From the NCBI GenBank assembly GCA_051362555.1, contig CM120646.1, forward strand, positions 7,316,001 to 7,380,000: a DNA stretch of 64,000 nt, in the 5' to 3' direction. Below are positions 1 to 64,000 of the stretch, one piece after another. Numbering within the stretch: the stretch's first letter is position 1; every line of letters begins with the position of its first letter. This stretch comes from Lingula anatina (lineage: Eukaryota; Animalia; Brachiopoda). The notes beneath the pieces were generated by a model. The model did no database searches. It was not told where the DNA came from and worked only from the letters and a program-made list of their open reading frames with translations. A program made the translations under genes and the position numbers.

Positions 1-1069
1 GTATAGAAACACTGGATCAAGAGACAAATTGCCTCTGATGGGTCGTCCAAGAAAAAATACTGGCCGTGAAGACCGACGACTGATTTTGATGTCCAGGTTG
101 TCAAAGTTCGACACTGCTTGTCAGTTGACAACACAGTGGAACAATTTCACACATAAGAATGTGTCTGTGAAAATTGCTAGGCGTCGGTTACATGCTCAGA
201 GAGTGTACAGCAGGGTAGCAAGACTGAAACCTCTTATATCGTTACAAAACAGGCAACGTAGAGTAAACTAGGGTCAACAGGATCTGGAACTGGACAGTTC
301 ATGACAATTGGTCCTATATATTTTTTCTGATGAGTGTCGCTTTGGTCTGACCTCTGATGACAGACGGGTACTATGCTGGCAAACTGCTGGTAAAGCATTT
401 GAACCACATGCACTGAATTTTCGAACCCGGAGCAGCATATTCATCATGGTGTGGGGCTGCATCAGCATCCATGGCTTGGGAGAATTGATAGTGGTTAATG
501 GAAACATGAATCACTAGAAATATATCGATGTTTTGGAGTCAGGCTTGCTACCATCTATTACTAACATGTTTGGTGAAAGGAATTATCCATCTGTTCACCA
601 GGATGACAATGCTCCTTGTCACAGGCCCAGAGCAGTTGATGATTGGTTTGACCAACATGACATTCGCAAGGTGATGTGGCCTGCCCAGAGTCCGGATACA
701 AACATAATAGAAAATGTGTGGAATGATATGTCAAAACTTTTTACAAATGCCCGTCTAACCAGCAGAGAAACTCTGTTATATTCAGTGTTTCATGCTTGGG
801 CCAGCATAAGCCCTGAACGCATCAGACAATTATACGAATCCTTGCTTCGTAGACTGGCACCTATTATTAGGTCACGTGGCTATGCCACTAAGTACTAATT
901 TTGGACTTGAAACTACATATTTTTTTAGAATGTATATTTTGTTCTCATTTTGTGATTTTTTGTGAAATTTGATGTTAATAAAATGATACCAGGAGCATAT
1001 CATTCCACAGTCATTTATCTCCCCCGTAGTATTGGCTCAGTAGGGGTGACACTTCTTTTGTCCAGTGTG
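1..1069 (+). mobile_element. Tc1/mariner (DD34E) DNA transposon, decayed; 5' end lies outside the window
   Basis: ORF pieces 29-271, 308-517 and 533-898 are in one frame, split by premature stops. They show GRPR, FSDEC, VWGCI, QDDN...(34 aa)...IENVW and WPAQSPD, ending RGYATKY*. The right TIR-like end is ...GACACTTCTTTTGTCCAGTG (~1048-1067), followed by TA. Confidence 0.93.
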
Positions 1070-1265
1070 TGTATGTCATCGCAATTTTTCGATTAGATAG
1101 GCGTAAAACTTTTGATAGTATTTATTTCTGCATAACAATATCGCTTTTTTAGCATGTCACATATGTACAGTTCAGTGTTCATTAAGACAGCAAGAGTACT
1201 GTTTTTCGGTGAAATATATGTTCGCAGTTCAGAGTGTATATTCGGTCTGCAGTGACAATCTTTCC

Positions 1266-2364
1266 TTACATGAGACATGCATTCTGACAGTCTTCCAAAG
1301 TTTTAAACCTATTGGCATTCCCTCCACATCCCCCGTAGATAAACGTCTCACACTGGCCGGTCTTGCTGTTGAAGAAGTAACTTGGCATATAGGCTTTGCA
1401 CAGCCCGGGGACTGCTGGAAGCTCGCAGATTGCTAAAAATTTTAAAAGGGTATTCTTTAGTTGATACAAAATGCTTGGCTGTAGTCTAACTTGTCAGTCA
1501 CACATTTCTTTAATTACGAAAACTGATGTCTGGAATGATATCTATACTGGGGCTTCGCAAATTGATTCCCGTAAGGCAGAGTATCTCTTATACTTGTTCC
1601 ACCTGATTTGGCTAATCTCTGGCATATTTGCACATAAAAAACTCTACCTAATGAGACAATGGCGTTCTGTAATATGCTTTTCTACATTATATATTTGTTA
1701 AGGAATATATCACCATAATACCACGCACTAAGAACTTTAATTGGGCTGGTGATAAAGTCTACGTGTACAATGAAAATAAAAGCAGTATAACCAGTACTTC
1801 TGTAAAATAACTAAACTGTGTCGCCCCATGAAGCAGGAACAATTTTCCAATTGTCTGATAGCTTTTTCGAATTTAATATAAAGAAATGTCGGAATTGGTG
1901 CTTTATTGAGAAAACGGATAGAAAGTACTTACGAACACAGCGGGGTTCGGGCTGTGGACATGGCGCCTTTATACACATGACTTTGTCCTGAACGCACGTT
2001 TCTCCTGTAGGGCAGTCCATCGTCTAAGAGTAAAATTATTGAACGCCATTGAGGTTTTCATAAACAGAAACGAACATTTAGCAAATATTTTGACCATCAG
2101 TTTATTTCGTATAAGTAACGTCACCTACCGAACAGTCAAGCTTCTCAACTGCAACGCAGTGTGCACCACGGAATGTCTCTACGCATTTATTACCCGAAGA
2201 GCACTTAACAACCTGCAGATTGAAATAATTTCTACATCATTTACACAATACACATTTTATACAAATGGACAAAGCATCTGACCTGATAATTGAAGAATGA
2301 TTATTTGAAAAGAAGAATGTTTTAAAAAGTATATATTCTGGCTTTTTTATTTATTTATTTATTT

Positions 2365-2408
<44 letters not shown>

Positions 2409-5400
2409 TATATTTTTTGTCTCTAAACTAAAGATATGCATTTATAATTAAGGAAAACGCAAATTAATCTTCTCACCTGACAAGTTGTAACACATTTTGG
2501 AGAAGGAAAGGTGACACATTTCTGGCCAGCAAAGCAGGTTACAGCAGCCTGGGTACGGAAATACAGCTTATGACTACTAATGTAAGCATAATCAATATAA
2601 GTTGTTTTTTTTATTTCATTTATTTAATTTCCTATAATCGTAACACGTTTCCCATTACGTGTGCAGGTGACAATCGTCACATATATAGCCCTAATACTAC
2701 GACTACATGTAACCCTAAACTGTACAAATCATATGGGACCCCAGACTTTCATTCCTAGAACAAACTTTCTTGTCACACCGGTCTCCGCGACAATTTGTTT
2801 TTTCAATCTGGGTTTGACGTCAATGGCGTAGTCTCAAGAATAGTTTGGTACACTACCACAATGGAAGGTTATCAGATTTGTCCTAGTTTATGCCAGAGGA
2901 AAAATTAATGAAGTCTCATAAACGATACCATCAATATATAAGGTCATTATTCCAACACTGACGAAAAATGCCAACATTTAGACAGTCTTCAGGTATAGCC
3001 GACTTTTTTGGACAACAGTGTGCGAACAAACAAAAGCGACCAAGATGTCGACAGCTACTGCACTGAGAGATAATGCTGCCACTAGATCACATAAATCACT
3101 GAACCTTTCACAATTCATTTTCGATGTCAAGTTGACTCACAAATCAAACCAACCATATCCAACAAAGGCCACGTGTACCATAATTAGGCCTACTGCACAG
3201 CCAAGCGATACGAATAGCTCATGGACGCAAAAAAATCACACAAACAAAAAAACGTTCGAAACAAGCACTTGTTAATACTTACACAACCAGCAGGCAGTAC
3301 CTGTAAAGAGAAACAAGAACAACATAAGTGTGTGCTATAACGATAATAATTGGCAATAGGAGCGCATTCATCGATAAAATCAGTAGACGTGTTTCGAGCT
3401 CGATGTTTTTATCGACGTTCGGTTTTAAGGACATAATGTGTGTTAGAAATTTATGTAGCACACAATTAATTTTCCTAGAAAATACTTGTTATGGTATACT
3501 GATAAGATTCATTTACTTGTGGATGGCTGGTTGTTTTTTATCGATCTTCAATTTTGGCTTTGATTGCTTCGTATAATATTCTTGGAGATTTCAACACTTC
3601 TCCCTTGATCATCAAGCTATTTATGTTTACTTCAATTTGTGTTTATATATGTCACTCCAGTAATAATGGATATAGAGACTGGTGAATTCCACTTGTGACG
3701 ATAAAAATCAGAAACTCGGAAACTGGTTTATGGCTTGAAATTTCCTTACCGGTTTTATTTTGGATAGCATATACTTCTGTGATATTGAGGAGCATTTGCT
3801 GTAATTTACAGATTATTTTTCACTCTGTTTTATGACCAGCAAGTTTGTTGCTAGTTAACCAATTTACTTTTTTGTTTCTTGCATACTCATTTTTTCATCA
3901 CCCTCTCAACCCGCCAAACCAGATCACAGTCATCACAGTCACAATTTTAAAACAAAAAAAGGAATGGCAATATTGGCAGATGTGTCATTTATAATACCAC
4001 CTTTATAATCAACTAGGCCACATTAAAAATAATCATATTATGTTTAGAAGGATCAGTTGCACGTTGTGTCTATTTACAATCAGAGTTGACAAACTGGCAA
4101 GTTTAAGCATTGAAATAAAGGATGGTTGTTTATATAACTGTCACGCTGCGGTCGCGGTCAGCTTTTTCTGAGCTTCTGTCACTGCACACTAGCTTTGTAT
4201 TTTTTCTCTGCGACAAATGACCCATCGTACAGTCATAGTTAAAGAAAAAAAGTAAATATACCACCTTTGAAATTTGGTTTTAAAAAGAATCATAGTATGT
4301 ATAAAAAAAGTCTGTTGCGCATCGTGTGTCTATATTTAAACTATTTGACAACATGACAAGTCTAGGCATTGAAATTTAGAATGGATTATAGTGGTTGTTA
4401 ATATAGCTGTCACGCTTTGGGACATACTAGTTTTTTTCCGAGTTTCTATCACAGCACACTGGCTTAGCATTTTTAAATTTTTTAGCTTTGGGACATACGA
4501 CCCCGCGTGCAGTCACAGTTAAAAAATGCAGTTAAGATACCATCTTTAAAATCCAGCTTCAAAGAGAATCATATTATGTATAAAAGGTCTGTCGCGCATC
4601 GTGTGTCTATTTATAATCATAGTTGACAAACTGGCAAGTCTAAGCATTAAAATAAAGGATGGATTATGGTGGTTGTCTATATTATTGTAACTTCAAAAAG
4701 AATCATATTATGTATAAAAAGCTCTGTTGTGCATCGTGTGCCTATTTATAATCAAGGTTGCCAAGATGACAAGTCTAGGCATTGAAATATAGGATGGATA
4801 AGAGTGGTTGTTAATGTTACTGTTGCGCTGCAAGACATGCCAGTAGAGCGTTTTGTATGTTTCTATCGCTGCACAAGAATCGTTGAAAATGGCGCACGTG
4901 AAATGATGACCGTGTGCACGTGTCAACGGAACGGAATGTGTAGCAGATGTTTCTCAAATAATATCACTGTATAGTCTGTCATTGGCACATACGCGTATAA
5001 TTTGTTATGGCCGAATTTTCTGCCCTCAATATATATTAATATGTATATATTCAATATATATTAATATATACCAGCTATTTATATAGAAGTGGAGCATGAG
5101 GAATTACTTAAACGTTATTTGTTGCATCTTAAATTCATGGGCCTACCTGTATTACCGATCCTGTGCTAAAGTGATTAATTGTCATCATAAGATATTATTA
5201 AAACTAAGAAGTATAAATCATATTTAATAATAGTATTTTTATAGAATAAGCATTAAAATATATCATTTTTTTTCTTTTTGGCCGGCCTTAACACGACGTA
5301 ACCTGAGACAGTCACCTTACATCTGATGGTGTTATTACTTTTCGTTTAAGAAGGACATAAATGCATTGTGCTACTGCAACCTCCCATGAGATTATATAAA

Positions 5401-5648
5401 CCGCCTATTTTCTTGTTTTATTAAAATATTTTATTTTATTATTTATTTTTTCTTTTGTCTATGACATGAACTGAAAACAAAGTAAAGGCCTTTTTATTTG
5501 CCCAATTGCTCCTTTATGCGATAATTTCATCAAAATCGTGACACATATCTCAACACTAAATATAAGCGCGCGCGAGAGAGAGACTTACCTTTCCCTGCGC
5601 CGAGCAAATAATCAGCAAAACTAAACCAAGAGTTACAGTTGCTGTCAT
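1266..5648 (-). CDS. Secreted Cys-rich (3 FOLN-like modules) + Kunitz/BPTI protease inhibitor-like protein, copy A (~163 aa)
   Basis: Six GT-AG exons in continuous frame: 5589-5648 ([20 protein letters not shown], signal peptide), 3283-3300 (VLPAGC), 2477-2548 ([24 protein letters not shown]), 2129-2212 ([28 protein letters not shown]), 1933-2023 ([30 protein letters not shown]), 1266-1432 ([55 protein letters not shown]). The last exon has six Kunitz Cys and the [13 protein letters not shown] signature. Confidence 0.9.
3985..4870. repeat. Degenerate tandem repeat (core ~125 bp, spacing ~130-280 bp) in intron 1 of Kunitz gene A
   Basis: AAGAATCATATTATGTATAAAA...GCGCATCGTGTGTCTATTTATAATCA..GTTGACAA recurs near 4025, 4285, 4562 and 4695. 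Two copies also occur in the homologous intron of copy C (~22487, ~22768). Confidence 0.75.
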
Positions 5649-5736
5649 CTTGAGTTTCCCTCTATATCCGTACGTAGACAACGTTATTCTGCTTTTTGTG
5701 CTGATGACGTGTATAAAGCCTTGTCTCTCTTCGTTC

Positions 5737-5808
5737 TATTTATATATAGCGCCCCGTGGCTTATTTGCATGGCAGGCTAAGATCCGGGTCGGCTGCATCG
5801 TCACGTGA
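5737..5808 (-). promoter_or_regulatory. Proximal promoter of Kunitz gene A (TATA box, octamer-like ATTTGCAT, E-box TCACGTGA)
   Basis: TATATATAAATAG on the minus strand ~90 bp upstream of the ATG; ATTTGCAT at 5763-5770; TCACGTGA at 5801-5808. TATA and E-box are conserved in copy C (23651-23662, 23716-23723). Confidence 0.55.
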
Positions 5809-7369
5809 TCTTCTTTATTTCCCTGTTACAGAGTTAGGAGTGGTAAAGGTAGCGATATTTGAATTGTGATGACAATAACAGATAAAACCCGCTTCCGAGA
5901 AAAGTAGTGCATAAACACGCTTAAATTGAGGAAACATAAGATAGTCAGAAACGGAACCAGGAAGGACAGGTGTCTTGGTCTTTCACTAAGCTTCCGAGGT
6001 ACCCTTTTTTACCCCCACCCTCCTTAAAAACAGGGCAAAAATCAAAATAAAACAAAACCAAGCTACCACTTTGTTCTGCACGTTATGGTAAAATATCATT
6101 CGTTCATGCTTTTATATTAAACCTCATGAAATTGCATATCCCTACCTTCCTTGAGCCAAGTCCTGGAACTGCCAGCTTTATGCTGTGCCGTTTTATCCTC
6201 TTGCTGAATAATTAAGGCAAAGGCGAGTCTACTTGGATAGCAGCACTTCTGTACGTCAGCTTTTTATTTATATATATATTTAGTTAGTTAGTTAGTTAGT
6301 TAGCTAGCTAGCTAGCTAGTTATTGTTATCTGTAAACATTGTGAAAAGGAGATGTTTTCTAATATCTAGAAGTTTTCTATCAGGACACCGAGATCGAATC
6401 GAATCGAATCTTTTTTTTTTTTTTTTTTGCTCGATTGATATCTACCCGGTAAAGTTATAATTAACTCATATTACCTTTAAAGGTTAATATGGCCTTTTAC
6501 TGGTGCGAGCAATCCACCGGTTTTTATGGCTTTTTAGAAAGGCACCCTAATAACCAACTGTCAATTTGTGCTATAACTCATTCCATTTCTTTTAAACCAC
6601 ACACCAAAGCACACTCCTAGCACGAGATCTATTTCTGAATTTCGTTGGTTCGTGATATACAGCTCCAGAAAATCGATTTTTTCCTTGCTTCTAAATAAAA
6701 CGTCGTGACTGGTGACTGGGCGGTGTTACATGTACACTTAGGTTTGAATCCGCATTCTTTGTAACCGCTTGAGTGATAGAACGTCTGAGGTACATGTAGA
6801 CGGTACGATTATACACGGGGAGATTATATTGTGACTACATGAAATAACGAATACAAGGTGTATCACTGCAACATTAAAAGACAATATATCAGTTTCTTGT
6901 ACCATAACACAAGTATCTGGGTTTTGTGCTCTTTCATGTAGCGGCCTTTTCAATGCCAACGTATTTACAGAAGAGAGATATCGAGATACTTTTTCTTACA
7001 TTTAAAACTATAATTAATCTAATATCCAACTCATATTTCCTCGTGGGGTGCAACTCCTGAGATGCTTTGCTATCACAATAAAACATGTGGACGATTTATT
7101 TCGTCGCACCTTTAAACTTGTTTTGACTATAATATATACGTGACCACTAATACCACAAATTAAAAAAAAAAACGTGTTGGAGAGGCCATCAAGTGTTACT
7201 GTTAGCTAAATATTACGTGGCAGTGTGTATGACATAAACAAGTACAATGCAACAGTACACCACCAGAAAAGAAAATGCTACGCACTTGTATGCTATGTGT
7301 ATGCTACACACGAGCAAAATTAAATACACGTCGTTCCACTCACATAACCTTGTGCATAGCACATCTTAA

Positions 7370-7738
7370 AGGGATAATAACTCTTCGTATGAGATCTGTA
7401 TTTCGCGATAAAAACATTGTAAACAACTCATAGAAATAAAGTATATTCTGTTTTACCACGAAAACGGCAGTTATAGCTATTATTCTGATATCTGAGCTTG
7501 TCATCGGACCACCCGACCCCCACAGATGGCTATGCTCTGTTATAATCTCTTATGATTTGTGGTATAATCTCTTAAGAGATTATTACAAAAAAATCAATTT
7601 TTTTAGAAAAAAATCCCTAGGGACTAACTTTGAATGTAGAAATGGATTCATTAACCATTAGTAAGTACATGTATAAGAAAATTGTTGTTTACTCCAAAAT
7701 TTTTTTTTTTTTTGCCAAAACGAACAGTTATTATCCCT
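7370..7738. mobile_element. Non-autonomous TIR element with TTAA TSD (Kolobok-like AG..CT ends)
   Basis: TTAA|AGGGATAATAACT...AGTTATTATCCCT|TTAA. It is absent from the homologous site in unit C (~26775), and an inverted relative lies at ~15944-16316. Confidence 0.75.
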
Positions 7739-8318
7739 TTAATCAAATTGATATGTCACTTGATATATGTGTCACTCATTCAACATCATTTATTTATCTA
7801 TTTCAGAGTCATGTGAAAAAACCCCAGACACTTGACACCAGACAACCATACGACATTTAGAGAGTATACTACCTAGTACGTACTTCTTTTTGTCTGAAAT
7901 CAAAAATCTTAACTAAAAATTAGCAAACTGCCTCAATTTTTCCCATTTCATAATCCAAAGAAATTTCATATTTACTTCATTCACAAAATATACATTTTTC
8001 ACATGACACTGTGAGACATTGGAAAAGTGGAAAAGGTGTAAATACTATAGTAAATGCATGTAGGAGTTCTAAAGGCTGATAGTTTCTTACCTGTACATGA
8101 ACAATCAAGTTTTCTTTAATTTGCTTTAAAGCCATGCCTACACCATTAAATATTATCCTACAGAATTTATTTCCATCTGTAAAATGCGACATTTATGTTC
8201 TTGTATAAAACAAGCCATAGACCCCCTAGCTACTGATCTGAGCTGGGGCAGAAAAGTTCATTCTGAAATCCCAACTTCAGAATGAACTTCAGAAAAGTTC
8301 ATTCTGAAGTTGGGATTT

Positions 8319-8497
8319 CAGGCTCGTAGCTGGGGAGGGGGGGGGGGGTAGGATGGTTCGAAGGAACCCCCCCTTTTTGCCAGGAAAAGGTCCCCTCTGG
8401 TTAAAAAAATTCATCTAGAGACATGAAGGTTTCATGGTAAGAGGTCCACTCTTTCAGAAAAAGAACCACCCCTTTGAAATTGCTGGCTACAGGCCTG
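8319..8497. mobile_element. ~180-bp MITE with CAGGCCCGTAGCC-type TIRs and 5-bp TSD (GATTT)
   Basis: TIRs CAGGCTCGTAGC / GCTACAGGCCTG flanked by GATTT on both sides. Family members at 16909-17078, 25880-26058, 27281-28447 (split by a LINE), ~34011-34163, ~35635-35771 and ~54190-54268. Confidence 0.8.
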
Positions 8498-8823
8498 GAT
8501 TTGCTGTGCTTTTTGCATTCGATAACGATTACATGTGTTCAGGGGGTCCTAGGTAACATCTGAGACCAAATACTAAGGTATGCCTGAGAGCTCTTAGACC
8601 GCGACACCGCCATTGGTAAAAGAACAGACCGAGGTACAACCAAGAAACCCGAGTTTCTAGTATCAAAAAGTGGGGAAAGTCTTATATATATTGCAAATGG
8701 ACATTACATAGACTTCAAACAATTGCCAGGATATTGTAGCGAGCATATCAACAGTGGAGCCCTGTCTTCTGCCCTGTGAATACTGTGAGATTTTGTTTCA
8801 CTTAATGTGTCTCTTTATGCCGG

Positions 8824-9063
8824 TGTAACATGAAAATCTGACTCCCATGAAAATCTGACTCCCCCAGTCAAATAAAAATCAGACTCCCCTCTGACTCTCC
8901 ATTGTGCATACTACAAGATAAAAGTCATACACTCAAATAAAATAAGATTTATAAAGTTTTGTGGGGGGGGGGGGAGTAAAAATTTCGTGGGGGGAGTCAC
9001 ATTTTCATAATGAAAATCTGACTGGGGAGTCACATTTTGTCGGAATCAGATTTTCATGGTACA
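8824..9063. mobile_element. Non-autonomous Ginger1-like element (TGT..ACA TIRs, CCGG TSD)
   Basis: CCGG|TGTAACATGAAAATCTGA...TCAGATTTTCATGGTACA|CCGG. The empty site with a single CCGG is in unit C at 28821-28824. Confidence 0.75.
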
Positions 9064-9966
9064 CCGGAATTAAGTCTGGTTAAAAGCCTTATGTCATAAT
9101 GTGGTTAAAGAACAACTTGAGAACCTTATATGGTGAAGTATGGCTAAAATTTGCTTTTTGTTACTAAACAAAGAACAAAAGATATAACAAAACTCATTAG
9201 TATAAGTTCAAAAATCACATCAATCCACATGAGCTTTGTTAAAATTATACAAGTGGATGGTTAAAATGACATTAATTCACCTTTCAAAATTAATAAATGT
9301 GATAATTTTGGTAAGGTTGTTAGTTTAGTATGTTTCCTTGTATTCTTGTTAATCTATAAGTTAAATCAAAGGAATGGGTATTAAAAACACCACAATCTTG
9401 TAGTCACTTTGTTTTTATTGGCCATATAAGCTAGGGCATTCTACATATGAAATGAAATGAAAATTCGGAATGAGAGAGGAGAGTGCAAAGAATGACCGAT
9501 CAACCCGTTACTTTTGATATTCTGGAGACAAAATTACATAATTCACTATAAACTGTACAATGTCATACTGTGAATAACACGACGCCCATTGAATGTTATT
9601 ATATCTGTATTATTACTTATAAAAATTAAACATCTGCTGGTGCACAAACTACTGTTAAAGTCGGGGAACATCTCACATATTATTACGTTAATGTTCATAC
9701 ACGTAACTAAAAACAATGAATATACAAATAAATCCCAATACAGACTTCGAAATGTAGATATATCTGAAATATAAAGCTGAATAATCTTGAAACTACATCA
9801 TCGCAATTTTTTCTTTCAGATAGAAGTAAAACTTATTGAAAGTTTTTTTTTTTTTTTTTCTAAAGAACAATATCACTATTTTCAGGTCGGTCACACTTTT
9901 AGAACTCAATGTTCATTTAGACAGCATCAGTGAATCATAAGCTCGCAGTTCAGAGTGTATATGTCC

Positions 9967-12877
9967 TCACTGTTTGCATTCACGCCAACAGTCCTCCAAA
10001 GTTTTAAAGTTATTGACATTTCCTCCACATCCCGAGTAGATAAACGCATCACACTGCCTGGACTTGCTGTTGAAGTAGTACCGAACCGCATAATCTACAC
10101 ACCACCCTCGTTCTTTTGGATGCTCACAAAGTGCTAAAATTTTTAAATGGGTAACTAAAAGGGTGTTTAATAGCTATATAAAACAATGAAATAAAATCTG
10201 ACTTGGCAGTCGCATTTTTAATAAAAACCAATAATAATTTTGTCCGGAGTGCCATCTACTGGGGCTTCGCAAGTAAGCAGGGTATCTCTTATCCTTGTTC
10301 AATCTTTTTTGGCTATTTATCACATAAAAACTCTACCTAATTAGACTGTGACGTTCTGTTACATGCCGGAGCACATTATATGCAAGTACTAGTTAAAGAA
10401 TATATCACCATAATATCACGCACTGTGAACTTTAATTGTGATTGTGATAAAGTCTACATGTACAATGAATACAAAAGTAGTATGACCAGCACTTCTGACA
10501 CTCCCATAAAATAACTTTACTTTGTTGGCCCATGAAGCAGAAATAAGTTTTAAATTATGTCTGATAAGTTGTTCTGAATTTAAATAAATGACGGAAGATG
10601 TGCTTTCTCGAAAAAAAAGAAAGAATAACTTACGAATATGGCGTGGATGGCGCTGAGCACAATTGACTTTGCCCTGAACGCACGTTTCTCCTTTAGGACA
10701 CTTCATCGTCTAAAAGCAAATCATTAAACACCACTGAAAACCAGTTTTCTACCAAAGTATTCATAAACAGAAACGGAAATTAAGCAAACATTTTGACAAT
10801 TAGTTTATTCTGTACATTCGTATTTGTATGGATAGCGTCACCAACCGAACAGTCAAGCTGATTTAACTGATTTATAAACCAATATATTTATTTAAACAAT
10901 ACATATTTTAATATTATCAAAAATAAATTCATTTTGAGGAAAATATATAGATATTGAATCTTATAAAAATTTGCACAAGCAAACAAGCAGCTGATCTGAT
11001 AATTGAATGATTATTTGAAAAGAAGAATGCATAGGAGTTTATATTCTAGCATTTTTCATTGTCTCTAAACTAAAAATTACATATATTTCCTAAATGAGAA
11101 ATGTGCAGTTATAATTAAAGAAAACACAAATCTTTTCACCTGACATGTTGAAACACATCTTGGATAAGGAAAGGTGACACATTTCTGGCCAGCAAAGCAG
11201 GTTACAGCAGCCTGGGTATAGAAATACAGATGCTTATATGTTCGATGCACATTTTATAGCCAATACATACAAATGCCAGCATAATCAAGTTTTCTACTTA
11301 TTTCATGTATTTTATTTCGTATAAAAAACTCCAAGTCCGGTGTGACAGGAATGGTAGACGACTAAGAATCATAATTCGGTCTCCATTACTTTGTCCAGGT
11401 GACATTTATCTTATATGTAGCCCCAATACTACGGCTACATGTAACCATAATCATATGAGATCCTGGACTTCCATTCCTAGGACTACTACCATTCCTGTCA
11501 CCGATCTCTGCAACAATCTGGTTCTCATTTCGAAGACATTGGCGTGGTCTCAAGAATAGTGTGGTACACTTCCACAATAAAAAGAGTTGAGATTTGGCCT
11601 AGATTATACCAGATTATACCAGAGATAAAACTAATGATGTATTATAAACGATACCATCAACATTTAAGGTAATTATCCCAACAATGACTAAAAAAGCAAA
11701 TAATTCGGAAACTCATCAGGAACGTGTAACAGACTTTTTGGACAACAGCGTTTGTAGAAACAAAAAGCGACCAAGATATTGACAGCTGCTGCACTGAAAG
11801 ATAATGTGCACTAGACCATGTGGACAGACTGAACCGGTTCGCCTTTTGCCATAATTGCTCTATGTCAAGTTGACTTGGAAATCAAACCAACCACACCAAA
11901 TATTCATGTACCATACAGTATAAGGTCAAATGCTTCAGCTATGGTACTACACAGCCAAGCGTACGAATAGCTAATGGACACAAGAAGATTCACACAAACA
12001 AAAAAAAAAACCAAAACAAGCACTTGTTAATACTTACACAACCAGCAGGCAGTACCTGTAAAGAGAAACAAGAACAACATAACGATAACAATTGGCGATA
12101 AATTCAGCTGACGTGTTTCGAACTGTGTGTTGTAATCGACGTTCGGTTTTAAACCTTTTTTTACCCCACCGCCTTTTAGAACAATGCAAAAATCGAAATA
12201 TGAAAAACCCAAGCTACCTCTTTGCTCTGCATTTTATTGATTATTGATTGATTACTGATCCGGATCACCACCAAAAACTATTCATCTCTTCCTTGGCCCA
12301 CTTCTGACAGTTTCTGAAAACTTCATCAAAATCGGTTCACAACTTTATGAGTTATGTTGATGACAGACAGACAGAAAGACAAACAGAAACAAGGGTGAAA
12401 ACATAACCTCCTTGGCGGAGGTAAAAAAACTGCAGCAAATTCAGAATATTTCATCCCGTCTTTAATCCACACAGCCAGGGAGACTCATATCACACCCATT
12501 TTAAAGCAGTTGCATTGGATCCCTGTTAGAGCATGCATTTTATTAAATTCTTTTTAAACTTTTATGCATGCAATTTTCTACCAATACGCACACCCGTACC
12601 TACAAAAACTAGTTCATCATTATGCAACAAAATGTAGTTTAAGATTGCTTGACCAAATTGAGCTCATGCCATTTGATGCCAGAACTGGAAAACAATTAGA
12701 GACCTTTCATTTACCCAATCACTCTTTTAAGCAGCAATTACATCAAATCGTGAAGCTGCACAATATATCTCAACACTAAAATTAAAGTGTACAAGTGCAC
12801 GCGAGAGAGAGTCATACCTTTCCCTGCGTCGCGCAAATAATCAGCAAAACAAAACCAAGTGTTACGGTTGCTGTCAT
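9967..12877 (-). CDS. Secreted Cys-rich + Kunitz protein, copy B (~130 aa; exon 4 deleted)
   Basis: Exons 12818-12877 ([20 protein letters not shown]), 12038-12055 (VLPAGC), 11140-11211 ([24 protein letters not shown]), 10634-10709 (TMKCPKGETCVQGKVNCAQRHPRHI), 9967-10133 (PLCEHPKERGWCVDYAVRYYFNSKSRQCDAFIYSGCGGNVNNFKTLEDCWRECKQ*). The frame is intact. Candidate polyA signal AATAAA (minus) at 9414-9419. Confidence 0.8.
12232..12424 (-). mobile_element. Partial Helentron-associated (HINE/DINE-1-like) element
   Basis: Near-identical to 14335-14530, with the (GACA)n microsatellite and the ACCTCCTTGGCGGAGGT terminal palindrome. Confidence 0.7.
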
Positions 12878-13844
12878 CTTGAATTTCCCCTTTATAAGTG
12901 TACGCAGACAATATTCTTCTGCTTTATGTGCTGATAACACTTTTGGCTTTATTTATGTAAAACGCCCCATGGCTTATTCACATGACAGGCTAAGAACCGG
13001 ATCGGTTGCATCGTCAGGTGATCTTCTTTTTTTACTTGTTACAGAGCTAGAGTGCAATTCCTCTTTTGTTATCATAATAAAACGCGGGCGATTGATTTCG
13101 TCGCACCTTTAAACTTGTTTTGACTATTTACGTAATCAACTAATATCACAAAAAAACATGAAACGATATTTAAATTGTGCTGACAATGATAGATCAAACC
13201 TGTAAAACCTGTTCCCGAAAAAAGTATACTGCTTAAACAAGTTTGACTTGAGGAAGCATGCGACAAATACATAGTCAGAAGTAGAACCAGGGAGAGGCAG
13301 GTGTCTCGATTTTTCTCTAAGCCCCAAGATACCCTTTTATACCCCACTGCCTTTAAAAACAGTGCAAAAATCGAAATATGAAAAAACCAAGCTACCTCTT
13401 TGCTCTGCATTTTATAGTAAAATACCCTTCGTCCACTTTTTTTTATATTAAACAGTGTAAAATCGCATACCCCATTTTCCCTCAAGTCCTGAAGATTTCT
13501 AGGTATAAGGACACCGGGATCGAATCAAAACACCGGATAGATTTTCATTTTTATGGTCTTTCAATATTCATTTTTGCTCGATTGATATCTAAATTTATGA
13601 TAAACTTCTCTTTCCTTTAAAGGTCAATATGGTCTCTTACTGCTGCGAGCAATCCACCAATTTTATCGCGTTTTAGAAAGTCTCCATTATTGCTGAGTTT
13701 AAATTTCTCTTATAACCCGTTTTTTTTTAACCACACACCTAAACACACACCTATTACGAGATCTATTTTTGGATTTAGTTCGGTTCGTGTTATACAGCTT
13801 CGAAAACTCGATTAGTGTTTTTTCTTCTAAATGAAACGTCGCTA

Positions 13845-14770
13845 CTGGGCAGTGTCACATGTACACGAAGATTGATTTTGATCTTTCACTACTTGTTTTT
13901 GGGATGCCCCAAGGCAGTGTCCTTGGGCCATTTTTGTTTTGCATTTATACCCTGCCACTTGGTGCTGTCTTACGTCATCACAAACTTGGATACCCCATGT
14001 ACGCTGTTTATACTCGGATCTATAGGCCTACTTGCTGTGATATACAGTATCCTAAACCCTCTTTGGATAAATTAACCAACTGTGTGGCTGATGTTCGCGC
14101 CTGGCTCATCAACAACAAATTGAAACTAGAAAAGCATTCAGAAAGCGCAGACCTCCGCCAAGGTAGCAAAGTATCCATCCAATGCCGTTTCACCCCTATG
14201 ATTTTCGATATTTATGATTATTGATTATTGATTGATTATTGATCCAGATCACCACCAAAAACTAATCATCTGTTCCTTGGCCCACTTCGGACATTTCCTG
14301 AAAATTTCATCAAAATCAGTCCATAACTTTATTTTTTGATTATTGATTATTGATTGATTATTGATCCGGATCACGACCAAAAACTAATCATCTCTTCCTT
14401 GGCCCACTTCTGACAGTTTCTGAAAACTTCATCAAAATCGGTTCACAACTTTATGAGTTATGTTGATGACAGACAGACAGAAAGACAAACAGAAACAGGG
14501 GTGAAAACATAACCTCCTTGCCGGAGGTAACAATTAAACTGCAGCAAATTCAGAATATTTCATCCCGTCTTTAATCCGCACAGCCAGGGAGACTCATATC
14601 ACACCCATTTTAAAGCAGTTGCATTGGATCCCTGTTAGAGCATGCATTTTATTATTTTTTTAAAACTTTTATGCATGCAATGTTCTACCAATACGCACAC
14701 CCGTACCTACAAAAACTAGTTCATTATTATGCAACAAAATGTAGTTTAAGATCGCTTGACCAATTTGAGC
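13845..14770 (+). mobile_element. Decayed CR1/L2-like LINE reverse transcriptase fragment (duplicated with the Kunitz unit), interrupted by a HINE
   Basis: FGMPQGSVLGPFLFCIYTLPLG...MYA...WLINNKLKL, then HITPILKQLHW. Homologous to 24780-25630. Confidence 0.8.
14126..14530 (-). mobile_element. Non-autonomous Helentron/HINE-type rolling-circle element
   Basis: Sub-terminal inverted repeats ACCTCCGCCAAGG (14151-14163) and CCTTGCCGGAGGT (14516-14528), a short terminal hairpin with CTAG end, two ~122-bp internal core repeats (GATCCGGATCACCACCAAAA...) and a (GACA)n tract. Confidence 0.75.
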
Positions 14771-14873
14771 TCATGCCATTTGATGCCAGAACTGGAAAAC
14801 AATTAGAGACCTTTCATTTACCCAATCACTCTTTTAAGCAGCATTTATTTGTCGTATTGACATGGTGATATTA

Positions 14874-15136
14874 CAGTGGCTGATTTAGAGGGGGGTGGCA
14901 TGGGAGGGGTCCTGGCCCACATCCCTTCGATTTCTGGTCCCCTCTTGAAATTAGTATTTTGACTAGCTAAATCATAGTACTAAACCGTACCAAATGGCAC
15001 CGTTCGCCCTCTAAAGTGCTAAAAATTTTTTCGGGGTCCTTCAGCGGGCCCCGAACCCACGCCAAATGGGGAGGGGGGGGGGGGCTTTGCAACTGCAGAC
15101 CCCCCCCCCCTTCAAGTAGTCCGTGATCCGCCCCTA
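14874..15136. mobile_element. MITE with CAGTGGC(G)GAT/ATCCGCCCCT TIRs and 5-bp TSD (TATTA)
   Basis: TATTA flanks both ends (14869-14873 and 15137-15141). An inverted relative lies at ~55050-55269. Confidence 0.7.
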
Positions 15137-15189
15137 TATTATATGTGTCATTTCCAAACTAAACTGTTGACTCAAAGACTTTGTATTTT

Positions 15190-16628
15190 ATTTTCAGATC
15201 ATGCAGAAAAATATAAATAAATCTAAAAAAGGTAAAGTATAATGAAGAGTCAATAAAGCACGGCATACAACAATACAGATCCACCACTGATGGATATAGA
15301 AAAACTGCATGAAAATTTGACATTCCATGTTCAACATTACGAGATTATATTAAGAAAGTGCCTGAGTGGGAGTGCTTTTACTAAAGGAAATTATGAAAGT
15401 GAAGATGAATGTGTTTGCTTAGACCCCATTCCCAGAGATAAGATCGATCCAACTAGATCGACCTAACTCCCTGGGGGTTCACGCTAAATAGCTGTCAGCC
15501 GAGCGCGCACGGTAGTTAATTACCCCCTTACAGCTTTTAGTAGGCGGGACGGACATTTAAGCCGGATTATCTGACAGTAATCTAGTGAGACTCCCCACCG
15601 GGACAGATCGATCTAAAATCTATGGGAATGCGCCCTTAGTTTGCCTGGAGCCCTGGTCAAACAGTAAAACACATGAAAAGTGGATTGCATTTTGTGCATA
15701 TGATATGTGGGCCCACGAGGAGTGTACGGACTCTCTTGGCCAGCCTGACTTTACGTACGTTTGTCACAACAGTAACTCTGATTAATGTAGATGATTTGTT
15801 GTTGATAATTTAATAAACATTTTGATATTTTGGTTACAACTGCTGTGTTTTCATTGGTGCTGTCGTCTTTAACATAAGTTTTATTTTTGAAAAGTTACCC
15901 TAGGCAAACAATAGTTAGGAGTCGTTAAAGATTGACTGCTTAAAAGGATAACAACTGTTCATTTTGGTAAAAAAAAGGAATTTTCCTGGGGTAAACAGCA
16001 ATTTCCCATACTTACCGATGGTTAATGAATTCATTTCTACATTCAAAGTTAGTCCCTTTTTTATAATTTTTTTTTTTTTTTTGTAATAACATCTTAAGAC
16101 ATTACTATAGACTAAGATCTAATAAACAGTATATTAGATCTTAGCTATAGAGTATAGCCATCTATGGAGGTCACGTGGTTGAATGACAAGCACAGATTTC
16201 AGATTTACTGTCATAACTGTCATTTTTGTAGTGAAATAGATATATTATAGTTATTTGAGTTGTTTACAATGTATTAATTGTGAAATATAGATATCATACG
16301 AAGAGTTGTTTTCCTTTTTGCTGCTGTTACTCGGTCTTACTGATTAAAATGCACAAAATTGGACAAAAGCACATTTTTTTCTTGGATTCTAGTATGTGTG
16401 TGGACTTGCCCCTGGGTGGGGCAAGTTGGCACACTTGGACTAGACTTTTTTAAACTTAATTTACTCTCATATAATTTACAGTGGACGCCTGATACTTATC
16501 CAAAATAAAGGCATTTAAATAACCCTCCTGACAAATATCTAGGATCCTGACGATAATAGTATATATATATATATGTCTCTCATGCCAATTTTCATGAAAA
16601 TGGTGCTGACTAGCCCCACCCTCCCCTA
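15190..16628 (+). mobile_element. Internally deleted pogo/Tigger-like DNA transposon remnant (HTH-psq + C-terminal PHD finger)
   Basis: ...GYRKTA*KFDIPCSTLRDYIKK (psq-type HTH) is joined to C-x2-C...WI-x-C..WAHEEC...YVC (PHD). A TIR-like end GCCCCACCCTCCCCTA lies at ~16613-16628. Confidence 0.55.
15422..15635. mobile_element. PIF/Harbinger-like MITE (TTA TSD) inserted in the PHD-finger codons
   Basis: TTA|GACCCCATTCCCAGAGAT...ATCTATGGGAATGCGCCC|TTA. Removing it restores ECVCLVCLEPW. Confidence 0.7.
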
Positions 16629-17761
16629 TTATTATTTATTATGAGTGCTCCAGCACAACGTACAGTGGAAAAAGTGTAAATTTCAGTAAATGCATGTAGG
16701 AGTTCTCAATGCTGATAATTTCTCACATGTACTAGTAAGTTCTCTTCAATTTGCTTTAAACCTATACCTTAACCGTTAAATACTATCCTGCAGAGTTTAT
16801 TTTTCATCTGTAACATGCTACCTACATGTTCTCGTATAAAACATAAGCCATGGACCCCCAGTACTGATCTGAGCTAGGGCAGGAAAGTTCATTCTGATGT
16901 TTAGATTTCAGGCCCGTATCCGGGGGGGGGGGAGGGGGGGGGGGAAAGGAAAAGGTCCGAAAGACGGAAAAGGTCCCCTCTGGTTAAAATTTCATCTAGA
17001 GACATGAAAGTTTCATGGTAAGAGGTCCACTTTTTCAGAAAAAGTACCACCCTTTTGAAATTGCTGGCTACAGGCCTGGATTTGCTATGCTTTTTGCAGT
17101 CGATAACGATTAAAAGTGTTCAGGGGGTCCTATGTAGATAACATCTAAGACCAAATATTAAGTTATGCCTGAGAGCTCTGAGGCTGCGACACCGCCAGAG
17201 GTAAAAGAACTGACGGAGGTACTACCAAGAAAACCCATGTTAGAAAAAGATGGCCGATGAGCTGGAGACAGGGGTGTGCTAGCTCGCAAAAGTTACCGCC
17301 AGTCAAGGGATGTATGGGGTGACAGAACGATCGGGGTGAGTTACGATGACATGAATAGACCGTGCACCGATATGCGTGCCTGATTTTGAAAACTGTGTAA
17401 CAAAGGTGCTTTTTTTACGTCTTTCGTATATATAACATTCCAAGTACAGATTGAACTAAGCATGAGTAACTGTATTGTTCATGAACAAAGGTAAATGGAA
17501 GTGAAATATTGCGTAACACTATAAGTGCCCTGATCAGTGAACACCAGTGAATTTCTGCCTCATTATCCATCCTACCTGCACTATTAATGTGTACAGTGTA
17601 TGGTTCATCGCCCCATGATGAATGGAACTAAAGAAACAAATGAGCGTAATGACTCGAAAACATCTCAGTCAACGAAAACACTTCACTCGGAACTCTCAAA
17701 CTCCAGTGACGATGAATCTCAATTCATTATGCAAGATGTAGTGCCAGGGGCAGGTAGAACC

Positions 17762-17835
17762 GGCCGGGTAGCTCAGTAGGTAAGAGCACTCGCCCTGTAA
17801 GCGAGGGGTCCCGGGTTCGATTCCTGGCCTGTTCG
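17762..17835 (+). ncRNA. tRNA-like sequence (anticodon TGT, Thr-like) within the 5' LTR
   Basis: Cloverleaf with D-arm GCTC/GAGC, anticodon arm CTCGC-CCTGTAA-GCGAG and T-arm CCGGG-TTCGATT-CCTGG. A box TAGCTCAGTAGG, B box GGTTCGATTCC, and a T5 run just downstream. The acceptor stem is imperfect. Confidence 0.75.
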
Positions 17836-17952
17836 GTGATTTTTCTGCACTCACCCCAAATCGCTACAATGGTGGCAGCGGTGTTGCGAGATAGGGCTCG
17901 CGTCTTTCGGCATTTGGGGGGGAGGAGTGTAGTGCCAGGGGCAGGTAGAACC

Positions 17953-18026
17953 GGCCGGGTAGCTCAGTAGGTAAGAGCACTCGCCCTGTAAGCGAGGGGT
18001 CCCGGGTTCGATTCCTGGTCTGGCTG
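17953..18026 (+). ncRNA. tRNA-like sequence (anticodon TGT) within the 3' LTR
   Basis: Same cloverleaf as 17762-17835; the acceptor stem GGCCGGG/TCTGGCT pairs fully with G-U wobbles. Confidence 0.75.
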
Positions 18027-18910
18027 GTGATTTTTCTGCACTCACCCCAAATCGCTACAAAGAAATGCTAGAAATTAAAACTGAATTAAAACAAATAATA
18101 AAAGATGAGGTGGGCGAAATAAAAGCTATGGTAGACGTAATGGTTAAAGATTTGAAAGAAGCCATGGAAAAGCGGTTTTTAGAAATGGAAATGAAATTCG
18201 ACGTGAGATTCGGAAGACTGAAAGAGGGATATGATCACCTGTCAACTGAAAACAAATTATTGAAAGAGCAGATTATGGACAATAAAAGAGAAATTACAAG
18301 GTTAGCAAAAATAGCAGAGGAAGCTGGCAACATGTCCAGAGAAGCTCAAATCAATGCTAACTATAATGAGCAATACTCCCGGAAAAACAACATCAAGATC
18401 TACGAAGTGAAAGAGGAGAAAAATGAAGACATGGTCGGCATGGTGTCCAAACTGGTACAATAGGAAACTGGTGTACGGGTGACCAGTGAAGAGATCGTTG
18501 CCGTGCACAGGATACCTGGAAAGCGAGGACAGGAAAGACCAATATTACTGAAAGTTAAGAACACTGATGTGAAAGCACGGATTATGAAAAAGCGTGCAGT
18601 ACTCAGGAAATAGGGAAAGAATATGAAACTTTCAGACGATGTAACCAAACGTAACATTGAGCTTTTACACAGACTAAATGAGAGTCAGCTAACATATAAT
18701 CTCGTTAATGCTCATACATGTAACGAAAAATAACAATTATACAAATAAATCCCAATACAGACTTCGAAATGCATAAAAGGGTAACATTTAGATATATCTG
18801 AAATAAAAAACTGAACAACCTTTAAACTACGTCATCGCATTTTTCTATCGGATAGACGTAAAACTATTTAAGTTCAGAGTGTATAGTCGGTCTGCAGTGT
18901 CAATTTGTCC

Positions 18911-21900
18911 TTACACGAGGCATTTAGCTTCACAGTCTTCCAAAGTTCTAAAAAATGGAATATTTCCTTGACATCCCTTATAGATAAACAGCTCACACTG
19001 CCTTGTCGCGACGTGGAAGAAGTACATAAGGAGGTGTAATCCACAGTCCAGGGCTATAGGTTGAATCAGGCAGATTGCTAAAAAAAATTAAATGGGAAAT
19101 TGAAATGGTGATTTATAGCTATGCAAAACAATAGAAAAAAGTCTGAATTGCCAGTCGCATTTTTTATGAATACCGATAACAATTTTGTCCGGAGCGCCAA
19201 TTACCGAATACCGATAACAATTTTGTCCGGAGCGCCATCTACTTACATAATTCACTATAACCTATACAATGTCATTCGTGAATAATACAACGCCCTTGGA
19301 CGTTATTATAAGTTAATATATCAAAACTTCAAAGAATTAAGCATCTGCTGGTGCACGAACTACTGTTAAGGTCGGGGAACACCCGACATTACGCAATTAC
19401 GTTAATGTTCATACACGTAACTAAAAACAATAATTACACAAATGCATTACAGGGTAACAATCAGATATATCTGAAATATAAAGCTGAACAATCTTAAAAC
19501 TATGTCATCGTAAATCGTAATAAACTGTTGTTTCCGCAATTATTTTGATATGGCATACCCATGTAATGAAGGGATGATTGTTAACTTTTTTCTTGTTATT
19601 ATTATTATTATCATTATTATTAATTGTGGTACACAAATGTCTAAAACGTCTTTATTTAAATGTACTTAGGATGGACGAGAACCGAGTACCAAAGGTAGAT
19701 TTGAGATGGACACCACCTGGAAAAAAGAAAGAGAGGAAGGCCCAAGACCACCTGGCGCCGAACAGTGATGGCAGAGCTGAGGGAGGGGGACCTTATATGG
19801 GGACAGGCCCAGCACGTATCCAGAGACAGGGCCAAAGTATTGGGGCTTCGCAAGCAGATTGTCTCTCATCCTTGTTCGACCTAGTTTGGCAATTTGGACA
19901 TGAAAACTTAACCTAATGAGACTGTGCCGTTCTGTTATATACAGAAACACATTATATGCACGTACTTGTTAAAGAATATACCACCATAATATCACGCACT
20001 ATGAAATTTAATTGTGATTGTGATAAAGTCTGCATGTACAATGAAACAAAAGCAGTATGACCAGCACTTCTGTTACTCCCATAAAATAACTGTCGCCCCA
20101 TGAAGCAGAAACAATTTTCAAATTGTCTGATTTTTTTTTTCGAATTTAATATAATGAAGTGATGGAAGATGTGGTGTATTAAGAAAATGGAGACAATTAC
20201 TTACGATCAATGCGTTGATCGGGCTGTGGACATGGCTCCTTTTCACAAATGACTTTGTCCTGAACGTACGTTTCTCCTTTAGGACAGTCCATCGTCTAAA
20301 AGTAAAAAATGAAACACCACTGAAAACCAGTTTTCTTCCAAGGTTTTCATAAACAGAAACGAAAATTTAGCAAACATTTTGACGATCAGTTTATTCCGTA
20401 CATTCGTATAAGTAACGCCACCTACCGAACAGTCGGCCTTCTCAACTGCAACGCAGCGTGCACCGAGGGCTGTCTCAACGCATTTAGAGCCGACAGGACA
20501 TGTTACAACCTGCAGTCAGTTTAAAGATTGAACTGATTTATAAACCAATATATTTATTTAAACAGTTCATATTTTAATATTATAAAAATTAATTAATTTT
20601 GAGGAAAACAGATAGATATTGAATCTTACGAAACATTTCAGAAGTAAACAAGCAGCTGTTCTGATAATTTAATGTTTATTTGAAAAGAAGAATGCATAAG
20701 AGTTTATATTCTAGCATTTTTCGTTGTCTCTAAAGTAAAAGTCCATATATTTCCTAAATGAGAAATTTGTAGTTATTATTAAAGAAAACGCAAATCTTTT
20801 CACCTGACATGTTAAAACACATCTTGGAAATGGATAGGGGACGCATCTCTGGCCAGGAGGGCAGGGTACACCAAACTGGGTATAGGAATACAGATGCTTA
20901 TTATATGTTCGGTGCACATTTTGTAGCCAATGAATACAAATGCCAGCATAATTAATTAAGTTTTCTACTTGTTTTATGTATCTTTATTTCGTATAACAAA
21001 ATCCCAGACCGGTGTGACAGGAATGGTAGTCGGCTAGGAACCATAATTAGGTCCCCGTCACTTTGTGCAGGTGACATTCGTCTTATATATATATATATAG
21101 CCCCAATACTAGGACCAAATGTAACCATAAACTGGGCTAATCATATGAGATCCTGGACTTCCATTCCTAGGACTACTACCATTCCTGTCACCGGTTTAAG
21201 CAAGAATCTGGTTCTCGTTTCGATGACATTGGCGTGGTCTCAAGAATAGTGTGGTACACTTCCACAATAAAAAGAGTTCAGATTTGGCCTAGATTATACC
21301 AGAGGTAAAACTAAGGAATAATTATAAAAGATACCATCAACATTTAAGGTAATTATCCCAACAATGACGAAAAAAGCAAATAATTCGGAAACTCATCAAG
21401 AAGTGTAACAGACTTTTTGGACAAGAGTGTTTGTAGAAACAAAAAGCGACCAAGATATTGACAGCTACTGCACTGAGATAAAATGTGCCACTAGACCAAA
21501 TAAATACACTGAAACGGATGGCATTTTAACATTCTTGCTCTATGTCAAGTTGACTTGGAAATCAAACCAACCACACCAAATATACATGTAGTCTACCATT
21601 TACGGTCAAATGCTTCAGCTAAGGCACTACACAGCCAAGCGTACGAATAGCTCATGGACACAAAAATTCACACAAACAAAAAATATCGAACAAGCACTTG
21701 TTTATACTTACACAACTACGAGGCAGTACCTGTATAGAAAAAACAAGAACAACGTAAGTGTGTGTTATAACGATAACAATTGACAATAGGAGCTCACTCG
21801 ATAAATTCAGCTGACGTGTTTCGATCTTGATGTTGTTATCGACATTCGGTGTTTAAGACACAAAATTAATTTTCCTGGAAAATACATATTATGGTATACT

Positions 21901-22345
21901 GGTAAAATTCATTTACTTGAGAATGGCTGGTTGTTTCTTATCGATGCTCAATTTTGGGTTTGATTGTCTCCTATATTCTCGGAGATGTCATCACTTCTCA
22001 ATTAAACTTCAAGCAATACATGTACACTTAAATTTGTGTTGAGTTCACTCCCGTAACAATGGAGATAAAAACTGGTGCATTTCACTTGTGACGACAACAA
22101 CTAGAGATTCGGTAACTGGTTTATGGATCGAAATTTTCTCAACGATTTTATTTTGGATAGGATATACTTTGGTGAGACAAAGGAAATTTTGCTCTAATTA
22201 ACACACTAGTTTTCATTTTGCTTAATGACCAGCAAGTTTGTTGTTAGGAAACCAATTTGCTTTTTGTATTACTTACAAATACTTTTTAACATCACTCTCT
22301 CAAGCCACCAAACCATCTACCCCTCCAAAGGCACAATTTTAAAGC

Positions 22346-22383
<38 letters not shown>

Positions 22384-23580
22384 GGCAATATTAAGAGATA
22401 TGTGTTCTTTATGATACCACCTTTTTTAAAATGATTCTTTTTGATGATGTGGCCTTCTTGATTTAAAAATCAAGAAGGCCACATCAAAAAGAATCCTATA
22501 ATTTATAAAAAGATATGTTGCGCATCGTGTGTCTATCTATAATCAAAGTTGAAAACCTGACAAGTCTAGGTTTTGGAATTTAGTATGGATTATGATGGTT
22601 GTTTATATAACTGTCACGCTGCGAGACATGTCAGTTTCTTCTGAGTTTCTATCACTGACAATAGCTTAGAATTTTTTACCTTAGCTTTGGGATAAACGAA
22701 CCATCGTACAGACACAGTTAAAGAAAAAACAGTTAAGATACCACCTTTGAAATCAAGTAGGCCACATCAAAAACCATATTATGTATAAAAATGTCTGTTG
22801 CAAATAGTGTGTCTATCTATAATCAAAGTGCCGAGTGCACGTGCCGAATGAACGCAATATGTGGCAGATGTATCTCAGATAATTTCTCTGTACAGTCTGG
22901 CATTGATTAATACGCCTGTTATTACTTTTCTCCTAAATTTTCTTCGTCCAATGACAACCATTTTTAAAGTATGGGTTCGGCATTAGGAATTTATTAAACG
23001 TTATTTATTGCGTCTTTAATTCATGAGGTTGTCGTATTTTGAAATATCTTAAGACCTACCTGTATTACCGATCATGTGTTAAAGTGATTAATTGTCACCA
23101 TAAGATATTATAAAAACTAAAAATTATATCTTGTTTATTAATAATATTGTTTTATTAGAATAAGCTTTAAATTGTTTTTTTTAATTCTGTTATTTTTTTT
23201 TCCTTTTTGGCTGGCCTAAACATAACGTATCCTGGGACAGCCACCTTTCGTCTGATTGTGTTATCATTTCGTTAAAGGAGGAGAAAAACGCATTGTGCTA
23301 CTGCAACCTCCTATGAGATTTAGATAAAATGTCCATTTGCGTCTTTGTTTTGCTAAAATATTTTTTTCTTTTGTCTAAGTCATGAACTGGAAAACAAGTT
23401 AAGACCTTTCATTTACCCTTTTGCTCTTTTACGCGGCAATTACATCAAAATCGTGAAGCTGCACAACATATCTCAACATTAAAATTAAAGTGTACAAGCG
23501 CGCGAGAGAGAAAGACTTACCTTTCCATGGGCCGTGCAAATAATCAGCAAAACAAAACCAAGTGTTGCAGTTGGTGCCAT
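18911..23580 (-). CDS. Secreted Cys-rich + Kunitz protein, copy C (~163 aa)
   Basis: Exons 23521-23580 (MAPTATLGFVLLIICTAHGK), 21712-21729 (VLPRSC), 20804-20875 (FGVPCPPGQRCVPYPFPRCVLTCQ), 20426-20509 (VVTCPVGSKCVETALGARCVAVEKADCS), 20205-20295 (TMDCPKGETYVQDKVICEKEPCPQPDQRID), 18911-19077 (PICLIQPIALDCGLHLLMYFFHVATRQCELFIYKGCQGNIPFFRTLEDCEAKCLV*). All splice sites and exon lengths match copy A. Confidence 0.85.
19655..19840 (+). mobile_element. RTE-clade LINE 3' fragment
   Basis: LRMDENRVPKVDLRWTPPGKKK...PKTTWRRTVMAELREGDLIWGQAQ (with a frameshift) matches the RTE ORF C-terminus pattern. Confidence 0.7.
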
Positions 23581-24327
23581 CTTGAGTTTCCTTTTATATC
23601 AGTAGGAAGACTATATTCGTCTGCTTTTTGTGCTGATAACGCTCTTCGCTCTATTTATATAAAACGCCCCATGGCTTATTCACATGACAGGCTAAGAACC
23701 GGATCGGTTGCATCGTCACGTGATCTTCTTTTTTTACCTGTTACAGAGCTAGGAGTGCAATTCCTCTATTGTTGTCATAATAAAACATGTGGGCGATTAA
23801 TTTCGTCGCACCTTTTAAAAAACTTGTTTTGACTATTTACAGTATGTACGTGGCCAATAATATCACAAAAAGACATGAACAATAATTGAATTGTGATGAC
23901 AATAATAGATCATACCTGCAAAACCTGCTACCGAAAAAAAGTACTGCATAAACAAGTTTGACTTGAGGAAACATGCGACAAATACATAGTCAGAAGTAGA
24001 ACCAGGGAGAGGCAGGTGTCTCGATTTCTCACTTAAGCTCCGAGGTACCCTTTTTCACCCCACCGCCTTTACAAACAGTGCAAAAATTGAAATTTGAAAA
24101 ACCAAGCTACCTCTTTGCTTTGCATTTTAAAGTAAAATACTATTCGTCCACTTCTTCATATTAAACAGTGTAAAATCGCATACCCCATCTTCCATTGAGT
24201 CAAGTCCTGGATCTGCCAGTTGTATGCAGGGCTGCATTATCCTATCGTACTGATTAATGGAGGCAAAGGCGATCTTCACTTGGATCCTCAACTCTTTATT
24301 TGTTCGTTTATTAACATATTAACATAT

Positions 24328-24370
<43 letters not shown>

Positions 24371-24779
24371 TTGTCAACTGTAAACACTGAACTAAGCAGT
24401 TGTTTTCTAATATCTAGAAGATTACTAGAAAACCTCTAGACATTAGGACGAAGGGGTCGAATCAGAACACCGGATAGATTTTCATGTTTTTTTTTTTCAT
24501 TTTTGCTCGATTGATATCTAAATTTATGATAAACTTCTTTTGTCTTAAAGGTTAATAGGGTCTCTTACTGGTACGGGTAATCCATCAATTTTTATCTCGT
24601 TTTAGACAGTCTCCATTATTGCTGATTATTAATTTCTCTTATAACCCGTTCCATTTCTTTTAAACCACACACCAAAACACACACCTAGCACGAGATCTAT
24701 TTTTGAATTTAGTTCGGTTTTTGTTATAATACAGCTCCCAAAACTTGATTTGTGTTTTTTTCTTCTAAATGAAACGTCG

Positions 24780-25630
24780 CGACTGGGCGGTGTCATATGT
24801 ACACGTAGGTTGATCTTTGATCTTTCAAAACTTGTTTTTGGGGTGCACCCAGGCAGTGTCCTTGGGCCAGTTTTGTTTTGCATTTATACCCTGCCACTTG
24901 GTGCAGTCTTACGTCATTACAAACTTGGATACCCTATGTACGCTGATGAAGCTTAGATCTATACTTGCTGTGACATACAATATCCTAAACCGTCTAGGGA
25001 TAAAATTATCAACTGTGTGACTGATATTCGCGCCTGGCTCATCAGCAACAAATTGAAAATTAATGACGGAAAGACTGAGATTTTATTAACCACGCAACCT
25101 CCTAGCAATCAATTTGCACAGAATCTATAACTTGAATTACCAGTAGACACCAGTGGTGTGGACACACTAACGCACGTGAAAAACCTGGGTGTCTACTTTG
25201 ATTCCACTATATGCATTGATAGACAAATATCCAATATCACTCAATCATGTATTTTTAACATAAGAAATATAGGTGCTATTAGAAACTACTTGGATCAATC
25301 TTCTGCAGCAACAGTTATTCATGCGATGATAACCTCTCGTTTAGACTACTGCAACTCTTTATACTATGGCTGTACCGAAGATCGAATAAAAATCTGCAGC
25401 GAATTCAAAATATTTCAGCCCTTCTTTTAACCCACACAGCCAGGGAGGCTCATATCACACCCATTTTAAAGCAGCTGCATTGGTTTCCTGTTAGAGCATG
25501 CATTTTATTGAAAATTATAACTTTTATGGATGCAATTTATTTACCAATACGCACCCCCATACCTACAAAAACTAGTTCAGTATGCACCAAAATGTAGTTT
25601 AAGATCATTTGACCAGTTTTTGCTCATGCT
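24780..25630 (+). mobile_element. Decayed CR1/L2-like LINE RT fragment
   Basis: GVHPGSVLGPVLFCIYTLPLG..MYADE, VKNLGVYFDS, SRLDYCNSLYYG and HITPILKQLHW, with stops and frameshifts. Confidence 0.85.
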
Positions 25631-25685
25631 CTTTGGCCCACTTCTGACAGTTCCTGAAAATTTTATTTGACTTACACTTTCACTA

Positions 25686-26222
25686 ATTGCAGATAATAAT
25701 AAATTAAAACGGAGTAAAAGGATAGGGAGATATTGAGTGCAAGTTAAATTTCTTTAAGAGTCAACAAGTGTAGAAATTGTTCTCATAGTAGAAAAAGATG
25801 GAACATGTCAAAGTCACATATAGTTTGATTTGATTGGTTAATTTCTCAATAGATTAAGGTCTAGTTGCAGATAATAATTCAGGCCCGTAGCCAGCAATTT
25901 CCGAGGGGGGGGGGTCTTTTTCTGAAAAAGTGGACCTTTTACCAAAAAAAACCTCAAGTACTTAGATCAAATTTTACCCAGAGTGGACCTTTTCCCAGCA
26001 AAAGGGTGGTTCTTTCGAACCCTCGACCCCCCCCCCCACCCCACCGCTTACGGGCCTGTAATTAAAACGGAGTAAAAGGATAAGAAGATATTGAGTGCAA
26101 GTTAAATTTCTTTAAGAGTCAACAAGTGTAGAAATTGTTCTCGTAGTAGAAAAAGATGGAACATGTCAAAGTCACATATAGTTTGATTTGATTGGTTAAT
26201 TTCTCAATAGATTAAGGTCCAA
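25686..26222. repeat. ~178-bp tandem duplication, second copy carrying a MITE (25880-26058, TSD TAATT)
   Basis: TTGCAGATAATAAT...AAAACGGAGTAAAAGGATA...TAGATTAAGGTC is present twice. Confidence 0.8.
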
Positions 26223-27411
26223 GAATGAGTGATTCAAATAATATTTTAGTTATCTTTAATTGAAAACAAGTCTCTTCGAAATTACCTAATAAGGAAATGT
26301 TAAATGGTGGTTTGCACCATGAGAACTTGTAATCACACAAGGACAATGGATTGAAAGCAAGTAAACGCATGATCAGTACGGAAAAATAGAGTTTAAATAT
26401 CTGTGAAGTAGTGTGAAAATTTAGTCAGTGAATAAACGTTTGAAAGCTCCAGAAGCGTTGTTATTCTTCACTATACCAAGATGGACAAATAATTTCGTCG
26501 CACCTTAAAATTTGTTTTGACTATTTGCAATATGCACGTGGCCAATAATACCACAAATTTAAAAAACGTGTAGGAAAGGACATCATGTACCATTGTTCGC
26601 TGATCTTAATGTTACTCACGCGTCAGTGTGTAAGAGATAAACAAGTACAATGCAGTATATATAGGAAACCAACTGAGAAAATTCGTGTACTGATATATGC
26701 TACGCACGAGACATTTGTTTATTCAAAATTAAATACGCGCCGTTCCACTTACATAACCTTGTGCATAGCACATCTTTATCAAATTGATCTGTCACTTGAT
26801 AAATGTGTCATTCATTCATTGTCACTTATTCATTTATTTCATTGTCATGTGAAAAAAAAAGCACCAGAAGCCCCTCGGCCTTGCAAGGTACAATGTACTC
26901 GGAAAGTAGACAACCTACCGGGGAAGGACTTGTTTTTGTCTTAAAAATCAAAAATCTTAACTTCGTTCATTCTTAGACACAAAATACACATTTTTCATAT
27001 GACACTAAGATACATCAATTTTTACTGTTCTTTATTACATGAATGATTGCTCCAACACAACGTGAAGGGAAAAAGTGTAAATACCAGTAAATGCATGTAG
27101 GATTTCCCACTGCTGATAATTTCTCACATGTACTGGTAAGTTCACTTTAATTTGCCATGCCTACACCGTTAAATGTTATCCTGCTGAGTATATTTCCATC
27201 CAAAATGCGATCTACATGGGCTCGTATAAAATATAAGCCATAAAATAAACCACCTACTGATCTGGGCTAAGTTGGGATTTCAGGCCTGTAGCCGCAAGGG
27301 GGGGGGGGGGGGGGGGGGGGGGGGTCGGGAATTCGAAAGAACCGCCCTTTTTGCCAGAAAAAAGTCCCTTCTGGTTAAGATTTTATCTAGGGACATGAAG
27401 TTTTTTATGGT

Positions 27412-28396
27412 AAATAATAATAATAATAATGTGTATTTGTTTGCAACTTAAAAAGTTGAATTTTACAATAAAAGCAAATACACATGAGATGCACAGTCTT
27501 AAAATATACTTGTAAGTGTTAAAATGATTCGATATACATTAAAAGTTCATAAAAACCTCAGTTCTTAAAATTTGATAAAGCCCATGGGATAAAAGTTTTT
27601 AACGATCGTACAGTCCTCAATTTTGGCACAGTGTACTTATAAACCCGGCGCAAAGTATAGGAACTTCCATTTATCTCTGGGAGCAAATGATGGATTTTGT
27701 GTCCTTCAGAACACATGTTATGCAATAATGTTTTAGATAGTTCATCTCTTCTACAAGCAAGAGTGATAAGTTTACATGTTTCAAGTGCCCCATTGTAGGG
27801 CAGCTGTGGGAATATAATCTTACATGCTCTAATCTGGATGGATTCAATTTTATCAACTTGTTGTTGTGTGAGACCTGGGTGCCACACCTGACATGCATAT
27901 TCTAATGTAGGTCTGATTACTGATGAGTAAAAGCTTACAAGTTCATTGGTTGGAATACCCGCTCTTTTCAGAAGCTTAAAATTGTGTAGCCTTTAACTTG
28001 CTTTTTTACAAATATCACAGACGTGATCTTCCCAGCTCAAATCACTACTGATCCTAACCCCTAAGAAGACAGCAGACCCCACTCTCTCAATTCTTTTGAT
28101 TATCTACCAGTAAGGGTGTAGTTTTGTGTCCTTTTTTGGAGAAATCAAATATGATCTCTTTGGTCTTGGTAGTATTTATTGTTAGTTTATTAGCATGGGA
28201 CCAGAGAGTGAGTTCTGTTGTTGCATCAGGGAGATTGTCCTGCAGTTTGGTATTCCCGTAGCTTAGAATTGTGTTGTCATCTACATATTTGAATGTGTCA
28301 CACATTTGATGCTCAGATCGTTAATCATAATGACAAATTAAATAAAACTGCACCAAGTTTTGTGCCTTGTGGTACACCAGCATTAATTCGTTGCCA
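27412..28396 (-). mobile_element. 5'-truncated CR1/L2-group LINE (RT 3' part) with (ATT)n tail, inserted in a MITE
   Basis: Minus-strand AGVPQGTKLG, FKYVDDNT, KTKEIIFDF and IESIQIRACKII...FIPWAL; (TAA)n tail at 27411-27430. The flanks rejoin as ATGGTAA|AGGTCCAC of the MITE. Confidence 0.85.
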
Positions 28397-29019
28397 GGTC
28401 CACTTAAAAAAAAAAATGTTTTTTGAAATTGCTGGCTACAGACCTAGATTTGCTGTGCTTTTTGCATCTCGGGATATGATAACGATTACAAGTGTTCAGT
28501 GGGTCCTAGGTAACATGTAAGTCCAAATACTAAGGTATGTCTGAGAGTTTGAGGCCGCGCCATCGCCATGCCATGTAGGCGATCTTAATTCAACAAAGGC
28601 AAAAGACATGCAAGAATGATTGAGGTACAATCCAAGAAATCCCTTAGTTTCTGATATCAAAAAGTGGAGACTTGGCTATTACTATTGAACATTAAATATG
28701 CTTCAAAAATTCTCAACAAATTGTTGCGAACACATCAACAGTACAGTCTTGTCGGCTGCCCTTTAAATACGGTGAGGTGTTTTGTCTCACTGCCTGATCG
28801 GCTAGTTATTTTTGTTTATGCCGGAATTGAGTCTTGTTAAAACCTAATGTCGTAATACTGTCTAAGCACAACTTGAGAGCATGATATTGTGAAATAAGGC
28901 AAATATTTGCTTTTTTAAAATAATTAAAACACAAAAGTTTAAAAATTCACTATTTGTGTAACAATCACTTCAATCCACATGAGCTTCATTTGTTAAATGT
29001 TGACGTAAACCATCAGAAA

Positions 29020-29052
29020 TCTCGCGAGATTACGCCTGTTGCTATTGACAAC
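29020..29052 (+). promoter_or_regulatory. CFAP91 promoter: TCTCGCGAGA palindrome and RFX X-box
   Basis: TCTCGCGAGA at 29020-29029 and GTTGCTATTGACAAC at 29038-29052, ~120 bp upstream of the ATG of a motile-cilia gene. Confidence 0.65.
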
Positions 29053-29168
29053 AACAAAGGCTGGCAAATGGCTGCCATTGAAGGAGTAAAATCAATGCGA
29101 TCGGGATTATAACTTAATTTTATAAGTATTTGCCTCCTAGTTATATATATATATATAAAGAAGAAAAC

Positions 29169-39175
<10,007 letters not shown>

Positions 39176-39786
39176 AAGGAATAGGACTTCAAGTGATTGC
39201 AGTTAAAGGAATCATTCACATTTGCTTGGAACTGTCTGTGATAAATATGGAAAATTGGGAATAAAATTAAAATAGATTCAGTCCTCAAGCTGCTCAACCT
39301 TTACCATGCCAGATTGCATTAGAAATATCCGTCCAAGCAAGAAAGGTTTTATAATGTTTCTACAGTTATTGATATGTTACCTGGAAGTATTTGGAATTGT
39401 GACCTACAAGGTTAACCACAGGAATAACTGGAAGAGTTTAAGCACATGTTCTCCCTTAAAAAGAAAGCTATTTTTTTTACTTGATATAACTCAATAACAA
39501 TACTGCTTCAGTTTTGATTGTATTCAAAATGATAACATAGAAATATGCCAGAACAGGACATTTCAGGAACTCTACTTCAAGTAACATTAATTTTTTGCTG
39601 TACACATTTGATGGGGTCAAATGGAATTATATTATTGCTTTTATGAAGACTTTCACATTTCATTTGAAATATGTGAAAAAAAAATAATAACCGTCCTTGT
39701 TACATGTACAGCTGGTCTAAGTCTGTATATATATGTATGCATTTTAATCATTGTGAATTGTATATTCCCATTGTCCATTTAAATAT

Positions 39787-39959
39787 AATAAAATAATGTC
39801 AGAATAATTTGGTCTTCCTTCATTTCAAAATACAAGATATATTCATCGTTTTACCACAACTTTGCTTAATTCACTTGTCCAAATTACAATCACCATGTAC
39901 CATTAAAAAACAAGATAGTAACACAACATTTTGAAAAGGTTTTAATTAATGCATTTATT
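39787..39959. terminator. Opposing polyadenylation signals of convergent CFAP91 (+, AATAAA 39787-39792) and PKNOX (-, 39954-39959)
   Basis: Canonical hexamers on opposite strands between the two 3' UTRs; actual usage is inferred. Confidence 0.45.
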
Positions 39960-40289
39960 GAAGTGTCCTTTTTTCTTTCAAGTAAAAGGATGGTATAAAA
40001 CATTTTATATTTCTTTTATATGAAAAAATATCTCTATAACAGCTCTTCAAAAAAAAAAAAAAAAAAAAAACAAATGCCCCACAAGCACTGGATAATATAC
40101 AGACCAATATGCTGCCCCCCTGGAAGATTGCCTCAGCATAATATTTAACTACTACCTACCACTACTTCAATACACAAGGCCTCATAAAAATGGTATTTAA
40201 TGATAGTTTGTTATACCACATTAAGGCTTTCAATGCTATACTCCCTATCACAACTCATTTCCCTTTTTTTATTTTGACCATTTCTATAA

Positions 40290-40490
40290 GGTTCCATTCA
40301 CAACAATGGACTAACAGATCATTAATGGAATTGAGACACTTGCGCACGTGCAAGTGCGTCTCGATTTCATGGCCCCGTATCTCGAAATAGAATCGGTTAC
40401 GGAATCGAGACACTAACGCATGTGCCCAACATAGCGAACCTTTCGAGATACGGAGCCCAGTTCTGTTGGACCACTGTTTTGAATGCGTTC
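40290..40490. mobile_element. Degenerate MITE in the PKNOX 3' UTR region
   Basis: Ends GGTTCCATTCACAACA / TGTTTTGAATGCGTTC resemble the TIRs of 41795-41974. Internal inverted repeat CCGTATCTCGAAA / TTTCGAGATACGG. Confidence 0.5.
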
Positions 40491-41794
40491 TTAGTTGACT
40501 GGTTAAATGCTCAAGGTTTGACCCTGTCATCAGCTCATCACCCCGAGTTTCAGACGCCCCTGGAAATGCACTCCTGCTATCAGCATGCCTGTGTTGTGTC
40601 TGGTGTCCACAGCATGCTGACAGAAGAAAAGTGACCTCTGAAACTCAGGGGTGCAGCTCTTGAGTCTCACCTATAAGCTGTTTTGGAATTTTTGAAAGGG
40701 AAACCTATCTGGTATGAAAAGACATTAGTGCTATTAACATAAACTGGTTTGGTATAAATGCAATAAATTACTCTAAAATCTACATCATGCAAACAGGCTA
40801 CACAAGTTACATTTTCACATGAAAAAAAAAAGATTTAAAATGAGATTTAAGAGCTGTAAATCAAAACGGTAAACATAGTAAATGGTGTTCTGAAACCACA
40901 AAACAAATAAACAATACAGACACAATCTTCCCACCCTGTCTATATAATACTGATCAATGAGCCTGGGATCTATCCCACCTAGCCCATATTGTAGGATTAC
41001 AGCAAGGTCTAACAGAAATTCCGCCTGTGACTCAACAATCTGGTACAGATGAGATGATGGTAAACTGAGAAATCTTTAAGTAATAACTGCTAACAAAATA
41101 GTTCTACTCGATATCCAGCCTAATTAACACTAAAACAGTTTGTGCCATCACACCTTCTGCAGGGAGACCCCATTGCGCTTCAAACATTTTACAAAATGTT
41201 AAGCCTTAGGCCATTTATATATTTTTGTCCATTATATTTTTAACCTGAAAATTAATCCCCTTTTCATACCATTGTAGTTACATAGCAGGCTTGTCTTTCA
41301 CTGCCAACCGGCAAAATAAATTTCTCCATCCCAGTCTAATAATGTATGATCAGCTTGTTTACCAAAATATCAAAACTTAAAACATTGCAAAGTACTATTA
41401 CATAATTAAGAATACAAAAGCTCCCTTTTTCACTAAGGGCCTCAATACACCCTATAACTGATTAAACAAACAAAAATCAATCCCCTCACTTTATAATCCA
41501 CCATGTAGTTAAAAAAAGATTATAAAATTGTGACCACCCCATTTCGCATATCAAATAATGATTTCCTCTGAGTTTTTAGCATAAACCCTCCGATTCACAA
41601 TTCATTCAACCATGCACCAACAGATGTGTCTCCATATTATTTTTACTTCTAAAACACAGTGTTAAATTAAGTTGAGACTTGTAGCACCTACGAAGTTTGA
41701 AGCTTTGACGTGAGACTGGTTATAGTTGCCTTTGGTAATCTATTCAGTACAGCTGGTCTTCTTTGGATACACAGTGTATAGTGGTTGGAACATA

Positions 41795-41974
41795 GGTCGC
41801 ATTCACAACAGCAGACTAACTAGTTCGCAGATCAAATACAGCGACCACCCTAAAAACCCCTTATCCCCTAATAGACACTGTATATATTCCCTGCGGGGAT
41901 TATGCAACAAGTATTCAAGTGGGTCAGCCATATTCGATCCCCTGACTAGTTAGTATGCCGTTGTGAATGCGGCC
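41795..41974. mobile_element. PIF/Harbinger-like MITE (3-bp TSD ATA)
   Basis: ~30-bp TIRs GGTCGCATTCACAACAGCAGACTAACTAGT / ACTAGTTAGTATGCCGTTGTGAATGCGGCC, with ATA on both flanks. Confidence 0.75.
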
Positions 41975-42806
41975 ATATTCATCTTAAGCTAGTTTACAAA
42001 CTTTCTGCTGAGCACCATTGTGATGGTTTTAAGCTGGAAGATGACCAGCAATAAAGAACTAAAACAGGTCTATATGTATATATATAATTTACAGTTTTTC
42101 TACCTCTAAATATATTTGTACACTGCAACTCTCAATGTCACAATTCTAACGTGTGCTGTGACACAAATCTACATGTAGCAGTGGGTCTTTTTTGATTCAT
42201 CCACTTCTTTCATACAAACACTATACATTGCATAGACTGATGTGGTGGGATCCGAGGTACCGATGACATCCAGGTGATTTTGTTAAAATTTCCAGGAAAT
42301 ATTTCACAGATGCAGATTACCGTCATACAACATGATCCTTGCACAGTGTATCACATGATTTTACAACCCAGTATATAATATTTGCTTTACAATATTCCTT
42401 CTCCAATTCTGTCCATAGGCAAGATGACCTAGTATACAACACATGAAAATCTTTGTCTCAGTACAATTTTCTTCCTCTTCCACTTACTAAAGAATTCTAG
42501 TTCTTAGGTTCATAGGCACTAAAGCCAGATACCAAATAATTCTTCCTTACTTGGTCACCTCCTCAAGAAAGCCTTTAGATGACCCACTAGGTCCCAATGA
42601 ACACTGAGCACTATTATCTACCTTCCAAATCTTTCAAAGGCACAAAATCATCTTCATTGAAGATCTTATCTTTTCAAATCACAGCCATCCATATAAAAGT
42701 CTTCCAAGACTACATCCAACATGTCTTGTATGATTCTCTGGTTTTTCAGGTATTTACTATAACCAGGTATCACCCATATCTTTTTCCCCCAACTTCATTT
42801 TCCTCC

Positions 42807-43985
42807 TCAGTCATCCCCGACCAAGTCTGAATCATCGTCACTATTCTCCATTCCCAGGTCGCTACTCTGTAACGCCCCTTCCTCCTCATTGTCTTTCTCG
42901 TCCTGTTCCCCGTTCTGGACCATGAGAGTGGGGCTGTTGGCACCCGTAGGCTGTGCCTCACTTAACATGGGGTTCACGTGAGACGTCTGTAACGCTGAGG
43001 TCTGCAGAGCTTCCAGAGTGACTGCCTGGGTGCTGATGAGCTGACCGTCTGATGAGAAGTCTGAAATGTGAAAGAGGCTGTTACTGCAAGTGATATGTTG
43101 TATTAAGACCAGGACACATAAAATTCCATCAACACAGAAACCACTCTGCATTATAAGGATACTATGATGGGGAAAAAAAACCCAATAAATACAAAAAGTA
43201 AGTTTCAGAATAGCACAGATAACTCACATTTTTCAAAAGGAAAAAGCTTTCTAAAATAACCAGTCAAAAATTTTTAATAAGCATCTGGCCAATTTTAAGC
43301 AGAAATTGGCTGGAGAGTGTTTTTATTTTCTTTACCCATGCCCACTGAAGCTGCTAGAGGGGTAACTGACTTTAGTGCACGCTTAAACTAAAAACAATTT
43401 AGCAAGAAACCCCTTGGAGACAGATCAATCCTGCTGGTACAAAAGGGTATGGGAATGGTCCCTAGGTCATAACAGCCAGTTAGGCCGCTTAAACTGAATG
43501 CAATTTAGCGAGTATCCCCTCAGAGTTAGAACAATCCTGCTAGTACAAAACAGGTTTATGGGAACCCAGTCCTAGATATATTTAGCTATGTGGAGGTCAG
43601 AGTTCCCACTTACAAGGTACGACCGTGATGGTACCCGGGGTTGGACCAGCTGTGCTCCCAGTACTGGTCTGCTGCTGTTGTTGTTGTTGCTGTTGTTGTA
43701 ATGAGGACACTTGCTGTGGTTGAGGCTGAAGATTTGCTATGCTATCTGGCCAGAACCGCTGGACAGGGCGGTTGTTCTGAGGCTTGTTTTTCTTGGCTTT
43801 GCTACCCTCTGGGTTGGAGGCATCCAACATGGGTTGAAGTATCCGTCTTCTGGCATTGATAAACCTATGAACAAAGCACCAAAACAAGCCATATACAGAA
43901 GTGAAAATTAAATTTCACAAACAGTAAAACAACCATACTTGAAATTTAAAGGATTTACTTACAGCAGGCATCCCCTTCCCCCATC

Positions 43986-44077
<92 letters not shown>

Positions 44078-46603
44078 TGCGTGAATGCGTATGTATATAT
44101 ATAAATACTCAGTATATATGATCGCATTATGCCAATAAATGAATCCAGACGAATTCAGAAGGCAATATGGTCCAAGCAGGTTTATCTCCTGCTTCAATTA
44201 TTATATTAAAGAAATAATTACTGAATTTTCTTCTCAATCTCCATTATCATCCTAAGTCCACTCACCAGTTATTAACTTGCAGTAAAGTGAGATTTGTTTG
44301 TCCTGCTATCTGCCTTTTTTCATCTTCAGTGGGATATGGATGCTAAAAGATAACAAAGCAATTTGCACATGAAACTAAATAGCAATCATGAGAGTATGCA
44401 ATACAAAACTGAACCTGTATGTTGTGGAGGGGACTTAACAGATACATTTTGAAGCATAATATTATTCATGTTCCTTATATTACATACTTAAATAGTGGAG
44501 ACTTTTAACATAACCTCTGCAGGGACGGTATATGAGACGTACTTGATACAGCATTAACAATCAGATAAATTTCTTGGCTTTTTAAAAAACTGGAATCAGC
44601 CTCATTTTCTGATTAAGATGTCCAGTTAGACATCGAAATATTGAGGTAAACTGTTTCAGTATTAAGCTGATCTAAGAAAGGTTATTTTATTCTTATAACA
44701 TTACAGAGCTGATGAAATTCTTCTTTAAGACTACATTTTTGGTCTTAAAGTTTAGACCCACTTTGGGGCTTAAGTCTGGTGGTTAGTTCCTTGGCTTAGT
44801 TGACTAGGATTCCAGTGAAACTGCTGTTACATTGCACCTGATTGGGTAAGTTGTGCCCATGTGACCATGTAACCTTGGTAATAAGTTCCCAGCCAGTAAA
44901 CCCGACTTTTTTTTTTTTTTTTTTTTTTGTGAAACCAGGGCCAGGGGGCTAAAAACACTTAGACACAGACTAACCACTATATGCTGAAACAGCCAAGACT
45001 TCATCACTTGTGTGGCCTGTTTTGGCAGCACGCCTCTCTTGGCCTTTTTCTTGGCTGAATCTTCATCTTCGGACGGAGACAAGGGCATGGAAGGCGTGGA
45101 AGGGTGGGGACTAGTTACTGGAAATAAAGATTAAAATCAATATTTCAGAACATGCAAAAAAATTCCAGATGATTACAGTTCACTGTTAATGAGGATCCAG
45201 GAGAATGGTATACACAGGTATGAGACTGCCATTTAGTGAAAAATCTGGAAAATAGGGCACGAGGTCTACGGGGCTCCCAAAAAATGAGAAGTGTGCTTTT
45301 AGTTGGAAATATCCCAATTCTGTATACATTTAGATCCATTCTACTTCAGTATACAATCATGAGTTATAATAAAATATCAGACATATTTCAGAAAATAGCT
45401 TATGATTTATCTAAGGTTAAGTTAGACTAAAATTTTGGTTTAATAGTTTAGGGACAGATTTTGATATGTAAATTTGGCTTCTGGCGTCGATACTAGTTTA
45501 TGTGCATGACACTAGTGTCAGTACTGTACCTGTTTGTGTGCGTGACACTGGAGTACTGACGGTGGGGACACCTATCTGTGACAGTGGTGTGCTGCCGTGT
45601 ATCACTGAGGCCACCTGTGGCTGCACTGCTGTCTGGATCTGAAACAAAAGGTTCTCATGTCAAATTAAGCTAGCTCGACTGCTTCAAAGCCATAGCAGAA
45701 ATGAATAGCTCTGTCAAGAAGACTACTGTAAACCTTAAAGTACATGAACAGACTCAAAACTTGTTTGTATGTGTACTTTTTGGCATGCATGTCAGACTCT
45801 GCATTTGTGCTTTCAAGCTAGATTGTTTGTGTGCCTTTGTGTGTGTGTGTGTGTGTATGCATATGTGTGCATGTGATTACATTTGTGTGTGTGTGTTTGT
45901 GTGTGTGTGCATGTGTGTGTGTGTGTGTGTAAACCCACAAGGGCACCCTCACCTGTATCGGCTGTGCCACAATTCCCTGTGGTGTCTGCACCATCTGGTA
46001 CACGGTTCCTCCAGACACAATCTGTCCCGGGTTTAGAGCCACCGCGGCTTGCTGGACACCTCCAGCATTCTGTAGCACAACTGTGCTCCCCCCTACTGTG
46101 GTAACCCCAGATGACACCCCAGGGCTACCCTGAGAGAGCCCCTGGTGGGGGGAGTCAAAACTATCATCTAAACTATCCCCACTGGAACTCTCTGTCCTTA
46201 GTATGTTTTCACTCTGGAGTTTTCCTTTCAGGCAGGCGATGTATCTGTTACAGAAATCCTTGCACAGTTCATTTACTTTTTCAAGTTCCAGTAGATGAAT
46301 CCTTAACACTTGTATAGATTTCACCATCTGGAAGTAAAAAAGATATGAAAGAGGTTTTATAATATATAATTAAGCAGTAATATTTAGACTCTGAAAAAAA
46401 TTATACACAGGTGCTTAATCAATAGTCTGCTGCTATGTTATAGGCACAATTCAATGAAAGAAAATTGTTTTACAGAACTGAGATACATATAATTACTTCT
46501 TTAAACTTAAAACAGGCATTTATCACCTCTATATCAGCAAAATAAAACACACACACTCCTATTCTCTCCTAAACAAGGACAAACACTTTTTCCCTCTCAC
46601 TCA

Positions 46604-46684
<81 letters not shown>

Positions 46685-49600
46685 ACCAGGTTATCTAGCT
46701 CGGAGTCATCACTGAAGAATGGCTTGTTGTCCCTCTCCTGCTGCTGGACAAAGGCCTGGATGTCCACATTGAAGCCGTCCGCCGTGGGGCACTCTGGGGT
46801 CTGGGTGGCCTTCTCACACTTCTCAAATAACAAGGCTAACAGGGGGAAAAGGGGGTGCCTGGAAGGAGGAAAATAGCACATAAATTCTTCACAATTTCAT
46901 GTAGCATGGGGCAGAAGACGAAATGACAGAAAATGTAGCATTATTAAAACTGTTAGGTCTTGGCTTTTAGTGTTTAGAAGTTAAATGATTCTATAGATTG
47001 ACAAATGTTTTGCATTTTATTTTCACATCCTTTGTATGTACTGTACATATACTATGTTACAGAATGAAACTACATTTCTTATCATTTTCCATTCCAACTA
47101 CTGAGTAAATGTCACAGGGACAGGAGCGATTACTGTGGAGCTCCTGACATATCTATTATATTTTTATATTCAGATGTACATGTTGATATTTTAAATACAA
47201 TTTATAATGTATCAAAGTATTCATGCTTTTGAATGTTCATCTAACAATATGAACTCAACACACAGCTGCTTTAGTTTCAGAACTTACTTATAGATGGCCT
47301 TCTTGTCATTCTCTAAGGCAGCTTCAGCCTCTTGGAGTTGTACTGATGTAATGGCCTGACCTGTGAACTGGGCCACACTGAAAACATATAGAACCATATA
47401 TGGGTCAAAACACGGTATTTGAAATGTCTCTGACGGGACATTTTAGAGACAATTTTAAAAATTACAGTTGGTAAACGATCCACATGGTTACTTTTAATTA
47501 CATTTTTATTTAGCTGGACCATAAAGGATTATGTAAAACAAGCAGCTAATTTGTACTGAAATTAATGTGGGAATGACAATCACTTAAAGGTCTGTCTCTG
47601 ACGGGACATTTTTGACCCCTGTATTTTTTTACTAAAACTCCAATGCAAAATTCTCTTTGAAATTTCATTTAATCAAGACTTTTGTGATACATATTGCAAG
47701 GTACAAGTCTTGGGAAGCAATTAATGCACAAACAGGCCAGTTTTGTTTACTTTCCTTGGCAGCATGGGCTGTTAAGTGTAAAAAGTCACTGTCTCTGATG
47801 GGACACCTTTGGGCACTATTGAAAAATCTTAGAAAAGAGGTTTAAAAAGCCACATTTTTGTATCTAATGAATCTTACTTGATGGTTATTGCAAAATAGCA
47901 TTTCTGTACATTAGAAAAATCACCAGATGCAATATGTTTAGAATATTAATTAATTATCATGACACAGCGATAAGGCACAGTATAATTTTCACGTAATCCA
48001 CTGTCCATTACTCCTATTTCTCAATATCAATCAACATTTTCCATGATAGTTCACATGATAAATTCTGTTTTTCAATTAGTCTTAGAACACATATCTTTTC
48101 TGCACTTTAGAGATTTTTTTCAACCAGTCACATTAACAGGTGATGGAAACAAGTAAAGTCCACGAGTGTCTATGCTAGGCATTGGAAGGACTTCCTTTGC
48201 ATCTTTTATGGGAATCCATGCTTTGTTTTCTGTGGCAGGGAACACAGTTTCTTTTCCCAGAACTGACTTCCACTTCGCCATCTTCAGTGTCATGGGTGAC
48301 CTAACCTAAGAACTGTTTTACTCCTTTCCTGGCAGCAAACTCCGCAATGACAAAATCTCCCTGGTGAGACTGAGCTGTGCCTTGACTGACATTGTCATAG
48401 TGCGGATGTGCAGGCAAATCAAAGTCCCCAGTCATATGAATAAGTTTAGCATATTAAGAGGGTTGCTGGTACAAAGAATTGGTTGACACAAGAACATGTC
48501 CACGGGGCTAGGGCTGGGGCTGAAGCTGTTGGAAGTGTTGAATTCCTGGAACAGATGGACAGTTTTCCCAGCGACTGCTGATGGGTGTGGTAGCTGCTAC
48601 AATATCTGCTGCAGACAGGTACATTATGTTGACATTGGGGCATTCTTAGCCAGCCAAATAGAATTGATAAGGTGTATATACAACCATTTTTCTCTGGAGC
48701 ACTGCTCTCCAAACCTGATGTTTCATTTCCCCTACGATCCCATCCACTGGTTCTTTGCCATGGGCAGTGGTATAAAAAGTACCACTGCGCTTCCATACCA
48801 AAATCTGTTTCATGATAGTACCATGTTTAGACAGTAAAAACCAACTTTTGAATTGACTGGGGGTTCCGGCTCCGTCTGACCAGTAATGGACTTTGCTGAA
48901 TGATTGCTGGTGTTGGAGGTCTTTGAGAATGGCCTTATTACAAGTGAAGACAGACTGTTTGTTATGGTGCAGATCATCAGATACCACAACATATGGTTGG
49001 AGCTGGAGGTCTCCTTCAGACTCTGTTCTAAATCATGCACATGCAGTGAACAGAATGACCTGCTCACAGTTCTAGTGCTCTGACATGATCTTTGACGGCA
49101 CATGTCAACACCTAATCACTGACAGTCAACCTAGCTAATAATCAGTAATAGTTAATGAATTACCCAGTAATGATCAGTTGCAAAAGAAAAACAAGAAATG
49201 TAACACACCAGAACACTTGAAAATGATTCAATTGAAGATGTAAAACCTTGTGTTTCACATCTGTCAGAAAATGTCCCATCAGAGACAGAAAATGTCCCGT
49301 CAGAGACAATGATAAAATGTGGCAATAAATTCACTGTCAATTGTTTTAATTTTGTAATTTTTAGCTATAATCATTACTTATCATTATTTAAAAGAGGATT
49401 TTAAGTTTCATTTATACAACCTACCAGATGTAGAAAATATGAAAACTTTTCGAAGTCAAATGTCTCTGACGGGACACACCACTCCTAGTGCTAAATAATT
49501 TTTTACTCAAAATAAGTGATATGTGGCAGTTTTCTATGTTGAACTATTACTTCTGATTAGTTTAACATATTTGGTTGATATAAACTTGAAAAAACAACCT

Positions 49601-49818
49601 AATATCTGACTCAGGCCAATATGACCATGTGTCCCGTCAGAGACAATTTTTTTTTCCTTTTTGTTTCCCAGTGGCTCACAGAAAAAGTACTGGGAGTATA
49701 TCAATGAAACTTACATTATCTGAAAATTTGATTTGTTTTCTACAAAAATGTAAAAATTTTAAATTTCAATGAAACAAAAAAAATTTTGACACCCATGGCA
49801 CCGTTACCGTGTTTTGAC

Positions 49819-49857
<39 letters not shown>

Positions 49858-50698
49858 AAAAATTCTTCCAGCAGGTTACATTCCTTGAAATTGCAGTTGC
49901 TGTTTGACAACTTAAACTTTGGGCTTGTTCAGAGATTTACTGGTAATTAATGGTGAGGTCTGAATGTTTGAGGGCAACTGAAATCTCAGTGAGCAGGTGA
50001 CCGTTTATGTCTAACATTATCAGACATAAAAAAACTTTCTGGAGATTTAGCAACACAGAAAATACTTCATCAGCTGGGAGTCCAGGGCTGCCTTAGGTCC
50101 CATCGGATGAATTAAAACAGTTCTGAATACCATGATCCTGTAGAAAAAGCTCATATCTGCCATCTCATTTTTAAAACATACGTGCACTTTAGATTGAATT
50201 ATTAACCAGTAAACCTTTGAGCATGTTAACCTTCAAATGTTCATAAAACAAAAATGACAAACTTTTAAACATATTGCCCATTGTACTGTTTTCACATACA
50301 CCTTACTAGTAATTATGCTTCGTTCAGTCCGTGAGGAACATAACCACTGACCCCAAAACACACATCAGTAAAATTGGAGCTGTTCCACCAAAATCATGTA
50401 AATTTATTCAGTTAAACATCCACTGTTCAGGCATTAGTCAGGTAAACTAATCATTAAGGTGGCCTATAGAAGGACCAGTAGGATGAAAAGTTTTTTCCTT
50501 GCACCAATTGCTGTTTACCACAAGAAAGTCCCACCTGTGAGCAGCCGCCTCTCCCTGTGCCTGGGCCACTGCTGCTGCTGTACTGACATGAGCCACATGA
50601 TCTGCTGGGACCAGGTGAACCCCAGGGTACCCTGTCACTGGAATCCCCTGGGTGGCCAGGATGGGGACCACACCCGCGGGGTGGGACATGGCCATCAT
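42807..50698 (-). CDS. PKNOX: TALE homeobox protein PKNOX/Prep (PKNOX1/2 family), ~544 aa, 9 coding exons
   Basis: Exons 50535-50698, 47288-47377 (..[10 protein letters not shown]), 46687-46858 ([15 protein letters not shown]), 45953-46327 ([26 protein letters not shown]), 45530-45638, 44975-45117 ([22 protein letters not shown]), 44266-44342 ([26 protein letters not shown]), 43614-43864 ([24 protein letters not shown]), 42807-43060. KRGVLPK and RILQPML point to Prep rather than Meis. Confidence 0.95.
44003..44068. repeat. (AT)n microsatellite
   Basis: Long perfect AT run in a PKNOX intron. Other microsatellites: (TTTA)n ~2345-2410, (GT)n(GA)n ~29457-29496, (CT)n(CA)n ~46607-46682. Confidence 0.9.
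47402..49820 (-). mobile_element. Sola2-like DNA transposon, decayed, in a PKNOX intron
   Basis: TIRs GGGTCAAAACACGGTA / TACCGTGTTTTGACCC, ATAT TSD and repeated subterminal TGTCTCTGACGGGACA motifs. Minus-strand transposase fragments [13 protein letters not shown] and [17 protein letters not shown]. The superfamily assignment comes from recalled motifs. Confidence 0.75.
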
Positions 50699-53509
50699 TT
50701 AAGGGCAAGGGACCTCCACCTGGGCCATAACTGGAAAGGAAATCAATGTGCATTATCTATTCATTCTTCAGTTTCAAAATGTTACATGGCATGGTTATAT
50801 TCATATAATAGCAAGGTACATATTATATCATGAAGCCTTTTGGAAATAGCAATTACTAGTGAAATCTTGTCCCAGCTAGGTATTAATACCCCACCTGAAA
50901 TTTTTGAAAAAATAAAAATAGAAAAATAAATAAAAGACCAACAGTACCACAAAGTTCCACATAAAAACAGAAAATCTCAACTTGATCTCTGACCATTTAG
51001 TTTTCAATCCAGTGATCTTACCATGTTTGCTTCAAATTAAAGAGACTATATTCTGACACAAGACCTTCCCGACTTTTCTTAGCCATTCCTTTTTTTTATC
51101 TACAAATGTATAAAATGGCACACCCTCTTCCTTATAAACAAATTAAATAAAATTACTATCTCTGCCAAAACATCACATTTATATCCGCTAAGTGAAATTG
51201 TCAGAATGTATGTTATCAAATCACATTAACATGACATGACATGGTCGTAACTGCTAAAAAATATTAAATAAACCACAAAAATACCTCCTGTATTTTCAAT
51301 ATTTTAAGCTAGGGTGTTGCATTCCAAAAGCTTCACATATCTTGATAAAAACCGGTATAATTTATACTTTCTGCTTCAAAATAACAACATGGGACCAGTC
51401 TTTTATAACAGTGCAACACAATATCAAGTGTAAATAAAAATGACAAATTTATATCATCAATTCAAAACTCCAATTAAATCCATTTTCAAAAATAAACAAA
51501 AGGAAAAAAACATTTCTTTAAAAAACACATCCCTTTTTGGCCCCTTTATTTGTGAAAAACCACACCATTCCCCTTCCATGCGTCCTACCTATCAATCACA
51601 GTAATGTAATACAAGAACAAATGTCCCTTGTCTTGATCAGTAATACCTACTTTTATTATGGAGGGAGGAGCCATGGTATTATTTATTCCTTGCAGCACAC
51701 GATCAATATGACCTGCCGTAATCTTACTTGACTGACATCTAGTGAATAAAAGCTCAATATATCTAGATCACATGACATCCAGCACCATGGCAACAACACC
51801 CATATATGGAATATGACCCGACCTTTCTTAATATGTGCCTCGATGCACCGGATAATGCCTACAATAACTGCATGAACCATCAAAGAAATGTACCAGTATA
51901 TATAGCGTGAATAGGTCATAGAACAGATAATCATGTTACTGTGATGGCATTTTTAAATGAGCGTCACTGATCTACTATGATTTAATCAAGCTTTATTTTT
52001 ATAAATTCATGATTTTATACACACATCTAACAAGTTGAACTGCATGCAGTCAGCCACACTAAGAAACTTACGAAAACTTGGGGCAAACCGAGCAGTCACG
52101 ACTGTTTATATCTTTATTTTACAACTCTCAGGAAAAAAGAAAATAAAAACATTTTCATATTAATCACGTAATAATTAGTCAATCTAAGTCTGGTTTCAAT
52201 AAAACTCAACAAACAAATACATGAAGATATTCCTATATTTTATGAAAAATTACTGTCATTACCCAAACCTTTATTCCCAAAGCAAATATTCGTTTATAAG
52301 CACGTTGGCCACTATCTCAGTTGCCGTACTCTCTGCATACTACAACCGATGAAAATAACTATTATCAACAACAGCAGTATCTATCACATAAACTTAATAT
52401 CAAATATATGAAAACAAAGATAAAAAAACGGTATATGAACAACTTAATAGCAGCAAGATACGGAACAAAACGCCCCACACGTAAGGTCAACGGGAAGTCC
52501 CCGTGATATGGCAGTAAAGCACGTGCTACGTAGAGCCCTTTGTCATCATATCAGTGGCCAAGTCACTCACAGGCTGCGGGCCCACCCTCTAATCAAAGGG
52601 GTTTGGCCTAGATGAAAAATAAATGTATAAACGGGCTGTTCTACATTTCTGACGGCTGCTATGTAATATGTTACTAACAGCATGTCGAGAACATGCAGGG
52701 CTTTGTTTTTGTTTAGCTTTTGTAGGAAATGTGAAATGTGTACATAACAGGACTCGTAATTTTCTGCTGCTGAACATATATTGTTTGCAATAATATCGTA
52801 GACCTAATGGATTGTAAAACCTATGCACGACGTTTGGCGTAACTATAGCCTGTTCTTAATTATGATTACGACCTAAACATAATAGACGAGTCACATACAC
52901 TTTTTTTTTATCTTGCAGTTAACATTAACAACGAAGGCAAAACGCAAACAACGTGATTAGTCGGAGTCCAATTTAAAGTAACGTTTAAGTAAAACAGTAA
53001 CGTTTTCATAGCACACACTTACAAGCATTTAAGTGCTAGTATATAAGCAACCACATGTGTTACATTACTAAAATATTTATGAAAAACGCATTATCATACG
53101 TTGTGCTGGAACATGTATCTCAAATCTACAAATTTATTGCAATCATTTATCAGTATGATAAATATAAAGAACAAAGAAACTATTTCCAGTGTGGAAAGCA
53201 TTTCCTGGCCAACCAAATCGACCGTATGTTGTGAATTTCACTCATAAGCGAGCCCACACGGCCAATATGAACAGCAGTCGATCCCTCTGAATGGCACGCT
53301 GAATAACCATCCGTCACTCTTTGTTCACACATCAAACCTAAATCCCTCCGAAATCTCGCACCTCCTCCATTCAATCAACGAACACATGACCCAATAATCT
53401 TTCATTCTACGGTCTAATTGCAACATCACAAGGTACCGCCCCGATTGCCCAATTATCGTGAAATGTAAATAAGTTGTCTGTGTAATTCTTTATGGTCATA
53501 GCTGTCCTA

Positions 53510-53668
53510 TGAGTGACAACCTTACCTGAAATAGACACTGTCAATCTGCGTCAAAATGGCGGACGTCAATTATGTCTTGACCCACCCCGTTCTTGATCAC
53601 GTGACCTGAAAGATGACGTCATTTGACCCGTCAAAGCAAACTGAGAGCGAGGCTGAAGGGGGAATCCC
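53510..53668 (-). promoter_or_regulatory. Probable PKNOX promoter / non-coding first exon
   Basis: Minus-strand donor CAG|GTAAGG at 53526; YY1-like CAAAATGGCGG at ~53552; E-box TCACGTGA at ~53597; CRE ATGACGTCAT at ~53613; kappaB-like GGGGAATCCC at 53659-53668. Confidence 0.55.
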
Positions 53669-54223
53669 TTAAGAAATTTGTTGAAAACTATGCGGCATTC
53701 CTCAGAGTTGCAAATTGAATCTGTCTTGGAAATGGAACAAAATTGATTGTACAGTTGCTCCCAAATGTTATAATTATTTTTATTTCTGATTTGAATGTCG
53801 ACTGTAGTTTCATTCCCGAGCCCTAGAGTATGATATAGACCTAGAAGCTGGTAGGAGACAGGGCAGGCTTGGAGGCACTGAATAGGCTTAGATAGTTTTG
53901 AATAGCTGATTTTTTTTTTCGGTTTCTTAGAGAGATTAGATGGAAGTCTGGGGTTTATTTCTAAAAAAAAAAGTATACCTTTATCTACTTTTATTATTTA
54001 TTTACTTTCTTTTCCTCACATTATTTATCCATCCGATAATTTATTTATTTTTGCAAAATGTAATTTGCTGTTAACTACTTTGGTTAACTTCAAATATATA
54101 GTGTGCATTTTCACAAGCGCACTTGTAACCTGTGGTGCAGCTATCATTTCTGACATTTTAGTATTTTCGGGCTTGATAAATTACCTTGTCCCAGAGAAAG
54201 GGGCAGTTCGTTCGAACTCTCCG

Positions 54224-54254
<31 letters not shown>

Positions 54255-55728
54255 AGCCTACGGGCCTGATAATAATCATGATTAGTCCAATTTCTTGCAA
54301 AATACTTGATGGGTTATAAGAAAAAAAGGACTCGAAAAGTAGGGAATATATATCGGTACTGGTTTGTAAAAATAAAGTAAAAAAAAGTAAGAATCACAAC
54401 TTTTCTGACGTCAGCGATAATAGTCTAGTACTCACCGTCTATAATTGTGTCCCGTAAGAAATCCGAAAATAGTTTATACCACTTTATTGAAAAACCCTTA
54501 CACTGGACGGTGTCCTTTGTGCGACCATGTTACTGGCATCGCTGTGGTCGTAGAAATGAGGCACAAGCATCGCTTTGGTTGCAGAATGAATGCGTAATTA
54601 TCGGCCAGTTGTCAGTATTATTTTTTACTCTCAAACATGTACTAGGGACTCATAAAGCGCCTACCAATGTAAAGGGGACTTAATGTTGGTATTACTTTCC
54701 CCTCGATTTAAGCTCAAAGAAGGGATAACGCGTGACTCCCTAGGTTGTAAATATCGAAATATGCGCGTGCGAGTGTCCACCATTTAAGACGATAATGAAA
54801 TTCGATGAATCATCGACGAGAAAAGAGATATGATGGCTCTATCTGTTCACATTGTGTTGTAGTTTTTTAATTAGCTTGGTGCAGGTCTTCATAGCTAAGT
54901 TCGACAAATACTAAAGGCGGAAATCCCTTCTGAAGTCCTCAAGTGTATCGCAAAAAAATTGTACTAAGTGATAATTTTTATTTTGTTAATGGGATAGATG
55001 CCACGGTTTGTCATCACTGATTAGAGCGATGTGATAAACACTACAATAACGGATCTGCAGAATTTACCGAAAATGTACAGGGGCATGTTTTCCAGGATCA
55101 TTTGAAGGATGTGAAGCCGACCCTCCCCACCCCTTATTTTGGTATTTTAGAGGGCGAACGACGCCTTTTGATACGGTTAAGATTTATGATTCAGCTAGTC
55201 AAAATTCTAATTTCAAGAGGGTGGCAATTTGGTTTGATTTTTCTTTCTCTGAAATCAAATCTGCCACTACTGAAAACAGTAAGTGTGGTCATTGTTGTAT
55301 TAAAATGTGATGTCTTTATTTCCTGCATTTTATTTTCTTACATTCTCGTGATTACTATCACCTTATTTTATTAAAGAATAAGACAATAGCAAAGACAACA
55401 TAAAGATTTTCCAGCACTTCGGTCATTGATCCATTTTGTCCAAAATTAACTTAGATCACATGTTTACGGAAGAGGTGTTGTCGCGTGACATGTATTTTGC
55501 TGTTTATCTCTCCTCTGACCGACTTCGACTATGTCAGATAAGTTGATCGATCGATCGAGAACAGTGCCTGGGCCATCAATCTTTACAAAGGAAACTACTT
55601 ATAAATCGATTGCAATCGTCAACGGATCCCGAAGGAAGTCGCATAACAAGCAACAGGTTATAAGATGTAAGTACAATTGCAGTTTTTTAAAGCTTTGGCT
55701 GTTGTTTTTTAAAACTTGTAAAGGCAAT

Positions 55729-55759
<31 letters not shown>

Positions 55760-56189
55760 TTTTTGTACTTTGAGCGGTGTGAATGGCACTCCATGCATTT
55801 AGATAGCAGCCATGCTTCAGCGCATGAAGTCCGTAACTTCAAAACCACATATATGCATATATATTCTTCATTTTTAGGTTCTTAAATGAAAGATTATTCT
55901 AGCTAACAATATCTTTGTTTACAAAAGTATAAAACGCTACTTCGGGCTACAAGATAATCGCGTTTTACGGGATGATGCGGCATTTATCTGAAATAGAAAC
56001 CAAACTGTGTTAAAAATAACATCAGGCCCTTGCATTACTATGTAGTGCTTACATTTTCAGAGTGTAAATGATGAAATTTAATAAATTTTCCGACACTACT
56101 GCCTTCGTTTTTTATAAACGAGCAAACAAACGCGTTACTCTCCCAGCAAAAGCGTCACCTCTGTGTTAAGTGATTCAGAAAATCATGTC

Positions 56190-58700
56190 ATGAACCAGCG
56201 TTTTTTTATTCAGCCTCGAAAAGAATTTTTCACAAACTTTTGCCAATTGTGCAACCAAATCAAAAAAGTATGTGGAGTAATGGCGTTCCACATGCGGTGC
56301 AAAGTTAATATAAGTTAATAATTGCTTGCAGGGTTATCCATTAGTAATCCATTTCCAAGGGTATGACACACATTCTCAATGAGGTTCTGATCTAGGGATT
56401 GAGCTGGCCAGGGGAGATGGAGGTGTCTGGATCTGTTTTGCAAATAATCACTTGTTGCATTATCATTCAGGAACATACCTGGATAGGCATTGTCCACAGA
56501 GGTACAGACCCACCAGAAAGTCCCCTTACTTACTCTGCGGGTCGCTGCGGGTTGTTCATACGGCCTGGCGCAGTAACCATGGAAATAACCTTGTCATCCA
56601 TGCTCTGTTTGGGCCTGTTAACAATAGTACCATGTCCTGCCCCGTCGGATAATTATCGTGTTTTACTTTCTGCTAACAAAAGAGCCTAACCCTAGCTCGC
56701 TGAAATAAAGATCGAAGCTGAGCGTGGTCGCAATAAAGTGTTCGTCTAAGCGTTAATTGACCTTTGATGCGCGGTGGTTTCACTGTACTCTGATACGGTG
56801 ATTTTAAGTATTAGAATTTGCCAACAATGATTTTTATAAGGTAACTTTACCAAAAAGATGCGGTAATGAAAGCAACTTTCGTGTACATTTTAGCTATGAA
56901 TTGATTGAATTCACATATAAATGAATTTATGAAAGATCAAATAAAACACTACTGATACTTGTACATGTAATATATATTAGGCTTCAAACCGTTATTGCTA
57001 TATACTTACTATAAAACGATTGAACTTTATCTTTATAGTAGGTCCTGTTATTTTTATTTGCTTTGTTCATGAATGGAATGCATTTTTCCAAGAAGACTTG
57101 TCAGTTGTTTGAGTAATAACCATTTGTAGGCCATATCTTTAATATATTTCAGTCTATATTTGCAAACAGGACCTCTCCGATCTACACCCCTAACATTTCT
57201 GTCCCTTTGAATTTGTTCATCAACAGTAAACAATCTTCCCATTAACTGCACGCAAAGGTTGTCTGGGGAACTGGACCGTTGTCGAATATCAAAAATTTCT
57301 TTATTTGACAAGGCGAAGTGTGGCCGGCCGAAAGACTGACTCCTTGGTTATGCAGCACACAAAGTAGGAAGAATTATAATTAAACACGCCTAAAATATTA
57401 TCTAAAAAATTAGCCTTAATTTTGATACAAATGTTTCTATCTCGTTGTTTGATATTAACTCTGCACCTCTGTAATTCAAAACGATAAAAAATAGTTAATG
57501 TTTACGACCTAAACTCCAAACTTAACAAAAAGCCTTCTTCATACTTAAAATCATCAAAGAAAATTAATTTAAAAAGCTGGATTACAATCTCTCGGGTTAA
57601 CTTCACTGTTTGGCACGTGTCATCTCACATTAATTTTAAAACAATGTTAAAACAATCAGTTCAGGTTAGCTTTATTCTTGCCGGGTAAACACTGTGATTA
57701 AGCTCTGACTATTATATAATCACTACTCTGTGACTGTCGCTCTTCAATCCACAGAATTACCAAAAATTCCTTCTCAGTACCTGGATGCATTGTTCTGCTT
57801 TAGGTGCCCATTGGGAAGACATTTCTTACAACCTGTTCCCCAAACCCGTGCGCGTCCATCACTTCTGACAAGGTTGAACCTGCTTTCATCTTAGAACAGT
57901 ACCATTGCCCAGATGTTTCCTGGTGCCAACGCCAGAGTTCTGTTGTACATGTACGATCTGAATGGACGTGATCGGTGTCTGGCGGTGATCACAATTCTCC
58001 TAACAACAAGGCGGTGATCACTATTCTCCTAACAACAACCCTGCCAAAATTACTGCAATTGTGCAGTTGTCTTCTGACGGTTAACTCAGAAACATAATTT
58101 GCCCTATTCGTGATTTAAATCTTGTAAGTATTCAGCGTACTTTATATCATAAAACGTTTTTAAGAGGAGGTGTGTTAACGTTCATTCTTCCCTATGTGTG
58201 GTTTCCTTCGGTCGGCCTTACCCAGGCAATCCTGGCCATGTGCCTGTTTGGTTATGACATTGTCTAACCCTCTGAAAGCTTCTCATGGAACAACCCAACC
58301 TTCTGGCAATCAGCGGTTAAAATTCCCTTCTATATACCCTGAACTGTTTTTCGCCCAGTGTGCAAAGGTCTGATTTTGGGAAAGAAGTGTTTTAATTGCC
58401 TTTCTAACATATCACATACAAACCACTATATTCGCGCTGTACAGTATCTTTTACAACAACCTTCGTATCACAGAAAGATATACAAGATTGGCAAGTCATA
58501 ATTAATACATTACACATTATGCAGATTAAAGTATTTATCCTGTTAACTATTAATAAACAAGCTTTATTAATAATTATTAAGTGGCCTTAAGACACTTGAT
58601 GGGTTTGATCGCGATATTAAACATTGCACTTACATCGCCAAAGAGAATACAATCAAAACAGTATTCCAAGAGAGAAGATATCCGCCAACGCAACTCAGCA
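56190..58700 (-). mobile_element. Degenerate Tc1 element split by a ~1.25-kb insertion
   Basis: On the minus strand: N-terminal IARRLGCS...GRPKETT (58200-58370), VLF*DESRFNL..SDGRARVW (57830-57900), and C-terminal WPAQSLDQNLIENV (56315-56497). Confidence 0.7.
57054..57311 (-). pseudogene. BEN-domain-like fragment
   Basis: SSSPDNLCVQLMGRLFTVDE...RNVRG...LKYIKDM resembles the BEN pattern (LL..LFT.EE...N..G...L..I). No complete ORF or splice context is visible. Confidence 0.45.
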
Positions 58701-59497
58701 TCTATTATTTATCAATTAGTTTATTATTTATATAATTAACTCGATATTTATTAATATAAATTTTTCATTCAACTTCTAAAAGGATTTTTCACAAATTTTT
58801 GCTGATTGTGCAACCAACAAATAAGATAACGATAGTAAACTTAATCAAATGCATATTTTAGAATTTTGTACAGTATGCTCTGGATTGAGGGATGTACTTG
58901 ACGCGTCTGTGCGCGGAGTCAAAATGTTTGGTAACGTTTGTGGAGTAGTATCGTTCCACCTACGGTGCAAAGGTAGTATGAGGTCATTTTTGTTTCCAGG
59001 GTTATCAATTAGTAATCCTATTCCGAAGATATCCCACACATTGTCATTGAGTTTCTGATCTAGTGATTGAGCTGACCTTGGGAGAGGGGGGGGGGGGGGG
59101 GGGGGGCTGGATCTGGTTTGCAAATGGCCACCTGTTCCATTGGCTTTACATTATGAAACCTAACTGGATAGGCATTGTCCACAGAGGTATTCTCGACAGA
59201 ATTCTTTAAAATTCCTTTCCAGTGCTAGGATGCATTGCTATGCGTTAAGGTATCCATTGACCAATACCAGCTCGCCCACACCAAAGTAACCAATACAACC
59301 CATGCTATGAATTATGCGGGGTGCGCCCCATCGTCCAGAGGTGGAAAATTGGAAAGATACTTCTTACCAGCTGTTTCCCAAACCCTTACGCGTCCATCAT
59401 TTCTGACAAGGTTAAACCTGCTTTCATCTTAGAACAGTATCATTGCCCAGTTGTTTGCCAGAGTTCTAGATGCTATACGATCTGACTGGACGTGGTC

Positions 59498-59544
<47 letters not shown>

Positions 59545-62346
59545 AGGCGTGTTTACTTTGTTCTCTAGGTTTTATTTCGCTCGATCAGCCTTACCCAGGC
59601 AATCCTGCCCATGTACCTGTTTGGCTATGACATTGTCTAATCCTCTGAAAGTTTCTCATGGAACAACCCAACTTTTAATTGGCGGGCAAAAATACCCTTC
59701 TGTAATACCTTTAATTGTTTTTGGCTTAGTTAGCAAGGGTCTGATTTCTTACATACGACATATAACCTACAGCATTCGCGATGTACAGTATCTTTTAACA
59801 ACAACCTTCGTATCAAAGAAAGATATACAAGATTGGCAAGTCATAATTAATACATTACACATTATGCAGATTAAAGTTTATCTCCTGTTAACTATTAATA
59901 AACAAGCTTTAAAGTGGTCTTAAGACACTTGTCGGGTTTGATCGCAAATATAAACCTTCCACTTACAGCGCCAGTGTATTTATTATTATAAAATTTCCAT
60001 TCAACTTCTAAAAGGATTTTTTTCACAAAATTTTGCTGATTGTGCAACCAACAAATAGGATAATGATAGTAAAATAAATCAAATTCACATTTTAGAATTT
60101 TGTACAGTATACTCTGGATTGGAGAATGTACTTGACGCGCTGGTGCGTGGAGTTTAAAAGTTTTGTAACGTTTGCAGAGATGTTGCGTTCTACATATGGT
60201 GCAAAGGTAGTGTGAGATAATTTTTGTTTGTTAACGTTCTTTCTTCCCTATGTGTGGTTTCCTTCGGTCGGCCTTACCCAGTCAATCGTGCCCATGTACC
60301 TGTTTGGTTATGAAATTGTCAAACCCTGTGAAAGATTCTCATGGAATAAACCAACCTTCTGGCATCTGGCGGGTACAAATTCCCCTCTATAATACCTTTT
60401 ATTGTTTTTGGCTTAGTGAGCAAGGGTCTGATTTCTTACATATGACATATAACCTACAGCATTCGCGATGTACAGTATCTTTTAACAACAACCGCCGTAT
60501 CCCAGAAAGATATACAAGATTGGCAAGTCATTATTAATACATTACACATTATGCAGATTAAAGTATATCTCCTGTTAACTATAAATAAACAAGCTTTAAA
60601 GTGGCCTTAAGACACTTGTCGGGTTTGATCGCAAATATAAACCTTCCACTTACAGCGCCAAAGCGAATACATTAAAAAAACTGGGAACATCATTCCAAGA
60701 GTGAAGACATCCGTCAACGCAACTCAGTGCTTATAAGCATCTATCATTTATCTATTAGTTTATTGATTAATTTATCAACTCAATATTTATGATTCAACTT
60801 CTAATAGGATTTTGTTTACAAAATTGTGCTGATTGTGTAACCAACAAACAAGATAATGGTAGTAAAATAAATCAAGTCCACATTTAGAATTTTTTACGGT
60901 ATACTCTGGATTGGAGGATGTATACTTGACGCGACGGCAAGTGGAGTCAAAAAGTTTTGTAACGTTTGCGGAGTAGTTGCGTATCAAAAAATGGTGCAAA
61001 GGTAGTGTGAGATAATTTTTGTTTGTTAACGTTCTTTCTTCCCAATGTGTGGTTTCCTTCGGTCGGCCTTACCCAAGCAATCCTGGCCATGTACCTGTTT
61101 GGTTATGATATTATTTTACCCTCTGAAAGCTTCTAATGGAACAACCCAACCTTCTGGCAATCAGCGGTTAAAATTCCCTTCTATATACCCTGAACTGTTT
61201 TTCGCCCAGTGTGCAAAGGTCTGATTTTGGGAAAGAAGTGTTTTAATTGCCTTTCTAACATATCACATACAAACCACTATATTCGCGCTGTACAGTATCT
61301 TTTACAACAACCTTCGTATCACAGAAAGATATACAAGATTGGCAAGTCATAATTAATACATTACACATTATGCAGATTAAAGTATTTCTCCTGTTAACTA
61401 TTAATAAACAAGCTTTATTAATAATTATTAAGTGGCCTTAAGACACTTGATGGGTTTGATCGCGATATTAAACATTGCACTTACATCGCCAAAGAGAATA
61501 CAATCAAAACAGTATTCCAAGAGAGAAGATATCCGCCAACGCAACTCAGCATCTATTATTTATCAATTAGTTTATTATTTATATAATTAACTCGATATTT
61601 ATTAATATAAATTTTTCATTCGACTTCTAAAAGGATTTTTCACAAAATTTTGCTGATTGTGCAACCAACAAATAAGATAACGATAGTAAACTTAATCAAA
61701 TGCATATTTTAGAATTTTGTACAGTATGCTCTGGATTGAGGGATGTACTTGCGTCTGTGCACGGAGTCAAAATGTTTGGTAACGTTTGTGGAGTAGTGTC
61801 GTTCCATCTACGGTGCAAAGGTAGTATGAGGTCATTTTTGTTTCCAGGGTTATCAATTAGTAATGCTATTCCGAAGATATCCCACACATTGTCATTGAGT
61901 TTCTGATCTAGTGATTGAGCTGACCTTGGGAGAGGGGGGGGGGGGGGGGGGGGGGCTGGATCTGGTTTGCAAATGGCCACCTGTTCCATTGGCTTTACAT
62001 TATGAAACCTAACTGGATAGGCATTGTCCACAGAGGTATTCTCGACAGAATTCTTTAAAATTCCTTTCCAGTGCTAGGATGCATTGCTATGCGTTAAGGT
62101 ATCCATTGACCAATACCAGCTCGCCCACACCAAAGTAACCAATACAACCCATGCTATGAATTATGCGGGGTGCGTCCCATCGTCCAGAGGTGGAAAATTG
62201 GAAAGATACTTCTTACCAGCTGTTTCCCAAACCCTTACGCGTCCATCATTTCTGACAAGGTTAAACCTGCTTTCATCTTAGAACAGTATCATTGCCCAGT
62301 TGTTTGCCAGAGTTCTAGATGCTATACGATCTGACTGGACGTGGTC

Positions 62347-62403
<57 letters not shown>

Positions 62404-64000
62404 AGGCGTGTTTACTTTGTTCTCTAGGTTTTATTTCGCTCGATCGGCCTTACCCAGGCAATCCTGCCCATGTACCTGTTTGGCTATGACATTGTCTAAT
62501 CCTCTGAAAGTTTCTCATGGAACAACCCAACTTTTATTTGGCGGGCAAAAATTCCCTTCTGTAATACCTTTAATTGTTTTTGGCTTAGTTAGCAAGGGTC
62601 TGATTTCTTACATATGACATATAACCTACAGCATTCGCGATGTACAGTATCTTTTAACAACAACCGCCGTATCACAGAAAGGTATACAAGATTGGCATGT
62701 CATAATTAATACATTACACATTATGCAGATTAAAGTATATCTCCTGTTAACTATTAATAAACAAGCTTTAAAGTGGCCTTTAGACACTTGTCGGGTTTGA
62801 TCGCAAATATAAACCTTCCACTTACAGCGCCAGTGTATTTATTATTATAAAATTTCCATTCAACTTCTAAAAGGATTTTTTTCACAAAATTTTGCTGATT
62901 GTGCAACCAACAAATAGGATAATGATAGTAAAATAAATCAAATTCACATTTTAGAATTTTGTACAGTATACTCTGGATTGGAGAATGTACTTGACGCGCC
63001 GGTGCGTGGAGTTTAAAAGTTTTGTAACGTTTGCAGAGATGTTGCGTTCTACATATGGTGCAAAGGTAGTGTGAGATAATTTTTGTTTGTTAACGTTCTT
63101 TCATCCCTATGTGTGGTTTCCTTCGGTCGGCCTTACCCAGTCAATCGTGCCCATGTACCTGTTTGGTTATAACATTGTCTAACCCTGTGAAAGATTCTCA
63201 TGGAATAAACCAACCTTCTGGCATCTGGCGGGTACAAATTCCCCTCTATAATACCTTTTATTGTTTTTGGCTTAGTGAGCAAGGGTCTGATTTCTTACAT
63301 ATGACATATAACCTACAGCATTCGCGATTTACAGTATCTTTTAACAACAACCGCCGTATCCCAGAAAGATATACAAGATTGGCAAGTCATTATTAATACA
63401 TTACACATTATGCAGATTAAAGTATTTCTCCTGTTAACTATTAATAAACAAGCTTTATTAATAATTATTAAGTGGCCTTAAGACACTTGTCGGGTTTGAT
63501 CGCAAATATAAACCTTCCACTTACAGCGCCAAAGCGAATACATTAAAAAAACTGGGAACATCATTCCAAGAGTGAAGACACCCGTCAACGCAACTCAGTG
63601 CTTATAAGCATCTATCATTTATCTATTAGTTTATTGATTAATTTATCAACTCAATATTTATTATTCAACTTCTAATAGGATTTTGTTTACAAAATTGTGC
63701 TGATTGTGCAACCAACAAACAAGATAATGGTAGTAAAATAAATCAAGTCCACATTTAGAATTTTTTACGGTATACTCTGGATTGGAGGATGTATACTTGA
63801 CGCGACGGCGAGTGGAGTCAAAAAGTTTTGTAACGTTTGCGGAGTAGTTGCGTATCAAAAAATGGTGCAAAGGAAGTGTGAGATCATTTTTGTTTGTTAA
63901 CGTTCTTTCTTCCCAATGTGTGGTTTCCTTCGGTCGGCCTTACCCAAGCAATCCTGGCCATGTACCTGTTTGGTTATGATATTATCTTACCCTCTGAAAG
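58150..64000. repeat. Tc1-derived tandem array with ~2.85-kb three-monomer higher-order repeat, continuing beyond the window
   Basis: The monomer marker TTCCTTCGGTCGGCCTTACCC (or a variant) occurs at ~58200, 59575, 60260, 61055, 62435, 63118 and 63925. Blocks 58195-61044 and 61045-63915 are nearly identical. Confidence 0.9.

What the first reader, a model, noticed from the sequence alone, without database searches (positions are those of the whole stretch)
1266..19077. Hypervariable Kunitz reactive loop despite readily alignable introns (P1 = Lys / Val / Gly)
[51 protein letters not shown]. Between A and C all 14 non-Cys residues from Cys1 to the YFF motif differ. The six Cys, FIY.GC.GN and TLEDC are kept, the exon stays 167 nt with no stops, and the flanking introns align easily. 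By BPTI numbering the residue after Cys2 is P1 (established): Lys predicts trypsin-like targets, Val elastase-like targets, and Gly a weak or non-inhibitory variant. Exons evolving faster than introns is the signature of toxin and immune arms-race genes (inference).
Basis: partly seen in the sequence, partly recalled or inferred. Interest (0 to 1): 0.75.

Follow-up and report, generated by a model that had tools for sequence, protein, structure and literature searches.

The report
Diverging brachiopod Kunitz inhibitor gene trio
Three neighbouring copies of a protease-inhibitor-type gene in the lamp shell Lingula differ sharply in their predicted enzyme-binding loop: one copy keeps the likely ancestral, predicted trypsin-blocking form, two have likely been reshaped by selection, and one loop was possibly rewritten by frame-restoring insertions and deletions, which is a known kind of gene-family evolution rather than a sign of a toxin.

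Summary
Three tandem six-exon genes (A, B, C; minus strand) encode a signal peptide, 2-3 Cys-rich repeats and one Kunitz domain; P1 is Lys/Val/Gly. A is identical to Lingula anatina XP_013385338, is spliced in RNA reads, and has one peptide in a published shell proteome.

The arms-race reading is only partly supported.
- Positive selection in exon 6 is likely: M2a vs M1a p=0.001, 0.007 with suspect codons of C masked, 0.057 with the C-terminus also dropped.
- It is asymmetric. A is conserved (omega about 0.1) and closest to an outgroup paralog; B and C are accelerated (omega about 2-4).
- It is not confined to the loop.
- The intron next to exon 6 is about twice as diverged as distal introns, so the exon-intron contrast is inflated.
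- C's '14 of 14' difference may come partly from compensated frameshifts (+2/-4/+2 and +2/-2; p 0.01-0.08, post hoc). They coincide with loss of Gly12 and Asn43, kept in 149 and 152 of 152 other Kunitz domains.

Nothing points to a toxin. Expression of B and C was not tested. Verdict: a new member of a well-known kind, with one unusual possible twist.

The parts
5589..5648 (-). Gene A exon 1 coding part (20 codons, signal-peptide-like)
   Evidence: ATG to GT donor; matches the start of XP_013385338; its last 6 nt appear joined to exon 2 in read ends (table 7)
3283..3300 (-). Gene A exon 2 (18 nt microexon; 24 nt in the reads of runs X7/X9)
2477..2548 (-). Gene A exon 3, Cys-rich repeat 1
   Evidence: joint 2212/2477 in 360 (X7), 368 (X9) and 3 (X4) reads
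2129..2212 (-). Gene A exon 4, Cys-rich repeat 2 (absent from RefSeq isoform X2)
   Evidence: joint 2023/2129 in 736, 765 and 7 reads
1933..2023 (-). Gene A exon 5, Cys-rich repeat 3 with inner Cys pair; holds the peptide reported from the shell proteome
1266..1432 (-). Gene A exon 6, Kunitz domain, P1 Lys, P1' Ala, canonical residues kept
   Evidence: joint 1432/1933 in 829, 691 and 2 reads
12818..12877 (-). Gene B exon 1 coding part
   Evidence: differs at 2 and 4 residues from the two RefSeq B models
12038..12055 (-). Gene B exon 2, identical to A's with its flanks (60 of 60 columns)
11140..11211 (-). Gene B exon 3
10845..10860 (-). Remnant of exon 4 in gene B: an 86-nt deletion removed the acceptor and most of the exon; skipping it keeps the frame
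   Evidence: alignment; the RefSeq B models lack the exon
10634..10709 (-). Gene B exon 5 (76 nt, 15 nt shorter, two Cys fewer)
9967..10133 (-). Gene B exon 6, Kunitz domain, P1 Val, P1' Asp; Gly12 and Asn43 kept
23521..23580 (-). Gene C exon 1 coding part
21712..21729 (-). Gene C exon 2
20804..20875 (-). Gene C exon 3 (11 of 24 residues differ from A)
20426..20509 (-). Gene C exon 4
20205..20295 (-). Gene C exon 5 (two Cys lost)
19243..19838 (.). Insertion in intron 5 of C: a copy of the gene's 3' flank (80% like 9534-9806) plus a LINE-like fragment (label by eye, recalled)
18911..19077 (-). Gene C exon 6, Kunitz domain, P1 Gly; Gly12, Gly36 and Asn43 lost; two candidate compensated-frameshift clusters (BPTI about 10-20 and 42-44)

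Best explanation
This is a tandem trio of Lingula genes for likely secreted Cys-repeat + Kunitz proteins, in which copy A keeps the likely ancestral, predicted trypsin-inhibiting loop, while copies B and C likely diverged after duplication under a mix of positive selection and relaxed constraint. Shown: the gene structures, open frames, the splicing of A, and the asymmetry of amino-acid change. Inferred mechanism: A would bind trypsin-like serine proteases by the standard mechanism (Lys15 into the S1 pocket, loop held by Cys14-Cys38) and so protect the organic shell matrix or mantle secretions from proteolysis. B keeps the scaffold but carries Val/Asp at P1/P1', so it would be aimed at a different, possibly elastase-like, protease. 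C's loop was probably (about 0.6) rewritten in part by short frame-restoring indels, so it is unlikely to be a canonical inhibitor and is either retargeted or drifting. Gene conversion likely homogenised distal introns but not the exon-6 neighbourhood.
For: Gene models with canonical splice sites and open frames, and even Cys counts after an assumed cleavage at residue 19 (20/14/18). A = XP_013385338 letter for letter; three junctions in hundreds of reads in 2 of 4 runs and 2-7 reads in a third; one A-specific peptide in the shell proteome (PMC13425148 supplement). M2a vs M1a p=0.0011, 0 of 85 bootstrap replicates; 0.0017 with double-nucleotide changes; 0.0069 with C's suspect codons masked. 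Branch omega 0.12 (A), 2.05 (B), 2.06 (C) from exon data alone. Calibrated on the adjacent intron: 0.04-0.07, 3.6-3.7 and 2.5-4.3, all p<=0.002. The outgroup paralog XP_013401614 has Pro11-Gly12, Lys15-Ala16 and Asn43 and matches A at 14, B at 10 and C at 6 of 34 variable sites. Two scans place the same shifted segments in C.
Against: Only three sequences, and a home-made codon model with fixed kappa. With exon data alone, omega(B,C)=1 is not rejected (p=0.065). M2a falls to p=0.057 once C's suspect codons and residues 52-57 are both removed. The A-B pair alone gives loop omega 2.7, p=0.072. No reads were laid on B or C. No annotated protein for C was found (a weak search). The shell record is a single peptide from a single spectrum. 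The frameshift p-values (0.013-0.084) are post hoc, and control A reaches 0.08. No inhibition assay exists.
Confidence: 0.6

Rival explanations
1. B and especially C are redundant copies under relaxed selection, C on its way to a pseudogene. The apparent omega>1 comes from frameshifted codons, multi-hit codons and conversion-shortened intron trees.
For: C has lost Gly12 (kept in 149 of 152 other domains), Asn43 (152 of 152) and Gly36, and two Cys in exon 5. Whole-exon dN/dS is near 1. Two-ratio test p=0.065. No C protein on record. Compensated frameshift pairs are rare and most likely pass through an uncompensated state (PMC8935012, section 13). B has lost exon 4 and part of exon 5.
Against: C keeps an open 163-codon frame, all six exons with splice sites and all six Kunitz Cys, although only 16 of 67 intron gap runs are multiples of three. 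20 of 54 Kunitz codons are invariant. B, with no shift signal, still has omega* 3.1-5.9. M2a stays significant with C masked (p=0.0069).
Confidence: 0.22
2. The exon-intron contrast is mainly a conversion artefact: exon 6 of the three copies is simply older than the introns, which were homogenised later.
For: The adjacent intron-5 tree (0.34/0.11/0.14) is about twice the distal tree (0.18/0.07/0.06). A and B agree at 60 of 60 columns around exon 2 and at 12 consecutive variable sites in exon 3 (0 of 5000 permutations), although introns group B with C. Exon-6 dS on B+C is 0.41-0.46 in free-ratio fits against 0.13 in introns.
Against: The synonymous rate in the 20 invariant codons is 1.8x the intron tree (95% CI 0.69-3.96). 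The site-model test uses no intron data. Omega on B and C stays 2.5-4.3 under local calibration. A local divergence peak amid conversion is itself a described signature of selection keeping paralogs different (PMC3924837, passages).
Confidence: 0.1
3. The genes encode defensive toxins (for example Kunitz-type K+ channel blockers) in an arms race with predators or parasites.
For: Kunitz genes of snake venom show the same conserved-intron, fast-exon pattern, with selected sites in both loop and scaffold (PMC5107962, passages). A is very abundant in 2 of 4 runs (about 540-570 reads per kb per million) and scarce or absent in the others, which suggests a specialised tissue.
Against: The Kunitz domains carry a net charge of 0, +1 and -1, unlike the basic channel blockers (recalled). 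The domain sits behind 2-3 Cys-rich repeats, not at a free N-terminus. The only protein record is from shell matrix. No venom system is known to me in brachiopods (own knowledge). Relatives pair the same repeats with TIL or Kazal inhibitor domains.
Confidence: 0.05

Closest known systems
BPTI/Kunitz family (Pfam PF00014): BPTI, boophilin, SmCI, TFPI domains
   Same: Six-Cys spacing, Pfam pass for all three copies, equal-length match of A to BPTI 4-55 with Lys at P1; the model of C has Kunitz topology (TM 0.67-0.72).
   Different: A single domain behind 2-3 Cys-rich repeats; B has Val/Asp at P1/P1' (each about 1% of 152 domains); C lacks Gly12, Gly36 and Asn43.
Lingula XP_013401614 (RefSeq 'keratin-associated protein 10-7', 578 aa)
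   Same: Same repeat type, same last repeat with an inner Cys pair directly before one Kunitz domain; 46% identity over 150 aa; P1 Lys.
   Different: About nine repeats before the Kunitz domain and a TIL domain after it; on another scaffold; not in the shell-proteome supplement.
Snake venom Kunitz/BPTI multigene families (PMC5107962)
   Same: Tandem duplicates, conserved introns, selected sites in both the canonical loop and the scaffold (passages).
   Different: Venom context and many sequences there. Here there are three paralogs, one conserved, no venom evidence, and possible frameshift-driven change ('insertion' occurs 0 times in that paper's main text).
Shell-matrix Kunitz proteins (Haliotis asinina two-Kunitz protein, PMC2989941)
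   Same: Secreted Kunitz protein detected in a shell matrix; protection of the matrix from proteolysis is the authors' postulate (passages).
   Different: Phosphate-shelled brachiopod, different domain architecture; rapid paralog divergence was not described in the passages read.
[quoted passage not shown]
   Same: Close indels that restore the frame and rewrite a short protein segment (abstract and section 13).
   Different: Described between species in vertebrates and insects. Here the case lies between tandem paralogs, possibly three indels plus a second pair in one exon, spanning a predicted reactive site and its disulfide Cys.

Membership tests
Kunitz/BPTI domain (PF00014) | Profile score above the curated cut-off and six Cys in canonical spacing | tested here: met
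   81.1, 68.0 and 49.5 bits against 21; spacing
Kunitz/BPTI domain (PF00014) | Kunitz fold (two-stranded sheet, C-terminal helix) | tested here: inconclusive
   Model of C: pLDDT 79, TM 0.67-0.72 but rmsd about 4 A to solved Kunitz domains; no comparable model of A or B (the single-sequence model of A failed, pLDDT 42)
Canonical (standard-mechanism) Kunitz serine-protease inhibitor | Gly12, Tyr35, Gly37, Asn43, Phe45 kept (list from PMC6270371) and a small P1' residue (recalled): copy A | tested here: met
Canonical (standard-mechanism) Kunitz serine-protease inhibitor | Same residues: copy B | tested here: inconclusive
   Scaffold residues kept, but P1' is Asp (1.3% of 152 domains; Ala or Gly 83%) and P3 Trp occurs in 0 of 152
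Canonical (standard-mechanism) Kunitz serine-protease inhibitor | Same residues: copy C | tested here: not met
   Leu12 and Pro43 each occur in 0 of 152 domains, Lys36 in 1 of 152, P1' is Leu
Canonical (standard-mechanism) Kunitz serine-protease inhibitor | Measured tight-binding inhibition of a serine protease | not testable with these tools
   needs an assay
FOLN (follistatin/osteonectin-like EGF, PF09289) repeats | Pfam match of the N-terminal repeats | tested here: not met
   No FOLN hit for A, B or P0044 at E<=10. Leads only: Atlas hit at 0.81 to a cluster that is 61% FOLN, and 1 of 52 relatives passes FOLN. 'FOLN-like' is a resemblance.
Shell matrix protein | Peptides recovered from shell extract | tested here: inconclusive
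   One unique peptide, one spectrum, for A in PMC13425148 Data S19/S20 and Tables S5/S6; 0 occurrences for the B models and P0044
Kunitz-type channel toxin | Venom-gland expression and channel block | not testable with these tools
   Run tissues are coded; charge and architecture do not suggest it
Positively selected gene | A site class with omega>1 improves the fit | tested here: met
   M2a vs M1a p=0.0011 and 0.0069; borderline 0.057 in the strictest masking
Compensatory frameshift (pCFM) | Shifted homology better than substitution alone, confirmed in further lineages | tested here: inconclusive
   p 0.013-0.084 against a substitution-only null; no ortholog of C available

The most novel reading that the evidence does not exclude
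Copy C is a working gene whose reactive loop was rewritten in one leap by three frame-restoring indels (+2, -4, +2). They rebuilt the Cys14 codon from shifted bases at the same protein position and created a new P1 (Gly), while a second +2/-2 pair removed Asn43. This would be frameshift-driven retargeting of a protease-inhibitor loop, kept by selection against gene conversion.
Probability: 0.22. Interest if true: 0.7.

Novelty: new member of a known kind. Interest (0 to 1): 0.4.

Why it matters
Fast change at inhibitor reactive sites after duplication is long established, so the core finding adds a brachiopod example, tied by one peptide to the shell matrix. It hints that the organic matrix of a phosphate shell faces varied proteolytic attack. 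The point of wider interest is copy C. If its loop came from compensated frameshifts and the protein works, it is a compact, testable case of frameshifts creating a new binding surface. It also warns that codon-wise dN/dS scans of toxin-like and inhibitor families can mistake shifted codons for positive selection.

Tried and rejected
- No whole genome is held, so the copy number beyond the window is unknown. P0044 (B-like, keeps exon 4) and P0058 lie on other RefSeq scaffolds.
- No RNA holder was listed by the index; the runs came by species label.
- Reads were laid only on 1001-4400, so B and C were not tested. Eleven reads of run X1 in exon 5 share 2 of their 3 listed differences with B and C; this is too little to call expression. 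That table showed 40 differences and hid 395, so the P1 codon in the diverged runs X7/X9 could not be read; the two exon-6 rows shown are replacements at BPTI 10 and 32. The exon-4-skipping joint of RefSeq isoform X2 was not among the listed joints.
- The omega values are invalid (a rounding step froze the optimiser) and were replaced; only its invariant-codon part is used.
- The loop omega of 5.5 (exon-only) and 22-27 (intron-calibrated) is rejected as a headline: the segment was chosen because it is variable, and it holds the suspect codons.
- The single-sequence fold of A failed (pLDDT 42).
- FOLN membership was not met.
- A search with C's domain among longer proteins found nothing (weak).
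- No main text holds the six accessions searched. The Lingula + Kunitz search (10 papers, 9 listed) and the brachiopod + selection search (14 papers, 10 listed) showed no study of this cluster in their listings. The 2015 genome paper has 0 'Kunitz' hits in its text and supplement. Subscription papers, such as the 2018 Lingula immunity paper, were not searchable.
- No complex was predicted: only a stand-in protease was available, and a textbook pair would pass by likeness.
- No earlier findings of this scan exist here.
Full report
WHAT IS THERE. A six-frame scan finds exactly three Kunitz motifs in the window, all on the minus strand, inside three tandem copies of one gene unit. Each copy has a signal-peptide-like exon, an 18-nt microexon, two or three Cys-rich exons and a 167-nt Kunitz exon; the frames are open: A 163 aa, B 130 aa, C 163 aa. 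A is letter for letter Lingula anatina XP_013385338, and A without exon 4 is isoform XP_013385339. B matches XP_013385340/341 except for 4 and 2 residues of the signal peptide, so the window is probably another haplotype or assembly (inference). No protein for C was found (weak). B has lost exon 4 through an 86-nt deletion, which fixes the form that A makes as an isoform. A B-like RefSeq protein on another scaffold keeps exon 4 and differs from B at 3 of 53 Kunitz positions, two of them at BPTI 10-11.

THE OBSERVATION. It is correct: 14 of 14 non-Cys residues differ between A and C over BPTI 6-20, 14 of 14 between B and C, and 10 of 14 between A and B. P1 is Lys, Val and Gly by the equal-length match of A 110-161 to BPTI 4-55. 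Exon-6 identity (0.71/0.63/0.57) is below that of 1350 distal intron columns (0.79/0.80/0.89). But the 116 intron columns next to exon 6 are themselves more diverged (0.66/0.65/0.79), and against them only B-C stands out.

IS A EXPRESSED? Four runs were laid on 1001-4400 at 80% likeness. X7 and X9 show the exon 3-4, 4-5 and 5-6 joints in 360-829 reads each; X4 shows them in 2-7 reads; X1 has no depth on exon 6. Rough levels are 541, 571, 8 and 0 reads per kb per million records. Most X7/X9 reads are under 95% alike, so they come from a diverged population, whose exon 2 is 24 nt. A published L. anatina shell proteome lists XP_013385339/338 on one unique peptide from exon 5 (one spectrum) and classes it as immunomodulatory (PMC13425148: sections 8 and 9 read, supplement searched). 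The B models are absent from that supplement. B and C were not tested with reads.

IS IT POSITIVE SELECTION? Pairwise whole-exon dN/dS is 0.36/0.46, 0.54/0.53 and 0.68/0.54, near 1, but this averages over 20 invariant codons of 54. With my own codon model (three sequences, kappa 2.21, equal codon frequencies), M2a beats M1a: LRT 13.6, p=0.0011, about half the sites at omega 4.8. None of 85 parametric replicates reaches that LRT, and allowing double-nucleotide changes barely alters it. The change is asymmetric: omega is 0.12 on A and about 2 on B and C (against omega=1, p=0.065). Calibrated on the adjacent intron it is 0.04-0.07, 3.6-3.7 and 2.5-4.3 (p<=0.002). An outgroup confirms the direction. 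A search with the N-terminal 88 residues (53 hits) returned as best hit a longer Lingula paralog, XP_013401614, with the same repeats and a Kunitz domain reading Pro11-Gly12...Lys15-Ala16. It matches A at 14, B at 10 and C at 6 of 34 variable sites. So Lys is likely ancestral, and Val and Gly derived. The signal is not loop-specific: the a-priori contact set gives omega 1.9-2.1 against 1.0-1.2 elsewhere (p 0.08/0.04), fast sites include BPTI 32, 36, 44 and 52-57, and exons 2-5 also show it (p=0.005, mainly on C). Snake Kunitz genes likewise have more selected sites in the scaffold than in the loops (PMC5107962, passages).

GENE CONVERSION. Introns group B with C (branches 0.19, 0.07, 0.06), yet A and B are identical over 60 columns around exon 2 and agree at 12 consecutive variable sites in exon 3 (0 of 5000 permutations; acceleration in C could also give the latter). 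The local intron tree at exon 6 is twice as long as the distal one. Distal introns therefore underestimate the age of exon 6. This does not remove the signal: the synonymous rate in invariant codons is 1.8x the intron tree (CI 0.69-3.96), and the site test uses no introns. A local divergence peak under conversion is a described mark of selection keeping duplicates apart (PMC3924837, passages).

THE TWIST IN C. A gapped alignment of C to the A/B profile recovers +2, -4, +2 across the loop and +2, -2 at BPTI 42-44 (gap-open 4; with gap-open 5 only one +2/-2 pair remains). Read in the shifted frames, C encodes Pro-Gly-Leu as in A (both base differences synonymous) and then Asp-Tyr as in B (its one difference synonymous). 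On this reading, C's Cys14 codon and P1 Gly are made of shifted bases. Against substitution-only simulations that already allow omega 4.8, p is 149 of 4453 and 350 of 4453, and 0.084, 0.038 and 0.0125 for one, two and three segments (4000 runs). The same scan gives 0.08 for A and 0.58-0.75 for B. These tests were built after seeing the alignment and would not survive strict correction. Separate support: the two family-invariant residues that C has lost, Gly12 (149 of 152 non-Lingula domains from 52 fetched proteins) and Asn43 (152 of 152), lie exactly in the shifted segments and would otherwise need 2 and 3 base changes. Both are named as conserved in PMC6270371 (passage). I put the frameshift origin at about 0.6. 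With those codons masked, M2a remains significant (p=0.0069) and falls to 0.057 if residues 52-57 are also dropped. Such pairs are rare and most likely pass through an uncompensated state (PMC8935012, abstract and section 13), which points to a period of relaxed constraint in C. Against plain decay: C keeps an open frame, all splice sites, six Kunitz Cys and an even mature Cys count, though only 16 of 67 intron gap runs are multiples of three. Its model is Kunitz-like (pLDDT 79, TM about 0.7, rmsd about 4 A), without a control model.

HOW IT LIKELY WORKS. Established for the family: Lys or Arg at P1 favours trypsin (PMC6270371, passage; PMC3721222, passages). A has every canonical residue, so it is predicted to be a secreted trypsin-type inhibitor. 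Its presence in shell extract fits the postulate that shell Kunitz proteins guard the organic matrix against proteases (PMC2989941, passages). That Val favours elastase-like enzymes and that a large or acidic P1' weakens canonical binding is recalled, not tested; B's Asp16 makes its target uncertain. C fails the canonical test. The N-terminal repeats resemble FOLN modules but do not pass Pfam; a matrix-anchoring role is a guess. Nothing supports a toxin: neutral domains, an internal position, a shell record, and relatives that pair the repeats with TIL or Kazal domains.

VERDICT. Observation confirmed; interpretation partly supported. It is a new member of a known kind (duplicated inhibitors with fast-evolving reactive regions), undescribed for this cluster in the searches made. 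The possible frameshift-built loop in C is the one feature that would raise it.

Noticed in passing
window 10845-10860 and P0044 (XP_013404496): B lost exon 4 by deletion, mirroring A's exon-skipped isoform; a B-like protein on another RefSeq scaffold keeps the exon, so the loss may be allele- or paralog-specific.
   Followed up: partly
P0058 (XP_013401614): Long-form Lingula paralog: about nine Cys-rich repeats, one Kunitz domain and one TIL domain. Similar repeats occur in many unnamed and bacterial proteins.
   Followed up: partly
window 3283-3300: The 18-nt microexon is 24 nt in the reads of runs X7/X9 and there resembles C's version at its 3' end.
   Followed up: partly
window 2711-2790: Intron 2 of A holds a short transcribed repeat that draws up to thousands of reads from elsewhere in all four runs.
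   Followed up: no
window 17737-18060: Two tandem 133-nt copies, 97% identical, each with an ARAGORN tRNA-Thr(TGT) call; possibly tRNA-derived repeats.
   Followed up: partly
window 12234-12740 and 14340-14847: A 510-nt element duplicated at 96% identity; one copy replaces most of intron 1 of B.
   Followed up: no
window 1-900: Decayed Tc1/mariner-like transposase sequence (by eye, motif recalled).
   Followed up: no
window 29168-38500 (+): Multi-exon gene head-to-head with C that looks like CFAP91 (recalled); Pfam found nothing on three exons.
   Followed up: partly
window 42800-46400 (-): TALE homeobox gene of the Meis/PKNOX type (PF16493).
   Followed up: partly
window 58170-64000: Tandem duplication with a period of about 2.85 kb at 97.6% identity, with inner sub-repeats.
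   Followed up: no

Follow-up and report, generated by a model that had tools for sequence, protein, structure and literature searches.

A 323-bp non-coding element with two long terminal repeats (LTRs), each carrying a tRNA-like part, lies within an older reading frame in the 64,000-nucleotide window (the whole stretch of Lingula anatina DNA analysed here). At this size the element falls under the 1000-bp limit for TRIMs. The features of the locus, all on the forward strand, are as follows:

17588-18463, +: host frame hit by the insertion; older, decayed, multi-copy and probably LINE ORF1-like (reading frames, ESM Atlas)
17733-17736, +: left target-site duplication (TSD), AAGA (sequence; empty-site joint)
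17737-17868, +: 5' LTR, 132 bp, TGTAG..CTACA (repeat comparison; termini of other copies fall exactly at 17737)
17762-17835, +: tRNA-like part of the 5' LTR, anticodon TGT (ARAGORN; Rfam RF00005, 55.7 bits; pair list)
about 17769-17780, +: A box of the 5' LTR tRNA-like part (box strings)
about 17814-17824, +: B box of the 5' LTR tRNA-like part (box strings)
17840-17844, +: run of five T (T5) after the first tRNA-like part, a likely Pol III stop signal
17845-17861, +: LTR tail, U5-like, predicted by folding to pair with 17912-17919 and 17925-17932
17869-17927, +: internal part, 59 bp (sequence)
17870-17883, +: primer-binding site (PBS), 14 bases, tRNA-Leu-AAG type (by-eye comparison with Fig. 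S2 of PMC10886601; equal to the family consensus)
17886-17901, +: small internal hairpin GCGAG/CTCGC (predicted in folds)
17916-17927, +: polypurine tract (PPT), 12 nt, abutting the 3' LTR (sequence)
17928-18059, +: 3' LTR, 132 bp (sequence; termini of other copies fall exactly at 18059)
17953-18026, +: tRNA-like part of the 3' LTR (ARAGORN; Rfam RF00005, 58.5 bits)
18031-18035, +: T5 run in the 3' LTR (sequence)
18060-18063, +: right TSD, AAGA (sequence; empty-site joint)

The two LTRs are identical at 128 of 132 positions and form the sole direct-repeat family within 17000-19000, and the G+C content of the element is 59%, against about 37% for the window. The internal part begins with one A, followed by 14 bases that are complementary, by eye, to tRNA-Leu-AAG at its 3' end; the tRNA used in this comparison is the honey-bee one printed in Fig. 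S2 of PMC10886601, which may differ from the host tRNA. Runs of four or more T occur in the element only at 17840-17844 and 18031-18035, each four bases past its cloverleaf, and runs of four or more A occur nowhere in it; it has no poly-A tail. The chance of a 4-base match between the flanks is about 0.005 at window composition. By BLAST, the element occurs just once in the window. The coordinates and anatomy in the original prediction (AAGA on both sides, 132-bp LTRs, PBS, hairpin, PPT and a 59-bp internal part) were thus confirmed on the sequence, as was the assignment of the PBS to tRNA-Leu.

The element can be placed in a known family. Table S1 of PMC10886601 (Kojima 2024) lists as row 187 Helenus-1_LAn from Lingula anatina, with an LTR of 132 bp, an internal part of 59 bp, a full length of 323 bp and a TSD of 4 bp. 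Compared by eye with the consensus sequences in Data S1 of that paper, the internal part matches at 59 of 59 positions and each LTR at 130 of 132; the lengths are identical and the differences are point differences only, at positions 92 and 96 of the 5' LTR and at positions 97 and 98 of the 3' LTR. Kojima counts as full-length those copies that have over 90% identity across more than 90% of the consensus (PMC10886601), and the element, by these by-eye counts and equal lengths, lies above both values. It also has all the Helenus traits, namely A and B boxes in each LTR, a PBS after the 5' LTR and a PPT before the 3' LTR, and the 4-bp TSD of animal Helenus, with AAGA on both sides and a single copy in the empty site described below. 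Because the four dimensions are the same and the sequence is near-identical, the element, judged by its sequence, is a near-consensus copy of the published, named family Helenus-1_LAn and is already known at the family level; this match by itself would make Lingula the most likely source of the window. The original prediction had called it a tRNA-bearing TRIM of the Helenus class, which stands, and had proposed a comparison with published Helenus entries, which gave the match above; its view that this is probably a new family does not survive that match. Our literature search, which had subscription journals and Repbase outside its scope, found nothing on Lingula Helenus or TRIMp3 beyond PMC10886601.

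The insertion can also be seen through its absence. Four DNA runs (X1, X4, X9 and X10, the first three from three studies) were compared over 17400-18500, and in three of the four (X1, X4 and X9) a contig joins 17732 directly to 18060, skipping 327 bases, which is the length of the element plus one AAGA; four letters at the joint fit either side. Since this empty site carries a single AAGA, the 4-bp TSD that had been proposed from the two flanks is directly proven. In X1, one contig of 1521 bases spans both flanks with five other letters and two small insertions, and fits an empty allele of this very locus. The flanks are present in more than one version in X4 and X9 and, because the host frame is multi-copy, the empty forms in these two runs may be paralogues rather than alleles. 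The fourth run, X10, which has a different organism label, matched the element over a single piece of 160 bases, and the insertion site is outside its coverage. The insertion is probably polymorphic.

Other copies with the same ends are directly visible in these data. Among the loose ends listed, DNA contigs run into other flanks at 17737 in X1, at 17736 and 18059 in X4, and at 17736, 17928 and 18061 in X9, and RNA reads of X12 do so at 17737 (3 reads) and 18059 (4 reads). Loose ends at the element ends are as expected of a dispersed family with fixed termini. The summed contig depth, which is not a copy number, is about 1,350-6,080 on the element against about 100-370 on the flank in X9, and 48 against 7.6 in X1. 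Further loose ends within 17974-18051 (X4, X9 and X18) read, by eye, like sister families: some are Helenus-3_LAn-like, and a further variant is possibly among them.

Each half of the element, with a tRNA head and a short tail, has the look of a SINE, and a tandem pair of tRNA-derived SINEs, or a tRNA gene that was duplicated locally, might resemble an LTR element. Such an origin is extremely improbable, however, and is already refuted by the family match together with the empty site: the TG..CA ends, the PBS and the purine tract all sit at the positions they take in LTR elements, the 323 bases and one AAGA are missing as a single block from the empty site, the element has neither a poly-A tail nor a run of four or more A, and the family is published as a TRIM with a 4-bp TSD (PMC10886601). 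An ordinary SINE2 would be a single unit with a poly-A or simple-repeat tail and a TSD of variable length; here the LTRs are paired, runs of four or more A are absent and the insertion is a block with a 4-bp TSD.

The sequence that received the insertion is itself repetitive. The host frame remains in register across the empty site: to the left it is open for 49 codons, and to the right it runs to a stop at 18461. A match of register alone has a one-in-three chance. In the ESM Atlas its product reaches 0.90 against a cluster of LINE-1 ORF1 proteins, 65% of whose members carry Transposase_22, with three unnamed clusters ranking ahead at 0.91-0.93, and it has no Pfam hit at the curated cut-off; the frame is probably LINE ORF1-like. 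X4, X9 and X16 contain other versions of it with many differences, some of them close to the stop at 18461, and it is therefore multi-copy. Its decayed sequence continues past the stop to about 18611. Elsewhere in the window, three or more diverged multi-kb blocks (about 1000-8700, 9000-16600 and 16600-28800) are 67-87% identical, which suggests that they arose by old duplication, tandem or segmental, or are stacked repeats; the paralogy found among the three blocks by BLAST within the window does not cover the insertion site. A tandem repeat with a period of about 2850 bases occupies 58170-64000 (58170-61129 and 61021-64000 are 97.6% identical) and contains internal subrepeats of 77-91% identity. 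A 129-aa open stretch at 13835-14224 (+) holds a candidate reverse-transcriptase-like motif of the non-LTR type, seen by eye in its translation.

The tRNA-like parts of the element are convincing enough to mislead gene finders. ARAGORN, run over the whole window, calls exactly two tRNA genes, one per LTR and both Thr(TGT), as the original prediction had foreseen, and the Rfam RF00005 scores of 55.7 bits (5' LTR) and 58.5 bits (3' LTR) are well clear of the gathering score of 29; no other Rfam family was found in 17500-18300 up to E=1. The full cloverleaf that had been described in each LTR is complete but imperfect. A working tRNA normally has U at position 33. Both copies have C at this position, and the acceptor stem contains two to three G.U pairs and, in the 5' copy, one C.U mismatch, whereas the 3' copy forms all 21 pairs. 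The U33 and fully paired acceptor stem of a canonical tRNA-Thr are accordingly not found together in either copy.

The LTRs might nevertheless carry working tRNA-Thr(TGT) genes that are spread by the element. The ARAGORN and Rfam calls above threshold, the 21 of 21 pairs in the 3' copy and a T5 run at the usual terminator distance would all fit such genes, and PMC10886601 leaves this possibility open for a few bivalve and fungal Helenus families. On the other side are C33, the C.U mismatch of the 5' copy and the G.U acceptor pairs, and the fact that the two LTRs differ precisely within the acceptor stem, on its 3' strand. The folding z-scores of the two parts (-0.05 and -0.16) also speak against such genes, though real tRNAs often score weakly as well. 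Finally, Helenus-1_LAn does not appear in Fig. S1 of PMC10886601 among the families capable of encoding a tRNA. We regard working tRNA-Thr genes as very unlikely. Because of C33 in both copies and the C.U mismatch in the 5' copy, and because of the absence of the family from that list in Fig. S1, the tRNA-like part is probably a non-working tRNA, and its likely role is that of a promoter. By eye, the tRNA-like part at 17762-17835 resembles that of the bivalve family Helenus-4_PiIm in Fig. S1, with the same anticodon loop and D-loop length, hinting that brachiopod and bivalve Helenus share ancestry rather than having arisen by separate births.

If the tRNA-like part acts as a Pol III promoter, transcription would start near 17762 and would often stop at the first T5 (17840), giving a tRNA-like by-product of about 83 nt. 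Some transcripts would read through to the second T5 (18031) and would form a template of about 274 nt with a repeat of about 83 nt at both ends, which would suffice for the first strand jump; a leaky terminator of this kind is the simplest model. The LTR would then be laid out as U3 at positions 1-25, R at about 26-108 and U5 at about 109-132. Since the first T5 precedes the PBS, a Pol III transcript must pass it to reach the PBS. Where a folded tRNA lies directly upstream, a T5 run usually does terminate transcription, and such read-through may for this reason be rare.

Published evidence bears on both steps. In PMC10886601 the tRNA-like part of Helenus is taken to be a Pol III promoter, one that has not been validated experimentally, and the A and B boxes are conserved from one Helenus family to another. 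Read-through of the first T5 is not discussed in the main text of that paper, in which 'terminat' is used twice, on Cassandra. In a yeast in vitro study (bioRxiv 10.1101/2021.08.27.457903), T5 was less efficient than T6 and read-through of the primary terminator was frequent, and a hairpin close upstream strengthened a T4 terminator; by analogy, this evidence cuts both ways for a leaky T5. For Cassandra arrays, read-through of the intervening LTRs is presumed (PMC7215508).

RNA reads also cover the sequence of the element. Four long-RNA runs under the same species label were used, with 6-25% of each run read; two are poly-A/oligo-dT libraries and two are of unspecified selection, and they are unsuited to detecting Pol III starts. 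Together they gave 94 reads at the locus (37, 12, 37 and 8 per run), and among these 94 reads, from libraries unsuited to Pol III RNAs, there is no pile-up of starts or ends on the element. Between 35% and 100% of the reads per run continue into unlike sequence. The depth sits on the element and is zero over 17400-17732 and 18066-18324; a few reads cover 18325-18500, and those of X16 carry several other letters. Long RNAs from other loci therefore contain the family, and the read pattern is as expected of copies inside longer host RNAs; no read in these libraries points to expression of this particular copy or to a Pol III start.

This pattern invites a different account of the template, in which the same element is copied in the Gypsy manner from RNA made by Pol II, starting either in the first 25 bases of the LTR or by read-through from the host, and in which the tRNA-like part and its T5 would mostly yield short, dead-end RNAs. 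The extension of most RNA reads into other sequence, in poly-A/oligo-dT and unspecified libraries, would fit a Pol II template, as would the position of the T5 upstream of the PBS and the fact that PMC10886601 offers no experimental proof of Pol III activity. However, poly-A/oligo-dT libraries are not expected to catch Pol III RNAs in the first place, the U3 would be just 25 bases long, RNAs read through from the host would lack a defined terminal repeat, and Helenus families retain their A and B boxes (PMC10886601). We consider a Pol II template possible but unlikely, and transcription by Pol III remains the preferred reading.

Following transcription by Pol III, host tRNA-Leu would prime at the PBS and the new strand would jump between the two copies of R; priming of the second strand at the purine tract would then restore both LTRs, and the integrase of a Gypsy element would recognise the TG..CA ends, generating the 4-bp TSD. 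For animal Helenus in general, Gypsy helpers are deduced in PMC10886601 from the PBS and the 4-bp TSD, with a host tRNA priming at the PBS, and the same Leu-AAG type of PBS occurs in Gypsy-57_CaAu and Gypsy-130_CGi (Fig. S2). By this analogy, copying and insertion by Gypsy-type helper enzymes are likely, in agreement with the helper originally proposed. Among the three open reading frames of at least 150 aa listed for the window, none is gag- or pol-like by eye. Taken together, we hold with high confidence that the locus carries a copy of the published family Helenus-1_LAn, with a 4-base TSD and a site that is empty elsewhere, likely transcribed by Pol III and likely mobilised by a Gypsy helper.

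The differences between the two LTRs may record how this copy was made. All four fall within seven bases, at LTR positions 92-98 (17828-17834 and 18019-18025), where the acceptor stem has its 3' strand; if differences were spread uniformly, they would cluster like this in about 2 of 10,000 cases, a value computed after the clustering had been seen. A single clean retrotransposition would not give LTRs that differ at four sites. The version of positions 97-98 found in the 3' LTR also occurs in other copies (one X1 contig, and 12 of 22 RNA reads at 18024), and the T at position 96 of the 5' LTR is absent from the X9 contigs that cover it and occurs in 0 of 19 RNA reads, counts that are biased by the placement of reads fitting both LTRs according to best fit. 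The differences likely stem from two mixed templates, through template switching or gene conversion, with later mutation. In Onsen, members of the family are known to recombine in pairs (PMC5668417).

A second structural lead comes from folding. In the prediction, the LTR tail at 17845-17861 pairs with the purine tract and with the second LTR at its start (z -2.39; 2 of 200 shuffles), so that the stem would enclose the PBS and the internal part, with pair probabilities of 0.89-0.94 in the outer helix and 0.47-0.58 in the inner helix. In segment-wise shuffles the energy of this stem is matched in 52-56 of 2000 cases, a count that becomes 365-422 of 2000 once the LTR's first five bases are omitted, and the opposite strand folds equally well (z -3.50). 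A similar pairing can be drawn by eye in all four families viewed (Helenus-2_LAn, Helenus-3_LAn, Helenus-2_TeGr and Helenus-1_LiLo, of about 25 in that part of Data S1). The predicted stem is weakly above chance and is a lead only, because a pyrimidine-rich tail readily pairs with a purine tract. A kissing loop between the anticodon loop and the loop of the internal hairpin was also considered and rejected: among random 6-mers, 8% do equally well, each LTR has two other sites that pair better, and the pairing is missing in Helenus-2_LAn.

These observations can be combined in a speculative model, to which we give a modest chance at best. The leaky T5 would serve both as a gate and as the end of the template, and R would be the cloverleaf itself. 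The stem formed by the LTR tail, the purine tract and the LTR start would bring the two cloverleaves next to each other, ready for the strand jump, and would shield the PPT; a switch of template from one co-packaged RNA to another, within the 3' strand of the cloverleaf, would explain the clustering of the LTR differences. Neither the T5 after each tRNA part, nor the stem between tail and PPT, nor the clustering of the LTR differences, nor the idea of template switching is found in the main text of PMC10886601, the whole of which was covered.

The element shares its general design with several other groups. Cassandra in plants, Ajax in nemerteans and the TRIMp3 group as a whole are, like it, non-coding LTR elements with an internal promoter of the Pol III type in each LTR. 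The LTRs of Cassandra and Ajax carry sequence derived from 5S rRNA in place of the tRNA-derived sequence seen here, Ajax has TSDs of 5 bp rather than 4 bp, and Pol III transcripts have been shown, among TRIMp3, for Cassandra only (PMC10886601). A predicted fold that brings the PBS near the PPT has been reported for Cassandra (PMC7215508). Within Helenus, the Lingula families Helenus-2_LAn and Helenus-3_LAn share the Leu PBS by eye and differ in size (314 and 322 bp) and in LTR and internal sequences, according to Data S1. These two families and bivalve and nemertean ones such as Helenus-4_PiIm, Helenus-2_TeGr and Helenus-1_LiLo have, by eye, the same order of a tRNA-like LTR, then a T run, PBS and PPT, with TG..CA ends, and Helenus-4_PiIm has the same anticodon loop by eye; the bivalve and nemertean families likewise differ in LTR and internal sequences and lengths. 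The bivalve Helenus families in Fig. S2 of PMC10886601 use Lys, His, Ile, Pro, Glu or Ser primers, in contrast to the Leu primer of this element. SINE2 elements have in common with it the tRNA head with A and B boxes, and tRNA-derived SINEs are the proposed source of the insert in Helenus LTRs (PMC10886601); unlike them, the element has no LINE-like tail or poly-A, and has a fixed 4-bp TSD and an LTR pair with PBS and PPT.

The element is a clean example of false tRNA calls, as it accounts for both of the two tRNA calls in the window. Helenus elements range in size from 311 bp upwards (PMC10886601) and, at 323 bp, this copy is among the smallest, which would make it a convenient construct for testing Pol III transcription and the passage of the T run in the first LTR. 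For Helenus-1_LAn, a family otherwise known only from an assembly consensus, the empty site is a new addition.
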